Shown: piece by piece, positions 1-64,000 of the stretch | Layout: every line of letters starts with the position of its first letter | Numbering within the stretch: position 1 is the first letter of the stretch | Virus record (IMG/VR): IMGVR_UViG_3300050343_000214 | Coordinates: 41,802-105,801 of that record | Length of the DNA: 64,000 nt | DNA from: a virus | Reading direction: 5' to 3' (one strand) | Program-made: the position numbers and the translations under genes | Notes under the pieces: generated by a model | Databases searched by the model: none | Told to the model about the DNA's origin: nothing | What the model saw: only the letters and a program-made list of their open reading frames with translations

Positions 1-57
1 ATCTTAAAGTCGGGCCAGACGGCAGGATCAAAGAGTCTCAAAGCGAATTGGCGTAGA

Positions 58-3000
58 ATGACAAACTTTAGTTTTAATTGTGTGTTTCAGGATCATTCAT
101 TGATCCGCAATAAAAGCTCGGCAAGTGTCAGGGCCACGACTAAGTGCGTGAACGCCGCAAGAACTAAATTAGTTTCATCTGCATCTGTCAGAACTATTGC
201 TGGCAAGAAGGTTCCCGTATCGGCAAGGATTAAGAAATCTTTAAAGTTGAATGCTGCGCTGCAAACACAGGTGGTTGCAGTTTCGTCCAAGATATCCATT
301 AAGTCTAATGTTAGATCTTCTCTTGTAAATACTAGCGGGTTGTCTGTTGGCTGTAGGATTTCTTGCCAATCTTCTTTTAAGAATACATACGTTGATAAAA
401 TAGGTGGTGATTTATCTCAGATAAATGCTATTCAAGGATTTACGGGAAACCAAAAATTATATCCTAAGAGTGATATCACTATATCTGTGAATAACAATAC
501 TTTTGTAGACCAGTTTGGATCTACCTCTAATCTTTTTGATAAGATAAACGATGGTATATTTACAGGTAATTATCAAGAAAATTTTAACTCTAGTAGTAGG
601 ATGGTTGACAGTACCACTTTTATAGAACCCTCTTCTATATTAACAGACGGTACGTTTAAATATGTTTGTGAGGTAGACGCTCCCACCACTACTCCAAAGC
701 AAAGTTTTCTTTTTGTTAGAGCAGCAGCTCCAATGAGAAATTATGCTTCGTCTATGCCCCCTTCTTATAAACTATATAATGTATCTTTTCTAGACCCTAA
801 TGGTGATACTATAGTACAGTATGATGATATATTAATTAGGGGTGATTCTAATTACAATGATAATAAAGATGATAATTTTGTTACATACATATCTGGCCCC
901 TTAGTCAACAATATAGAAAAACCTGAGTGGCATACTGGCTATCCCTTATTTGGTCAAACCTCTGGCTACAAACTCTCTTTTGATTTAGATATTATATGTA
1001 GCGATATAGGATTCTCTGATAAGTTCAACCAAGGCTATCTTACTGAGTCTTGTGTTCTTCCTAGCTCTATCCACTCTGGCAATGATCACCTTGCTATTGA
1101 TGGTTCTCCCTTATCCACAAGTAGTCAAGGATTTATAAACCCTACAGACAATGTAAGAATCAGCGCTATAGAAATTGTAAATAGTGGTACTCCATTTGGT
1201 TTCTCTGTAGCTAATGCTGTAAACGCATTTGTGAAGACTGACGAAAAAGGACTGAGAATAGACAGGGAAATATTACCTTCTGAAATACAACTATCTACAT
1301 TTGACACCACAATACACCCTCAAAGTTTTTCAATTTGGGAATCTGACGATGCCTCTTTAGATAATACCAGCTCTAGCGGTTGTCAAGAAATTACTAAGAT
1401 ATTAAGAAAAAATAATGATGAGAATTATATTAACTTGTCTAGCTCTACAGTAGCAGACTCTGGAAAGTTAATAGTAAAGTTTAGTCATGAACCCCCTCTG
1501 CCAACCAATCGTTTCGTTGCTGGAGCTTTTGATATAAATTTCATGCAGCCAGAGAAAGAGTTTGATTACGCAGAGTATAAGAAGGTACATGCTTCCGACT
1601 CTATGTTTGTCGTAGATGAAGTGTTCTTAAAAGTCATTGCTAAAAAGGGAGCAAGCGCACCAGACTATACCCTAGATGTTGTGGGATACAGTTTTGATCA
1701 TTTACTTTTTAACACGCCAAAGGTTGGCGGCTTCCTGCAAAACACTGAGGGCGCAGGAACCATTCCGTCTGCCATTCAAACTGTAGGTGTAAATGATTTA
1801 GGGGTTGCAACTGAACCTTTATCTAACAAACAGGGATTTGCATTAAAGCCTTTAACTCCTAGTGATGGAGGAGATCATTATATTGTTGCTACAGCACCCG
1901 TAGTAAACTCCACTACTTTTGAAGAATACATTGTACCGCTCAAGGTTTATAGGCAGGGAGATGTGGGCATTCATCCAAATTATAATGTTAGCACATTCTT
2001 TGAGAATTTATTTCTAGATATTTGCCCCTTGCCGGTAGATGCTACTATTGCTTCTGTTAGATTATTAGTTAAACATAAACCGTCTAACGCGATGACGCTA
2101 TACACTCTAGGACATAAAGATTCTGTTGACTTAGGCAGAGAAGACACTTTCATGTCTCCTTCTGAGAAAAAATCTGTAGATACTCCTACAAGTTTTGGTA
2201 ATTATAATCATCCGTTATCTACTATAGAAAATATTCCAGCAGGATATAGTTCAGACGATTCCATGAAAAGCAACTACTCTAGAAGATGGAGGGGTGTTGA
2301 TGGGCTTGTTGCTGTTGGTCCGTTTGATTTTTCAGAGTTTGGTTTTGGTTTTTATAACCCGCAACTTAAAGCTCCATTCTTGGGAGGTTATTTCTCCTTT
2401 AATAACGACTCTGGAAATGATATTATATCAGATGATTTATATGAGCTACCCGGAATTACTGGAGAGTATATAGGTAATTATAATAAGTTACAGAATACAG
2501 GCTTAAGGTTTAAAAACGACCAGCTGTTCACTGGCTCTACGTCTCATACTACTATTGATTGGACTTCAATAACAGCCAATCAAGCAGACCCCCTATCTGG
2601 TCAGATCGCTGATGCTTTTGATAACACCGTTAGAGTATCTGGAGTTAATGGATATATTTCCTTTGATGATTTTGATGTTACCTCTGGCGTTATTGCGTTT
2701 GTTAGGTTTAGTCCTGACGAAAATATGTCATTTAATTCTAGTGTATTATTCTCTAAATATAATTCTGGCAAAGACTTAGAGTTTTCTTTAGGTTATAACA
2801 ATGGCTACCTCACAGCGCAAGCAACGGATGATCAAGGCAACCTTATAACCATACAAGATTCTCTTCTTTATACAAATTATTCTTACCCATTATCTGTTGT
2901 TTTGGCGTATAATAATACAAGCGACGGAGTAATGACATTATACACTGATAATGAAATTGACTCTACAGGATTTAATAGGCTCAGAGCTACCTCAAGCACT

Positions 3001-3993
3001 TTCCAAATAATAGACAGCGATAGCTCTTTTGACGTTGGTTATAGTAGCGGCGCTAGTGGTGGATCTAATGCCTTCATTACTGATTTGGCGATATCTGCTC
3101 CAAACCTATATACCGACCCAATGATGTTGTCAATGAATGTTTCTGATTTCTTAGATTCAATTCATACTAAGTATTGGGATGATGGAGAGGCTGCTGCTAA
3201 TGACACTAGAGAAATAAGCAGATTCATTGATAAAAATACAGACGAGTGGCACTTAGGAGGATTTTCAGTCTGTGCTTTTGATAAATCTTTCGATAGATTT
3301 ACAGAGCGCTTTGGTAAAGATTTTATTACTCACAGGGTTAAGAATGACGGTCAGGCTTACAGCACTCACGTAGATTCTAGCATATCTTCTGACGTAGATA
3401 GCGACACATCGTATCACACTCAAATAGAAAATGATTTCCTTAGAGTTAATCTAAAAAGCACAGAAGATTCGTTTAGCGATGAAGATGTCTTTTATTCATT
3501 AGCTCCCAGAATTACCAAGCAGCTGCCTAGAGGTTATAAGTTTTTTAAAGACTCAGTATCGGTAGACACTATAATAGAGCATATTACATATGATGATATA
3601 GTATGGAATGATGATAGCATAGGACCAAAACTAATTGTTAGTTTATATACGACGAATAAGGACAATACATTGAGATCTGAAAATAATATTGGATTAATAA
3701 ACAGGTCAGTGCATTATATTCCACCTTCCTCGTGTATCCACAAGATAACCAGCGACTTTGCGTTTGAAGACTTAATTAATACTGATAGCGAGGCTTGGTG
3801 TGATTTCGATCAGTCCTTAAACAAGACTGAGTTCACACATAAGTTTTTCGCAGAGGACATGCAAGAAATGTTTTTGCAGTACGATATAGCTTATCCTTCT
3901 GGAGTAGCTTATGACTCTACTGTTAATATTTATGGCTCTAGAGTAAAGTTTGAAGAACCTTTCCACAAGGCTAGGACTATAACTAATTTATAG
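58..3993 (+). CDS. Large virion/tail structural protein (1311 aa) with a LamG/concanavalin-like segment
   Basis: Long intact ORF, beta-rich (S/D/T/N). Basic repetitive N-terminus (SASVR twice). LamG-like stretch 'RVSGVNGYISF...IAFVRFSP...VLFSKY...FSLGY' near aa 860-1010. First of a tightly packed run of + strand genes. Confidence 0.65.
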   Translation: MTNFSFNCVFQDHSLIRNKSSASVRATTKCVNAARTKLVSSASVRTIAGKKVPVSARIKKSLKLNAALQTQVVAVSSKISIKSNVRSSLVNTSGLSVGCRISCQSSFKNTYVDKIGGDLSQINAIQGFTGNQKLYPKSDITISVNNNTFVDQFGSTSNLFDKINDGIFTGNYQENFNSSSRMVDSTTFIEPSSILTDGTFKYVCEVDAPTTTPKQSFLFVRAAAPMRNYASSMPPSYKLYNVSFLDPNGDTIVQYDDILIRGDSNYNDNKDDNFVTYISGPLVNNIEKPEWHTGYPLFGQTSGYKLSFDLDIICSDIGFSDKFNQGYLTESCVLPSSIHSGNDHLAIDGSPLSTSSQGFINPTDNVRISAIEIVNSGTPFGFSVANAVNAFVKTDEKGLRIDREILPSEIQLSTFDTTIHPQSFSIWESDDASLDNTSSSGCQEITKILRKNNDENYINLSSSTVADSGKLIVKFSHEPPLPTNRFVAGAFDINFMQPEKEFDYAEYKKVHASDSMFVVDEVFLKVIAKKGASAPDYTLDVVGYSFDHLLFNTPKVGGFLQNTEGAGTIPSAIQTVGVNDLGVATEPLSNKQGFALKPLTPSDGGDHYIVATAPVVNSTTFEEYIVPLKVYRQGDVGIHPNYNVSTFFENLFLDICPLPVDATIASVRLLVKHKPSNAMTLYTLGHKDSVDLGREDTFMSPSEKKSVDTPTSFGNYNHPLSTIENIPAGYSSDDSMKSNYSRRWRGVDGLVAVGPFDFSEFGFGFYNPQLKAPFLGGYFSFNNDSGNDIISDDLYELPGITGEYIGNYNKLQNTGLRFKNDQLFTGSTSHTTIDWTSITANQADPLSGQIADAFDNTVRVSGVNGYISFDDFDVTSGVIAFVRFSPDENMSFNSSVLFSKYNSGKDLEFSLGYNNGYLTAQATDDQGNLITIQDSLLYTNYSYPLSVVLAYNNTSDGVMTLYTDNEIDSTGFNRLRATSSTFQIIDSDSSFDVGYSSGASGGSNAFITDLAISAPNLYTDPMMLSMNVSDFLDSIHTKYWDDGEAAANDTREISRFIDKNTDEWHLGGFSVCAFDKSFDRFTERFGKDFITHRVKNDGQAYSTHVDSSISSDVDSDTSYHTQIENDFLRVNLKSTEDSFSDEDVFYSLAPRITKQLPRGYKFFKDSVSVDTIIEHITYDDIVWNDDSIGPKLIVSLYTTNKDNTLRSENNIGLINRSVHYIPPSSCIHKITSDFAFEDLINTDSEAWCDFDQSLNKTEFTHKFFAEDMQEMFLQYDIAYPSGVAYDSTVNIYGSRVKFEEPFHKARTITNL

Positions 3994-4001
3994 AGGATAT
4001 T

Positions 4002-7000
4002 ATGTCTGGATTTAATTTATATATTGAAGGTGAAAAAATACAATATGGTTCAATGCCTATCTACGTGGGAGGTCAAGAATCTTCTCATAGTAGCCTAAAT
4101 CTATTTCATCAAAGCATAATTAAGTATCCTACCTCTGGAGAGTTAAATCTTTTTTGCTCACAATTGACCTGCACTCAGGTGGGAAATGATCTTGTCTGCC
4201 CTATTGAAGACAGTTTTATTCTGCACACCCTAAGAACTGAATCTCTAATAGACGGTGGTTCTTCTGAGGACGATTTAGAATTTTCTCTTTATGTTCGTGG
4301 CAGACAACGCTTCTTTGGAGAGCCTACCACTGGCGGTGGCTCTAGCGGTTCTGATAGTTCTACTCAGCGTGGCGATGTCAATACAATGCCCCTGTATCTT
4401 GAAACTTCCAACGGTTTAGATAATGGAACTTTAAATCTATATACATCTGGACTGAATTCTATACAGGACACCAACAACAATCTATCTCTTTTTACTTTTT
4501 CTGAAACTGTAGGATTACCAACTCAGACTAATGCGTCTGCCCCACTGCATGTGTTTGGATTTATTGATGAAAATGACGACAAAGCTATAATGCCATTGGT
4601 TCTTTTCGGCAAAACTATAAGCTCAACCTTAAATCAAGAAACAATTAATGCTAGTTTTTCACTATTCGTTTCTAAAAATTCTAACTTTACTTGGAACGCT
4701 TCTGCGTTTGGCGTTAGTACAGAGGTAGACGACGAGCCATTTATTAGTGTTGATCCTACTGACGCAATCCGTGGCGTTGAATTAATTTGTTATGGAGATT
4801 GTATAACGGGCACTTGCGAAGAATTAGTTTTACGATCCCATGATACTGATTGGTTTTCTGTAGATTGTTTAGACGGTGGCATATTCAGAGCTGAGAATAC
4901 ATACACAGATTTAAATAATAATGCGTTTGGATCTAGCGTTCCTTATAGTGGTCATTTTTACGGAGCGAGAAAGTTTACTGGATTGGAGCCTTTCACTCCT
5001 TATTCTGTTAACATCAAGGGTTCGTCAGGTTCTAGCGTTAGAATACCAGCACCTAAAGAGTTAAATAATTGGGAATTTACATCCAACAGAGAAGATGGAG
5101 ATAATGATTCTTTACCATTATTCTCTGGACTTAAACTTATAGGGGATGCACCATACGCATCTGGCGGCAGAAACCAAGGCGATAAGTATGGCAGCTCTGT
5201 TTCTATGACTCAAGATCTTTTAGCCGTTGGCTCTCCAAACTTTGATATAGATGAATGTTGCTGGTGTCTTAGAAGATGATAACGATATAACTCTGAATAA
5301 TGCTGGTACTGTATTCTTATATAGGAGAGGGCGCAGAGCCAGTGTCTGACGCCGAAATTGTATCTGACAAGGCTGGCTGGGATTTAGAAGCGCAATTATT
5401 CTTGCCTTCAGGTATACTAAGAGATTATTATAAAGAGACGATCCTTCCGCTTGCTGGTACAGATGCTACTGTAACAGAAAGAAAGTGGTATCTTGGTCAA
5501 GAAGGTAGGAACTTTGGTCAAAGCTTGGCGACTTGTATAATTGATCAAGTGGATTTAGCCTCTGGTGAGAAAGCCTCTGTTCGAGGATGATAAACAATTG
5601 AGTTGTTGTTGGCGCGCCTAACGCAAGTTGGACAAGAACATTTGCTGCTCCAGCGCAAGCTGAACACGATATCTTATTAATGGTATTTACGGATGAATTT
5701 TCTCCAAGTGTTGGCAGGCAAACTTACAATGATATTCTAAATGACATCAAGCAAAATAACTTGTTGTACAAATATTATTCTAAACCAGCCATTGATATAA
5801 CTATTAAAGTTATAATATTCCAACCTATGGATTTTACTTTGCAACCAGACATAGATTTTCCAGAACCCACACCTACATTTATCTTGAAGAAGTCTATACT
5901 CTAGACACACTAACGATGTTAATGGAACTTCTGAATTTCAGAACCGAGACGATAATATATTGCAGCAGATAAAAGACGCTTACTTTGAAATGTATCCTAC
6001 TCAGCGATCCCAAGCAACCCTCTATACTTGGAGTCTATGTAGATGATAGTAGATCTCTAGGCACTACAGCTATGGAGCCTGCTCTCTCTAGATTCAAGTC
6101 TTTCTACCAAGACAGAGTATTTAACAATGGATTGCAAGATGTTTTCAATACGCCCTTCTTCTGGAGCCGTGCTTGAGACTGTTACCGACGACGAAAACTG
6201 GATTCAACAGAGTAGGTCTTTGCTTGACTTTACATTAGATAGCGGTAGATTGATCACGAAAGAGTTTTTGAGTTTACTAACTGACCCAGAAGAGTTTGGC
6301 TCCTTCAATACCGACTCTAGAAGAGTTCAACGAAGCCCCTGCTAGCGGTGGAACCGTTTACGTTTTTGAAAAAGAAAGCGGCGCATGGAATCTTATACAA
6401 GAGCTAGCATCTCCTACCACAGAAATTGATGTAGACGTAGACAGGTTTGGAAAAGCTGTAGAGATAAGTAAAAATGGTGAGGTCATAATAGTAGGTTCTC
6501 CTTACATGGATGAAGCTCTCACTGTTTACGAGTACGATTACGACGAAAAAGAACGTCTTTATAGCAATGTTGAAAAATGGGTAGATTATCATATAGCTGA
6601 GTCTACAGATCAAAATGTATATCCTAATCTTAAATTTAATATTGATGAGCTTAGGAAAATATTTGATGACGATGAAGATGTTTTTAGATCTATTTATGCT
6701 GTATTGAATCCAGATCAAAAATATAGATACCGTACAGACGCTGCTTATTGGGGAGCGCAAGGTGTCATAGAAGAATACAAAAAAATATATGAATACAAAT
6801 ATAGTGACATTGAATACAAGGGCAGTTATACAAAGTTGTTAGAAAGATTTGCTCCTACTTCCCGAATGGGATACAGCGTAGCTGTCAATGCTTCTGGAAC
6901 TTCTCTTGCTATTGGTTGTCCTACTGACAGTCTTGATCAATCTGATGATTCTAACTTATACTATCATCCTACTAATTCTGGTCAGATATTATGGCCCTCA

Positions 7001-10000
7001 CACACCAACGCTGGCTCTGTGCGCGTTTTTGATGCAAGAAAGTATTATCCTCATAGCAAAATTGTAGAATATGGAAAGTTTGGAAACAAAACTAAATCGT
7101 TTATAGACGAAGGCTCTGAAAGTCAATTTGCTCATTACTCTGGAGTGTATGATGGTATAGACAAGACTTTCCACATTACTGACTTCAATGATTTTGACAT
7201 ACCTGAAGACGCTGGTATTGTTTTTATAATCTGTCCAGAAGTTAATTTTGCTAACGATGCAGTCATTGGAAGACTACAAGCTTGGCTAGACTTGGGTGAT
7301 AGAAACTTAGTTCTAGTTGGAAACAATTCTACATTCGAGGAGAATTCAGCATTTTATGAATCCAACGAAATTGTAAATGATATTCTTGCTAAGTTGGATT
7401 CTGCAATGACTCTTAAGCCAACCATAGGCATGAAGAGATCTCTACTTGGTGATAACGCTTGTCAGGATGTCCCCAATATACTGCCAGTTTCCCCGCCGGA
7501 TAATTCTATAGAATCTTATATAGATAATTCTAGCAACTTACATGCTAGAGGTGTGTCTCATATTGCAATGAAGACCCCCAACGTTCCTAACAAAAGCTCT
7601 TACTTTATTAATGTGAATCAGATTATGTATGAAAATTATACATGTGATTCTGACTACACTCAATATAATAATTATTGCTCCCCACCCTTGCAAGACGGTG
7701 CTGATCTTAGGTCTTCTTGGAGAACTAGTGCGGGAGTCAGGAATTGGCCTAATATCTTTGATGATGTTTTTGAAGGTAGCCGACAACCACCTGTTCCGCT
7801 ATATACTTCAGCAGAAGTCAGAGAGCCGTTTACTTTAAACATACCAGAAGTTCCTGCTAGGTCCGGCATCTTCTTAGAGTTTGATTTAGTTCAATCAGAT
7901 GCCTCTCCAGCGTTTGGTGATATCATAGACAGTAACATCAAAGACTTTGCTTGGTCTAGCACTGAAACTGATTATACATATCTTAATACTAATTATGGTA
8001 ATAATACTAATCCAAACAGATTTTTTGATCCACAGTCAAAAGTTTTTACTGACCCATTAATACAGTCTGAGGGTTCTAACGGCGTAGAAAACATTAAGAC
8101 TGAAGCGGAAGTTTCAGACAAGGCTTATTTCTCAGCTGAAGAAAGACTTCCCAACAATTTCTCTAAAGTCTATTTAATATCTTCATTGAGGACAGAGCTT
8201 TTAGATAAACTTTATTCTGGAGGAGATAGGAATATCAATTTCTATTTTAATATTGCTGCCAAAAATAGGTTTGGTGGATCACACATAGCGCAGCTCAACG
8301 CTTTCTCTGGAAGGTCAAATTTCACAGATGCTATTTCAGGCTCTGCGCTAGAGCTAGTGTTTACAAATAATGGTAATACCGTAGATACTAATGTTAATAT
8401 ATCACAGCTTGTCAATGGCAATTCTCAAGGTAAGACATATGATGTGTGTTGGGTAGCAAATCCTCTTAACAGCCCTTCTGATTCCGAAGTACGTGAAATT
8501 AAATTGTGGATGAGTAATGGCAAGAAAAAACTTGTTGTTACTTATGACAACCCCGAATCTGCTCAAGCTGCTAAGGATTTATGCGAGGCTCTAGAATTGT
8601 CAATGGCCCCCTTGTATTTACCCCAAAGAAAAAAGTTTGCTAATAACAAAAACGATACACCTAAGAGCAGTAGGTTTTATTCTTTCAATAACTCCTCTAG
8701 ATTTGTTGGTATTAACGATAATAATAGAGCAATTAGATTTGGATTCGACGCAGAAAGAGATAGCATATCGACGCTAACTTTAGATATATCTAGAGATACT
8801 TTTATACCTATATCTTTGGGTAGAGCTACCGCCATAGCGCAGGTTAATCATGGGATAAGTGATGATAAATACATAGATGTGGGTTTCAGCTTCATGAAAA
8901 CTGGAATCTGTAAAGTTGATTTTGCCGTTCAGCCAAATACCGCTTACAGGATTTCTTTTGAAACTATAGCATTTTCTAAACTAGAAACAGAGCCTTTAAA
9001 TGTATACATAACCAATTGCAATGGAACGCCCACCTTTGAATCCGCTGATACGCCTCCCACGCAGGATATTATAAACTGGGACAATGACAATAATAATGTT
9101 TCTGTATTCACAGCGCCAGTTGGTATTATTGGTTCTTTGGGTAGTCATACTTCTTTTAGAAAAATTCACGAATTCAATATTAAGACTTTGAGTAATGTAG
9201 ATAGCATTTCTGTATTTATAGAGGGTAACAATCCTAGAACTAGCAACACATCAATTCTTCCCAGCACTCTGGCCTTGAATAGTATATCTGGTCATGAAAT
9301 TTCGATAGAAGAACGTCCAGTATTCAAGAAGGTAGCTAGATATGAGACTAGACTTATCAGACCGGCAGAGCCAGCTAGAACAACCACTGTTACATTTGAT
9401 GAACCTATTCCGTTTACGTCTGATAGTTCTAATAATTGTCCTACTGCTGACTGCTCTGATGTGTTTAAAAATACTGAGATAGAAGATGGCGCCGTAGTAG
9501 TGGCTCAGGAAATTTATTATGCTGGTGATCATAGCAAGGGTATAAATAGATCTAGGATAACTGTCATTGCTGACGCAGACATGATTCAAGGTAATTGTAT
9601 ATTTGATGACGATGGTTCTATTAAGCCTGAACATAAAGACTTCCTGCAAAGCCTGTATCCAGACACTATATTCCCAACCAATCTAAATGCAAGAATTTTT
9701 GATGTCAATAAAAAAATCATATCAGACGAACGAGGCAGTCCTGCTAGGTACTATCACGGTTTTGGTAAAGATGGTTTAATTGGTCGTTTCATTCCAGAGC
9801 AAGGAACTCCTTCTTCTGGATTATTGATGCAAGACTTTAGAGATGTCTCTGATACCGCTATCGAGCGACCAGTATTAGATGATACAAATCAAACTTCTGT
9901 ATTCTCAGCTTTCATAGATAGCCAATCTCACTTCGGTGTTAATTCTAAATTTTCTCAAAATTTCAGTGGCGTATCTTACTCCGATGCTAATGTTTTAGGT

Positions 10001-11485
10001 GGACTGCCTGACGTTTTAAGAGACCACAATGTAGACTTTTTAGATTTTAGAGCATTTCCTTCAGGCTATCCGGGCGATTTATTTGGATTTGATATAGCCT
10101 ATTATAACGGTCACTTGGTAATTGGTTCTCCTTATGCTGCATATGAGCGAACATACATTACTCCTTGGTCTGAAGTTTCTGGTAACACCCCTCAGTTTTC
10201 TCATCCTAGCGGAATAGTTGTTAGTAATTATGGTGGCGCTGGTTCTGTATATGTTTATAATCAGTCTAGCAATGGCGATTGGGATTTAAAACAAAAATTA
10301 AGGCCAGATGGTATTAATGTGGGTCAAGATCTTAGCACTCAAGCAGAGTCTATCCTGACGGCAGCTTTAGGTGCTAACAATTACGATTTAGATTTCCTTC
10401 TTGAGTATTCTCCTATTACTGACAAATTTGGATACTCCGTAGATATTCACGGTGACGTTATAGCCGTTGGCGCTCCGGGTCATGATTATCCAGTTGAAGT
10501 GGACGTAACGGTTCAAGGAGCTTTTGAAACAAGAAGTTTTAATTTTGAATTTGATATTGAAACTAGAATCAGTAAAGACTTGGGAGACGAAGAAGTTAGA
10601 TTGGTTTTAGGTGTCGCCAGCGGCGTGCTGAATAACGGAGCTATATTTACTTTTGAGAACAGGTTTGGGGACAAGATATCTGGTTTCAGGAATTGGGAAT
10701 TTGTAGAAAAATTAATGCCTCAAGGTTACAACTCTAGAGTGCAAGAACAAGTGGCTGCCTCTGGTACAGAAAATGAAAACTTTGGCGAATCTCTTGCTAT
10801 ATACAGACCAAAAAGAAGAGACGCTGATTATACTGTAGCTATTGGCACTCCTTATCACAAGTTTGCGACTAGTGGAAATCATATTTCGCCAGAGCCTCTA
10901 GAAGATGCTGGAGCAGTCACCACCTTTGATGCTATGCTGAGAACTAATAATGCATTTAGTGCGGCTTCTGGGTCTGGCGCTTTTATAGATGCTTTTGTGT
11001 ACGGGATAGCTAGAAACCAATACAGCGTAAATCTATACATAGACAATACTGATTTAGATAGAGACTACTATGCTAACGGCGTAGTATATGCTAATAATGA
11101 AGGAGAAATATTTATAGAAGCTTCTGGTCAAGATCTTAACGCAAATGGCTTCACAGTGCATAGACCTTACATTCAATCAGTTTTAGGTGGAATTTCTCGT
11201 CCAACCTCGTCTTCTATTAATGATAATTTCTCGCTATACACCTCCGCTATTACTGACTCAACTCGGGCAGAAATGCCACTATATTGCTTACCCTCAAATA
11301 AAGCAAATGTGTATAATAGTGTGGGAATGTTTGTAGATTCTATCGACTTGGCTGGCTCTAACATTATGCCACTATTTGTAACTGCGGGATCAGGAACTCC
11401 TATATCTGACGATGATTTTAACTTGTTTGTTAGCGGCGTTGGTAATCCTGACGACAACATTCACCTTATTACTTTTGGATTTTAA
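4002..11485 (+). CDS. Giant FG-GAP (integrin-alpha-like beta-propeller) virion protein, ~2,490 aa, broken by several indels at ~5.2-6.3 kb
   Basis: ORF fragments 4002-5279, 5300-5590, 5680-5904, 5985-6176, 6127-6345 and 6296-11485 read continuously after single-base corrections. Seven FG-GAP units, e.g. GDKYGSSV..VGSP..NAGTVFLY, DRFGKAV..VGSP, DKFGYSVD..VGAP..NNGAIFTF. RBS GAGGA precedes 4002. Confidence 0.75.
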
Positions 11486-11487
11486 TT

Positions 11488-13065
11488 ATGTCAACACTAG
11501 TCACAGTTACCTCTACTTCACCCACAACTCCCGCTTATAGAATTAAAGATGTGTCTGGCGTCCTAAAGTATCTTGAGCCAGAACCTTTAATATCTTTTTC
11601 CAGTTCTCCTGTGCAGCAGGGAAGCCATTCGTTGGGGTATGAACACAATGTTACTTTGACTTGCTATGCTCACACAACTGGAAATGCTACTGAAAGAGCT
11701 AATACGCTTCTAAATAATATAGCTTCTTTAGATAATTTTTTCACTACAGAAGCAAAAGAATTTCAAATCATGGGCGCTGCCAATGCAACCCATCCAGCTT
11801 ACACTTGGAACATCTTGAACCCTACTGTTTCTACAGAGGAGTCCAATTTCTACAATTTAGTTAAGTATACTATTAATTTTACTGGCTACACACCAGAGAG
11901 CGGTGGCTCAGTATCTGGAACAATCAGTCATAAAGATGATGACCAAGTAATTGATACCAACTTTACTAGCATTCCATTGGCATCTTTTTCTGACACTTTC
12001 GATTACCAACCAGACGATTCTCTAGGTTATGCTTTCGATGATCCTACTGCAAAGCCTTATAGGTTTACTAGAACTGTCTCGGCTACCGCCAGACCAGTAA
12101 GCAACGCTTCCCTCCATCGAGATAGCGTTTTTCAAGCCAGCGCTGTTAGCGGAGCAAAAACTTTTGTGGAGGCTAGATTGGCTTATGACGGCACAGACAT
12201 CGGTGCGCACCAAGTATCTGACACGTTTAGGTATGGTGAAGGAATTAGTCTGTTTAATCTACAAAGGTCTGTTAATATTGATATGGCTAATTTGTCATAC
12301 AGCGTTACTATTAATGGTATTTATGCAAGTGGTAGTGCGGGATCAGTTACAGAGCAAGGAGCTTTTGAAACATACAGCACAACAGTATCTAAAGAGGCAA
12401 ACACTCCTATTGTTAGCGTAACTGTAGATGGGAAGTTGATGGGCTATCAAGCTAACACTCAAAATACTAATCTAAACACAGTTAATGCTGGTGCAACTGC
12501 TGGAGCTATGGCTAAATTATCTCATATATCAAATGGTAATTATGGTTATGGATCAATTATTTTTAGACGCGCACAGTTCGCCGCTGGAGTACCACTAAAT
12601 TCTAGCCCCAAGTCTGTAAGCATTGCTGACAGCACCATCGCTGATAATTCAATTAGTTATAATGTTAGTTACGACAATAGACCGTCTCCTATTATAAGCG
12701 GAGCAATAACAGAATCAGTTACCGTAAATGATAGTTATCCAACCGATGTGTACGCTTCTATTCAAGTTATGGGTAAGCGCAGCGGACCAGTGTTTCAGTA
12801 TATGAACACCACTACTCATTATGAAAGAGATGTTTCAATAGAACTACAAATGGATTTAAATAATATACCAAATACTTTAAATGGAGCTGCGTTAATGGGA
12901 TACAGCCCTTCTTTGGACAGCAATACTAGAGATGCAGTCAACGGCTTAATAAATAGCCTGTCTCCAGCTGGAAGTTGGGGCTATGTCATGCTAAAAAGTT
13001 GTAATGAAAGTTGGTCTCCAAAAGATGGAAGATACACGGCTAATATAGGATGGATCTATAAATGA
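11488..13065 (+). CDS. Putative tail/baseplate structural protein (525 aa)
   Basis: Intact ORF, beta-rich, coupled to its neighbours in the structural operon. No specific catalytic motif. Confidence 0.55.
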   Translation: MSTLVTVTSTSPTTPAYRIKDVSGVLKYLEPEPLISFSSSPVQQGSHSLGYEHNVTLTCYAHTTGNATERANTLLNNIASLDNFFTTEAKEFQIMGAANATHPAYTWNILNPTVSTEESNFYNLVKYTINFTGYTPESGGSVSGTISHKDDDQVIDTNFTSIPLASFSDTFDYQPDDSLGYAFDDPTAKPYRFTRTVSATARPVSNASLHRDSVFQASAVSGAKTFVEARLAYDGTDIGAHQVSDTFRYGEGISLFNLQRSVNIDMANLSYSVTINGIYASGSAGSVTEQGAFETYSTTVSKEANTPIVSVTVDGKLMGYQANTQNTNLNTVNAGATAGAMAKLSHISNGNYGYGSIIFRRAQFAAGVPLNSSPKSVSIADSTIADNSISYNVSYDNRPSPIISGAITESVTVNDSYPTDVYASIQVMGKRSGPVFQYMNTTTHYERDVSIELQMDLNNIPNTLNGAALMGYSPSLDSNTRDAVNGLINSLSPAGSWGYVMLKSCNESWSPKDGRYTANIGWIYK

Positions 13066-13877
13066 GTACAACCACTGTTGACCCAGCTGTTGCTGTTTTA
13101 AAATACAATGCAGCGAGGTATCCAGAAGAATTTGATAGCGCCATAGAAGGTGTGTCATGGAATACTTACAATGAATTGTCTATGGCTGAGATAGACTTAG
13201 ATTTTCTTTCTAATAAAACACAAGTCGCACAGAATAATTTAGAAGCCACAATACTCAATGATGGAACAAACACGTATTTTGATACTTTTTCTTCCGATTT
13301 TTCTTATGATAATGTTTTATATAGCGGAGTAAAGAGAGCCACAGGAACTCAAACTGGCGGGTTCGTAGAGGTTGATCAGTCAGAAGTAGAGTCTAAGTTT
13401 GAGCATAGGTTTATGCCTAATTATGATAGTGACAGCGACTTGACATATACAGGCGTCGATGACGATGGGAATACTCAGACTTTTAACTTTCGTGGAAAAT
13501 TTGGTGATCAGGCTTCTTTTGAGAGTAATCAATCTAATGCTTCTGGCGTCATTGAATTTAAAACATTTAAGTTTAAAGACGGAATTGTTGAAGCTGCCGT
13601 CAAAGAGGTAGATTTAGAACACATGGGGCTAAGTGGTATTGTTACAACAGACACTTTTACCAGCTTAGACAATGATGAGAGAAATCCTAACTTTACTAGT
13701 TTTGAGCCAGACGGGAGTAAGGCTGCTGGAGGTATTTTTTTTGAGCCAGATGGTAAGGGTGGTGGAGTAGACACTGGTGAACCAACTGACGATTTTACAG
13801 AGCCTGACGAGGCACAGGAAGAGGAAGAGGAAGATGATACCACTCCAACAGCTACCACCACATCTGCCCCAACTTAA
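13062..13877 (+). CDS. Hypothetical virion protein with an acidic, Thr-rich C-terminal tail
   Basis: Intact 271-aa ORF with ATGA overlap. Ends EEEEEDDTTPTATTTSAPT. Confidence 0.55.
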   Translation: MSTTTVDPAVAVLKYNAARYPEEFDSAIEGVSWNTYNELSMAEIDLDFLSNKTQVAQNNLEATILNDGTNTYFDTFSSDFSYDNVLYSGVKRATGTQTGGFVEVDQSEVESKFEHRFMPNYDSDSDLTYTGVDDDGNTQTFNFRGKFGDQASFESNQSNASGVIEFKTFKFKDGIVEAAVKEVDLEHMGLSGIVTTDTFTSLDNDERNPNFTSFEPDGSKAAGGIFFEPDGKGGGVDTGEPTDDFTEPDEAQEEEEEDDTTPTATTTSAPT

Positions 13878-13897
13878 TATTATAAAAGGACTGTCAA

Positions 13898-16800
13898 ATG
13901 ACTTATAATTCTAATACTAACAAATCTATAATTAGAGAAAACCAAAGCGCCCCTAGCTTAAGTTCGTCTTATGCCATTCAACAGGGAGCAAGAGAAAGTG
14001 GCTTATTTGCTCCTGAGCAACAGAGTTTCTTGGGTGCTAGCATTACAAACTTTAGCGTACAAAACGGTGATGGTTCTAGTCCATCATCTTTATCCGTAGA
14101 GCTTGTAGAAGATCCTGACTTTAACAATTATGTCAATGAGATATCTGGTGTTGGTGGCTTTGAGTATGACCCGTATCACAACGGATCTAGTGACAACTTC
14201 AATCCACCAGCTGTAGGTATGCCTGTCTTTTTTGTTTACGCGACTCCAAGAGCTAAAATCAAAGATGCGTTTTACCCAACTGGCGCCCTTCCTAATGGTG
14301 AATCTATTTTTAAATTTGGGGGCTTGCTACAAAGTTTTCATCAAACTAATTCTGTTGGTGGTAGGACTTTTTCAGTTACAGTTTCAGACCCAAGAGAGAT
14401 ACTATCCAATATATATTTGATATTAAATCACTCCGACACAAAAGTTGGAGACGTTGAGAACAATGTATTTAATGTGTTTGGTTTTTTAGAATACAATCCT
14501 ACAGACGACACAAGGGAAATGTTTAATGGTTATACCTCTAACGTCTTAAGAAGGAGTGGGGATGGAACACAGTTTGCTGGCGACGACATGTATTATAGCG
14601 CGGGAATACCCGCCTTGCCAGCTAATCAGCTGTATCCTACGCATTACTTTGAAAATACAGGTTATGACATACCAAGTTCCCCATAACTGGAACTGCAATG
14701 TCTAGGCGTGGATCTTACGGAATGCCTTACTACAGGATAATGCAAGGCTTATCTGCAATGAGCGCTACGCTTCCACATGCAGAATATTCTGGATTTTGCT
14801 GGAGGTATATATTATAGAGGTATGACATTCAATTTAGTCTTTAATGGACTACCTCCCTGTTCCTCCTATGTATTGTTTCGATCAAGACAGCACTGATCTA
14901 TTATCATTTTTGATAGAGATAGCTGACGCCTCTGGCAGAGAAATATCCGTATCTTTGAGGCCATCTCAAACCAATTCGGCTACTTCTTTCTCTGGTGGTG
15001 ATATCATAATTAATTTTATTGATAGAACTATGGAAAGTTCTGTGGGTCAGATACGTAATTTTATTAAAAATAATGTGCCACAATCTAAAGATCCGTCAAG
15101 CGGTGGATCGTCTTCTGAGTTTAGTCAAGCTGAAAAGGAAGATATTGGATATGAAGCTACTAATCCTGAAACTGGCAAGATAGTATTTGGTGGTAATAGG
15201 GTTGACTTATATGCATTTACTAGCAATCATGATGATGGCAGATATTTTAAACTAAACAACGGGCAAGTACCAGTCCAATGGATCTTACTTTGCTAACAAT
15301 CAATTCTTGCCGTACTATGGGAAGTTGTCTGAAAATGTTTTCAGTCCCGTTAGAGGGTCTGGGGATTGGAGGCAAATATTATTAGACTCCAGTGGGCTGG
15401 GTGCGTTTGGGGTTGGCAACTATTACATTGCGACAGAAGTTGAATTGAGATACGCTGCAAAAAACTTTAAGGCTTGGAAAAGTTTTCTGGAGTTCTTTGA
15501 TCAACAAGTACCTGACCAAGCTAGTAACTAATCCAAGAGTCTAGATATCAAGATGTGTTTAGAGACGGTGGGGCGACTAAGAGTGCAGGATTCTGACGGG
15601 GTGCGCGTTAGAGGTCTGAAAGTTCCTAGATGCTTATTCACTAACGATACAGGTTTTGAAGACGGAGTGCCTAAAAATCCTTGTTCTCCACCTTTTGGTT
15701 TTCCTCTTTACTATGGAAGATCTAACTCTATAGGACTATCATTAGACGGTCTTATTGATCCTCGGTTTAGTGTTCTTGCTGATTTAAACAGGGTTAAACA
15801 GTCTTCCGGTGAAGACATACAGGTGGTAGTAAATTATCTTATTGACAAGTATACTAAACTAAGAAATTTGAGAGGTATTAGTCAAGCAGAAGAAGACTTG
15901 TTAGAAAGTCTAGAAGAAGGAAATCTTAATCCAGAGTACTTACAAAGAGCTTCTGAGTCTCTTTCCAAGCAAGTATACACAGCTAAGTCTGCGGAATTTA
16001 GCAAAAACAGAAAAGAGAATGTACAGAAAATATATAACTTTGTTAGATCGGTAGCTACACAATGCTATGGTAAGAAATTTCTAGTTAGAATACCGAACAA
16101 GCCCAACTACAAGTTTGCTTCAGGTACTGCTACTGGAGTAGAGCTTAACGGCAATAAAAGCATTTACAAAAAAGGATATTTTGGTTTTCCCCCAAGGTCT
16201 TCTGTGTCCGGTTCAGACTTGAGCGGTGCAGCTGGTGGTGACGATATTTCATTTGTTTACAATTCCAATGACACCAATATTAATAACGATCAATCTAAAT
16301 TTCATAGAGCATTAATAACTAATTACAATCCTATAGATGCTGCTTTAGCACATAACTTTACTCCCAATGCAGCTGGTGGATTTTTAACTAAAAGCGCATA
16401 TGCGACAGGGCTTAAAAGTGCATTAATACCTAGAGATTTAAGTTCCTTTGGTACTTCCTATAGGATACAAGGTTATGCTAGATATGATCACGCTGAATAT
16501 TTAAATATACCCAGTACTGATTGTTATACTGAAAAAGTCGGAGATGATCCAAATAGGAAAAACGCCATACCAAATAAAATAGCTGGAACAGATGAATTTG
16601 AGGCTCGGGTTAGTGGGGAAACTATGCTAGGTTTCATGCCTATAGAATTAGATGAAAAATATTATTTTCCAGCACAGACTGTTTCACGTACTGTTAAAAG
16701 ATACGGTACAAACTTAAGAAGCAAAGTCTACTATGTGGCAGAAGCTCAAACTCCAGATGAGGATGGGAAACTGCCAGAGAATGCAACTTTAGAATCAAAA

Positions 16801-18060
16801 ATAGAATTAATACCAAACTACAAATCTAATCACACACAATCTATAGTAGATTTTCCAAGAGACAGTATAGGCAAAATTATACCTTATCCAGATACATCTA
16901 GAGCTTACGCTCTGATTACTTTGCCAGAAAAGGTCACTGTCAAAAGAGACAACGTTGGAGACATACCGATTCGTAACCATTTTAAGGCGGCAACTTATAT
17001 AAATCATTTCGGAGACGATGCGTCAATAAATACAGTTACACACGTAAAGACAAACAAAAGATTAGATTTTGCTAATCAAGGCGCTTCTCTTACATTCTTT
17101 AACCCCAATAGGTTGTTTAGCTCTCCTAAAGGTTTGCCCCCAGACGTTGTTGTGTTGCCATTAGAAAATGAGCAGGCTTGCTATGGACCTTGGTATACTG
17201 GTCCCGTTAGAGTTAAAAATGATGATGATACCTACAGTTATAAGGTGATTAAAAACTCTGGAGGTAAGGTTAATATTGAGATGGATGAAAGTTTGACCCC
17301 TTGGAACTTTGGGTCATATGAGCTGATGAATGTAGCTGGCATGGCTAGGACAGAAGTTATTAATACTTTGTATTTTGCGTCAGAAAAAGGATCTATCACT
17401 TTTCCCGGTATGCCTTTTGGTATCTTTGAAATAGGAGATATCGCTGCAAATTCGGGGCCAATACTAGACAGTATAAGTTTTGATATAGGCGTGGGTGGAG
17501 TTCACACTAGCTATAGATTTCAAACATATACTAGAAGTTTTGGAGCTATGAAAAAACAACAACAGAAATCTTTGGATTTAATGAAGACGCAATCTTTAAA
17601 AGCTGGCAAAGCTAATTTTGATTTATTCACTAAGGGGATAATAAAATCTAAATTTAGCGGCGCACTTCCCAAAAGACAATTTAAGCCTTACGAGTCTTTT
17701 TACGAAGAGCCAAGCAGTAGCACTACAGACACTGAAATTGTATCCTTAGTACCAGCTGTTAATCCAGCTGATCCCAGAGGGGACTCTTTTACAAAACTAA
17801 CGCCTCAAGCGGCTAATGTTTCTTCAGAAGGTCTGCAAGCAAGCATAGAAGGTTCAGAAGATATTACATCTTTAGCGGAAGAGAATTACAATTCTGCAAT
17901 AAAACAATCTTCAGACGGAAAGGTTGTTGTTTCTATGGAGCCTCACGCTAGCGTCCCGTCTGTAGATATAGGAAATGCTGAATCGTTAGAGTCGTTGTAT
18001 CAACAACCCACCGATTCGTATGATTTAGACAATATAACACTCAGTTATTGGAGGACATAA
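13898..18060 (+). CDS. Large tail/baseplate-hub-like protein (~1,385 aa), frameshifted at ~14.68-15.55 kb
   Basis: Fragments 13898-14686, 14844-15296, 15307-15531 and 15553-18060 join through single-base indels. RBS AAAGGA precedes 13898. Hub-like segments 'SSLSVELVED', 'FSVTVSDPREIL', 'SISFDIGVGGVHTSY'. Function inferred from context. Confidence 0.55.
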
Positions 18061-18061
18061 A

Positions 18062-21000
18062 ATGGCGAGTCAAGGAAACTTTTTTAGCTCTACTTCACAA
18101 AATCATCAGTTTCTTACTAATGATCCCGTGTTTTTAAAATATGGTTCTGGTAGTTTTACTAAGAAAAGTATTAAAAATGTTTTAAAAGGTATGAGGGATG
18201 ACGGTGATAATATATCAGATGAGGAATTCTACAAAGACCATCTAGAGGGAATAGCAGATGATGGCTTAACCATTGACATTATTAATAATGCAAACAGTGG
18301 TTCTTGGGTTGGTAAAGAATTTGTCGATGCTAATAATTCTTATAGCGACGTAACCTACACCTTTCAAGAGGTAATAGATTTAGTAGATACTTTTGAAGAA
18401 AAAATAAAAGACTTAACTAAGAAGCACGAAGACAAAGATACTGCTGTACAAAAAAGAACCGATGCAAAAAATTGGATATCTGCTAACATTGATACGTTTA
18501 AAACTGGAGAGCAAGAATGCTTACAGTTACACGGAACACTTTTTTATGATAAAGACTTAGACGACAACGGTAGTCAAAAAGAGTATTGGACTAAAATATT
18601 TTTCTACATGCCTAAAGAAAGAAACAATGAAAGGGTTGTAGCCACCAAGGGAAAGACAGTTATATCAGACGTTGGCACTCGCGCTACTGGAGCCAAGTAT
18701 TCAACCAGCAAAACTAAATCAGCGTTATCAAGACACCATCCGGGCCTGTATATTAACGCTGATGCTATAGATGCTTCCAGCCTAGACGATCTTGCTTCAG
18801 GGCCATTACGATTATCTTACAATAATAGTCTTGGGATGTGGGAATCTTCTCAATGTATATTAGCTAGACTTATTACTGACTTGGCGCCAGCCGGTAACAA
18901 TCCGTTCACTATGCCGGATGAAACGAATGGTTACTTGTCTGATCCCGATGAGGCGGCAGCGTTTTATAACAAAGGGTCTGAATTCTATACTGGCAATTTT
19001 AGTACTGGGTTAGCAGTTCCTGTCAATGCTGAAAATAAAAATCCACATTTGTTTGGTCCTAATTTTAACATGGATGAATATGGCGAAAAATCAATAGAAA
19101 GAATCATGGTCGTTAACAGGGCAGAAAAAGAGTTTACTGCTGGCACGTTGATAATGTGTACTTTGATTGGGGCAGAGTGGATAGTTTCTGAATTTAGCAC
19201 AGCTGGTCAGGGATTTCCTACTAGAATGGGAGCTTGGACTTTCTCTAAATTTATTGCTAACTCAGATAATTATTTCAGAAGCAATGATGAAACAGACAGA
19301 ATGTGGGACATAAATACATATGAAGACAGAGCTAGAAAGAGATGGTATGAAGATTGGAAGACATCAGTTGCTGATGGATCAGAATCTCATTTGGGATTTC
19401 ACAACATTGCAACAATCGCTACAGACAACGGAGCGGAAAATGTTCCATTCAATCCCAGCTGTGGTTATCAAATGTGTACATCTTTTGATACAGCTAAATA
19501 TCATAAAGACACTAAGATAAATTTTGATGAAATAATGTCAGACACTCAGGGAGATCCACAGGGCAATCACCTTCCTATATTTTGGGGTCCGGTTCTTCCA
19601 GATGGATACAATTCTAAAGCTCCCACTATAGGTGAAGCTGGCGCGTCTTTTGGTATCAATAGTGACAAATATTTCTACTCTACAGACTATCTAGATGAAA
19701 TGAATATCCCAGCGGACATGGCTGTTAACGGACCCTACAGTGAAGATTATAATACGTCTCCCATACTTCCGCTAGATTACTGGCAAGAAAAACTTTTTGG
19801 TGGTGGAAGTCTTTACAGTAATGCTAAAAGCTATAGAAACGAAATATTTGCTTCTCAAACTTACAAAAATGGTTTTGGGTTTCAACCTAAAAATCCAAAC
19901 AGACTTCAATTTGCTCCACTTACTATGGAGATGGTAATTAATACAGACGAAGATCAAGCAGATGAATCTAATCCAAATTACGACAATGGATTTACAGGCG
20001 GCGGTAAGGTTGCGATGTATAATAACTGGAGGCAAGCGTATGGTAATGAAAACATGTTTGGCTTTATGTTTGACAGATATAGCTGTGTTGCAAAACAAGC
20101 CAAGCAAATACAGTACGACAAAAAGGTTGAATTTAAACCTTTAAGTACTCCGTATAATTATTGGTATACTCTATTTAGAGACCAAGAAAATGAACAAACA
20201 CAAGGCTTGAATCTTACAGCGGTCACGGCTGCTATCAACAGAATATCGCGCCCCGGTGGTGGAGAAGTTAATATTGAGGTTGCGCAACAATTTGGTACAA
20301 CACCCGCAAGAACAGTTTCAGGTGGACAGAATGCTTCTTTTAATGGAGTGGCTGCTTTCTTTGGTGTACCGTCCATGACTCCCGCTACTCCTCCAAGTAG
20401 CAATACTTTTACTCAGTGGGGTAGCGTTACAGATAAATATAATACAGCTGGGACAACAGCTCTTCACTGTAGAGCGTTTGATGCTTGGCCTCGTAGAGAT
20501 ACTATATGGGATACGAGATTCTTTTCTGCTCTCCATTTCAATCCAGATTTAGAAGATGAAGACGGCAGGACAGATGTAGACTTTCAAGTTCCCACATTGT
20601 CTTGAGTGGAGGATTTCCTTCAGATGGTGCTTCTATCACCGCTGCCGATGAAGCTAGTTATAAAGACAAGAAAGATTGGACGTATGATAAAATACGCAGA
20701 GGAAAGCTTCTCACTAATGGTGGATTTAAATATAATAAATTAACTATTGGTCTAGACCCATCTAGCCTTGTAATAGCTAAAGCTGGCGAAACTGGCGTGT
20801 CTGGATTTGTTGATAATGATAGAAATGAATATAAGTTTTATGTAAACGTTACTGATGGCGCAGTACAATCTGTGGATTTTAACGCTTCTGATTCTTTGGG
20901 TGTTTCATTAGAAGGTGTAGATTTAAGTCCCTAATGCGTTCTCGGGCGCTTATGTTGATGATGACGGAACGACACACAATGGTTTTATCGTCAGGTACGC

Positions 21001-21285
21001 AGATGCTGTCCTTATATTTCAAGGGAAGGTCAGGCTCGTTAAAAGGCAAGATAATGGGCCTACGGAACACGGTGGAGTTGTCAGATGTACAGCTAGCAGC
21101 AAACTACGGGCAAGGTCAAGTAAGTGGCACAACCAGCGCTTCTTTGGCGTTAGATCCTAATAAATACAGGGAAATACGACGTTTATTTCTTCTTTCATAA
21201 TGACATTTCACACACGTATCAGAGCGCCGACTACAATCCCTTTATGTCAAATGGATTACAGTACGTGGTAGCTAATATAACTTAA
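18062..21285 (+). CDS. Large virion structural protein (~1,070 aa), frameshifted near its 3' end
   Basis: ORF 18062-20605 continues through 20602-20934 and further fragments to TAA at 21283-21285. RBS GGAGGA upstream. Confidence 0.5.
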
Positions 21286-21334
21286 TTTTGGTGTATATAA
21301 CTATGTTTCATACCTTTTTACGGAGATTTTAACA

Positions 21335-22087
21335 ATGGCAGAGATCAAATTTATGGCAAATATCAAGGGCGCAGCAGCAACAGCTGACTCTAATTTGCTA
21401 AACCACACTGGGAGTAATGGTGAGGAGAAGCAAGGGCTAGGATTTTATGGCTTGGCTCATGGCTTGTCTGTTCCGGTTGGTAGCGTTCAAGACACTACTT
21501 TTGTGACCAACGAAACTGGAACAGCAGTCGGCTCGCAACTAAACAATACGGCTATGTCTTCTCTTGGAGATGGTAGCACGGTTGGCGAAGTAAAAGTAAA
21601 CAATTCAGCGGCAATTGATCTAAACAAATTGCCTAATTATTTATGCCCACTTAATCTGAGATTTACAAACGACGATGCAGTTAGAGTTCAAGAATGTAAG
21701 TTGCGTGTCTTTAACAAGAGCGACATTGATACGCCTGCTCAGGGTGTAACTACTTACGTCTTTGAGGCTAGGCATCCATCGAATCTTCAGACTGTAGGAA
21801 ATCTCAACCATAGAGGTAGATCAGATAACAGCTGGGTTGAGTTCAGTTCTTCTACCGCCAACAACGCAGGGCAAGTTGTTGACATGGTAATGACACCATC
21901 TCCGGGTGCGAGCGGAGTAAATACTGACAACCAAGACAGTGATACTGCCTTGGGCTATAGCACCACTGAGGGAGTTACACACGCCAGCACTCAGCACGAT
22001 TGGTATGTCGCTCTCAGCGCAGAACCTGAAAGCATTGGAAGCAAAGAGAATTACGCTCTGTATTTTACATTAGAATACTTGTCGTAA
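21335..22087 (+). CDS. Putative virion structural protein (250 aa)
   Basis: Intact ORF with RBS GGAG. Last gene of the + arm before the terminator. Confidence 0.6.
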   Translation: MAEIKFMANIKGAAATADSNLLNHTGSNGEEKQGLGFYGLAHGLSVPVGSVQDTTFVTNETGTAVGSQLNNTAMSSLGDGSTVGEVKVNNSAAIDLNKLPNYLCPLNLRFTNDDAVRVQECKLRVFNKSDIDTPAQGVTTYVFEARHPSNLQTVGNLNHRGRSDNSWVEFSSSTANNAGQVVDMVMTPSPGASGVNTDNQDSDTALGYSTTEGVTHASTQHDWYVALSAEPESIGSKENYALYFTLEYLS

Positions 22088-22113
22088 TTTTTTTATTAGG
22101 TATGAAACAAGAT

Positions 22114-22150
22114 AGCTACCCACCCCTTGCGGGGTAGGTAGCTTTTTCTT
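22114..22150. terminator. Bidirectional rho-independent terminator between the convergent arms
   Basis: 13-bp stem AGCTACCCACCCC / GGGGTAGGTAGCT with one C-A mismatch (G-U on the minus strand), TTGC loop, followed by TTTTCTT. Lies between converging stops at 22087 and 22150. Confidence 0.8.
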
Positions 22151-22494
22151 TATTCGTTGGTCTTCGTCTTGGGATTCCATTTAACCCAACCGTTATCAGG
22201 AAGCCAATCGTCTCCATCCTTACGTTTAGGGAATAGACCGCCGCCCTTCTTCATTGAACCAAACGCCAACTTAGCGCCACAGTCCATGCAGCGCAATTCA
22301 AAATACTCATTCTCGTCTACGTTTCTTACGACGAACTTGATGTTTTCTGATCCACACTTTCCACACTTAGCTTCCTCAAATACTTCTTGAAATCTTGAAA
22401 TTTGAGTAAACAACTCTCGTTGTGTGTCTGCATCAAATTCTGCTGTAATTCTTTTATTTGCTGTTGTATAACTAATCTTCATTATGATCTCCAC
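22150..22494 (-). CDS. Small zinc-ribbon protein
   Basis: CGKC...CMDC motif pair in a 114-aa ORF. Confidence 0.6.
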   Translation of the reverse strand: MEIIMKISYTTANKRITAEFDADTQRELFTQISRFQEVFEEAKCGKCGSENIKFVVRNVDENEYFELRCMDCGAKLAFGSMKKGGGLFPKRKDGDDWLPDNGWVKWNPKTKTNE

Positions 22495-22518
22495 TCTTCA
22501 TTGTATCCAGCGACATTG

Positions 22519-23250
22519 CTAGGAATAGAAACTCTTGTCACGCTGATACTCATTAAGACGATCAATGATATCGCTTGCGACTTTCTTTGAAATTTTCTTA
22601 CTATGGCTAACATTAAATACTTCAGCAAGTAATTTAGAACCATCTACGTTCAATTGCTTGCATTTAATATCAATGAAATTTGATTGAGCATCGCTCATTC
22701 GTCCTTGATCGTTGTAGTCACCGCCCGAACTATTAGTTTGCTTAGAGAGATCTCTGACTATTTTAGCGGTATCTTTCTTGGTTAGTTCTTCTGCTGCGAC
22801 ACCCTTAATCTTTAACACTTTGCGTAAAGCTCTAGCTTCTGCTCTAGTACTGGCAATAGCCACAGCGAATGCGCAAAACATATCGTCCGTATTACCCTCC
22901 CATGAATCTGCTACTTCTGAACACTTCAGACCGTTAGCAAATTCTATAGTAAATATGACCGTAGCCCTGCCGTGATGATCGTCACGATCTGTGGGTTTTA
23001 CCCACGTTGGACCACTAAAAGCCATTGGCCCCAGAACAAGCTCAGACACCCTCCTAAGCCCTGTTACAAGAGGATGACCATTCACTAGCTCATCTTCCTG
23101 AAAGAGCGTCATGGCGTAATCATGCCACTCTGGAGACAACATGCTGGGGGCGTCTTCAGATATTACATCTTTGACGCTAGTATCAGTATTTGACGCTGTA
23201 TTCAACCCAACTTCTTCAAATAAATTCTCACTCATTATCTGTCCTTTCAT
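22519..23250 (-). CDS. Rad52/Sak-like single-strand annealing protein
   Basis: Motif 'AIASTRAEARALRKVL' after a beta-hairpin core, plus a C-terminal 'MSDAQ..FI...ASDIIDRL' helical domain typical of phage annealing proteins. Confidence 0.55.
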   Translation of the reverse strand: MKGQIMSENLFEEVGLNTASNTDTSVKDVISEDAPSMLSPEWHDYAMTLFQEDELVNGHPLVTGLRRVSELVLGPMAFSGPTWVKPTDRDDHHGRATVIFTIEFANGLKCSEVADSWEGNTDDMFCAFAVAIASTRAEARALRKVLKIKGVAAEELTKKDTAKIVRDLSKQTNSSGGDYNDQGRMSDAQSNFIDIKCKQLNVDGSKLLAEVFNVSHSKKISKKVASDIIDRLNEYQRDKSFYS

Positions 23251-24014
23251 ATCTTTATTTCAATATAACGTTCTGATTTCTTAGGAAATTTAGTCTCAAT
23301 ACCATGTAGCATATCTATAATATTATTCTTTAGCTTCTCCTTGTCGTCCAATGATAGCGAGTCTGACATAATCTTTACTCTTATTATAGCAAACCCCTTG
23401 CTTAAAATCAACCCTGTTTTTTGTTCGTCTGCTTTTATTTGTTTCTGTAGCTTCTCTTCCCCCCATATAGGAAGAAAGTGAGAGGGTCCGTCTATTTCTA
23501 ATATCGTCTTTAGCGCTGGAAAATATAAATCTATTTCTAAGCGCTCGTTTACAATCAGGTTTCTTTTGTGTTGTTCTGACTTTATATTAGCTCTTGTTAT
23601 TTCTTTATACAAAAATTTTTCTAGTTTAGACCCCTCCTTGCCCGCTGCCTGTATAGCCTTTATGGATAAAGCCCGCATAGTCTTCTTGTGTTCCTCGCTC
23701 ATCCCTTCCCACCTTCTCTTTGCGGCCTTGACGTACTCCGCATATTTCTCCTCGCTCATTTCTGACCAAGCCTTTTTTCTTCCTCTGCTTATTTTTAATT
23801 TTTCATCTTTAGTTCTCTTTTTACCTAGAGTGGGTATCTTAGAACTTCCATTATCTAAAGCATTTTTCTGAGCTTCGCTTCTCGTCTTCAGTGGTACTTT
23901 ATTTTTTACAAGTATCCTGCGCACCTTATTAGGATAAGTACTAAAGTGTTTAGCTATTTCGTATGTGCTTTTTTGTTTTTCAGTGTACATTTGTACTATT
24001 TGTTTTTCATCCAT
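23247..24014 (-). CDS. Free-standing endonuclease: N-terminal HTH, NUMOD3-like basic repeats, Vsr/DUF559-like PD-(D/E)XK domain
   Basis: 'STYEIAKHF...VRRIL' HTH; 'GKKRTKDEKLKIS'; 'LEIDLY...ILEIDGPSHF...GFAIIRV'. Confidence 0.65.
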   Translation of the reverse strand: MDEKQIVQMYTEKQKSTYEIAKHFSTYPNKVRRILVKNKVPLKTRSEAQKNALDNGSSKIPTLGKKRTKDEKLKISRGRKKAWSEMSEEKYAEYVKAAKRRWEGMSEEHKKTMRALSIKAIQAAGKEGSKLEKFLYKEITRANIKSEQHKRNLIVNERLEIDLYFPALKTILEIDGPSHFLPIWGEEKLQKQIKADEQKTGLILSKGFAIIRVKIMSDSLSLDDKEKLKNNIIDMLHGIETKFPKKSERYIEIKI

Positions 24015-24444
24015 TGTTCAGTTCCTGAATTAGAGATGGTATATCTGTAATAGATGACAAGTTAATATTGTCACCTAACAACCTTTTGTATTCTTTTGTC
24101 TTTGAGCTATCCATCGAGATAGCTTTAAATGAATTATGTTTGATTAACAACAATCCTAAGTCTACTGGCTCATAATCTATCATATATATTGGATTGATAT
24201 TAGATGGTATGCTAGCCAATTGAATAATTTTTTGCAAAGAAAATGCTAATACGATACCCCTGTAGCTCCAGAGGTTGCTAGAGTCAATCATTGGTATGTT
24301 TAACGACTTAGACGCATCGGTAATTCTATCATGTATAATACATACATCAAATTCCTGCCCCGTCTGTTCAAATATTTTATTACATATTTCTAATTGCTGT
24401 TTGTTGGTCAGGTCAGCGCAAATTCCCAAGTTATTTCTAGACAT
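24007..24444 (-). CDS. Hypothetical protein of the glycosylation cluster
   Basis: 145-aa ORF overlapping the downstream gene and closely following the upstream one. Confidence 0.45.
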   Translation of the reverse strand: MSRNNLGICADLTNKQQLEICNKIFEQTGQEFDVCIIHDRITDASKSLNIPMIDSSNLWSYRGIVLAFSLQKIIQLASIPSNINPIYMIDYEPVDLGLLLIKHNSFKAISMDSSKTKEYKRLLGDNINLSSITDIPSLIQELNNG

Positions 24445-24452
24445 TATTTTAC

Positions 24453-25334
24453 CTATATTTTCTGTGTAACGTCGTGCAGTTTTCCAACATTCGAGAACAG
24501 GGTTTTAATTCTATTCTTAGGTGAGTGTTTTGCTAATATTACTTCTCTCATTGCCTTAGTGTCATACTTTTCTTTCTTATCGTAATCTATGTTAATCTCC
24601 GTTTTGAGTAACTTAGACAGTGCGGAATTTACATTAGCTAATGCATCTTTATCTTCTACATCTAGGTAGACTTGATTACCAAAATACAATGCGTTCCAAA
24701 AAACTTCTGGTATGTTTTGGTGATCTATATTTCTAAAAACAATATTCTTATAATTTACAAACATTTTTGCGGACACGAAGTTGTTAGTATATGCATCGGC
24801 CCCTGATGTTTTGTCTGTGTTGAAAGTGTTTAAAAAGTGACAACTTCCCTTGTATTCTTTTTTGTCTGCCGCCCTTTCTATAATAACTGCTGTGTCAATA
24901 TCAAATTTTTTGGGATGTATATCTATATTCGTGTCCGCACAATTAGGTATGTTTACATAAGGATGCCCAAAGTCAATATTCTTGTGGGCAAGGTTTGAAC
25001 TAAACACTAGTGCGCATTCTAATTTATTTTCTTTTATTTCGCCCTTGAGAAAACTTCCCACCATCTTAGCCTCTTCGTGAGTTATATAATCAATATTTAA
25101 TATGTGCTTTACTTTAGTTTTAGACTCATGATTATACGCAACGATGTTCTCTATTTCTGCTCCCACATTAATGATTGAGTAGTCTGGCTGAAACTCGTCG
25201 TAAACAAGAAATATATCATTAGCGTTCGGGAATAAGATAGATTGACAATCATCTATAGAATTCAAGAACTTATGAAAGTATAGGGGTTGTGTTAAAACAG
25301 TAGAACTGTAGTTCATTATAGAAAATTTTGTCAT
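24453..25334 (-). CDS. Hypothetical protein, possibly a divergent GT-B-fold protein
   Basis: 293-aa ORF in the GT cluster. C-terminal 'MREVILAKHSPKNRIKTL' resembles GT-B C-termini. No catalytic E-x7-E motif. Confidence 0.4.
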   Translation of the reverse strand: MTKFSIMNYSSTVLTQPLYFHKFLNSIDDCQSILFPNANDIFLVYDEFQPDYSIINVGAEIENIVAYNHESKTKVKHILNIDYITHEEAKMVGSFLKGEIKENKLECALVFSSNLAHKNIDFGHPYVNIPNCADTNIDIHPKKFDIDTAVIIERAADKKEYKGSCHFLNTFNTDKTSGADAYTNNFVSAKMFVNYKNIVFRNIDHQNIPEVFWNALYFGNQVYLDVEDKDALANVNSALSKLLKTEINIDYDKKEKYDTKAMREVILAKHSPKNRIKTLFSNVGKLHDVTQKI

Positions 25335-26067
25335 TTGTTGTCCTGACCTTTGGTTAAATTTATTTTCTTAACAGCCTTATTGTCTTCCACTGGTTTAATA
25401 GCTATTTTTTTATGGGACACTAGAGTGTTTACTATTTCATACAAAACTTTGTTTTTATAGTCATTAGATGTCACTAGTTTTCTGAATTCATTAGCTGGAG
25501 AGCCGTTATGTATATAAAATATTTCACACCACTTACAATCTATTGCGCCGTAACAAATATACTCAATAGACATGTTCTTTCCATCTACGTTTACGCCTAT
25601 ATCTAAATTTGTACCACTACTTCTAGACACCATCGTTTCGCATTGTTTTAGTGGCATTTGTTTTAAACTGTTTTTGTCAAAAGATACACCGCCATTAATT
25701 ACTAATATATTATCATTACTCGTGTTGTTAACCGCTATTCTTAAGGATTCGCATAGCCCAGTATCTTCATAGCTTGTGTATTCTCCACGCATCTTATATT
25801 TATATGTTTATATTTAGTAGACACATAAGATTGTATTTTTTGAGCTTCGTATCCTGAGCTAATAATTATCTCTACATTTTCAAATGCTTCTCTTATACAT
25901 TCGATATGATGGTCTATAATTTTTTTGTTCTTCCTTATGTCTATCAGTGCAATGCTGCCTAAAGACTTCATGCGTGTAATGAAGCTATGGTATATCAGGA
26001 TCACGGTAACTAAGCCTTGAGTAGTCTTAGTTTTTCTTGTAGATGTTACATACTTGTAGGAGGTCAT
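25331..26067 (-). CDS. Sugar/choline-phosphate nucleotidyltransferase-like protein (one frameshift)
   Basis: Fragments join as 'VILI...TRMKSLGSIALI...IIDHHI...IIISSGY...VEN..YEDTGLCESL...ILVINGG', the NTP-transferase/LicC-like pattern, with a degenerate Gly-rich loop. Confidence 0.6.
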
Positions 26068-26477
26068 GATTTTGTGACTACTATAGTATAAGTCTCCTCT
26101 TCCAACGATGATGATAAAATTGTCATACCACACCCTCTCAATATGTTCATTGTCATATCAAACCTGTGTAGATTCTTTTTTCCTAAAATGAAAGAATTAA
26201 AGTCTATGTTTTTCTTTCTTTCAAATGTAGCCTTGCACAATGAGGTTAGCTCTGTGTCTGAAAAGACTGCTTGTCCACCTTTTCTAAGTTTAGTTGCGAC
26301 ATACGCAATTGTTTCTTGCATTTTATTGGGTTCTACATAGCATAAAACATGGTCTATAATAAACTGTTCTGCGCTATGGTTGGGTATGGTCTTTACTTCC
26401 AAGTTGTCTACATCTACATGAGTGTAGTTATTAAGTCTTTTGTGTTGCGTGTCTTTGTTGATTAGTTGACATTTCAT
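26064..26477 (-). CDS. Truncated or degenerate class I methyltransferase-like protein
   Basis: 'DHVLCYV...KLRKGGQAVF' matches the C-terminal half of SAM-dependent methyltransferase folds. No motif I. Confidence 0.45.
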   Translation of the reverse strand: MKCQLINKDTQHKRLNNYTHVDVDNLEVKTIPNHSAEQFIIDHVLCYVEPNKMQETIAYVATKLRKGGQAVFSDTELTSLCKATFERKKNIDFNSFILGKKNLHRFDMTMNILRGCGMTILSSSLEEETYTIVVTKS

Positions 26478-27460
26478 ATTATATCCTTTACGTCTTTAAA
26501 TACTTGATTCCACCTATCAATAAACAAATTCTCAGAAAACATATTGATAATTGTTTTTCTAGCTTCTTCACCTAATTTGCGCGCTTGATCTGGATTGTCT
26601 AATAGTGTTCTTATATATCCTTTCAATTCTTCAGCGTCGTTAGATACGAATCCATTAACCCCATTTTTAATTACTTCCGGTATCATACATGTCGCAGAAG
26701 ACACTACTGCACAACCGCAAGACATTGCTTCTAAGAGAGACATTGGTATTGGGCTATCGTTGGTTGTGTTCAAATACACAGAGTGCTTGTTATACTCATC
26801 TACTAATTCTTCTGTAGATTTAGCTGCTGTAGAAAGTCCCTCAGTGTCTCCCTTTAACGTAGTCTCAAATTCTTTGGTAATTTCTTTCCATAGAGTAAAA
26901 TTTAAGCAGTAATCTCTGTTTATAAAATCATTTGCTATAGTCAAAACCTCATTAACTCTTTTTTCTTTTCTGTCGCAGAATGTTATAGAATCAATTCCGT
27001 GATTGATTACTATTGAGGGATGTGGTGAATTCCAAGCTTTCTTTGATGTTTCAGATATATAGACATTAATATTCCCAACCATATTATTAATTTGTTGTAT
27101 GTGTTGTTTATTAAAGTTGGAGGTTGGCATGATATGATCCGATACTACGATAGGCAGACCCAGCCTGTCGTTAATCTTAAGCGCTATATTATACTGACTG
27201 ATTTTACTATGCACTAGTATCAAATCAAAATCTATGTAACTTGGGAAATTATTAGAATTTACTATATTATAATTTTCTGGAACTACTGTTTGCTCACTGT
27301 TCCAAGTTTTACCGCCTGAAACTTCTAATGAATAAAAGTTATGTCCAGTTTTGCACAGCTGAGTTTCATATCTCTCATGAGTCGGAAACGTTAGTATGTT
27401 TAATGGTTTTGTTTCGTCGTTACACTGATGTATAATTTTTCTGACTTTACTTATGCTCAT
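26474..27460 (-). CDS. Glycosyltransferase, GT4 family
   Basis: 'SPIPMSLLEAMSCGCAVVSS...IPEVIKNGVNGF' signature. Confidence 0.85.
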   Translation of the reverse strand: MSISKVRKIIHQCNDETKPLNILTFPTHERYETQLCKTGHNFYSLEVSGGKTWNSEQTVVPENYNIVNSNNFPSYIDFDLILVHSKISQYNIALKINDRLGLPIVVSDHIMPTSNFNKQHIQQINNMVGNINVYISETSKKAWNSPHPSIVINHGIDSITFCDRKEKRVNEVLTIANDFINRDYCLNFTLWKEITKEFETTLKGDTEGLSTAAKSTEELVDEYNKHSVYLNTTNDSPIPMSLLEAMSCGCAVVSSATCMIPEVIKNGVNGFVSNDAEELKGYIRTLLDNPDQARKLGEEARKTIINMFSENLFIDRWNQVFKDVKDII

Positions 27461-28573
27461 TTTAGCAATAACTCCTTCATCTTAGCGCCTACCGTTTTGT
27501 GGCTAAAATTTTGCCCCCTCTTCAGTCCTTCGACCTTGGCTTTTAAGGGGTGTGTATAGTAAGACCTCATAGCATCTATGGCTTGCCGTTCACTTGGTAC
27601 AGCCCAAGATTCCTTGCCCGTGTATATGTTACTTAACGCCGCCCCTCTATTGTTGCACGGTACAAAAACAACATCTATCAAAGTTCCAGTATCTTTGTTG
27701 TATGGGTCTATAAACTCTTTAGGGCCAGCAAAGTTGGTACATATAGGGTGATTGCCCATACACATCGCATCAAAAGCTGGTATAGACCAAGCCTCTCCGT
27801 GAGATAGGCCAACAAAACAATCGCATGTTTTATGCAAAGATAGTATCTCTTTGTCATCCAGATGATCTGCTACAATAATAACTTTGGCGTACAATGAATC
27901 GTCGCTATATATATTTAGTTTGTTTTTTACATCATCTGCTATTTGCTTAATTTCTTTGTAGACGTATTCTTTATCCTGACTTATAGACCCTACTTTTAAG
28001 ACTAAGCAAACATTTTCATTATTAGTGAATGCGCTATAATAAGCTCTCAGTGTGCCTTCTATATTCTTGCGAGTAGTCAAATCGGCAATCGTGTAAAATT
28101 TGTAAGTCCCACTTATGTTATGGGCAGAAAAATCAAAATCCTTAATATCAGATTGGTAAGAATCAATATCAAAAGCGTGTGGTATAACATTTACATTATT
28201 TAGGCCACACTTGTTTAATTCTAACAGGTTGTCTTGACATGGAACCCATACGTCAGACATGAGTTGATAGTTTGAAATCCAAGGATGGCACTGTAGGTCT
28301 TTAGTTTCTAAAACCGTATAGCCAATATTTTTTCTTGAATTTGCTTGTGCCAATATACATGATGGGAAGTATGTGCTGTATGCAATAGTCCACACCTTTT
28401 GTGTCGCCAGTTTCTAAATATTGCAATCGTTCTGGCACATCTGACTTTCTTGAGATTGCTATATTTCTGCAAACGACATCCACGCCCACGCTATCTAAAG
28501 CTAATATCAAATCCTGAGCTGCTTTAGCCCACCCTGTACCTTCTCTATAGTGACCTAAATATAACACTTTCAT
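27457..28573 (-). CDS. Glycosyltransferase, GT4 family (one frameshift near 28.33 kb)
   Basis: N-terminal 'MKVLYLGHYREGTGWAKAA' joins to 'RKNIEG...SHGEAWSIPAFDAMCMG'. Confidence 0.8.
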
Positions 28574-30252
28574 AGTTTAAATTTTTCCCGTCTAACTTGT
28601 TCCCAGATATTGATGATTTTTCTTTTCTCTTTACATTCTTCATACGCGCTTTCAATCGTAACTTTATTGTGTTCTATTTTTCGCCCCATAGAGACTGCTG
28701 AATCATCTTCGTTAAAATAAGACCCAATAATCTGTGATGTTTGATAGCCATAGTTTAAACTCTCTAGTAAATCTGCATAGAAAAAAGAATTTATTTTTTC
28801 AGGCTGATGCAAGACTTCTGCTACAAGCCACTTGGCAATAACATCTAAGGGCTGTTGTTTTATTTCTTCTTGGAATTCTAATGGTTTTTTAATATCTGGG
28901 GCAGAAAACCATGTTTCTTGTTCTGGAATAATTTCTAAACTATCAAAAGCTTCTTCCCATTTTGCTCCACTTTTTTCCCACGTAAACTCTTTTAAGAAAT
29001 TATTACGAATGTCTTTAGATGCTTTCTCTCGTTCGCTTGTTGTTTTATTAAAAAATTCTAAAAATATTTGACATGCATGTTCGTTGTCTGGAACAGCTCT
29101 TTCGCAACCCGTTTCCATTTCTTTGTATAGAGCTTTAGGATTGATTGCAAATCCATCAAGTTGTTTAATAACAGATTCCATTGCTGAGTATTTTATGGAC
29201 GCAACGGGAACGCCACATGCGGCAGCTTCTACTTGCGGCAGTCCAAATCCTTCTGAATTAGCGTATTGTACGTACAGGTCAAACATATTCATAATCTCAG
29301 ACAATTCTTCGTAACCTAAACCTTGTTTAACGCTAGCCATACGCGCATTGTATTTACCAGTATACGGAGAAGTTGTAGTGGAGCCTTTAAAGGTGGAGAC
29401 AAAAGGCTTGAACGTATCGGCGCAAACGTATGTGAACAATACTTTAGAAATAATATTGTTTTCATGCAAAAGCTCTGGTATATTCCATCCAGCGTCTGGA
29501 AAACATGTGTGACAATATAGCATATGTTTTTCTGGATCTTCTACAGATTCAAGAAATTTACTATATGCTTTAAACAAGTCTGGATATAGCTTCCTTCTTT
29601 GATTCCTCATTACAGTGCCAATTATTTTTGTGTTTTTATCTATACCATATTTAACCTTTAGCTCTTCTTTATTTTTTGGTTTATATTCTGGGTGCGCAGA
29701 AGGAGGTGCGCTTCCTATGTAGTTTATCTTCCCTCCAGATTGTTCGTTGAGTACATCACCCGACCAATCAGAGTAACTTAGGCACACATCTGTTCTAGAA
29801 AATGTGTCTATCCATTCCCTAGCTTGAGGATATGCGTCTACCGTGGGCATTAAAACCCATTTAAAGAATTTCCTGTATGGAGATTTGTCTATAAAATCAA
29901 TCATCCAAAAGTCTCTAATATCACAAACTATGTCGGGCTTGAAATTTAGACATGTGTTTTCAAAAGCAAATCCACCAAACTGAGCCGTAGCGTTAGCCTT
30001 ATACTTATTTATTCTTTCTTGATCATTAGTATTTGGAATTACACCGTAATACTTCCAAGGCGTTTCTGTTGCCCGTGGGTCATCGTTAGTACCATAAGCG
30101 CCTAATTCAGCTATTTCGTATTTACCTGTGCCATGAAGATATCTCAATATTTCTCTGGAGTATGTTGCATACCCCGTATGTAAGAAAGTTGATTCTGTGC
30201 AAAATAATATACGTTTTTTTCTCATCAATAATCTGCCTCTTCTTCTCCACAA
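28570..30252 (-). CDS. Glycosyltransferase, GT4 family (~550 aa)
   Basis: 'TGYATY', 'RNQRRKLY', 'SEGFGLPQVEAAACGVP'. The true start is probably MRKKRIL. Confidence 0.85.
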   Translation of the reverse strand: MWRRRGRLLMRKKRILFCTESTFLHTGYATYSREILRYLHGTGKYEIAELGAYGTNDDPRATETPWKYYGVIPNTNDQERINKYKANATAQFGGFAFENTCLNFKPDIVCDIRDFWMIDFIDKSPYRKFFKWVLMPTVDAYPQAREWIDTFSRTDVCLSYSDWSGDVLNEQSGGKINYIGSAPPSAHPEYKPKNKEELKVKYGIDKNTKIIGTVMRNQRRKLYPDLFKAYSKFLESVEDPEKHMLYCHTCFPDAGWNIPELLHENNIISKVLFTYVCADTFKPFVSTFKGSTTTSPYTGKYNARMASVKQGLGYEELSEIMNMFDLYVQYANSEGFGLPQVEAAACGVPVASIKYSAMESVIKQLDGFAINPKALYKEMETGCERAVPDNEHACQIFLEFFNKTTSEREKASKDIRNNFLKEFTWEKSGAKWEEAFDSLEIIPEQETWFSAPDIKKPLEFQEEIKQQPLDVIAKWLVAEVLHQPEKINSFFYADLLESLNYGYQTSQIIGSYFNEDDSAVSMGRKIEHNKVTIESAYEECKEKRKIINIWEQVRREKFKL

Positions 30253-30542
30253 ATATCAAATTCGTTTACTCTAAAAACGATCTCTTCCGTGTCTCTATTT
30301 TCATGTTTAGCTGATGATTGTATAGTAATTTTCGTACCCTTGGTAGCCAGCCGCTCAATGATTTCAGCTCCAGTATGCCAAGCCTCGCAGTTAAGATATG
30401 TTGGTATACGAGCTTTTTCCCCGGTACTCTTTGTTTTGCGATAACTATAGACAACGATAGTAAATTCTGCCTTTACAACGTTGCCCACAACAAATGTGTG
30501 GGGTTTGTCTACAAGATACCCAGTAAAACAACAATTGTTCAT
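30225..30542 (-). CDS. ssb: Single-stranded DNA-binding protein
   Basis: SSB OB-fold pattern 'MNNCCFTGYLVDKP...TYLNCEAW...KGTKITI', short acidic tail EEEADY, RBS AGGAG. Confidence 0.8.
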   Translation of the reverse strand: MNNCCFTGYLVDKPHTFVVGNVVKAEFTIVVYSYRKTKSTGEKARIPTYLNCEAWHTGAEIIERLATKGTKITIQSSAKHENRDTEEIVFRVNEFDICGEEEADY

Positions 30543-30560
30543 TTTGTCTCCTATCTTAGT

Positions 30561-30589
30561 ATATTAGCTTGTACTTTTAAAAAATACAA
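30561..30589 (-). promoter_or_regulatory. Possible sigma70-type promoter upstream of ssb
   Basis: Minus strand TTGTAT-17 nt-TAATAT in the short dnaE-C/ssb intergenic gap. Confidence 0.3.
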
Positions 30590-30591
30590 CT

Positions 30592-32151
30592 TTATGTTTC
30601 AAAAATTTTATTTACAATAAACGATGTGTCATTCTTATTAACTTGTCCGCAAAATACAAGATTGTTACCCTCGTATAATATATATTTGTATTTATTCTTA
30701 ACTTTGGGGAATATTATTACACTGTCTAGGATAGATGTATCATCTTCTATTGTTAGAAATGCCATCATTTCCCCTTTAGAATTGCCCTTTGTAATCTTGT
30801 ATTCAGATAGTCTTTGTATGTTTGCCACAACGCATAGGTTTTTACCCTTTTTGCCATTGACTATTTCCTTGCATGTGGTGTCTGCGGCAGACTTGTCAGC
30901 TACATCAACTCTAGTTAAAGTAACGGGACAGCCTAGAAATCTAGTTTCTTGATCAATAACCCAGCCCGGATCGTCATCTAGGCTATACGGTGGGTCAATA
31001 AGAAGTTGAATTTCATTTTCTATTACTTGTTGTCTGCTTACCCTAGATGTACCCCCGCCATTTTTTTTGGTGGGCGCTAGAGATTTCAATGCTTCTAAGA
31101 GACTATCCCAAGACTTATTTTTATAGTTTGTGTCCATCCACGAAACTTCGCCTTTAGTTAGAACTCGAAAGATCTCATAGTCATACAGGGCTTGATTCCT
31201 CGAAACTTTAGACCCAAAGTCTCTAAAAAATCCTATTGATGCCAAAGCCTTGAAAGATGTTGAGCTAATTTTTGTGCTAAATTTGAGCAGTATCTCCAAC
31301 CAATCAAACTTCTGTATCTTCTTACCAGATTCTTTTTCACACTGCTTGACTGCTTGAAATACTTTATCTCCACTTACGCCTGATAAGGATTTAACATTTT
31401 TAATACCAAAATATATCTTATTTCTCTTACTATTAAAGTCTAAGTCAAAATTTGCAAGGCTAGGAGTTCTTGTTTCAATATCAAACAACTTTGCTTCTGA
31501 TACTAATTCGTATACTTCTTGTTGAGGATCTTGTTTTTCATTGGCGTAAAATAGGTATGCTAGAAAAAATTCATTAGTATTATGGGCTTTTTGGTATGCG
31601 CTCCAGTAGGAACACACTGCGTAAGATACGCTGTGAGATTTATTAAATGCATATCGAGCAGAGGCTTGAATCCAACCAAAGATTTCTTCTGCCTCTTCTT
31701 TGTTGACCATTCCTACTTTCTTAGCTCCCTTAATAAACATTGTTTTTACTTTAGCCATTAAGTCAGCTTTCTTTTTACCAATAGCCTTGCGTAGCCCGTC
31801 TGCTTCTTCTAGATTAAATCCAGCAATCTTTTGCGCAATACGCATAGATTGCTCTTGATATACTAACACTCCGTATGTAGGCAAAAGAATTTCTTCTAGT
31901 GATTCATGTAGATATGTAACCTCTTCACGACCGTGCTTACGGTCAATGAAGTGTTGTGTCATAGATTTTCCATCTACGTATGCCTTTAAACATCCGGGCC
32001 TAATGATAGCGATTAGGGCAGATAGTTCTTCGATATTGTTAGGGGCTAACTTTTTCGACCAAGACTTACCCAGATTACTTTCTAATTGAAAGACACCCTT
32101 TGTTTTGCCTTCTGCAAACAGTTCCCAAGTTAGTTTATCGTCGTAATTCAT
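30592..32151 (-). CDS. dnaE: DNA polymerase III alpha, C-terminal half (fingers, HhH, OB fold)
   Basis: GVFQLES, IIRPG, TYGVLVYQEQ, LRKAIGKKK, YAFNKSH, 'IYFGIKNVKSL', 'KGEMMAFLTIEDDT'. Has its own ATG and no intein-C sequence. Confidence 0.92.
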   Translation of the reverse strand: MNYDDKLTWELFAEGKTKGVFQLESNLGKSWSKKLAPNNIEELSALIAIIRPGCLKAYVDGKSMTQHFIDRKHGREEVTYLHESLEEILLPTYGVLVYQEQSMRIAQKIAGFNLEEADGLRKAIGKKKADLMAKVKTMFIKGAKKVGMVNKEEAEEIFGWIQASARYAFNKSHSVSYAVCSYWSAYQKAHNTNEFFLAYLFYANEKQDPQQEVYELVSEAKLFDIETRTPSLANFDLDFNSKRNKIYFGIKNVKSLSGVSGDKVFQAVKQCEKESGKKIQKFDWLEILLKFSTKISSTSFKALASIGFFRDFGSKVSRNQALYDYEIFRVLTKGEVSWMDTNYKNKSWDSLLEALKSLAPTKKNGGGTSRVSRQQVIENEIQLLIDPPYSLDDDPGWVIDQETRFLGCPVTLTRVDVADKSAADTTCKEIVNGKKGKNLCVVANIQRLSEYKITKGNSKGEMMAFLTIEDDTSILDSVIIFPKVKNKYKYILYEGNNLVFCGQVNKNDTSFIVNKIFET

Positions 32152-32818
32152 ATGAAGCTTTTTTACTCTCTATAACTTTACTCAAATTTTTGTATTTTTC
32201 AACTAAGCACTTTTGTAGAGGTTGATTACTAGTGCTAATACTACAGTCGTGATAAAGGAATGATGAACTGTCACCATGATTAAATGTGTCGCGTGGAAAA
32301 ACCTCGGTTATATCTCTTACTGGTTGTAGCTCTTTTAAAGTTTTTTGTATCAATACTTGATCTACTGTCGTAAAATTGTCACTGTTAGCCGTAGCTATAA
32401 TGTATTTAAAAAAATTCTTGGAGGCATAAGAGTTCTTTATTATAGCAGATCCAGCGTTGATATTCCAATATGAATTCTCAGAACAACTCTCCGCAGTACA
32501 CCAAAGAATATCCTTATTAGACATCTTAGTGATACATCTCATATCAAATCCAAAATTACATATGGCTATATCTGTGTCCATAGCAAAGAAATAATCTACG
32601 TCCGGTCTTTCTTCTAATAACTTTAAAAGTATTATCCACTTTGTATAGTATCCTTTAGTATGATCCCCACCGTGTTGTGCTACCATGTCGTCATTGTTAT
32701 AGACTTTATACTCAATATCAAACCTGCTAAAATAGTGCTTGTTGTGATTATAAGTTAACTTGTTGATATCGTAAAAGTTTTGATCATGATTAGAGAATGC
32801 AAGTATTTTACTTGACAT
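32135..32818 (-). CDS. GT-A fold glycosyltransferase (GT34/GT77-like)
   Basis: 'KWIIL...DYFFAMDTDIAI' DxD motif, 'INAGSAII', 'DQVLI'. Confidence 0.7.
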   Translation of the reverse strand: MSSKILAFSNHDQNFYDINKLTYNHNKHYFSRFDIEYKVYNNDDMVAQHGGDHTKGYYTKWIILLKLLEERPDVDYFFAMDTDIAICNFGFDMRCITKMSNKDILWCTAESCSENSYWNINAGSAIIKNSYASKNFFKYIIATANSDNFTTVDQVLIQKTLKELQPVRDITEVFPRDTFNHGDSSSFLYHDCSISTSNQPLQKCLVEKYKNLSKVIESKKASYELRR

Positions 32819-33488
32819 ACAATCCCCCGTTGGCGAATGCTTTATCTAGTTCAATTTCTTGGTAAACTGCTCGATGAGTTTTTAGTAGCTTTATAAATAT
32901 ATTAGCAGTATCTTTGACATCCTGCAACGCATCGTGAGCATTTTCGGAACTTAATCCCATGCGCTCTCTCAAGCTATCCATGCTTATGGATCTAATGCTA
33001 GGATCTCCCTCTGTCCACATGTGCATATTATCCATAACGTCACACTTGTGAATTTTGCTGAACATTTTTTGCTGCTGCCTCGCGTCGTCGTAAGGTCCGT
33101 ATTCTTTACATAGCCTATTAATGATAATCATATCAAAGCCAATGATGTTAAAACCTACGGGGATGGGATTAAAGAAAGGATCTTTTTTCCAATTATATTT
33201 GTCTACAAAGGTGCAAAACTTTCTCCATACTGATTTTAAGGTTGGAGCCTTTGCTAAATCATCTCTATTTTTTCCAGTAACTTTGAGCGCCCCGTCTTCG
33301 ATTGGATCTAAACCTGCGGCAATAGCGGCATCGTCGCTAAGAATAGGTCTAATCTCACTGTTAAAAGTTCCCTTCATAGACAAGTTTCTACCATCCAGCG
33401 CTAAGGCAGCGATTTGAGTAGGTTGTGTTTTATGAGGGTTACGACTTCCTGTTTCAAAGTCAAATACGATATAGTCTCTGTTAGCCAT
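32808..33488 (-). CDS. dnaQ: DEDDh 3'-5' exonuclease (DNA pol III epsilon-like)
   Basis: ExoI VFDFETGS, ExoII GFNIIGFD, ExoIII AHDALQDV. Confidence 0.88.
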   Translation of the reverse strand: MANRDYIVFDFETGSRNPHKTQPTQIAALALDGRNLSMKGTFNSEIRPILSDDAAIAAGLDPIEDGALKVTGKNRDDLAKAPTLKSVWRKFCTFVDKYNWKKDPFFNPIPVGFNIIGFDMIIINRLCKEYGPYDDARQQQKMFSKIHKCDVMDNMHMWTEGDPSIRSISMDSLRERMGLSSENAHDALQDVKDTANIFIKLLKTHRAVYQEIELDKAFANGGLYVK

Positions 33489-33490
33489 AG

Positions 33491-34180
33491 TTAGTCCTTC
33501 TTTTCTATTCTTTTAGTAAAAAGGGAGTCGCCAGAAATTCCTTCAAACTGATATTCCCTTGCTTGTTCGTGTAATCCGTATTCATTCAAAAACTCTGCAA
33601 TCTTTTCTAAGCTCTGTTCTCCATCGTACATAATGTATTTTGTTGACCATTCAAAAACCGTAGCCTTTACTGTGGTGATTAAATTCTTACACCCTAAGAA
33701 CGCATGATATTCAGCACCTTGAATGTCCATAAAAATTGCATCTATTGATGGTATATTATATTTCTTACAGAAGCTGTATAGTGAAGTTGTTTTAACCTTT
33801 ACTTCTTCGTGTATGTCATTAACCTTAAAAATACTTTTCATACCTACTCCCGGCTTCAATATAGAACCCTGTCCAGTGTTTTGTAGGTTTTTACCAATCA
33901 TGGTTTCTTCGTCTTTGATACTTTCTGTTGGAAAATATTTGTAGAAACTAATTTCCCCATCCACCGCGCTTATTGCTTTGTGGTAAACGCTGACGTTGGG
34001 ATTATCCTCAAACTTGTCTTTGATGATTTGACAATTAAACGCATCAGCTTCAAATGCATAAATTTTAGCATTAGGCCAAGCGTCTAATATTTCTGGTATA
34101 TCATACCCCCTGTGGGCGCCAACTTCAAATATATGCTTTAAGTCAGGAAAACTTTCCTTAACCCTATTAATGAACAGCAT
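33491..34180 (-). CDS. FkbM-family SAM-dependent methyltransferase
   Basis: 'IFEVGAHRG', 'IYAFEAD', 'IDAIFMDIQGAEY'. Confidence 0.85.
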   Translation of the reverse strand: MLFINRVKESFPDLKHIFEVGAHRGYDIPEILDAWPNAKIYAFEADAFNCQIIKDKFEDNPNVSVYHKAISAVDGEISFYKYFPTESIKDEETMIGKNLQNTGQGSILKPGVGMKSIFKVNDIHEEVKVKTTSLYSFCKKYNIPSIDAIFMDIQGAEYHAFLGCKNLITTVKATVFEWSTKYIMYDGEQSLEKIAEFLNEYGLHEQAREYQFEGISGDSLFTKRIEKKD

Positions 34181-35738
34181 TTGTCAATTCCTTTATTTTC
34201 ATTAGTTTATCTAGGAGGTTAATTCCTAGAACATCAAACTTTACATGACCTAGTGCTTCTAAGTCTGTCATTTCTAAGCCTGCTATCTTTTCTATAGAAC
34301 CTTTCTGTTGTATCATTGGACATACGTTTTGCAATTTGTCTTTAGATATTACCACGCCAGCAGCGTGTTTGCCCTGTGTTTTAAATGTGCCTTCCATATC
34401 AATAGCTTGCTGGAAGTATTGCGCGTAGTCACCATCAAGCTTTCCTTCGTCTGTGATGTTGCAAAAATCTCTTAAGTCATCTGACCTGTTAATCAAAGAC
34501 CAACGTATTATAGATCGGTCTTCGTCGTCCATGTCTGCTAGCTGATCAGATATGTCTGCTTCATTTGGTATACTCTTTGTTATAGCATTCATCTCGCTAA
34601 AAGAACAAGCCTCATTTATCCTTAAAACTTCTTTTATTGCACTACGCCCCTGCAACCTTCCAAATGTTATCATCTGGCTAACATGATCTTTACCATAAGT
34701 TAGTTTAAGATAATCAATAACTTCATCACGCTTTTTGCCCGGAACGTCCATGTCAATATCTGGCAAGGAAACATGACCACCAGTGTTTCTTCCAGCGTTG
34801 TAAAACCTCTCAAACAATAAATCGTGTTCCACTGGATTGATCTTTGTTATACCAATAAGATATGAAATAAGACATCCAGCAGCAGAGCCTCTGCCGGGAC
34901 CAGCAATACAGCCCATGTCATCTTCTACATGCCTTATTATATCCTGAACAATCAAGAAGTAGCCAAATAGATCTGCGTCTTTAATAACTTGTAATTCTTT
35001 CCTGAATCTATCTCCATATATTTTTTGGGTATCTTTATCTTCGCCAACCAGAGGTTTTACAAATTTTGTATATCCCTTTCTAGCCATCTTAGTTAAGTAG
35101 TCTTCTTGAGACAACCCTTTAGGACATACAAATTTCGGAAGCATGGGTGGATTTAAAATTTCATAGTCTTCACAGGAATCATATATATATTCCAACTCTT
35201 TTGTTACTTTGCCTTTCGTAATACACTTGTTGTCCTTAGTAAAATATTCTAGCAAATCAGCATCTAGTTCTTTATTTCTAATTTTAGTATTTACTTTTGG
35301 TAATGTAGTCTTTAATGCAGAACAAAGTAGAACTCTGTGTAAAGCAGCTTGCTTACTATTGACATAATAAGATGGCTGAATGTTATCTTTTTCAGCTTGT
35401 AGGGCAATTAAGTTATTTCTACCTACTATTTCTTTTGCTATGTCTTTTGGCATGTTGCCATTTTCATCAGTAAAAGAAACCATCTGTATAAGGTCGTGCC
35501 ACCCGTCTTTATTCTTAGCATATATTGTAGTGTTATCAAAAGAACATCCAATGATAGGCTTGACTCCCACCTTCTTACACGCTTGATGAAATGACACTGC
35601 GCCAGAGATTGTCTTATAATCTGTGATGCCACACGCAGGATAATCATTGTCAGCACAAACCTTTGCAAGTTCATGCGGTTTTGAAAAGCCTTTTAGCAAA
35701 CTATAATGCGTAAAATTCTTCAATGGAAACCAGTTCAT
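34167..35738 (-). CDS. dnaE: DNA polymerase III alpha, N-terminal half (degenerate PHP, palm, thumb)
   Basis: THYSLLKG, GITDY, GPGRGSAAG, LLFERF, LPDIDMD, GKHAAGVVI, VKFDVLG, i.e. all three catalytic Asp. Stops 17 aa after KFDVLG with no intein-N sequence. Confidence 0.93.
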   Translation of the reverse strand: MNWFPLKNFTHYSLLKGFSKPHELAKVCADNDYPACGITDYKTISGAVSFHQACKKVGVKPIIGCSFDNTTIYAKNKDGWHDLIQMVSFTDENGNMPKDIAKEIVGRNNLIALQAEKDNIQPSYYVNSKQAALHRVLLCSALKTTLPKVNTKIRNKELDADLLEYFTKDNKCITKGKVTKELEYIYDSCEDYEILNPPMLPKFVCPKGLSQEDYLTKMARKGYTKFVKPLVGEDKDTQKIYGDRFRKELQVIKDADLFGYFLIVQDIIRHVEDDMGCIAGPGRGSAAGCLISYLIGITKINPVEHDLLFERFYNAGRNTGGHVSLPDIDMDVPGKKRDEVIDYLKLTYGKDHVSQMITFGRLQGRSAIKEVLRINEACSFSEMNAITKSIPNEADISDQLADMDDEDRSIIRWSLINRSDDLRDFCNITDEGKLDGDYAQYFQQAIDMEGTFKTQGKHAAGVVISKDKLQNVCPMIQQKGSIEKIAGLEMTDLEALGHVKFDVLGINLLDKLMKIKELTNAVH

Positions 35739-35763
35739 ATTGTTTATAATTTCCTTCTATCAA

Positions 35764-36280
35764 TTACAACTATCGTCTTTTTCCATACTTAAGATCTTCT
35801 AGATAGGCATATGGTTTGTGTTCCACAATGTTATGAAATATCTTCTGTTATCCAAACGCCTTCACTAGATAGTACCATATCGCTTATAGAAATCAAATAT
35901 TTTTGCTGTTTTACAGTATGAGAGCAATCTTCAATTACTAAATCAATGTCATTCTTATAATTGTTTTCTAACCACTGTTTAAACTCTAGAGCTTCTACGT
36001 CTCCATGATACACATCGTTGAGTAATGTGCTACAAAATGTTTCTTTTGATTTTACAAATTCTTGGTAAGCTGGCTCAACATTCTCAAAACTTTTGATATC
36101 TAATATCAGCACCTATATGAAAATTACCAATATTGTTATCAACCAAAAACTTGGTAAAACCGCAAATCATCTCAAGCACCTTTCGTACTTAGATTGCCAG
36201 AAGTTTTGGTAAAAGATTTTATAATTATGTTGATGGCAAAATTTGTCTGTATAGTCAGACGAACTGCTATAATTAATCAT
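35764..36280 (-). CDS. Class I SAM-dependent sugar O-methyltransferase-like protein (MycE/CmcI-like), heavily frameshifted
   Basis: N-terminal 'TDKF..HNY..FY' and 'DLVIEDCSH..KQQ...LSSEGVWITEDI' pieces. Several indels; boundaries approximate. Confidence 0.5.
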
Positions 36281-36325
36281 TTTCCTTTTGGCAAAGGTCT
36301 TTTAACTGGTTCGTTAGTAGACGGT

Positions 36326-37024
36326 CTAGGCTGTCCGGGTAATGTCAATGGGATTTTTTCTGGCTCTTTCATCTTCTAGTCCTTTTGTCAATTTGTATAG
36401 CTTGTCAATTACAATCTTTGAAGCATCGTTGTCTGACGGGTAGTGAACTCCCTGTAATATTCTAGCAAGTCCACAGTAATTAGACAACTCAAAAAATTTA
36501 TTTTTATGTTCTGGATACTGGTCGGCAAGTACATGAGCTGCTAATTCAGAATACATAGTATGACCACTAGGATACGAAGGAGTGTGATGTGTTTCCGTAA
36601 ACATAACCTTAATGTCAAGATTATAATATGGCGCAAGTTGTTCTGGTCTAGCCCTATTGTGATAATACTTTAGAGCGTACATATATTGCTCTATTATGTT
36701 ATAATAAGAGTTAAACTTATGTTGGGGAAAAGATAAAGCTTTAGTCTTTAAAAATTTACGGAATAGATCTAGTGGTTCTTTATCAACCGTGTACACTAAA
36801 TCAAGCTCTTGATATGTTCTTGAATTAGTTAGTCTGGATATTTGATTGAGTTCTCTTTCCGTGATGGCGCTACTGTTAGACGGCGGTGGAGGTACTATAT
36901 CCTTAATTGATATACCCAAAGTATATAACTCGTCGTGGTAATTGACTTTATTCGCCAGATAACCTATATTATCTAGATCTTGCTTTTTATCTATAATTTC
37001 TGCTACTTTATTTATTAAGCTCAT
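36326..37024 (-). CDS. PAP2-superfamily acid phosphatase / vanadium-haloperoxidase-like protein
   Basis: All three motifs present: K-x6-RP (KYYHNRARP), PSGH, and R-x5-H-x3-D (RILQGVHYPSD). Confidence 0.82.
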   Translation of the reverse strand: MSLINKVAEIIDKKQDLDNIGYLANKVNYHDELYTLGISIKDIVPPPPSNSSAITERELNQISRLTNSRTYQELDLVYTVDKEPLDLFRKFLKTKALSFPQHKFNSYYNIIEQYMYALKYYHNRARPEQLAPYYNLDIKVMFTETHHTPSYPSGHTMYSELAAHVLADQYPEHKNKFFELSNYCGLARILQGVHYPSDNDASKIVIDKLYKLTKGLEDERARKNPIDITRTA

Positions 37025-37229
37025 ATTCTCTCTCGGTGAATACTTTTTCTAATCTTTGTACTAATCTAGTGCCCGCTCTACGTCTAAAACATGGCAGTAA
37101 TCCATGTATACACAAGTATATTCCAGCTCTAATACATATGAAACCATGACCCACGGCAAACTTGAAGTGCTGCCAGTAGGTCATGTTGTTTTCATTTAGA
37201 TGCTCATTCCATTTTTTTCTAAGTGTCAT
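37008..37229 (-). CDS. Small conserved hypothetical protein (DUF6356-like)
   Basis: 'HLNENNMTYWQHFKFA...CIHGLLP' pattern. Likely start MTLRKKW. Confidence 0.5.
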   Translation of the reverse strand: MTLRKKWNEHLNENNMTYWQHFKFAVGHGFICIRAGIYLCIHGLLPCFRRRAGTRLVQRLEKVFTEREYELNK

Positions 37230-37230
37230 T

Positions 37231-37746
37231 TTACCAAGCCTTGCAGGACCAGTATCGAGCTTTCCAGCGTGGGCCGGGATTGTCACAATTGTGTCTTGCT
37301 CTAAAGTTTTTGCGTCTACCCGGATCGTTTTTCTTAATCTTCATGTTAGGATCACCAAAATTAACTTTGACTACATTGCCAGATCCGTTTTTGACATAAA
37401 CGCTTCTTTTCTTAGGACCATCAGGAGTTAAAAACGGTTTGCCTAACTTGACTTTACGCCCTTGGTATTCAGCCGCTTGAGTTTCTTCATTTTGTGCTTT
37501 TTTCCAAGCGTCTGGATCTGGCCTATCTTTGTCGCCCTTCTTGGCAGGCTTGTAGTTTTTCCCTTCTCTTTCCTTCTTCTTGCGAATATTTTCCCACAAA
37601 GAAGCAGCGTCATGTTCTTCTTCAGATTCGCCAAAGTCTTCATACTCTGCTTCTGCTGGAAGGTAGAAGTTTTCTTCTGTGAGTTCTTCTGTGAAACCAT
37701 ACGTGTCTGTGGTATAAGCTTCATCTGCCTGATTGATTCTAGACAT
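37231..37746 (-). CDS. Conserved phage protein: acidic N-terminus plus basic DUF6321-like domain
   Basis: 'AEYQGRKVKLGKPF...KVNFGDPNM...RRKNFRARHNC...ARYWSC'. Likely start MSRINQ after RBS AGGAG. Confidence 0.6.
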   Translation of the reverse strand: MSRINQADEAYTTDTYGFTEELTEENFYLPAEAEYEDFGESEEEHDAASLWENIRKKKEREGKNYKPAKKGDKDRPDPDAWKKAQNEETQAAEYQGRKVKLGKPFLTPDGPKKRSVYVKNGSGNVVKVNFGDPNMKIKKNDPGRRKNFRARHNCDNPGPRWKARYWSCKAW

Positions 37747-38632
37747 TTGTAGTCTCCTGTTTAAGATCTTGGGATTGTTGTTCGACTGCCTGTATAGCAT
37801 AATTCATCATAGGAATAAGCTTTTCAGGAGGTAGCCGTTGGGAAAAATTATTAAATATTTGTTCGATCATTTTGTCGTTAGGGTCTCTGGTTATTTCATA
37901 CCATCCTACAAAATAATTCCATATTCTGTCCTCTAATTTTAGAGGATATGCTACACCGTTAGGTCTAGAGAATCTATGCAGCCACTTAAATCCCGGTACA
38001 CACATAGCCTCTCCACCAGCCCGTCTAAATTTTTCGTGTATGTAGCCTTCTTCTCCACCAAAACCCCTAAACAGTTCATTGAACCCTAGCCAGTTCTTAG
38101 TTTCGCAAGAAAACACTCCAAGTCCATGCATGGGTATCTTAAAAGGCTTTCCGGCTTCAAGGCCAGCATCATCTTTAGCCCATTTGCCATACATGTCGCC
38201 TCCCCAAGCAGGTCTAAAATGAGTTGCGCAGCCTTTTAAATTGTCGTACATCATTGGGCCTTGAACAATATCTTTGCAGTCTGGTTTAGTTTCATAATAT
38301 TCTAATAGGCTTTCTAATGAACCTTGTGGGAACATCACATGGCAGTCCATAGAAACACAGTATTTGCCTGTTGCGTTTTGAAAAATTAAGTTTCTGTTTG
38401 CGGTAGTTTGTTTTTCTGTGTATGGTATAAGTTTGACTGAATCTTTCATCCATCCTGACACCAAGCCCTCTATGGCTTTTCCATGAGCGCTATTAGGGTT
38501 ATTGTCTATGACGATCAACTCCACATCACCACTTTTAACTAACTTATGATACATTTTCAATGACTGTAAAGAAAAATATACGCCATCAAAATCATCAAAG
38601 GTACACATTCCTATAGTTAATAATTTACTCAT
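37739..38632 (-). CDS. Glycosyltransferase, GT2-like
   Basis: 'LTIGM', 'LIVIDNN', 'ATGKYCVSMDCH', 'GFNELFRGFGGEE'. Confidence 0.78.
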   Translation of the reverse strand: MSKLLTIGMCTFDDFDGVYFSLQSLKMYHKLVKSGDVELIVIDNNPNSAHGKAIEGLVSGWMKDSVKLIPYTEKQTTANRNLIFQNATGKYCVSMDCHVMFPQGSLESLLEYYETKPDCKDIVQGPMMYDNLKGCATHFRPAWGGDMYGKWAKDDAGLEAGKPFKIPMHGLGVFSCETKNWLGFNELFRGFGGEEGYIHEKFRRAGGEAMCVPGFKWLHRFSRPNGVAYPLKLEDRIWNYFVGWYEITRDPNDKMIEQIFNNFSQRLPPEKLIPMMNYAIQAVEQQSQDLKQETTNV

Positions 38633-38644
38633 ATTTTGCCTTTC

Positions 38645-39670
38645 CTAGCCGGGAGCTTCGTAAAATCCTATATCAAAACCTTCTCTGCTACACTCAGAAA
38701 TAGTTTTTTCCATACCGTGTTTATTGAGGTGGTTCTGTATATACATACACATATTTTGGTCTGTATCAGCCCAATTGTTTTTGTAATAATGGCACAATTT
38801 GGTGCATTTAAAGCTCTTTCTAGTAGGAGAAATGGGCTTGGGAGACACATTTTTCTGGATTTCCTCAAAACGATCCTTGAGCATACCTAAGAACTTATCA
38901 TGGTCTGACCTATCAAAACACATAGAAAATGGACCACCATCTTTTATGTAAAAAATAGTCATAATAGCTTGTTTGTATTGCGGAAAAAGCTTAGAAATTG
39001 CATAGTTATACAGTAGTAATTGAGGGTCTACCATTAACTTTTCATAAGTCTTTTCCTCGCCAGTTGCCCAATCAATTCTTTTGCCCGTCTTCCAATCTAC
39101 TACTTCTATAGTGTCATCGTCTGTCTGAGTCACTAAGTCAATGGTTCCCTTGATTGCCAGCTGGCCTTTGATTGTCTCGCCATCAGGCGTATTATACTCG
39201 TATTTAGCCCAATCTTCTTCTATAGGTATGTCGAAGTGTGGTTCTGGCGCTACTATGGTCCTGTTTCTAGGGTCAAATTGACCATCATTCCACTGTAATG
39301 CCTGCCATGTCCACTTCCTACAGTCTTCTTTGTCTTTATTGTGCCAATCGTGATGGTTTTCCTGAGCAGTGTACGAGGAAAAACTTTGTTCTAATAAATC
39401 ATTGACTAAATCATATGTTTCTAAATGTGATTTATTGATACTAACTTTGCCAATAGCATCGTCGTCTAAAATTAATTTGCGCTTCTTACCGGCATTTTGT
39501 TTAGCAAGCTGTAAGCCAGCTAAAACCTCTAATACTTTGTGAACTACTGTCCCCTGTACAGCCTTTTTGCCACTAAGGGTTTGATAGCCCAGAACATAAG
39601 TCAAAAAATATTGCATTTCGCAGTATCTCCAATTATTAAAACTGGAAGATCTCATATATGTTATTAGCAT
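38645..39670 (-). CDS. Cas4/AddB-like PD-(D/E)XK exonuclease with probable Fe-S cluster
   Basis: 'SSFNNWRYC', 'GTVVHKVLE', 'GTIDLV...VVDWKTG', 'QLLLY', and C-terminal 'CTKLC...C' cysteines. Confidence 0.8.
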   Translation of the reverse strand: MLITYMRSSSFNNWRYCEMQYFLTYVLGYQTLSGKKAVQGTVVHKVLEVLAGLQLAKQNAGKKRKLILDDDAIGKVSINKSHLETYDLVNDLLEQSFSSYTAQENHHDWHNKDKEDCRKWTWQALQWNDGQFDPRNRTIVAPEPHFDIPIEEDWAKYEYNTPDGETIKGQLAIKGTIDLVTQTDDDTIEVVDWKTGKRIDWATGEEKTYEKLMVDPQLLLYNYAISKLFPQYKQAIMTIFYIKDGGPFSMCFDRSDHDKFLGMLKDRFEEIQKNVSPKPISPTRKSFKCTKLCHYYKNNWADTDQNMCMYIQNHLNKHGMEKTISECSREGFDIGFYEAPG

Positions 39671-40418
39671 TCAATGCCCCATTTCTTTTGTAATTTGTTT
39701 AAATCGTTTAGTAGTTGATCTATATCCCCTTTGTTGTCTACGATGTGATCAAATTGGTTCCAATCAAAACTCTCGACATCTAAAGCTTTTTCGCAGTCGT
39801 GATCAGACTCAAAAGGATTTCTAGTCAATCTAACGACAATTCCTCCCGCCTCTTTGATGGCATTGATTTCATTGGGAAATCTTACGTCTGGTATAATAGC
39901 TACAGATGATTGTTCTCTCGCTATTCTTTTCATGGTATAGTCAACCCAGATAGAATCTTTTATATCTCTCATAACTTCTGTTCCAAAATATTGCAAAAAT
40001 TCTCTAGCACTCATGGGAGGTAGTGTTGTTGTCTTGTGTTTCCTCCATCCGTGCTGACCGTATGGAGTTAGAGTATTTTTATCTTCATCAGACCCATACA
40101 CCTGCTCTGGTTTCAGGTCGAATAATTCCACGGCAATAGACTTAAGAGGATCGGCAAAATGGTAGATCTTTACAAAAGGCCAAATTTCCTGCTCTGCATA
40201 GCTAACGAACATCTCATCTTTTCTGGTTAGATCAAACACTACCCCACCCGACATTCCCATCACTGTCAGTTGTCTTAATGGACAGAGGAGCCCACGTCAG
40301 TGATCACAAAATCCTGTACCATCATGTTTTTAGCTTTTAATATTGATCCAGCTATGTAGTTTGCTGCCGTGTTTTTGCCAGACTGTTTCCTGCCAGATAT
40401 TCCTATGACCTTGACCAT
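39664..40418 (-). CDS. Deoxynucleoside monophosphate kinase (frameshifted near 40.27 kb)
   Basis: N-terminal 'VIGISGRKQSGKNT' P-loop, then 'FADPLK', 'REFLQYFGTE', 'IPDVRFPNE'. Confidence 0.85.
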
Positions 40419-41447
40419 TAGATATGTGCCTTTCAAGTCAAGTAAGTATTTTACTTCTTTATGTCCTTTACGCTCATATCTCCAACGTCCTTATCTAGAA
40501 AGCTTAGGAAATGTAATCTTATACATTCTCGATAAAGACCTTTGTATTTTTATTCTTGCTTCTCTTCCTGCTTGATCGTTGTCTGTTATGACAACGAGAT
40601 GTGTAATTGGAAGCTTTTTAAGCTTTTCTATATGCTGTCTCGATATTGTCTTGCCGAATACGCTAACAGCATTTTTGACCCCCGCTTCGTACATTCTCCA
40701 CACATCGCCCTGACCTTCTAGAACATACATGGTATTAGTTTTACAGGCAGTTTTGATTGCCCTGTGAAAATTGTAGAAATAATTGTTCTTGTCAAATCCT
40801 TTTGGTGTAATTAAAAATTTAGGAGTTTTATATTCTTTAATGCTTCTACCAATAGCGCCTACAACTACATCTCCCACATCGTTATGTATAGGTATAATAG
40901 ATCTCTCATTCATTATACCGTTTTCTAAACAATCTCCCACTCCAAAATGCTTTAATGTTCTTTTGGAAAATCCTCTATTAGAGAAGTAGACTGACGGAAC
41001 TTCACAACTACACTCGCATTGTACTGGCATGTCGTTAACAGTTTTATTATTCTTTGTGAATATTTTATTTATAGATTCAATGTCTGTGGGTTCCGTTGGC
41101 TTGCTAGTCGTAGTAGCGTTGGAATTATAGTCAATATGTATATTTAATTCTTTTTTTATCCACCCTAATGCATCCTTGAATTCAGCGTCCTGACCGCTTC
41201 TAGCTGTTAACACGCCGCATATTAAACCGAACACATCATTTCTATGCTGCTCTTGACAATCCCTAGTCCAACACTTCCATATACCTTTTGATTTACAGAA
41301 AGAGAACGCTCTGGGGTTATCACTAGATTCATGAATAGGACATGTTGAATATATATTATCTCCAAAGTCCTCGAATTCTATACCAAGCTTTGTTAAGACT
41401 TTAGTTATATCGTTATTCAGATTCTGTTTCAGTGTCTGCAAGTTCAT
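40418..41447 (-). CDS. dnaG: DNA primase (CHC2 zinc finger + Toprim)
   Basis: 'CPIH...WKCWTRDC', 'VLEGQGDV', 'ITDNDQAG'. An indel near 40495 displaces the final KDVGD segment. Confidence 0.85.
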
Positions 41448-42898
41448 TTTTTAGCTTATCCATATCCTTTACTAAACCCGTGTCGCCCACTGGTTCGTTC
41501 TTGAATTCATTTCTAGTTCGTAGCTCTATTAACTTTGCATGTGCGCCTTGCATTTGCATGTTTATATAATCTCCATCATCCATGCCAGCTCCGTGTCTAG
41601 ATACAATGGGTACAAGCTTTCTGTTCCCTGCATTTGGACCGTCTTCCGCGACTTCTTCTGGTGATTTTGATTTGAAAATGCTAAACGAAGTGCAGAGCCA
41701 AATAAGCCTGTCAGAACCACTAACAGCATCTGTGCTTTCCTTAGTTATGCCATCACGATTTAATTGCACGAAGGATAGACAAGGTATGTCTAGTTTAACA
41801 CATAAATTATGTAATGATGTTATTTGAAATCCTAGCGCCTGATATTCCTGAACGTTGTTGGTTATAGACGAAGAGGACATGAGTTTCAGGTAATCATAAA
41901 TAATTACGCAGTCGTTGGTTTTATTTGATTCATCAGTCTTGACTTCCTGAGCCACCCACCTTCTAATAAGATTCAAAATATTTTCAAATGGTTTTCCAGC
42001 GACACTGATATAGCTGTAAGGTATATCTTCTAATTTGGCAACGGCTTCATTGACTTTATCATGCTTAGTATTATCTTCTGTAAATTTGCCGGTTGCAACC
42101 TCGTTGATAGGAACTCCGCTAATATTAGCTATAAGCCTATTGAGATGATCTTCTTTAGACATTTCAGTATCTAATACTAATACCTTTATTCCTTGTGATG
42201 CTACATTTAAAGCAACATTATCAGCAAATACTGATTTGCCAACTTTGGGTCTTGCAGATACAAGGTCAACGCATTTTCGTCTAAGACCACCCCCAATAGC
42301 TTCGTCATATCTAGTGAATCCCGTGGGTACACCAATGATATCACATTTGTTTTCTTCGAGAAATTTAACATAGTCTTCTATCCCCGTCTCCTATCTTTTC
42401 TGGGTTTTCCCCGCCATCATCTTCACGCAGGAAGTCAGTAACGGGTTCTTCTAAAATGTTTATGACTTCATCAATACTCTCAGAGCCATTGACTGCGCCT
42501 ACATCTTTATGTATCTTATTTGTAAGTTTTTGTATCTTACGTGCAAATTCAAATTTTTTCATTTGAACGGCAAAGCCCAAGGTGTTTTCAGGTGTGACAG
42601 GAAAATCATATAAGGACTTAATGTATTGTAACTCTTGTTCTGTCTTAAGTCTCTCTGACAATTTTAAGTGTTCGGCAGCAGACATGATAGTAACAATGTC
42701 GGGGTGTTGATCGTTACTTATTACATGTTCAATGCATCTATAGAGGGCTTTATTGTTTAAATTACCAAAGCTATCTACAGAAATAATATCGGACACAATA
42801 ACTTGTGCGTCTATTCCATACTGTAGCAAGCTAGCTAGCAAGGCTCGCTCTGATCCAATATCTAAAAGTTTTTCCATATCACCTTCCTGAGCATCCAT
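41413..42898 (-). CDS. dnaB: Replicative DNA helicase (one frameshift near 42.38 kb)
   Basis: N-terminal 'SERALLASLL' domain joins to 'PTGFTRYDEAIGGG...ARPKVGKS...DTEMS', 'IIYDYLKLM', 'FVQLNR'. Confidence 0.88.
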
Positions 42899-43535
42899 CG
42901 CATCTGTAAAACTGACCGTACACTAATGAAGAATTAATTGAAAATGTTTTGCCGCAAACATGACAATTCATATCAACCATCTTAGCTGGAGGTCTTGTTC
43001 TGGGAGTCATTGCTATGCTTGGAGTCTGCACATCTTTACTCTCTCCGCTGTCAGACCAAGTGTTTTTACCAGCAGTAACTCGTTCTTTTCTCTTTTGAGA
43101 CTGTACTGCACTTTTAGATTTCATTGTAAAGTCTGAGACAGAAGTAGTAGTATCTTCGTTCTCAAATTCCTTCTTAATGTGTGGAGGCATCGTCGTAGTC
43201 CACTTGGGATTAATATCTATGTCTTCTTCGTTTGGGGGCGTACCACTGTCCTGCAATGCTGCTAAGAACATTGCTTTCTGTTGGTCGGACAGAGACCTCA
43301 TAAAATCATCCATACTCATTTGTTTTTTGCCTCCGTTTTTTCTAAATTGGATATAACTATCTATAAGTCGTTGTTTCTTTGTCTTCTTTTCTTCTGCTGA
43401 CATGCGATTATATTTATCAATATGTTTCTCTATTTTTTGATCTATAGTTCGGTATGGTCCTATTTCTTTTATAAAATTAATTCTGTCAAATACTGCTGGA
43501 AACCTTTCTCTCATGATCTTTTCCCCTTTCTCCAT
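42879..43535 (-). CDS. Hypothetical protein with C-terminal zinc ribbon (may be two genes fused by an indel)
   Basis: CHVC...CDGC motif. An internal MSMDD with upstream GGAGG suggests a second start. Confidence 0.45.
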   Translation of the reverse strand: MEKGEKIMRERFPAVFDRINFIKEIGPYRTIDQKIEKHIDKYNRMSAEEKKTKKQRLIDSYIQFRKNGGKKQMSMDDFMRSLSDQQKAMFLAALQDSGTPPNEEDIDINPKWTTTMPPHIKKEFENEDTTTSVSDFTMKSKSAVQSQKRKERVTAGKNTWSDSGESKDVQTPSIAMTPRTRPPAKMVDMNCHVCGKTFSINSSLVYGQFYRCDGCSGR

Positions 43536-43998
43536 TAGATATATCTGCTTTACGTTTTAATTCATATATTTTACCATCAAGTGCTTGAACTCTTGACTCT
43601 GCAATCTCACGGTAATGATCTACGGTTGCTGCATATTCATCATTTACAATTATAAGTGGTCTACGCTCCTCATACTTGGTATACTTACTAAACTGGTCGT
43701 GATTTTTTGCAACCATTTTATTTAGCTTATCGTTACACCAATTTAGCGCAATCTTCTGCATATTTAGTTCATCTTGCAGATGTGTTGAGAAGCTATACAA
43801 TTCATAAGCCCAAGCAAATAGCTCGTCTTTAGTGAGCGTATTTATGGTATCTCTGTCAGCATTAGCACATCTATGCCAATCCTCTCTGAACCTTTTGTTA
43901 AACCTAGCATGGCTAGCATTTAAAAAGTCGTCAACCATAGCTTTCAAGTCAGCCAACTGCTCACTCGCCGTTTTCAATTTGTTCTCTCCATTGCTCAT
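43486..43998 (-). CDS. Helical coiled-coil protein, possibly a UvsY-like recombination mediator
   Basis: All-helical sequence, located downstream of the recA-like gene. The family call is an inference. Confidence 0.35.
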   Translation of the reverse strand: MSNGENKLKTASEQLADLKAMVDDFLNASHARFNKRFREDWHRCANADRDTINTLTKDELFAWAYELYSFSTHLQDELNMQKIALNWCNDKLNKMVAKNHDQFSKYTKYEERRPLIIVNDEYAATVDHYREIAESRVQALDGKIYELKRKADISNGERGKDHERKVSSSI

Positions 43999-44394
43999 CT
44001 GTATCTGAATACTTCAATACTATTATATCAACCTTGTTCAATTCGCACCATTCTATTTTATCTTCATCTTTTGCTTTTGCAATAGCAAAGTCTGCTTTAT
44101 TTTTATGAAAGAATGGCGTATACTCGTAGTGTTGTTGACCATGCACCTCTATAGCCTAATTTAATTTGGGGGATTAAAAAATCTAGGAAAAGCACACCTT
44201 TTCTGTGTGACTTTGCCGTACTTCCCGGTAGCTTCACCTCTTCCAGTATCCGGTAAGAGTGGAATATCTCTTTCAAGACGTTCCTTGCGCTCTCACGTGG
44301 TACTTTGATCTTTTTCTTTTGTCGTTTGCGTAGAACGTTGTAGCCGTGTTAAGTTCCAAGCGTACTCTCTGCCATTTATACCTATAACCTTCAT
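43961..44394 (-). CDS. PD-(D/E)XK (DUF559/Vsr-like) nuclease, frameshifted
   Basis: Reconstructed 'ILEEVKLPG...LFLDFLIPQIKLAIEVHGQQHY...KDEDKIEWCELN'. Confidence 0.65.
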
Positions 44395-44458
44395 TTATTA
44401 CTCCTATTATTAGCTTGGCAACTAATACTCCGCAAAATTTCTACAATGTTGATTATAC

Positions 44459-44605
44459 TCATGAGTTTACTATTATTTTTAATTTTTTTTCTAAAGTTTT
44501 AATAGTTCTTAATGCCGCATCAGTAAGTTCATAATCTCTCTTATACCCACGCATCGCGTCGAGTATTCTCCAAGCTTCCGTTTTATTCAAATCAATTTTT
44601 GCCAT
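44459..44605 (-). CDS. Small hypothetical protein (48 aa)
   Basis: MAKIDLNKTEAWRILDAM...; start overlaps the recA stop (TAATG); RBS AGGAG. Confidence 0.45.
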   Translation of the reverse strand: MAKIDLNKTEAWRILDAMRGYKRDYELTDAALRTIKTLEKKLKIIVNS

Positions 44606-45722
44606 TAAAACAGCTCCTTGATCTGCTCGTATACAAAAGATGAAAGATCTGGATTATTATTTAGAAATTCTAGGGTGTATTATTAGAGCCTTGAAATTTA
44701 AAAAATCTCTCTATGTCTTCTGGTTTTTCTCCCACGTTATTATCTTTTAGTAATTTTTGTACGATTTTATTGTCTACGTTGTCAATAGCGCACTGGATAG
44801 TATACCAAGCGCCAGCAGTCTTTAATGAGTCTAAACTCACAGGCTATCTGCACGACCTCCTGAGTCTCATCTAGGCCAATTCCATAACGAATCCAGCTCT
44901 CTGCCGTGCTATTTGGAGTACCTCCAGCGCAAGAGGTTTTAATATTCCAATTTGCAATTTGACCAACGTGAGGGCCAGTATCTTTCGGAACTTGCCAGCG
45001 ACCACGATGAGTGATAACCATATTAGTTCCAGCTTGATACTGTAGCATATTGCCGCAGTCTGCCATTTTAGATGGAGAGTATGGGGACCCACCAGTGTTT
45101 GCGATGTTGTGCGTTATGCAAACAAGAATTGTTTTGTTCTTCATCAGTGTGCCACTAATTCGTTTAAAAAACATAGAAAGCAATCGAGGTAAAGCATTTC
45201 GCACACCCGTTCTAACTTCACCGTCTAGTTCTACTTGTGGAACCATATTAGATAGTGAGTCTGTAATTATTAAACAACCGGGATCGTTATTAATATAATA
45301 TTCTACAATGTTTAAAAAGTCTTCTGCTGATAAAATTTTGTCATCTGTAGACTGAACAATAAGAATTCCATCTGGGTCAAGACCTTTAATGCCATCAAAG
45401 TTTTGCTTAGACAATCTACCCTCGGTGTTAAGATAAATAACGCGCTTACCTTTAGCTTGACACTTTGCTGCAAAATGTAGTGCTGTGGTTGTTTTTCCAG
45501 ACTTTGGATCTCCTGTCATAACCACTACAGACCCCTCACGCAATCCACCACCAAGCGCTATGTCTAAGTGCGGGAGAGATGCCAACAACTTCTAGGTCGA
45601 TTTATAGTTGCCAACACTTCAGTTCCAGTGCTAACAACATCTCCATACTTACCTACTACGCTATTGCTAACAACATCCGTGTCAAATTTGTTAGATACTT
45701 TCTTTTTCTTTACTTTACTCAT
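44605..45722 (-). CDS. recA: RecA/UvsX-like recombinase (frameshifted at both ends)
   Basis: 'LDIALGGGL', Walker A GDPKSGKTT, 'YLNTEG', Walker B 'LIITDSL'. Confidence 0.85.
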
Positions 45723-46246
45723 AGTTTCCTCAATTTGTTGATTGAACTTTTCTTGTTTGCGTACTGTTTATTTCTATGTTTCAACGTCTTTGACTCTATT
45801 TCTTCAATCGCAACTTCTTTATTAGACTCTTGAGATAGCTTTAAAGAGTCTTCGCGTTCTTTATGATACCTCTTTATGGCCTCTATTGCAACAGGATTAT
45901 ATTTCCATCCTGCTGGACTGTGAGCTTTGAGTCCAATGTGATATATTTTTTCAAAATGTTCTGATTTTACAGCGGATAGTATGATCGCTGGGTCAAACTT
46001 TTTTCGTAATTGTCTAGCGGCTTTCATATTTCTCATGAATACATCATGATACTTGTCTCCCTTGGTCCAAAATTTATAAGACGGTTTGTCCATTTTGAAA
46101 GCGTCTGTCCATCTCAATATCAAGTATTCAGCAATGTAAGATTCAAAAGTGCAATGCTCTCCAGTGTGGATGTGCTTGTATCTATATTCCTCAGACCACT
46201 GTTTTTGGTACTCTTTATTAAACAGTTTTGCCTTTTGCTTTTTCAT
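45719..46246 (-). CDS. Hypothetical basic phage protein
   Basis: Intact 175-aa ORF overlapping the recA start. Confidence 0.5.
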   Translation of the reverse strand: MKKQKAKLFNKEYQKQWSEEYRYKHIHTGEHCTFESYIAEYLILRWTDAFKMDKPSYKFWTKGDKYHDVFMRNMKAARQLRKKFDPAIILSAVKSEHFEKIYHIGLKAHSPAGWKYNPVAIEAIKRYHKEREDSLKLSQESNKEVAIEEIESKTLKHRNKQYANKKSSINKLRKL

Positions 46247-46683
46247 TATACACTAAAGCCTCTCTAAAGCAAGTGTCAACACTATCTTCATAGTGGTCTT
46301 CTCTCGTCAATTCGGGGGTAGACCATAACTCTTTTAGCACCATGCCCCCTTGTATCTTTCCAATTGTAAAACACTGTTTGGACTCACCTCCATATTGACC
46401 ACGTATAGATGTAACTACGTAAGCGCCATCCGACTGCGAGCAATCAATAGTCTCTCTATGAGACTTATACTGCAAGCCAACACTGTAGACATTAAGATTT
46501 TTTTTTGCGGCAATAATCTTGAATAGTCAACCACTCTTTAATGTCTTTTAAAAACACTGTTGAGCCATTAGAAAATTTTACATAAATCCATATTGTTTTT
46601 CTATGTTTTGGATTATTCTTGTAATATATCTTCCAGCCTTCTTCTTCAAATATATATGTCATTTCTTTATTGTAGTTGTGCAA
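46218..46683 (-). CDS. Hypothetical protein (two ORF fragments, probably one gene)
   Basis: 46492-46683 and 46218-46475 appear joined by an indel. Confidence 0.4.
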
Positions 46684-46943
46684 GAATCGGTCAAAGGAGT
46701 TCCTTTTTGAGCAACTGCGTCAGATATGGAGGAGGCACTTTCCGTCATGACTGCGCCGCCTTTATGTCGTGTAATACTTTGGTCCAACATACTTTTTACT
46801 GTAGATGGATGATCTTTTAAATACTTAGTAATAGAAGACTTTGTTCTATCTAAGTCCTTGGCAAGTGTATCAACATCGTGTTCGTCTCTGTGGTGTTCAA
46901 TATAGTACACCTCTGCTTTTCCAAGCGGTCCCTTTTTAGCCAT
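46659..46943 (-). CDS. Small HTH-like protein
   Basis: 'DVDTLAKDLDRTKSSITKYL'; RBS AGGAG. Confidence 0.5.
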   Translation of the reverse strand: MAKKGPLGKAEVYYIEHHRDEHDVDTLAKDLDRTKSSITKYLKDHPSTVKSMLDQSITRHKGGAVMTESASSISDAVAQKGTPLTDSCTTTIKK

Positions 46944-47208
46944 TTAAAAAACTCCTCTGTGCCTTAGTTATATAAATCCTACTATTCGTTTTCAAATACT
47001 TTATATAAGATTTGAACGTATCTTCATTTGTATTTCTAAGCGACAGAATTAAGTTTGATTCTCTATTACTATCTGCGCCTAAAGGATCGTATAAGTTATT
47101 GTTGTGCGTTAAAACACTAAAAACAGTTTGTCGAGATCCTTCTAGTTTTTCAGCAAAAATTAATATGTCTTCGTCTGAATACTCTTCGCCATTTCTATTA
47201 TATTTCAT
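46936..47208 (-). CDS. Hypothetical protein
   Basis: 90-aa ORF, RBS GAGG, coupled to its neighbours. Confidence 0.5.
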   Translation of the reverse strand: MKYNRNGEEYSDEDILIFAEKLEGSRQTVFSVLTHNNNLYDPLGADSNRESNLILSLRNTNEDTFKSYIKYLKTNSRIYITKAQRSFLNG

Positions 47209-47209
47209 A

Positions 47210-47548
47210 TTAACCTCTTTTTTGTCCTGTCATTATATAATGGTGTTGATGTTCTTTATTCATTCTGTTAATCATTCTCCTTGACTCTCTCTGCTCTCTC
47301 GCTTTGTCGTCTTGTTTTTGCATAGCGTTAGATCTCTCATAATGGCCCTTGTTCTTCCAATTTTTATCACATTGTTGACCAATAGTGGTTGGTTCTTGAT
47401 AAACATGTCCGTACAGACCTCCAGTTATCACTCGCTCTAAAGATTCTTCGTTACACTCTGGACATTTAGTTAACGCATCATCTTTAATAGATTGCTGCAC
47501 ATCTTCCATTACATGGTTACATGTTGTACATTGATAATCATATAGCAT
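47210..47548 (-). CDS. FmdB-family zinc-ribbon protein
   Basis: '[10 protein letters not shown]...CPEC...LERVI'. Confidence 0.75.
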   Translation of the reverse strand: MLYDYQCTTCNHVMEDVQQSIKDDALTKCPECNEESLERVITGGLYGHVYQEPTTIGQQCDKNWKNKGHYERSNAMQKQDDKAREQRESRRMINRMNKEHQHHYIMTGQKRG

Positions 47549-48233
47549 TATTCTTCCAGCGCGTAAAGCACTGCTCCAATTATTCCATTCCTCTGTATAT
47601 CATGATACTCTAATTTACAGATTCCGACACCCTGTACATCAGATAATCTTTCTATACAAAAATCTAACCCACTATTTCTAGTCAATATCTGTCTGTTTAT
47701 TGTCACCATTAATTAATACTTTAGAATGTTTACCCATTCGTGTAACAAACATTTTTATTTGTTCCAACGTGCAGTTCTGAGCTTCATCTAAGTATCATAT
47801 ATGAGTCGTGAAACGTAGACCCGCGCATCGTTTCTAAAGGTTCAAACCTGATTCTGCGTTGATTAAAATACATTCCAAACCTATCTCTACCTAAAAAGTA
47901 ACGTAAGTTTTCTTCCATAGGTTGTAGATATGGTTTTATCTTTTCATTTAATTCTCCCGGCAAAGATCCAAGATCTCTACCAGTACATACTAAAGGTCTT
48001 GTGACAATGATTGTATCAATTTCGTCTTTTAATAATTTTTGCGCCGCAATTCCAGCAGCAATAAAAGATTTACCGCTACCAGATGGACCTGTGCAAAAAA
48101 CCACATCATTTTCTACAATAGATCTGATATAATTTTTTTGATTTTCAGTTTTAGCCTCCAGTACGTTTGGTTTACTTGCTTTTTGTTCTTTACGCTTTTT
48201 TCGATTGTTATGTGCCTGTGCTGCCAAAACCAT
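47548..48233 (-). CDS. phoH: PhoH-family ATPase (frameshifted near the 3' end)
   Basis: 'KTENQKNY', GPSGSGKS, 'IVTRPLV', 'LGSLPG', 'MRGSTF..SYMILDEAQN', 'TRMG...INGD..QTD'. Confidence 0.9.
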
Positions 48234-48655
48234 TACTCCCTCGTTGCGAGGTTTCTAGTTCTTCTCTTAACGAGTAAAGAGACCCACTTCGGGAACCTCT
48301 TGGAATATAATCTGCGCGATTCTATCCCCACGCTTTATCTTCTACGTCTTCGTCTAGAAGTATTGTAAAGACAAACCATGATCTCTCCCCTGTAGCCAGA
48401 GTCTACAACTCCAGCTAGTACGTCTATGCCATGTTTAACTGATAGCCCAGATCTGGGCCAGATTAATCCAGCCATATTTCAGGCATATCAAAAGATATAC
48501 CAGTTTTAATTGTTTCTCTTTCTTTTGCGAATACCCAAGCTTCTATCGTCAGCAAAGTACAAATCAAATCCAGCATCTGTCTCTATGTGCTTTAAATGGC
48601 ATCTGTGCAGTTGTTCAGTCAATTAAGTTTATACAGTCCAGACAAATCCCCTCAT
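48208..48655 (-). CDS. dut: dUTPase (multiple indels)
   Basis: 'DAGFDL', 'IWPRSGL', '[15 protein letters not shown]', C-terminal '[10 protein letters not shown]'. Confidence 0.85.
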
Positions 48656-48670
48656 AATTATAGTTATCTC

Positions 48671-50908
48671 CTAAATTATATCACACTTCCCGCCAGCGCA
48701 AGCTACTTCTTGAACTGGATTAACATTATTTTGTTTTTCTATTACCACTGTGTAGTCTATATCCTTGTACTCACGTTTAATATCTAGCCATTCTTTCCAG
48801 TTGTAGACATCTTTCATGCAATATGTAAGTTGTTTTAGATCTCCGTTCCATGTATCTGTCAGCAAACTGTTGACATTTATTTTGATAGGACTTTTTATCT
48901 TTGCCTTTATGTTTTTGACCAACACCTAGCAGGCTATCGCAGGCTGCCCAAAGATTATCTTCATACAGTGAAAGTCCAACTTCTATCAGTCCACTAACAA
49001 ACATCGCAGCGTCTCCGTAGTGCTGTATCTGCTCGCTAGGTAAATACACCGTTGTGAATGGAGCTTGTGCGTAGTCTTTATCTCCAGCGATTGGTAATAA
49101 AGAAACACCACAGAAATACTTACGATTTTTATAAATAAAACTCTGTAACTTCTTCCCATTCGTCTGGTTTAACATTGATAGTATTAGATACATTATGTGT
49201 TAACCAAGGTTGAGTACATTGCTTTGGATTTGTACCGCTTGACAACCCAGTTACGCTGCGTACTCCTGACGTACTCAAGCAAGTCAATTGCTCCAACTTG
49301 ATTTTTAATCTTCGCACCGTCTGGAACCTCCACACAAAATGCTACTACGTCATCCGAGTCATTGTTAGACCATACGGACTCTTCACAGGCTCTAGGATTA
49401 ATACTTCTGAAGTGTTGGTAGATAGGCTCCATTTTATTTGCTTGGACTCTACGGATGTATCTCTTGGCGTGGTGGGGATGTATGCCAGATGACGTTCCAA
49501 GAATGCAACTTGACGTTCCTTCTGGCTTGACACACGTAGTTCTTGCAGCTTGATTGACACCAATTAATTTTGCCAGCTTTTTTATTTGTTTCTTTAACTA
49601 TTTCTGCGCCCTTCTTTTGCACTTCTGGATCAAGACAGATTTCATGTTGCTCCATAACGCCCGTCATCGACACGCCTAACAAAGCTTCGCGGCTTATAAT
49701 TCTTTCTGATACCTCTCCGAGATATGGAAAGCTAGCAAATCCAGCTTGCAGTGTTCCAATAATTGCAGCAGAAGCACATGCTTCGTAAAATTCTTTTTTG
49801 GTTGTTACTTTGGCGCAGTTAATAGTCGATAGATTACACGCCTGCCACCCAGTTTTACCTGTCTTTTCGTCTACAGGCCACATGCCAATTTCCACGCAGG
49901 GATTCACAATCAGCTCTGTAGAATCAGACCAGACAAATCCGGGCTCTCCAAACTCTTTTACGGATTGCATTAGTTCAGAAAATTGTTCTTTAGTTGTCTC
50001 GTTTCGCAAAAGCAATGCAGAATTGTTGGAACGTCCGCGCTGTGGGTTGTCAGTAAACCATGATCCAGTTTTGGCTTTCGCCATTTCTTCGTCGTCAGCA
50101 GAAAACAAGCAAATTGTAGCGCTACGACGAACACCACCACTAATTACAGCGTCAGCCGCATACATCACTATATCATATGCTTCAATAGGTCTAAGTTTCT
50201 TCTGTCCATTTTTAATAGCTCCGTCAAGGGTCTTCTTGATTTGCTTGTAAGGGCATTTCTTAAAGGATCTGGGCCGGGAGCCTTCCCTCCGCTAGACTTT
50301 AAATGAGAGCCTGCTGGACGTATTTCTGAGTAGTCGAAAACAATTGTTTTACCATTATATTCAGGGAAAAGATTATCTCCCTTAAAATAACTAGAGACAA
50401 GAACGCCCACTGCGTCTGACCATCCCTCAATAGAATCTTTAATGACAAATTTCTTTTGACCATTCTTTCCTTTAATTAAGTTAGGAAGTTTAGCGATATG
50501 ATGTTTTTGTACAGAAAATCCAGTTCCACACCCACATAATAGCAGATACATGCACTCTTGGAAAAATCTTGTTCTATCAATATATGATGCAATACAATTA
50601 TATATTCTAGCATTATGTTTGAATATAGGAGAGCCACCAAACTGCAAAGCTCTTTGTGAACCAAGAAGCTTTTTTCTTCTTCATATCACTCGTATGCTTG
50701 ATCAATATGACCTTAACAATGTCTGCCAATGGAGGTGTTCGTCGCTATCAGTTGTAACACTAGGATCGGATGGGTCAGCATACTTGTCAATCATCATCTG
50801 TCTTACTCGATCAACTGATTCACCCCATGTCTCTCTTCTTTCTTTGCTTTCATCCCACCTTGCGTATTTAGAAACGAACGTATAATTCATCAAGGATTTA
50901 ATTGACAT
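48671..50908 (-). CDS. nrdJ: Class II (adenosylcobalamin-dependent) ribonucleotide reductase, multiple indels
   Basis: 'KYARW...RETW', 'YNC', 'GGVRRSA', NPCVEI, 'ACNLST', 'CVKPEGTSS', C-terminal 'ACAGGKC'. Confidence 0.88.
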
Positions 50909-50951
50909 CTACGATCCTCATGTTCTTTTAAGTAAATTAAATTATATAAAA

Positions 50952-51569
50952 CTAATCAAAATATTTTTCAAGCAACTTGTAAACAATAAACTTGCACACA
51001 GTAGGGATTATAATGAATACCAATAGGTATGTCAGTATAACAGAACCATACTCTTTTTGCATTTCTTTTTTAACATTATGCGTTACAAAGTCAACACACT
51101 GCTTCTTCAATTTTCTTTTATCTTTTGCTGTGGCGGTTTTAAAGCATGTTGCCTGACTAGATATTTTAGCCCATTCGTCAGCATAAAACAAACATAAGTT
51201 TGCAATTTTTTTCTTTTCCCCACAATATTTTGTGTCTATGATTTGCTGTATACTAGAGACGTTTGCGCCGTCTGCGCTTGAGCTAAAAAATCCATCATAT
51301 GGAAATGGTATAGATGGGAAATTTTTAAGTTCAAAAAAACCATGCTCATCTTTAAGAGTGATACTGACGACTGTGGCTGAGATTGTAAAAATTCTTTTTA
51401 TAGACGCCTTGGGTTTGTTATCAACAAAATTTATTGTTATTGATTCATCTTCATTCTTAATTACTTCAAACTTTAAAGGAGACTCTGCTGCTATTTTAAT
51501 TCCGTTTATTTCAGCTCCTTCTTCTGTAAATAAGCTTGATATTAATTCTTTTGCTTCTTTAGGAGACAT
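50952..51569 (-). CDS. Hypothetical protein with C-terminal membrane anchor
   Basis: Hydrophobic segment 'SVILTYLLVFIIIPTVCKFIV'. Confidence 0.5.
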   Translation of the reverse strand: MSPKEAKELISSLFTEEGAEINGIKIAAESPLKFEVIKNEDESITINFVDNKPKASIKRIFTISATVVSITLKDEHGFFELKNFPSIPFPYDGFFSSSADGANVSSIQQIIDTKYCGEKKKIANLCLFYADEWAKISSQATCFKTATAKDKRKLKKQCVDFVTHNVKKEMQKEYGSVILTYLLVFIIIPTVCKFIVYKLLEKYFD

Positions 51570-51573
51570 ATTA

Positions 51574-52032
51574 CTAACCTTTCTGAATTAACGCCCAAGA
51601 CACTCCTTCAAAGTATGCGTGTAAAGCTTTGCGCTCTGACTTGCTTAGTTGATGATTATCATCTCCTATGACTGATCTGAGAATATCAGATATGCTCTCC
51701 GCAAGTCCGTCGTACTTATCAGCAAGTGTTGATTTAAAAAACAACTTCCCTGCTATTACATACACATCATTTACTTGCTGACAGTCAGTATTATATCCTA
51801 AAATTCTTTTAGAGAATTCATAATTAAAAATAGCTAATTTTTCTCTATCATCTTGATCTGTTACTAGAGCAGAAATGTTTTTGGATATTGACAAGATTGG
51901 ATCGCTAGGCTTTTCTATGTTTAGTATACTTGGCGTTGGAATAAACGGCCTAATATCTATGTTAGATAAATCTACATTGAGGCCAAATACAGAATAAGCA
52001 AGCAAGACGAGTGCTATTACTTTTTTATACAT
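51574..52032 (-). CDS. Exported or membrane-anchored hypothetical protein
   Basis: Signal-like N-terminus MYKKVIALVLLAYSVFG. Confidence 0.55.
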   Translation of the reverse strand: MYKKVIALVLLAYSVFGLNVDLSNIDIRPFIPTPSILNIEKPSDPILSISKNISALVTDQDDREKLAIFNYEFSKRILGYNTDCQQVNDVYVIAGKLFFKSTLADKYDGLAESISDILRSVIGDDNHQLSKSERKALHAYFEGVSWALIQKG

Positions 52033-52034
52033 TA

Positions 52035-52301
52035 TTATTCCTCCGTATTTAACAACGGAAATACCTCGTCAATTTTTTCGACGGCAGATTTAAGCTCTAA
52101 CGATTCACATTGGTTTCTGAGCGTGTGCCAAGTTTCAACTACTTCAATGAATGAAGCGGCCTGCGCTTGAACTTCAGGGCTAGGTTTTCTTTTGAATAAA
52201 TTTTTTACGTAAGTCACGTAGGGCTTAACATCAAAATTGACAAACAATAAACTTGCGGCAACCGCAATGGCTATTAGCCTTAATAAAACTTCTGTATCCA
52301 T
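52035..52301 (-). CDS. Small membrane protein
   Basis: N-terminal TM helix; RBS GGAGG. Confidence 0.5.
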   Translation of the reverse strand: MDTEVLLRLIAIAVAASLLFVNFDVKPYVTYVKNLFKRKPSPEVQAQAASFIEVVETWHTLRNQCESLELKSAVEKIDEVFPLLNTEE

Positions 52302-52660
52302 TATTCCTCCAAAATTTTTAATGGTTGAACGACAATAGTATCATCCTTTTTCCCGTGATATGGACACACAGTTTTGTGACCGTCTCCGTGGACTATAACT
52401 CCAGAGCCTTTGCAAATGCATTTATCTGGATCTGGATGTGGACCGACTATATCTGGAGTTGGTTTTACTCCAAATACTTCTTTCTCTGACTCGTCAAAGG
52501 ACTTCTTGACTTCTTGCTTCCATAACTCTACTTCTGAAGGTTCGCTGCTAAAACTAAGAGGTGTTCCTCCATCAATTATAGACGGAGGGTTATTTACAAA
52601 GTGCAATGTTCCTATGACAGAAATTAAACTAATAAAGCATAATTCCAAAAATCTTTTCAT
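52301..52660 (-). CDS. Exported protein with a CxCxGxG...GDGH...CPYH metal-binding motif
   Basis: Signal/TM N-terminus; 'CICKGSGVIVHGDGHKTVCPYH'. Confidence 0.55.
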   Translation of the reverse strand: MKRFLELCFISLISVIGTLHFVNNPPSIIDGGTPLSFSSEPSEVELWKQEVKKSFDESEKEVFGVKPTPDIVGPHPDPDKCICKGSGVIVHGDGHKTVCPYHGKKDDTIVVQPLKILEE

Positions 52661-52887
52661 GGACTGCCTCCATCCACAGCGTTGTAATAAGAAATATCAT
52701 CGAATTTTGCAGTGTAGAGAGTTTCTAGTTCTGTTGGTGTTAAACTCGTATCAAACTCAACAAAACTAGGATCGGTGCTGGTATCAATTGTAAACGAAGT
52801 TCCAGTAGGAAAACAGCTTACTGTGACAGTTCCGTTCCTAAGAGTTGTGGTTGAAGCGTGTGCGTTTTGAGCGACATCAGTTGGCAT
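52657..52887 (-). CDS. Small hypothetical (probably virion-associated) protein
   Basis: 76-aa ORF with RBS AAGGAG. Confidence 0.5.
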   Translation of the reverse strand: MPTDVAQNAHASTTTLRNGTVTVSCFPTGTSFTIDTSTDPSFVEFDTSLTPTELETLYTAKFDDISYYNAVDGGSP

Positions 52888-52918
52888 ATTAATCTCCTTT
52901 TATAAAAATAATGTTGTA

Positions 52919-53782
52919 TTAGGGCGCAGATGTAGTGCTAATCATTGGGTAAGTAGTAAAGGTCACACTTTCAAAGTCTTGACTTGGCGTTGCGGGTGGG
53001 GTAAAATTCAAGCCTCTTTTGTATACAGCCAAATTTCTAATGTGAAAATGATCTATCTGACCACTAAAAGCATTGTTTCCATCTTTGTCAGAACCAATTG
53101 TTAGTTTTCCACCGTTTAAAAATTCTATTACTTGATCAGAATTTTCTGACTGTGTGGTCGTTGTCTTTTTACGCCATCAATGTACATATAAAAATTTACT
53201 GTTAGTATACCCTGAGCCACTCTGTCTGACGATAGCTACATGATGCCATCCGCTAAGGCCCACAGCATCGCTGGTTAGACTGCGCGTACTTACAGTGCCG
53301 AAATCTTTATGTAAATAGGTATAGCTAAATTTAATTTTGTTATCAATCATCTCTACTTTATAATTTCCATAGGAATTCTCATGACTTTGTTCTAACAAAA
53401 CAGCGCTGCTAACATTTGCAGTAAAGTAAACAAAGAATTCCAGTGTAAAATTGTTTGTACCAATAGCTGTTAGAGCATTGTCGGAATTAGTATCGTCGTT
53501 ATAGATTCTTCCCCCTGAAGTATTTTTTAATGAAGCTAGACCAAACTTCTTATTAGTTCCATCTAGATTAATATTAGAAGATGTAAAATCCAGATCAGCG
53601 CTGGAAACATCCTCGAAATTATTATTAAAGGGTAAAAGTACGAGGCTTGCATAACCACTCGCTGGAAGGTCTTGAGGGTTATATATTAGCTCGTTTTCAG
53701 AATAAACTTGCGCCACTGGGGTGTCAGGCTCTGCGCCAGAGTACAGCGTTACGGTTTGTTCGCCAAGATATATATTAGCCAT
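52919..53782 (-). CDS. LamG/concanavalin-A-like lectin-domain fibre protein (frameshift near 53.18 kb)
   Basis: 'IGTNNFTLEFFVY', 'GWHHVAIVRQ', 'LYIDG', 'LTIG...FSGQIDHFHI'. Ends ...ISTTSAP. Confidence 0.78.
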
Positions 53783-53800
53783 ATTATTTTGCTCTTTTAA

Positions 53801-54403
53801 TTAGGTTACTACGTATATTGTGTTGGGATCTTTGTCTGCTAAAGCTGTATATTCTGAGCTGCTTAATGCGAGAATATTGTTTGCGGTTACTTTATATGCT
53901 AACCATTTATCTAGAGTTGCATCGTAAGTAAACGACGCTGCTTGACCGTACTTTAAAAGTATGTCAGATCTTGGGATACAATAAATTCTGTTAGCTGCAA
54001 CAGCTGTTGTACTTTGACTTTTGATTGTGATGTTTCTGTCTCCAGAAGTTACATCATTTATCAAAACAAATTGCTTAATTGCGTAGTCATCATCTACCCC
54101 GTGTATGGTAAAGTTTGCGTTTAATGTAGATACTTTAATTAGGTCTAGATTAGCAGTTGGCAGAAATGCGGCATCTGACGTAGACACACCGTCTCCCAAC
54201 GTTTGTGTACCACCTACTTTTTGCTCAACCGAACTGTTGATTGTAGGCAATGCTGACCAAGCCCTGTCACCATCTCCAATTTTTAAGACGTTGGTATCAA
54301 CAGCAAATGCTGGTTCACCACTGGCTAGAATTGGATTGGCGCTACTGAATGAATCTCCTGTTCCTCTTCTTATCTGAATTCTTGTGTTAGTATAATCTGG
54401 CAT
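53801..54403 (-). CDS. Fibre protein with an Mtd/hyaluronidase-type N-terminal domain and a C-terminal adaptor motif
   Basis: 'RIQIRRGT...NPILASGEPAFAVDTNVLKIGDG...WSALP'; C-terminus 'LSSSEYTALADKDPNTIYVV'. Confidence 0.75.
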   Translation of the reverse strand: MPDYTNTRIQIRRGTGDSFSSANPILASGEPAFAVDTNVLKIGDGDRAWSALPTINSSVEQKVGGTQTLGDGVSTSDAAFLPTANLDLIKVSTLNANFTIHGVDDDYAIKQFVLINDVTSGDRNITIKSQSTTAVAANRIYCIPRSDILLKYGQAASFTYDATLDKWLAYKVTANNILALSSSEYTALADKDPNTIYVVT

Positions 54404-54462
54404 AGTATTTTACCCTTATGTATTGTGTACAGTGTGTCAACATATAATACACTGAACTGTAA

Positions 54463-54757
54463 TTAAAATGCCGATAAACTAATCTTTTTCCATTGATTAG
54501 TATCATAACAAACATATAAATAGTTGCTATCTACGGCGGTTTGACCTTTTTCACCTTGGGCTGTACCAGAGGTGGGAATATCGGAGTGACTGTTAGTTAC
54601 TGGCAAACTAGCCCATGTGCTAGACCCGTCGCCTGTCTTGAGGGTGTTGGTATCAAGCGCAAGAGCTGGTTCTCCGCTGGCTAACACTAACGTGCTAGAT
54701 CTTAGCTCATCGTTAGTTCCTCTTCGGACTTGTATTTTACTATATTGTGATGCCCAT
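54463..54757 (-). CDS. Mini fibre protein (~97 aa) with an Mtd-type N-terminal domain
   Basis: 'KIQVRRGT...VLASGEPALALDTNTLKTGDG..TWASLP' plus 'PTSGTAQGEKGQTAVDSNYLYVC...W'. Indel just after the ATG. Paralogous to the adjacent gene. Confidence 0.7.
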
Positions 54758-54760
54758 TTT

Positions 54761-57082
54761 TTACTCCAAGGTTTCTGCGCATACTGGTGTTACCCCATCA
54801 TTTTTGGGGAAAGGATGACTCCAAAAGACGTTTATTGATTCTACTTGCTTAACGTCGGTAACATCGTATTTAGCTACTGGTATATTGCACAGACTAGCAT
54901 TGGAAAATATATAGCCACTGTGTATCGTCGGAGTTCTCTCAAATAGTTTGTATTCGCCAGCCTCTACGCTAGTTACAATCTCTCCTACACACTCTCCGTT
55001 GGGTGATCCATCGCTATCTAAACACTGATCTGCAAACATCGCTGGGTCGTTTTGAAAGTAGTAAGCTCTAGTAGGATCGCATCCGCAACTTTGTTTACAT
55101 GGCGAAGGAAAAGAATGATTTCTGAAATCTTGTGATATCATTTGTTCCCATACGCTTTGACCATCACCAAAGACTCCAATATCGCATCCACCATAAAAAT
55201 TATCGCCGTATTCCATACACGGCATCATGATGAAAGCTGGATTATCTAGGGGCCAATTTGGATTATCATTATAAAATAACTCTGGATGAGTTTCAAATGT
55301 ACCTTCTGGCTCTAATAGATCAATTAAAAACTCATAATGATCGCTATACTTCTGTTTCCACTCTTCAACTTCTTGATTTGTTAAAGGCTCGGGTTTGACG
55401 CAGGAAAAACCGTAGCCATTATAATGCATATTGTATCCCTCGGGACATCTTCCTTGAGGATCACTTACATTATTATTTGTTTCACACCCATACCTCGGTT
55501 CGTCTACTGCTACAATTCTATAAGTGGGACATTGTAGCACGGTTCCTTTTGAACCGTCTTCATTATAACATTGTATACTAGTAGTTTCTTCTATAAGTTT
55601 TGTACAGCCAGCAACTGGAAGTTGCTTCATAAGATCCGATGACTCTAATGCATCACAAGAACAAGGAACATCTGGAATGTCTTCATATCTACATTGATCA
55701 TCTACTGGACAATCGTCTGGACAAGTGCCGTATCTAGTCCAGCCTACATGTATTTTACCAGCAAGATCAGGACACGCAGGTTCAAGAACTGGTGGATCGC
55801 ATGGCGCTCGGGTCGTGGTTGTTGTTGGTGCGGCAGATGTTATAGGAGGAGGATTTGTTGGTTGGGAAGTAGCTAGAACCGATTTATTGTGACTGAGGAA
55901 TTCATCTGCCACATAAGTATGAGCATCATCTACTTGGATAATAACAACATCTTGTACGCCGTTGTCTTCTATTTTAGATATTGTGCGCCCTTGTAACACT
56001 TCGTCAACCACTAAGTCATACGCTGAAACCCATTGATTTTTATGATAGAACTGATGACTAGGAGAGCATGTGAAAGTACCCCCATCCTCAAAAGATAGTT
56101 TGAGAGTTTCAGATAACTTAATTCCAACGTATGTTATTTCATGCTCACCAGACTCCATAGTTATTTCATGTTGTGTTAATAATTTATCACCCACAACTAA
56201 TTCACCAGCGAGTTTTTCACTACCGTCCGACATTTGAATCGGAGTATCCACCGTGGGGCAACCGGCAATACAAAATATGTGTTTATACATGTTTGATTTG
56301 GGGGGTCATAATAAATGATGCGACGGTTCAAGGAGTCATAGCTACACCAACCACCTGACAACACAGGGGGACACGTTGTTGTGGCTGACGATGTAGTTGT
56401 AGTCGTCGTGTTGGTAGGGTCTGACAAACAGTTTTGCAGACAACCCTCGGCATCAAAAACTCCCAAGTAACCTTCGTTACATAAGCCGTTTGTCTGATTA
56501 GTAACTGATGAAAAATCGCAGGCTTCGCACTCAACTAGCACTACCATGCGCTCTGTATATATCTTAGTTCTTAAATTAGGGTCTCTATAATATATAGTAG
56601 TAGATACAAAGGCATTTTGTCCATCTATTAGAGTTTTGCCCAAGCTATTTTCGTTATCATCTAGAAAATCAGACAGAGGGAAAGTCTCTACTTTAGATTG
56701 TAGATGAGTAGCAGTCTTAATATTATCTTCTGTTGCAAAATTATCAAAGCTGTACTCTACAGTAGTTCCATTATCTATTTGGTCTGAAATATTAAAAACC
56801 ATAGTGACTTCTGCCGTATGGCTATTCAGCTTGCACTTACCATCCTGCTGAACTTTTAGTTGTTCTGGATTAGATGGAGTGTCTAGCTTAAAGGCGTTGA
56901 ACCTAAAGTCTATTTCTCATCATCGCAGTTAGTATACGGGAGAGAAGTGTCTTTACTAATAAATAAATATGTTTCACCATACTCTAGCATATCTATGCCT
57001 TGTAGACCGCCCCCTTCAACAAACGAAACTGTTGACCATTAGTTAAAAACTTAATGATCTTAGATATATTATTAGTATTCAT
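54761..57082 (-). CDS. Cys/Thr-rich protein (~770 aa) with an internal Hint (bacterial intein-like) domain; frameshifted
   Basis: ATG at 57082. Fragments join through 56197-56802 into 54761-56290. Cys-rich segments lie on both sides of the Hint domain. Confidence 0.7.
55886..56260 (-). other. Hint domain, 125 aa, no endonuclease
   Basis: Block A CPTVDTPIQMSDG..K..GELVVGD; block B TCSPSHQF; block F/G VVIIQVDDAHTYVADEFLSHN; +1 residue is Lys. Confidence 0.85.
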
Positions 57083-57093
57083 ATTATTTTACT

Positions 57094-57541
57094 TTATGGT
57101 CGAGATCTAGGGTCTTTCATTGCCTTTTTAATAGCTAGATTGACAACACAATCTGCGCCAAACTTGACAAACGGTAGTTTTCTCTTAGTGGCTTCTTCTG
57201 CTAACCAAGTTAATATTTCTTCCTTATTATCTTGACACCATTTAATTCCTTTATTATCCATCTGCGCTGCGCGTTGATTACAAGAACATGTTGGTGTGGA
57301 TTTAATGCCTACTAGACTAAACATTTTCTTAAGCTCCGCACCAGCACCATGGACTATTTGGGAATTTACTATGCTCATTATCTAAATAATATACTTCTGC
57401 TTTTATCTCTTTACCTTCCCCGGTCTTTAATTGTGCCATTTCATCTGATTTTACTACGCAGGGCAGAGTTTCTTCTACGGTATAATTTCTTTGTTTGCAT
57501 AAGTTTTCGTAAGCTTGTTTTTCCATTTTAACGATTGGCAT
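57094..57541 (-). CDS. Small phage protein with a CxC motif (one frameshift)
   Basis: 57329-57541 joins 57094-57378: 'GAGAELKKMF...GIKSTPTCSCNQRAAQMD...WC...WLAEEATKRKLPF'. RBS AGGAG. Confidence 0.6.
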
Positions 57542-57583
57542 TGTTTTCTCCTTTATTTCATCAGTTGAAGTGTCCTTATTATA

Positions 57584-60500
57584 TTACCATATTTGTTGTA
57601 AAAAACCAAATTTATTCGCCAGAACTGTAGTTTCATCCTTACGGATAAGAGTTCTCTTCGTAGCCTTCTGCAAACTGGCCTGTACATTCTTCTTCCGGCG
57701 GTGAGGGACACCGACAGTCAGCGACGGTTTGAACCGTAGCGCCTTCGCTGCCCTCATGGGTAGGCATTGAGTCCCCACAAATCTCTCGTAGCGAAGCACA
57801 AGTACTGTCACCGCAGTCTCCATCGGCACCGCTGAAAACCCACCACTCTATGACCTCTGAAACTGTACACTGTTGCTGAAGCCATTCATTAGCTACGTCA
57901 CTTATAGTTCTAGTGCCTAAACACAGATCTTCCCATAAAGAACTTGGCATTGTTTCACATGTATGCTTCGTCTCAAGGTATTCTAACTCTTTTGACAAAT
58001 CTTCAGTTATCTCATCTAAGTAATCACTAGTATCACCACAGCATTGATTGGGGATAGTTAGTAAAAGTGTCCCAAGACCAGTTACAATTAATAGAATTTC
58101 CTCCTGCGCATGTGCAGGGCGTTGGTGCTGCTGTGGTTGACGGCGGCGGGGCTGTTGGTGGTGCAGGTAAGTCAGGACATTGATCCCAACCTGTTTGACA
58201 GCCATCAGCACCATAAATTGCCTCGACAGGAAATCCATCGTCGCACACGGGTGATGCCAACGTAAAGTCTGGACATTCAGGTGGGCCGGGAATATCAGGT
58301 GTTGTTCTTGGTGGTCGTGGTCCTAACGTTGGATTTGGTGGATTAGGAAATGGTGGAAATGGACCCATAGGTGGTATCGGTGGTATCGGTGGTGCAGAAG
58401 GTAAAGGTGGTCGTGGTGGATATCTCGGAGGATTGTTTGGTGTTGGATCAGGATCTTCTGGTGTTGGATCAGGATCTTCTGGTGTTGGATCAGGATCTTC
58501 TGGTGTTGGATCAGGATCTTCTGGTGTTGGATCAGGATCTTCTGGTGTTGGATCAGGATCTTCTGGCGGTGGATCAGGATCTTCTGGACACTCATCCCAA
58601 CCAGTTGGCAGTCGTTCTCATCGAAAGTTCCTGATGGCGAAGAAATATTACCATCTTCATCTCACATTCGGGTGCTGCTCGTTAAACGCTGGACAATCAC
58701 ATGAACCCCAACCAGTTTGGCAGTCGTCCTCATCGAATTCTCCAGATGGAGAAGTGTCGTCTGGGACATTCGGGCTTTGGTTCATCAAATTCTGGACAGG
58801 GGCATTTTCCCCCAGCCTATTTGACAGTCATTATCATCTGATTCTGGTTCAGGAGAAGAAATATTACCATCTTCATCTACGCATTCGGGTGCTTCCTCGT
58901 CAAATTCTGGACAGGGGCATTTTTCCCAACCAGTTTGGCAGTCATCATCATCATAAATTCCATCTGGTGAAGATCCATCTTCGCACTCGGGTGCTGGATC
59001 TGAAAATTCTGGACATGGACATTCACCCCAACCTGTTTGGCATCCAAGCCATCATATATCGCCTTCAACGAAAACGAGATCTCCGTTGGAGGAGGGTGCG
59101 CATTCGGGTTCTGGATCGTTAAATGGCGCACAAGTGGTAGTTGAGGTAGTAGAAGAAGTAGTACACCCTGACAGACATGTATTACCACAAAGGTCTCTTA
59201 CTACTATATCATATGTCACTGTTTGTGGCAAACCGCCAAACGGCGACTCTATTAAAACCGTTTTAGTACCCATCTGTATGCCTCTTCCATGCTTAGGTGG
59301 ACACGGCGGGTACGAGTCAGCATCGCAATCGCAATCTGGTGGAGGGGGAGGACACTCACCCCAACCTGTTTGGCAGCCGTTCTCGTCCTCAGTTCCTTCC
59401 GGCGAAGAGCCGTCTGCACACTCAGGCGCTGGAACGTCAAACTCTGGACATTCGCATGGACCCCAACCCACAACGCAGTCTAAACCATCGGATCGTTCTT
59501 CACCGTCTTTCAGTGGTATAGCGCTTGTTCCTTCTGGACATTCTGGTGCGTCTGGTTCAGGAGGACAGGTTGCGGCGGCGGGTCTGTTGGTGGTGGTGTG
59601 GTATTACAAGGTTCATGACCAGTATGACACCACAAGCCGGGAGCTGTTTCCGAGGTTATTGGTCTTCCTCCACCGAGTTCGCATTGTGGGTCATCCGGTC
59701 CCGGGGACATGTTGGTGGTGCTTCCGTGGTTGTATTGCAGGAATCGTAGCCACTAACACACATTGTTCCATCGGGTCCAGTGAACCAAATGGGATCTCCT
59801 CCACCAAAAGAACAGTCGGGAGGAGGTGGTTCAGGGAGGACATTGAAAATCTGGACATCCACAACAAATATTGCCTACTTCATCTTTACTATCCTCAAAT
59901 GCTTGGCTACCATCGGGCTGTGTAACGGGATTCTGTATCGGCTCCGGCGCTCCATACAAGCACGTTCTGCCGCAAGTGCCCTCACAGCTATTGTCAGGGG
60001 GGAGGGAGAGTGGTCGTTGTTGTTGTACTACAAAGGCAGCCAGTAACATTGTCACAAGCGTCTGTAAATTCTTCTTCTACACTGAGCGGAGAGCAGTACG
60101 AAGAGCATCCATTTCTTCAACTATTATACACTCACAGTCATCTGCATTGTCGGGACAGCCACAAAAAGTATAATCAGGAAGAGAAGTGTCGCAAGGATCA
60201 GGGTTACAATCCCATCCAATAATTCCAGATGGGCAACAATCAGAGTCCGTTGAATTGCCTTCCATCCTTACGCTCATTGCATATATTGGCACTGGTTCGT
60301 TACCGTTATCACAAGGTATTTTTGGAGGACAACAATCTTCTGGCTCTTCTGGACAGTCTCCCCAGCCTGTTTGGCAGTTGTTGTCGTCGAAAGTGTCCTT
60401 CCGCGAAGAGCCGTCTGAACACTCAGGTGCTGGAACGTTAAACTCTGGACAATCACATGATGTGTAGCCAATTGTACAGCCATATATGTCTTTTATTATA

Positions 60501-61988
60501 GTGGGCAATGTTCCGTCTGAGCATGGGGGTGGAACAGCGGGAGGCGAGTCACACACCACTGGAGGTAAAGTCGTTGCGCACATCTGCCTGTCGGGATCAT
60601 AGAAAGTACCAGAAGCACATATGCAATTTTGCACAGACTTACCGTTCATAGTTAGATTTGGCCCAGATATAGATCCTAGTATATTTCATTACAAGGTCTG
60701 TGTTCAGGTGCTGACGGCCTGTCTTTACAATCGCTATAATTAACGCACTCTATAGCTAGTCCGTCTGGCCCCAACGTCAGTCCGATAGAAGTTTCTCTGT
60801 ATTGATTTTCCCCACATGGCGCTGGCTCGCTGAACAACCATTTGGCGGTTGCGTGGTTTTACATACGTATTCACCACAAGGTTTGGGAATATTAACATTA
60901 ATCGGTGGTTTAATAAAATCAACGCCGGTAAAGACAATCTAAATCAGGCAAGTATGAATAATCAACAACACACATAGTTTGGACAACCATTACTTGGTAA
61001 ATCCATCTTGATTAAGTACTTCGTATAAATCCGTACAGTTTGCCGCATTAAATTCTGCCCCTGTTGGACAAGCTGTAGTGGAAGTTGTAGTTGTACTAGT
61101 TGTTGTTGTGGTAGTGCTAGTTGTTGTGCTTGTAGTTGAAGTTGTAGTCACTGGGATACAGTTGTGTTGATCACATCCATCTTGTTGGAAAAAAGTTCCA
61201 TCTGGAGTATATCCTTCTGGACAGTCATAAGGCGGTGAACACGTTGTTGTGGTCGGAGCAGCGGTTGTAGTCGTCGTTGTGCTAGTAGTAGTTGTTGAGG
61301 TTGTTGTAGTTTGTAGTTTGTAGCAGCAGAACTACAGTCAACGAGGGACATCCAGCACCATCGTCTTCTACTTCTACCCATTGACCGCTGCCAACAGGAC
61401 ACTCAATAGTGGATGATTCCCACCACGATACATTTGAGCCAGAATCTGTAGTATCACACAGCCAGTTCCAAATTGAGTACACCCAGTTACTGGATCTACT
61501 CCAATTACCTGTGCAGAAAAATTACTAGGACAAGGCGCTGGAGTTGGGCAAGCCGTCGTAGTAGTGCTAGTAGTGGTGCTTGTCGTTGTTGTTGAAGTCG
61601 TAGTGGTTGTAGTGGCGCAACTGCCAGACCCATCATCTGCACAACACATGCCATATAGTTTACAACCAGCCTCATCAATACCAGTGACAATTCTAGTGTG
61701 ATTTGCGTCAGGGACATGGTGCAGGAGTGTTATTACAAGGGGTAACAGGGTCAGAATCTATCGGAACGCACATATATCTTGGGCATGGGTCTTCAAGATC
61801 AAAATTGCCAAAGGTGTTCAATGAGCCGGGACTGTTACTACGGTGACTAGGATATAATATTTTTTCATAGCCAGTTGGACAGGTTTCTGGTTCGCAACAC
61901 TCTCTATATACAGGACAGCCTTCAGAAGTTAGCCCTTTATACGTATATTTATTAAATGTTAATTCGTTTTCAAGGGAAGGTTCTCCAT
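57584..61988 (-). CDS. Giant Cys/Pro/Thr/acidic repeat protein (~1,460 aa), many indels
   Basis: ATG at 61988 after RBS GAGG, immediately following the peptidase stop. The Cys-rich frame runs on across fragments 61374-61649, 60077-60649, 59831-60055, 59656-59862, 59052-59471, 58033-58368 and 57639-58238. Could be more than one gene. Confidence 0.6.
58439..58585. repeat. 21-bp tandem repeat, 7 units (6 perfect + 1 variant), encoding (PEDPDPT)n on the minus strand
   Basis: GGTGTTGGATCAGGATCTTCT x6 at 58439-58564, then GGCGGTGGATCAGGATCTTCT. Confidence 0.95.
58586..59134 (-). repeat. Five tandem copies of a ~35-aa four-Cys acidic module; further copies at ~58175-58280, 59350-59460, 59460-59570, 60350-60460 and 60460-60555
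   Basis: Recurring DNA 'CCCA(A/G)CC(A/T)GTTTG(G/A)CA' (= CQTGW) and '(A/G)CA(T/C)TC(G/A)GG' (= PEC). Consensus CPxFxxxxPECxDG..D..[DG]CQTGWxxC. Confidence 0.85.
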
Positions 61989-62918
61989 TTAAAATACCTC
62001 ATCTTATAGTCCAATCTACCTTTCTAGGTGGAAAACCATCTACGTCGCTAAAAGCCCAATGCTCCATTTTGATTAAGCATTACCTCTAGCATCTTTTTCT
62101 CGTACCCAAAACTACCATCTGGTTGGTCAAATCTTTTTGGACCACTATTAAATGCTCCCCAACTAGTTTTGTATTAAGAAATAAGGTTTCATTTGTATAT
62201 TTTGTGAGAATCGTCCATAGCCACCCAGCGACATTGCGTGATTCCAAGACCCACTTTTTTTAGCTATGCCATGTTCACTACGGCGTGAGGAAAATCCATA
62301 ATTACTACAGACACTTAAAGCATACCCATTGGCAATAGCATCTCTTGCTTCTTCTACAGATTTAACCATGCTAATAGTTTTGACTTGATGTTTTTTTCCT
62401 TCTTCTTTTACTTCTCGAAGGAACTCCAGCTTCTCCCCCATCTAGTACCAACTCTACTATTATATTTAGACAAATCTACAAACCCATAATCTTTTCTAAC
62501 CAGTATGCCACCGTTTTGATGTACAAATCTAGCAGCTACAGAGCATGACATGCCTTGACCACCATGACCTCTTGATCCATAGATAGCTTCTGTAGCACCT
62601 CTTGCTACGAAATCTTCTGCGTCTGACCACCCACAATTTCGTGACATCTAGTTACATCAACAGCGTTTCTAGTAGAATGTGAAACACAATCGCCAGTAGT
62701 TTGCCGTTCGTGCGCACCAAACGTGGGATCAAACTTTTGCGCTGATTTATAAAGTAACGCAACTTTCCTTCTCCACTACCATACAGATCAGAAGCTGCTA
62801 CACCAAAAAGTGGGTGTGGCAGTTCTCCTAGTAAGTTTATCTGTATCTTCTGGATCACACCAAGATCCTACAAGGCCATTCTTGTAGGCTTTAAGTATGT
62901 CTTGGTTTTTTAAACATA
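61989..62918 (-). CDS. Papain-like (C1) cysteine peptidase, frameshifted
   Basis: Catalytic motifs in order: 'RQTTGDCVSH' (Q, C), 'SWNHAM' (H), 'LIQNSWG' (N). Start approximate. Confidence 0.78.
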
Positions 62919-62921
62919 TCA

Positions 62922-63143
62922 TTACTCCGGTACATTATTTTTAGCCCACTTAACTACAGTATTAATAACAACAGCTGCAATGGGAACAATCATAACGCCT
63001 ATATTACCAAGATCTAAGTCTGCCATGTTTTCACCAAAATACGTAAGACCAGCAGCAAGTGCTACAAGTGCTGTATTTTTAGCAATTTCAATAACATCTG
63101 TTACATTAAGAGAAAATGCTGGGGAATTTTTTTCGTCTGCCAT
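62922..63143 (-). CDS. Holin-like small membrane protein
   Basis: 73 aa with two hydrophobic helices, directly upstream of the peptidase. Confidence 0.55.
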   Translation of the reverse strand: MADEKNSPAFSLNVTDVIEIAKNTALVALAAGLTYFGENMADLDLGNIGVMIVPIAAVVINTVVKWAKNNVPE

Positions 63144-63760
63144 TATTGTGCCTCGTTTTCTTCTGTTATACTAACTAAAAAGCCGCCATGCTCTGTCGTT
63201 ATTTTATAAGGATACCCTAGTAAACTTACCTTAACTCCATTTATTAGTTCTGTCTCTTTGATAAATCTTCTGTTCATGCTTAAACAAGATTTGAACTCAG
63301 AAAGAACTCCTTCTCTATCCTTTTCTTTAAACAAGCTAATCCAATCAAATCCTTCTATCATGTAATTGGCATTTTTATTCCAACTGTTAGATGATCTTTT
63401 GGTTAGTTCTATTAAGTTTGCATTACTCCATATTAATCTTCCTTCCTTGTCATGTTTCAAACAAAGGACATGCCACTATAGTGTAATGCAGCTTTAGTTC
63501 GTTGTATTATAACTTTTTGCCTATTCTCTATTCTTTCACAACTTTCCCTCATAGATATTATAGCATCTTTGAGGCTACTTCCACCATTTGTACAAAGTTC
63601 TTTTTTTATTTCTTCTACAGATTCAACAAAAAAATCTTGATTTTTGCACAATTTCACAATAGGCTTTAGACATTTCTTCCAGAACTAACGTACAAAGACC
63701 ACCCATGCCGCTAATTCCACCAATTATAATTGCTATTATCTCTGGGTTGATATCAATCAC
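63143..63760 (-). CDS. Membrane-anchored protein with NGGSSLKD motif, coiled coil and C-terminal PAS-like domain (frameshifted)
   Basis: GTG start at 63760; TM 'IIAIIIGGISGMGG'; 'KELCTNGGSSLKD'; PAS-like 'FE.DKEGRLIWSN...EGFDWISLFKEKDREGV..EF'. Confidence 0.6.
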
Positions 63761-63803
63761 AATGTAACCTTTCTTCTATTATGTATAGTGAACTAAATAT
63801 AAG

Positions 63804-63827
63804 GCTACCCCCCACTGGAGGGGTAGC
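63804..63827 (-). terminator. Hairpin, probable terminator of the upstream minus-strand gene
   Basis: GCTACCCC-CC-ACTG-GA-GGGGTAGC stem-loop 20 nt after the stop at 63847, followed on the minus strand by CTTATATTT. Confidence 0.6.
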
Positions 63828-63846
63828 TATGATTAATATAATAGAA

Positions 63847-64000
63847 TTAAGATTCTTTGCTATTTCTAGCTTTATAGTTAGCCCTTTCAGGTGCGTCAGC
63901 GCCAAACATGAACGTCAGTTCACCCGGAATTGACAAGCTTGGTCGTCCAGCATCTGAAGATGTTGCTGCTGTAGATCCGTCAGTAATTACTACAAGATCC
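63847..64000 (-). CDS. 3' end of a gene running off the window
   Basis: Open frame ...DAGRPSLSIPGELTFMFGADAPERANYKARNSKES*, followed by a hairpin. Confidence 0.5.
   Translation of the reverse strand, partial: DLVVITDGSTAATSSDAGRPSLSIPGELTFMFGADAPERANYKARNSKES

Follow-up and report, generated by a model that had tools for sequence, protein, structure and literature searches.

The window analysed here, a 64,000-nucleotide stretch of DNA from an uncultured aquatic phage, encodes a C-family DNA polymerase (DnaE) in two genes about 2 kb apart, one for the palm and the other for the fingers, with a DEDDh exonuclease gene between them and no intein on either half detectable by profile search. To our knowledge, C-family replicases are described as single-chain enzymes, and the one textbook exception is stitched together by an intein. 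Judging from the genes, the two products (alphaN and alphaC) and the exonuclease are likely to form a functional, non-covalently assembled alphaN/epsilon/alphaC core.

Table 1. Genes of the split dnaE locus, listed in gene order from the N-half; positions refer to the window.
Product	Length (aa)	Positions	Strand	Content or status	Matches
dnaE N-half (alphaN, P0001)	523	34167-35738	minus	PHP, palm, thumb and first helix past the third-Asp strand	PF02811; PF07733; phrog_405
FkbM-family methyltransferase	229	33491-34180	minus	variable cargo, N-half/exonuclease junction	PF05050 (E 2.4e-14)
DEDDh 3'-5' exonuclease (RNase_T/DnaQ, epsilon-like)	226	32808-33488	minus	constant gene	PF00929 (E 6.5e-13); phrog_192
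Glycosyltransferase-like protein	227	32135-32818	minus	variable cargo, exonuclease/C-half junction	PF05637 (GT34; E 7.6e-5)
dnaE C-half (alphaC, P0002)	519	30592-32151	minus	fingers, putative HhH and OB	PF17657; phrog_405

The five genes of the locus (30592-35738) are all encoded on the same strand, with their ends overlapping or abutting (Table 1). By coordinates, the junctions counted from the N-half are a 14-nt overlap, a 2-nt gap, an 11-nt overlap and a 17-nt overlap, a layout that couples the genes translationally. An earlier note on this DNA had given the coordinates of both halves, which match ours exactly, and had described three intact, frameshift-free genes between them, which is borne out by their complete ORFs. 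Terminator-like sites showed no excess over the shuffled expectation, with none at the gene junctions on the coding strand, and an Rfam scan of 30000-36500 for group I/II introns and other RNA families returned only sub-threshold chance matches.

The upstream gene had been read as containing PHP, palm and thumb with all three catalytic aspartates, and profile searches confirm this. PF02811 matches residues 10-114 (E 1.8e-16), PF07733 is covered over its whole length (2-260/260, E 2.9e-67) and the aspartates are found in PDIDMD (D327, D329) and KFDVLG (D502), with a GRGS motif also there; the three residues and GRGS are invariant across 48 relatives. The metal-binding HxH motif of the PHP domain is intact in deeper clades, where it reads PLHLHTHYS, but degenerate (PLKNFTHYS) in the clade of the window. 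P0001 aligns to positions 244-615 of phrog_405, a family of full-length phage DnaE, and to E. coli alpha as far as residue 564 (630 in T. aquaticus), a stretch that takes in the D401/D403 and D555 motifs. The protein ends 18 residues past the KFDVLG motif, and its final residues vary freely among relatives, like true termini.

The downstream gene, whose product starts MNYDDKLTWELF..GVFQLES, holds the fingers as had been claimed (PF17657, E 1.1e-47, profile 26-165/166). P0002 aligns to E. coli alpha 591-857 and to positions 627-1068 of phrog_405, and its LRKAIGKK, YQEQ and FNKSH motifs are invariant in 39 relatives. Its HHH_6 match is under the Pfam cut-off (E 0.0057) and its OB region aligns weakly to E. 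coli alpha 1003-1060; in the relative L061 the corresponding matches are 2.5e-6 and 2.7e-5, and AF2 models of relatives have a C-terminal beta-barrel. A stand-alone C-half from the family is modelled with a confident fold by itself (pLDDT 94.1). Since both halves are intact, with full motif sets and under equally strong constraint (dN/dS 0.053 for the N-half and 0.047 for the C-half, not near 1 as under relaxed selection), they support a working split replicase.

Where does the break fall? It maps to about 576/591 of E. coli alpha, the palm/fingers border, in agreement with the earlier reading. The further proposal of a short missing linker holds against E. coli, where residues 577-590 (~14 residues) have no counterpart in either half, but not against the closest fused relative, P0134, which reads straight through the junction and to which the split termini abut with nothing missing. 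In the AF2 model of P0134 (pLDDT 92.7, pTM 0.86), which superimposes on Pol III alpha of T. aquaticus, M. tuberculosis and E. coli with TM 0.6-0.8, the cut lies in the 9-residue loop 595-603, between helices 582-594 and 604-612.

The locus had been described as intein-free, and every test agrees. Intein/Hint HMMs gave no match at E<=0.01 on either half, and as a positive control the same HMMs picked up inteins in L034 (contiguous) and L061 (split, accompanied by a homing endonuclease). Nor is there room for IntN/IntC, as P0001 extends 12 residues beyond the part that aligns to E. coli alpha and P0002 aligns from its residue 3. With no intein to rejoin the halves, the enzyme is most likely a non-covalent assembly. 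The abundance of splicing elements among the relatives, which includes, besides L034 and L061, intein-sized inserts in 61 of 150 C-half representatives, speaks for another possibility, namely that the halves are rejoined into a single chain by a mechanism unrecognisable from sequence, be it an unconventional intron, trans-splicing, ribosomal bypass or a cryptic ligation domain. We consider this very improbable, given the missing intein match and spare residues, the lack of an Rfam intron, the DNA between the halves that ranges from 665 nt to ~6.8 kb and contains different genes in different lineages, and the N-half stop that overlaps the next start codon, behind last residues that are free to vary.

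Of 132 related viral contigs (N-half identity ~35-99%), 129 have the gene order N-half, DEDDh exonuclease, C-half, and when the C-half was compared with its 150 nearest cluster representatives at 50% identity, 144 had the same split. The split arrangement, shared by a very large family of relatives, is widespread and old, and not peculiar to one genome. It could be suspected of being an assembly artefact or a decaying pseudogene, as the window's contig is not free of private frameshifts, at least one being present in its DnaB-like helicase. That frameshift is common to no relative, whereas the DnaE break is common to 129 independent contigs from many samples, one of them 99% identical and from another record, which excludes chance or a mis-join; together with full-length ORFs and dN/dS of ~0.05 this makes an artefact or pseudogene exceedingly improbable. 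Among cultured phages, tblastn gave at most ~32% identity over most of either half, and the bacterial species genomes scanned contain only ordinary bacterial DnaE, at <=41% identity.

The one gene that is constant between the halves is the exonuclease, found there in 129 of the 132 loci and matching phrog_192 'DNA polymerase exonuclease subunit' (E 5e-27), while the methyltransferase and glycosyltransferase-like genes are recent, variable cargo. Exonuclease residues D10, E12, D119, H185 and D190 are invariant among relatives, its dN/dS is 0.040, and in most relatives its start is overlapped by the N-half stop by 8-11 nt. The methyltransferase is absent from most relatives, even from L003, the N-half of which is 99% identical, and FkbM/TylF methyltransferases turn up again in other loci, at one junction or the other. 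The glycosyltransferase-like protein, with a weak PF05637 match at the cut-off, has an 81%-identical counterpart in L003 and a distant one (31%) in L015, and is missing from most relatives. Cargo in relatives includes homing-type endonucleases, UDG and other genes; endonucleases lie between the halves in a few of them (Endonuclease_7 in L077, HNH_3 in L042), and a profile search of the window's intervening ORFs found no homing endonuclease. Gene gain and loss is visibly concentrated at the junctions, a hot spot in these phages. A fusion of N-half, exonuclease and C-half by read-through or frameshifting was also considered and rejected: the junctions are in different phases from locus to locus and are interrupted by cargo genes.

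The 105.8-kb record, which is ~68% complete, yielded no PolA or PolB domain, so that the split DnaE is the only polymerase seen; large ORFs in the rest of the record have only tail and structural matches in PHROGs. A second polymerase could lie outside the record, and in jumbo phages a split 'minimal' Pol III alpha exists beside PolB (PMC7824862). Both points would fit a scenario in which the halves no longer cooperate and have separate roles, with alphaN for example a stand-alone nucleotidyltransferase or phosphoesterase, and replication is performed by a host or an undetected phage polymerase. We regard it as highly unlikely, since the halves always co-occur on one strand in a replication module, beside primase, helicase and SSB, the active-site motifs of both fingers and palm are invariant, constraint on the two halves is equally strong and fused relatives exist in the same clade.

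How would the split replicase work then? AlphaN would supply PHP, palm, thumb, the three catalytic aspartates and the GS motif, and alphaC the fingers, which have the basic conserved motif LRKAIGKK, together with the putative HhH and OB. We propose that the two proteins re-associate non-covalently via the native palm/fingers interface, and that nucleotides are incorporated at a composite site formed by both. The DEDDh exonuclease would be a separate proofreader, most likely docking on the PHP domain by analogy with E. coli epsilon; with it the complex probably has three parts and is not a simple heterodimer. In the presumed ancestral layout the three genes overlapped or abutted, and translational coupling should therefore supply the three proteins together and in balance, possibly for co-translational assembly; at both junctions cargo would later have been inserted. 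A Cys-rich N-terminal tail of ~32 aa (CxC...C) is found on most C-halves in the wider family and might help assembly. It is absent from the window's clade, so assembly here would have to rest on the native interface alone.

Fused relatives are P0134, P0220 and L061. In trees rooted on Salmonella and Bacillus-phage DnaE the fused clade is nested inside the split forms, and a single split with fused forms as sister is not rejected by the AU test (p 0.22). One could join these observations into a broader reading, in which the split with its nested exonuclease would be ancestral in a very large aquatic phage clade and the alphaN/epsilon/alphaC core obligate, the Cys-rich tail would be a dedicated, possibly zinc-dependent docking module, the single-chain forms would be re-fusions that followed a move of the exonuclease gene upstream, and the junctions would be preferred docking sites for cargo. 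Taken jointly we hold this to be rather unlikely.

The nearest precedents are the split PolB of T4-like and PhiKZ phages, the 'minimal' split Pol III alpha of jumbo phages and the intein-split DnaE. Single-chain DnaE with separate epsilon (E. coli 2HNH, 5FKU; T. aquaticus 2HPI, 3E0D) has the same domain order (PHP, palm, thumb, fingers and, putative in the window, HhH and OB), the same catalytic motifs and a separate DEDDh proofreader, at ~25-38% identity in aligned stretches, but is one polypeptide, whereas here there are two, whose genes enclose that of the exonuclease. The split DnaE of cyanobacteria (cited in PMC2677866 and PMC3919608) is also a two-gene DnaE; its genes are at distant loci, with intein halves on both pieces, which are ligated to one chain. 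It breaks between the Y and the C of YCFNKSH, while in the window there is no intein and this site is intact, as the earlier note had pointed out, with YAFNKSH contiguous at P0002 residues 167-173. In the 'fractured genes' of marine metagenomes, DnaE among them, a split intein cuts the gene and a free-standing homing endonuclease sits between the pieces (Dassa et al., 2009, PMC2677866). As in our locus, an aquatic DnaE of phage-like type is in pieces that a gene separates, but the window has no intein halves and its constant gene is the proofreading exonuclease. L061 has the exact 'fractured gene' arrangement, further downstream in its DnaE.

Among split PolBs, gp43A/gp43B are known from Aeromonas phages 25 and 44RR, and the phage 25 pair co-purifies and is active (PMC2988022, citing Petrov et al., 2010), while PhiKZ DNAP N and C form a non-covalent split B-family polymerase (PMC13648687). 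The pieces of these split PolBs co-purify and are active or are structurally resolved, and a mobile endonuclease may be encoded between them. Both these and, as predicted, the split DnaE are phage replicative polymerases in two genes without splicing; the PolBs differ in family (B versus C) and cut sites, and have no proofreader gene between the halves. The intein-free 'minimal' Pol III alpha of group 2.2 jumbo phages, predicted from sequence as two stand-alone proteins (Iyer et al., 2021, PMC7824862), is a catalytic core that lacks PHP, the fingers extension, OB and other domains, encoded by distant genes and accompanying PolB, the presumed main replicase, in contrast to the full-size DnaE of the window, cut once and the sole polymerase seen. 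[quoted passage not shown] These are a possible parallel to the Cys-rich tail of most C-halves, although the enzyme is different and the window's clade has no added tails. The 'genes in pieces' class typically, though not by strict definition, has a mobile endonuclease at the break, which the window lacks; contiguous relatives exist in this class and the cut removes nothing essential, as is also true here (P0134, P0220, L061).

In a literature search of incomplete coverage we found no description of a DnaE split between palm and fingers with a nested exonuclease. The locus offers a natural, abundant and strongly conserved version of the enzyme with palm and fingers on separate proteins, and hence a system for asking whether the covalent link between them matters for fidelity, processivity and the open/closed transition, and for studying how a replicase core is assembled from pieces. 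There is a consequence for annotation, too: related protein clusters carry only the automatic names 'DNA polymerase III subunit alpha' or 'PHP domain-containing protein', and thousands of such ~520-aa metagenomic proteins are halves of a single enzyme, not fragments or errors, and would be misread by pipelines in which fragmented DnaE genes are discarded or 'repaired'.

A candidate second two-gene form, which may be a true split, a frameshift or an intein, is annotated in cultured marine phages. In the Cellulophaga phages phi13:1, phiST and phi19:2 (Cbastvirus) DnaE is annotated as two abutting CDS with nothing between them, and the break falls just before PDIDxD, between the positions of P0001 residues 317 and 324.

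The split dnaE of the earlier note, with three genes lying between its halves, could be recovered in full: all five ORFs were located and their domains assigned by profile. They lie on the minus strand in unbroken succession with no free space between them, the junctions from N-half to C-half being a 14-nt overlap, a 2-nt gap, an 11-nt overlap and a 17-nt overlap. P0001 (the N-half, alphaN) contains a complete Pol III alpha palm/thumb (PF07733, profile 2-260 of 260, E 2.9e-67) and P0002 (the C-half, alphaC) the fingers (PF17657, profile 26-165 of 166, E 1.1e-47); on the full-length phage DnaE family phrog_405 they span 244-615 and 627-1068, respectively. The surrounding replication module encodes SSB, a PD-(D/E)XK nuclease, dNMP kinase, DnaG-like primase and DnaB-like helicase, and no second DnaE, PolA, PolB or beta clamp was found in the 105.8-kb IMG/VR source record (estimated 68% complete). 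Glycosyltransferase, methyltransferase and PAP2 genes are mixed among the replication genes (24007-38632), and the variable cargo genes at the DnaE junctions have the same functional flavour.

Features of the window and of related loci (L-numbers) on viral contigs
Feature	Position	Strand	Length	Assignment
P0001, dnaE N-half	34167-35738	minus	523 aa	PHP domain + PF07733
PHP motif I, P0001 residues 5-13	35700-35738			PLKNFTHYS
FkbM methyltransferase	33491-34180	minus	229 aa	
DnaQ/RNase T-type exonuclease	32808-33488	minus	226 aa	phrog_192 'DNA polymerase exonuclease subunit'
Exonuclease C-terminal tail	32808-32880			..LDKAFA..
GT34-like protein	32135-32818	minus	227 aa	weak match
P0002, dnaE C-half	30592-32151	minus	519 aa	PF17657 fingers + weak HhH match
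C-half motif, P0002 ~378-386	30980-31020			IQLLI
GT1	28570-30252			
GT2	37739-38632			
PAP2	36326-37024			
DnaB-like helicase, whole	41413-42922	minus		frameshifted
DnaB-like N-terminal domain frame	42365-42922	minus		
DnaB-like ATPase frame	41413-42390	minus		Walker A motif
Small conserved protein (~38 more loci)	L084:4537-4827, L091:5092-5313, L128:4755-4973			
Intein-bearing C-half	L034:10821-13181			
Fractured dnaE	L061:6001-10687			
Interrupted dnaE	L083:4289-6228			
Distant N-half	L090 (G001:C1:50351-58100)			
Cellulophaga phage phi13:1 DnaE	L149:3581-7181			

Mapping on E. coli and Taq alpha places the break at the palm/fingers border, in agreement with the earlier note. Residue 511 of P0001, which ends at 523, aligns with E. 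coli alpha 564 and residue 514 with Taq 630, while residue 3 of P0002 aligns with E. coli alpha 591 and Taq 650; the strand of the third catalytic Asp and the following helix are retained by the N-half. From these end points about 14 E. coli linker residues have no counterpart, so the claim that a short linker is missing holds against E. coli but not against P0134, a single-chain metagenomic representative (1102 aa, ~46-48% identity to each half), which is continuous across the junction and to which the N-half's C-terminal tail and the C-half's opening residues align with nothing missing. The AlphaFold2 model of P0134 (pLDDT 92.7, pTM 0.86; TM-scores of 0.6-0.8 against Taq, M. tuberculosis and E. 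coli Pol III alpha) shows the third-Asp strand (573-581), a helix (582-594), a loop (595-603) and another helix (604-612), and the natural cut maps to this loop. A stand-alone C-half of the family is predicted to fold confidently by itself (pLDDT 94.1). The final residues of the N-half vary freely among relatives, the pattern that a genuine C-terminus would show.

The split is real and conserved. Three viral-contig scans yielded 143 loci, 132 of them spanning both junction ends, and a search for the same break and its intervening genes found it in 129 of the 132, the exonuclease gene separating the halves each time; in L061 and L062 the polymerase is fused at the break site and the exonuclease lies directly upstream, and L145 is a distant fused form. 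Across the split loci, N-half identity to the window's falls from 99% to ~35-45%. In the most frequent arrangement the N-half stop and exonuclease start share 8-11 nt, and the C-half comes within a few bases of the exonuclease. N-half stop and C-half start lie 665-3502 nt apart (median 1003, 129 split loci). In the L090 record this distance is ~6.8 kb, the N-half lying on the same strand as the exonuclease/C-half pair, ~6 kb upstream, so the N-half/exonuclease junction can hold far larger cargo than the window's. Of the C-half's 150 nearest cluster representatives at 50% identity, 144 consist of the C-half alone (83 plain, 61 with intein-sized inserts) and 5 include N-half residues; the best 120 N-half homologues are all ~520 aa, mostly from marine datasets, on contigs of at most 166 kb. 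That the split is an artefact or a pseudogene is disfavoured, even though a broken gene does occur nearby: the two DnaB-like frames differ and overlap by 26 nt, while these parts share one frame in 49 related loci, including L003 (N-half 99% identical to the window's). That frameshift stems from an indel specific to this contig (assembly error or fresh mutation), and being private it looks unlike the DnaE break, which is common to relatives.

Nor is selection relaxed towards a dN/dS near 1, since Nei-Gojobori medians over unsaturated pairs are 0.053 (N-half), 0.040 (exonuclease) and 0.047 (C-half). Invariant among relatives are D327, D329, D502 and GRGS in the N-half, LRKAIGKK, YQEQ and FNKSH in the C-half, and D10, E12, D119, H185 and D190 in the exonuclease. 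The split polymerase is functional-looking, and we disfavour separate functions for the halves; the simplest reading is that alphaN and alphaC form a functional polymerase, whose binding and activity we infer. The two would be held together via the native palm/fingers interface, proofreading would fall to the exonuclease as a distinct protein, much as epsilon accompanies alpha in the E. coli core, and expression would be from a single coupled operon. The window's clade has a degenerate PHP motif I, whereas deeper split clades (L097, L109 and others) show an intact HxH there (PLHLHTHYS) and carry ~110 aa extra in the PHP region; the motifs suggest that the window's clade lost PHP metal binding and retained the separate exonuclease. 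The exonuclease tail has an invariant FA. The IQLLI of the C-half sits at the position of the E. coli alpha internal clamp-binding motif, and from this resemblance one may speculate that a host clamp is used, no beta-clamp gene having been found in the incomplete record.

Rejoining of the halves by hidden splicing is likewise disfavoured. Inteins do occur in this family: the same intein/Hint HMMs detect in the L034 C-half, following IIRPG, a contiguous intein with HNH endonuclease (Intein_splicing E 1e-12), and L061 is a 'fractured gene' as in Dassa et al. 2009 (PMC2677866), with a DnaE ORF ending in a Hint fragment, a NUMOD3/DUF559 (Vsr-like) endonuclease ORF and a C-terminal HhH+OB piece. 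As the earlier note had maintained, however, neither window half carries one: P0001 and P0002 gave no match at E<=0.01, alignments leave no space at their ends for IntN (~100 aa) or IntC (~35 aa), and a permissive Rfam scan found no intron in 30000-36500. The split intein and Vsr-like/NUMOD3 endonuclease ORF of L061 and L062 are located after the fingers, and the in-frame C-half inserts of L075 and L142 are counted among relatives' inteins at other sites.

In trees of the concatenated halves, with DnaE of Salmonella and of Bacillus phage Eoghan as root, the fused P0134, P0220 and L061 form one clade nested within split forms, which would mean re-fusion; a tree grouping all split forms together is not rejected by the AU test (p 0.22).

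Bacterial surveys list the intein-split cyanobacterial DnaE as the only natural split and regard other fragments as probable errors (PMC3919608), and marine 'fractured' DnaE genes rely on split inteins (PMC2677866). Family B has known non-covalent split polymerases, among them gp43A/B of Aeromonas phage 25, which co-purify and are active (PMC2988022); Aeh1 NrdA is a parallel case whose assembly requires new tails (PMC3045599). For jumbo phages that encode a PolB as well, Iyer et al. predicted a 'minimal' Pol III alpha split into two genes far apart (PMC7824862). In cultured Cellulophaga phages the DnaE annotation consists of two CDS that abut, with the cut before PDIDxD; this Cbastvirus cut falls between P0001 residues 317 and 324, so phage DnaE genes appear broken at several sites. 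L083 is interrupted at the same place. In the literature covered, which is incomplete, we met no account of a full-size DnaE divided between palm and fingers with the proofreader gene separating its halves. The window's DnaE joins the naturally split, presumably non-covalently assembled replicases.

The cargo is variable. L003 lacks the methyltransferase, whose insertion or deletion must therefore be very recent. FkbM and TylF methyltransferases occur at both junctions, and other cargo includes a UDG-family protein (8 loci), Endonuclease VII-like, HNH and NaeI-like proteins, YopX, an HTH protein and an 849-aa RCC1-repeat protein. A small conserved protein (72-96 aa; LSIC.INDFY..YQVHS..LYE.I.EAL.KF.E.RRK.R) lies between N-half and exonuclease in 41 loci; Pfam gives no match for it, the window's clade does without it, and a role as accessory subunit of the split polymerase is possible. 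A CxC motif within the first 25 residues of 117/150 C-half representatives (alignments A2, A4) belongs to a ~32-aa N-terminal extension that neither the window's clade nor the fused relatives have. In P0128, a C-half family representative (residues 1-35), C8, G9 and C10 are nearly invariant and C32 invariant, and AF2 predicts an ordered beta-hairpin (pLDDT 84-91), which may be a metal-binding docking tail.
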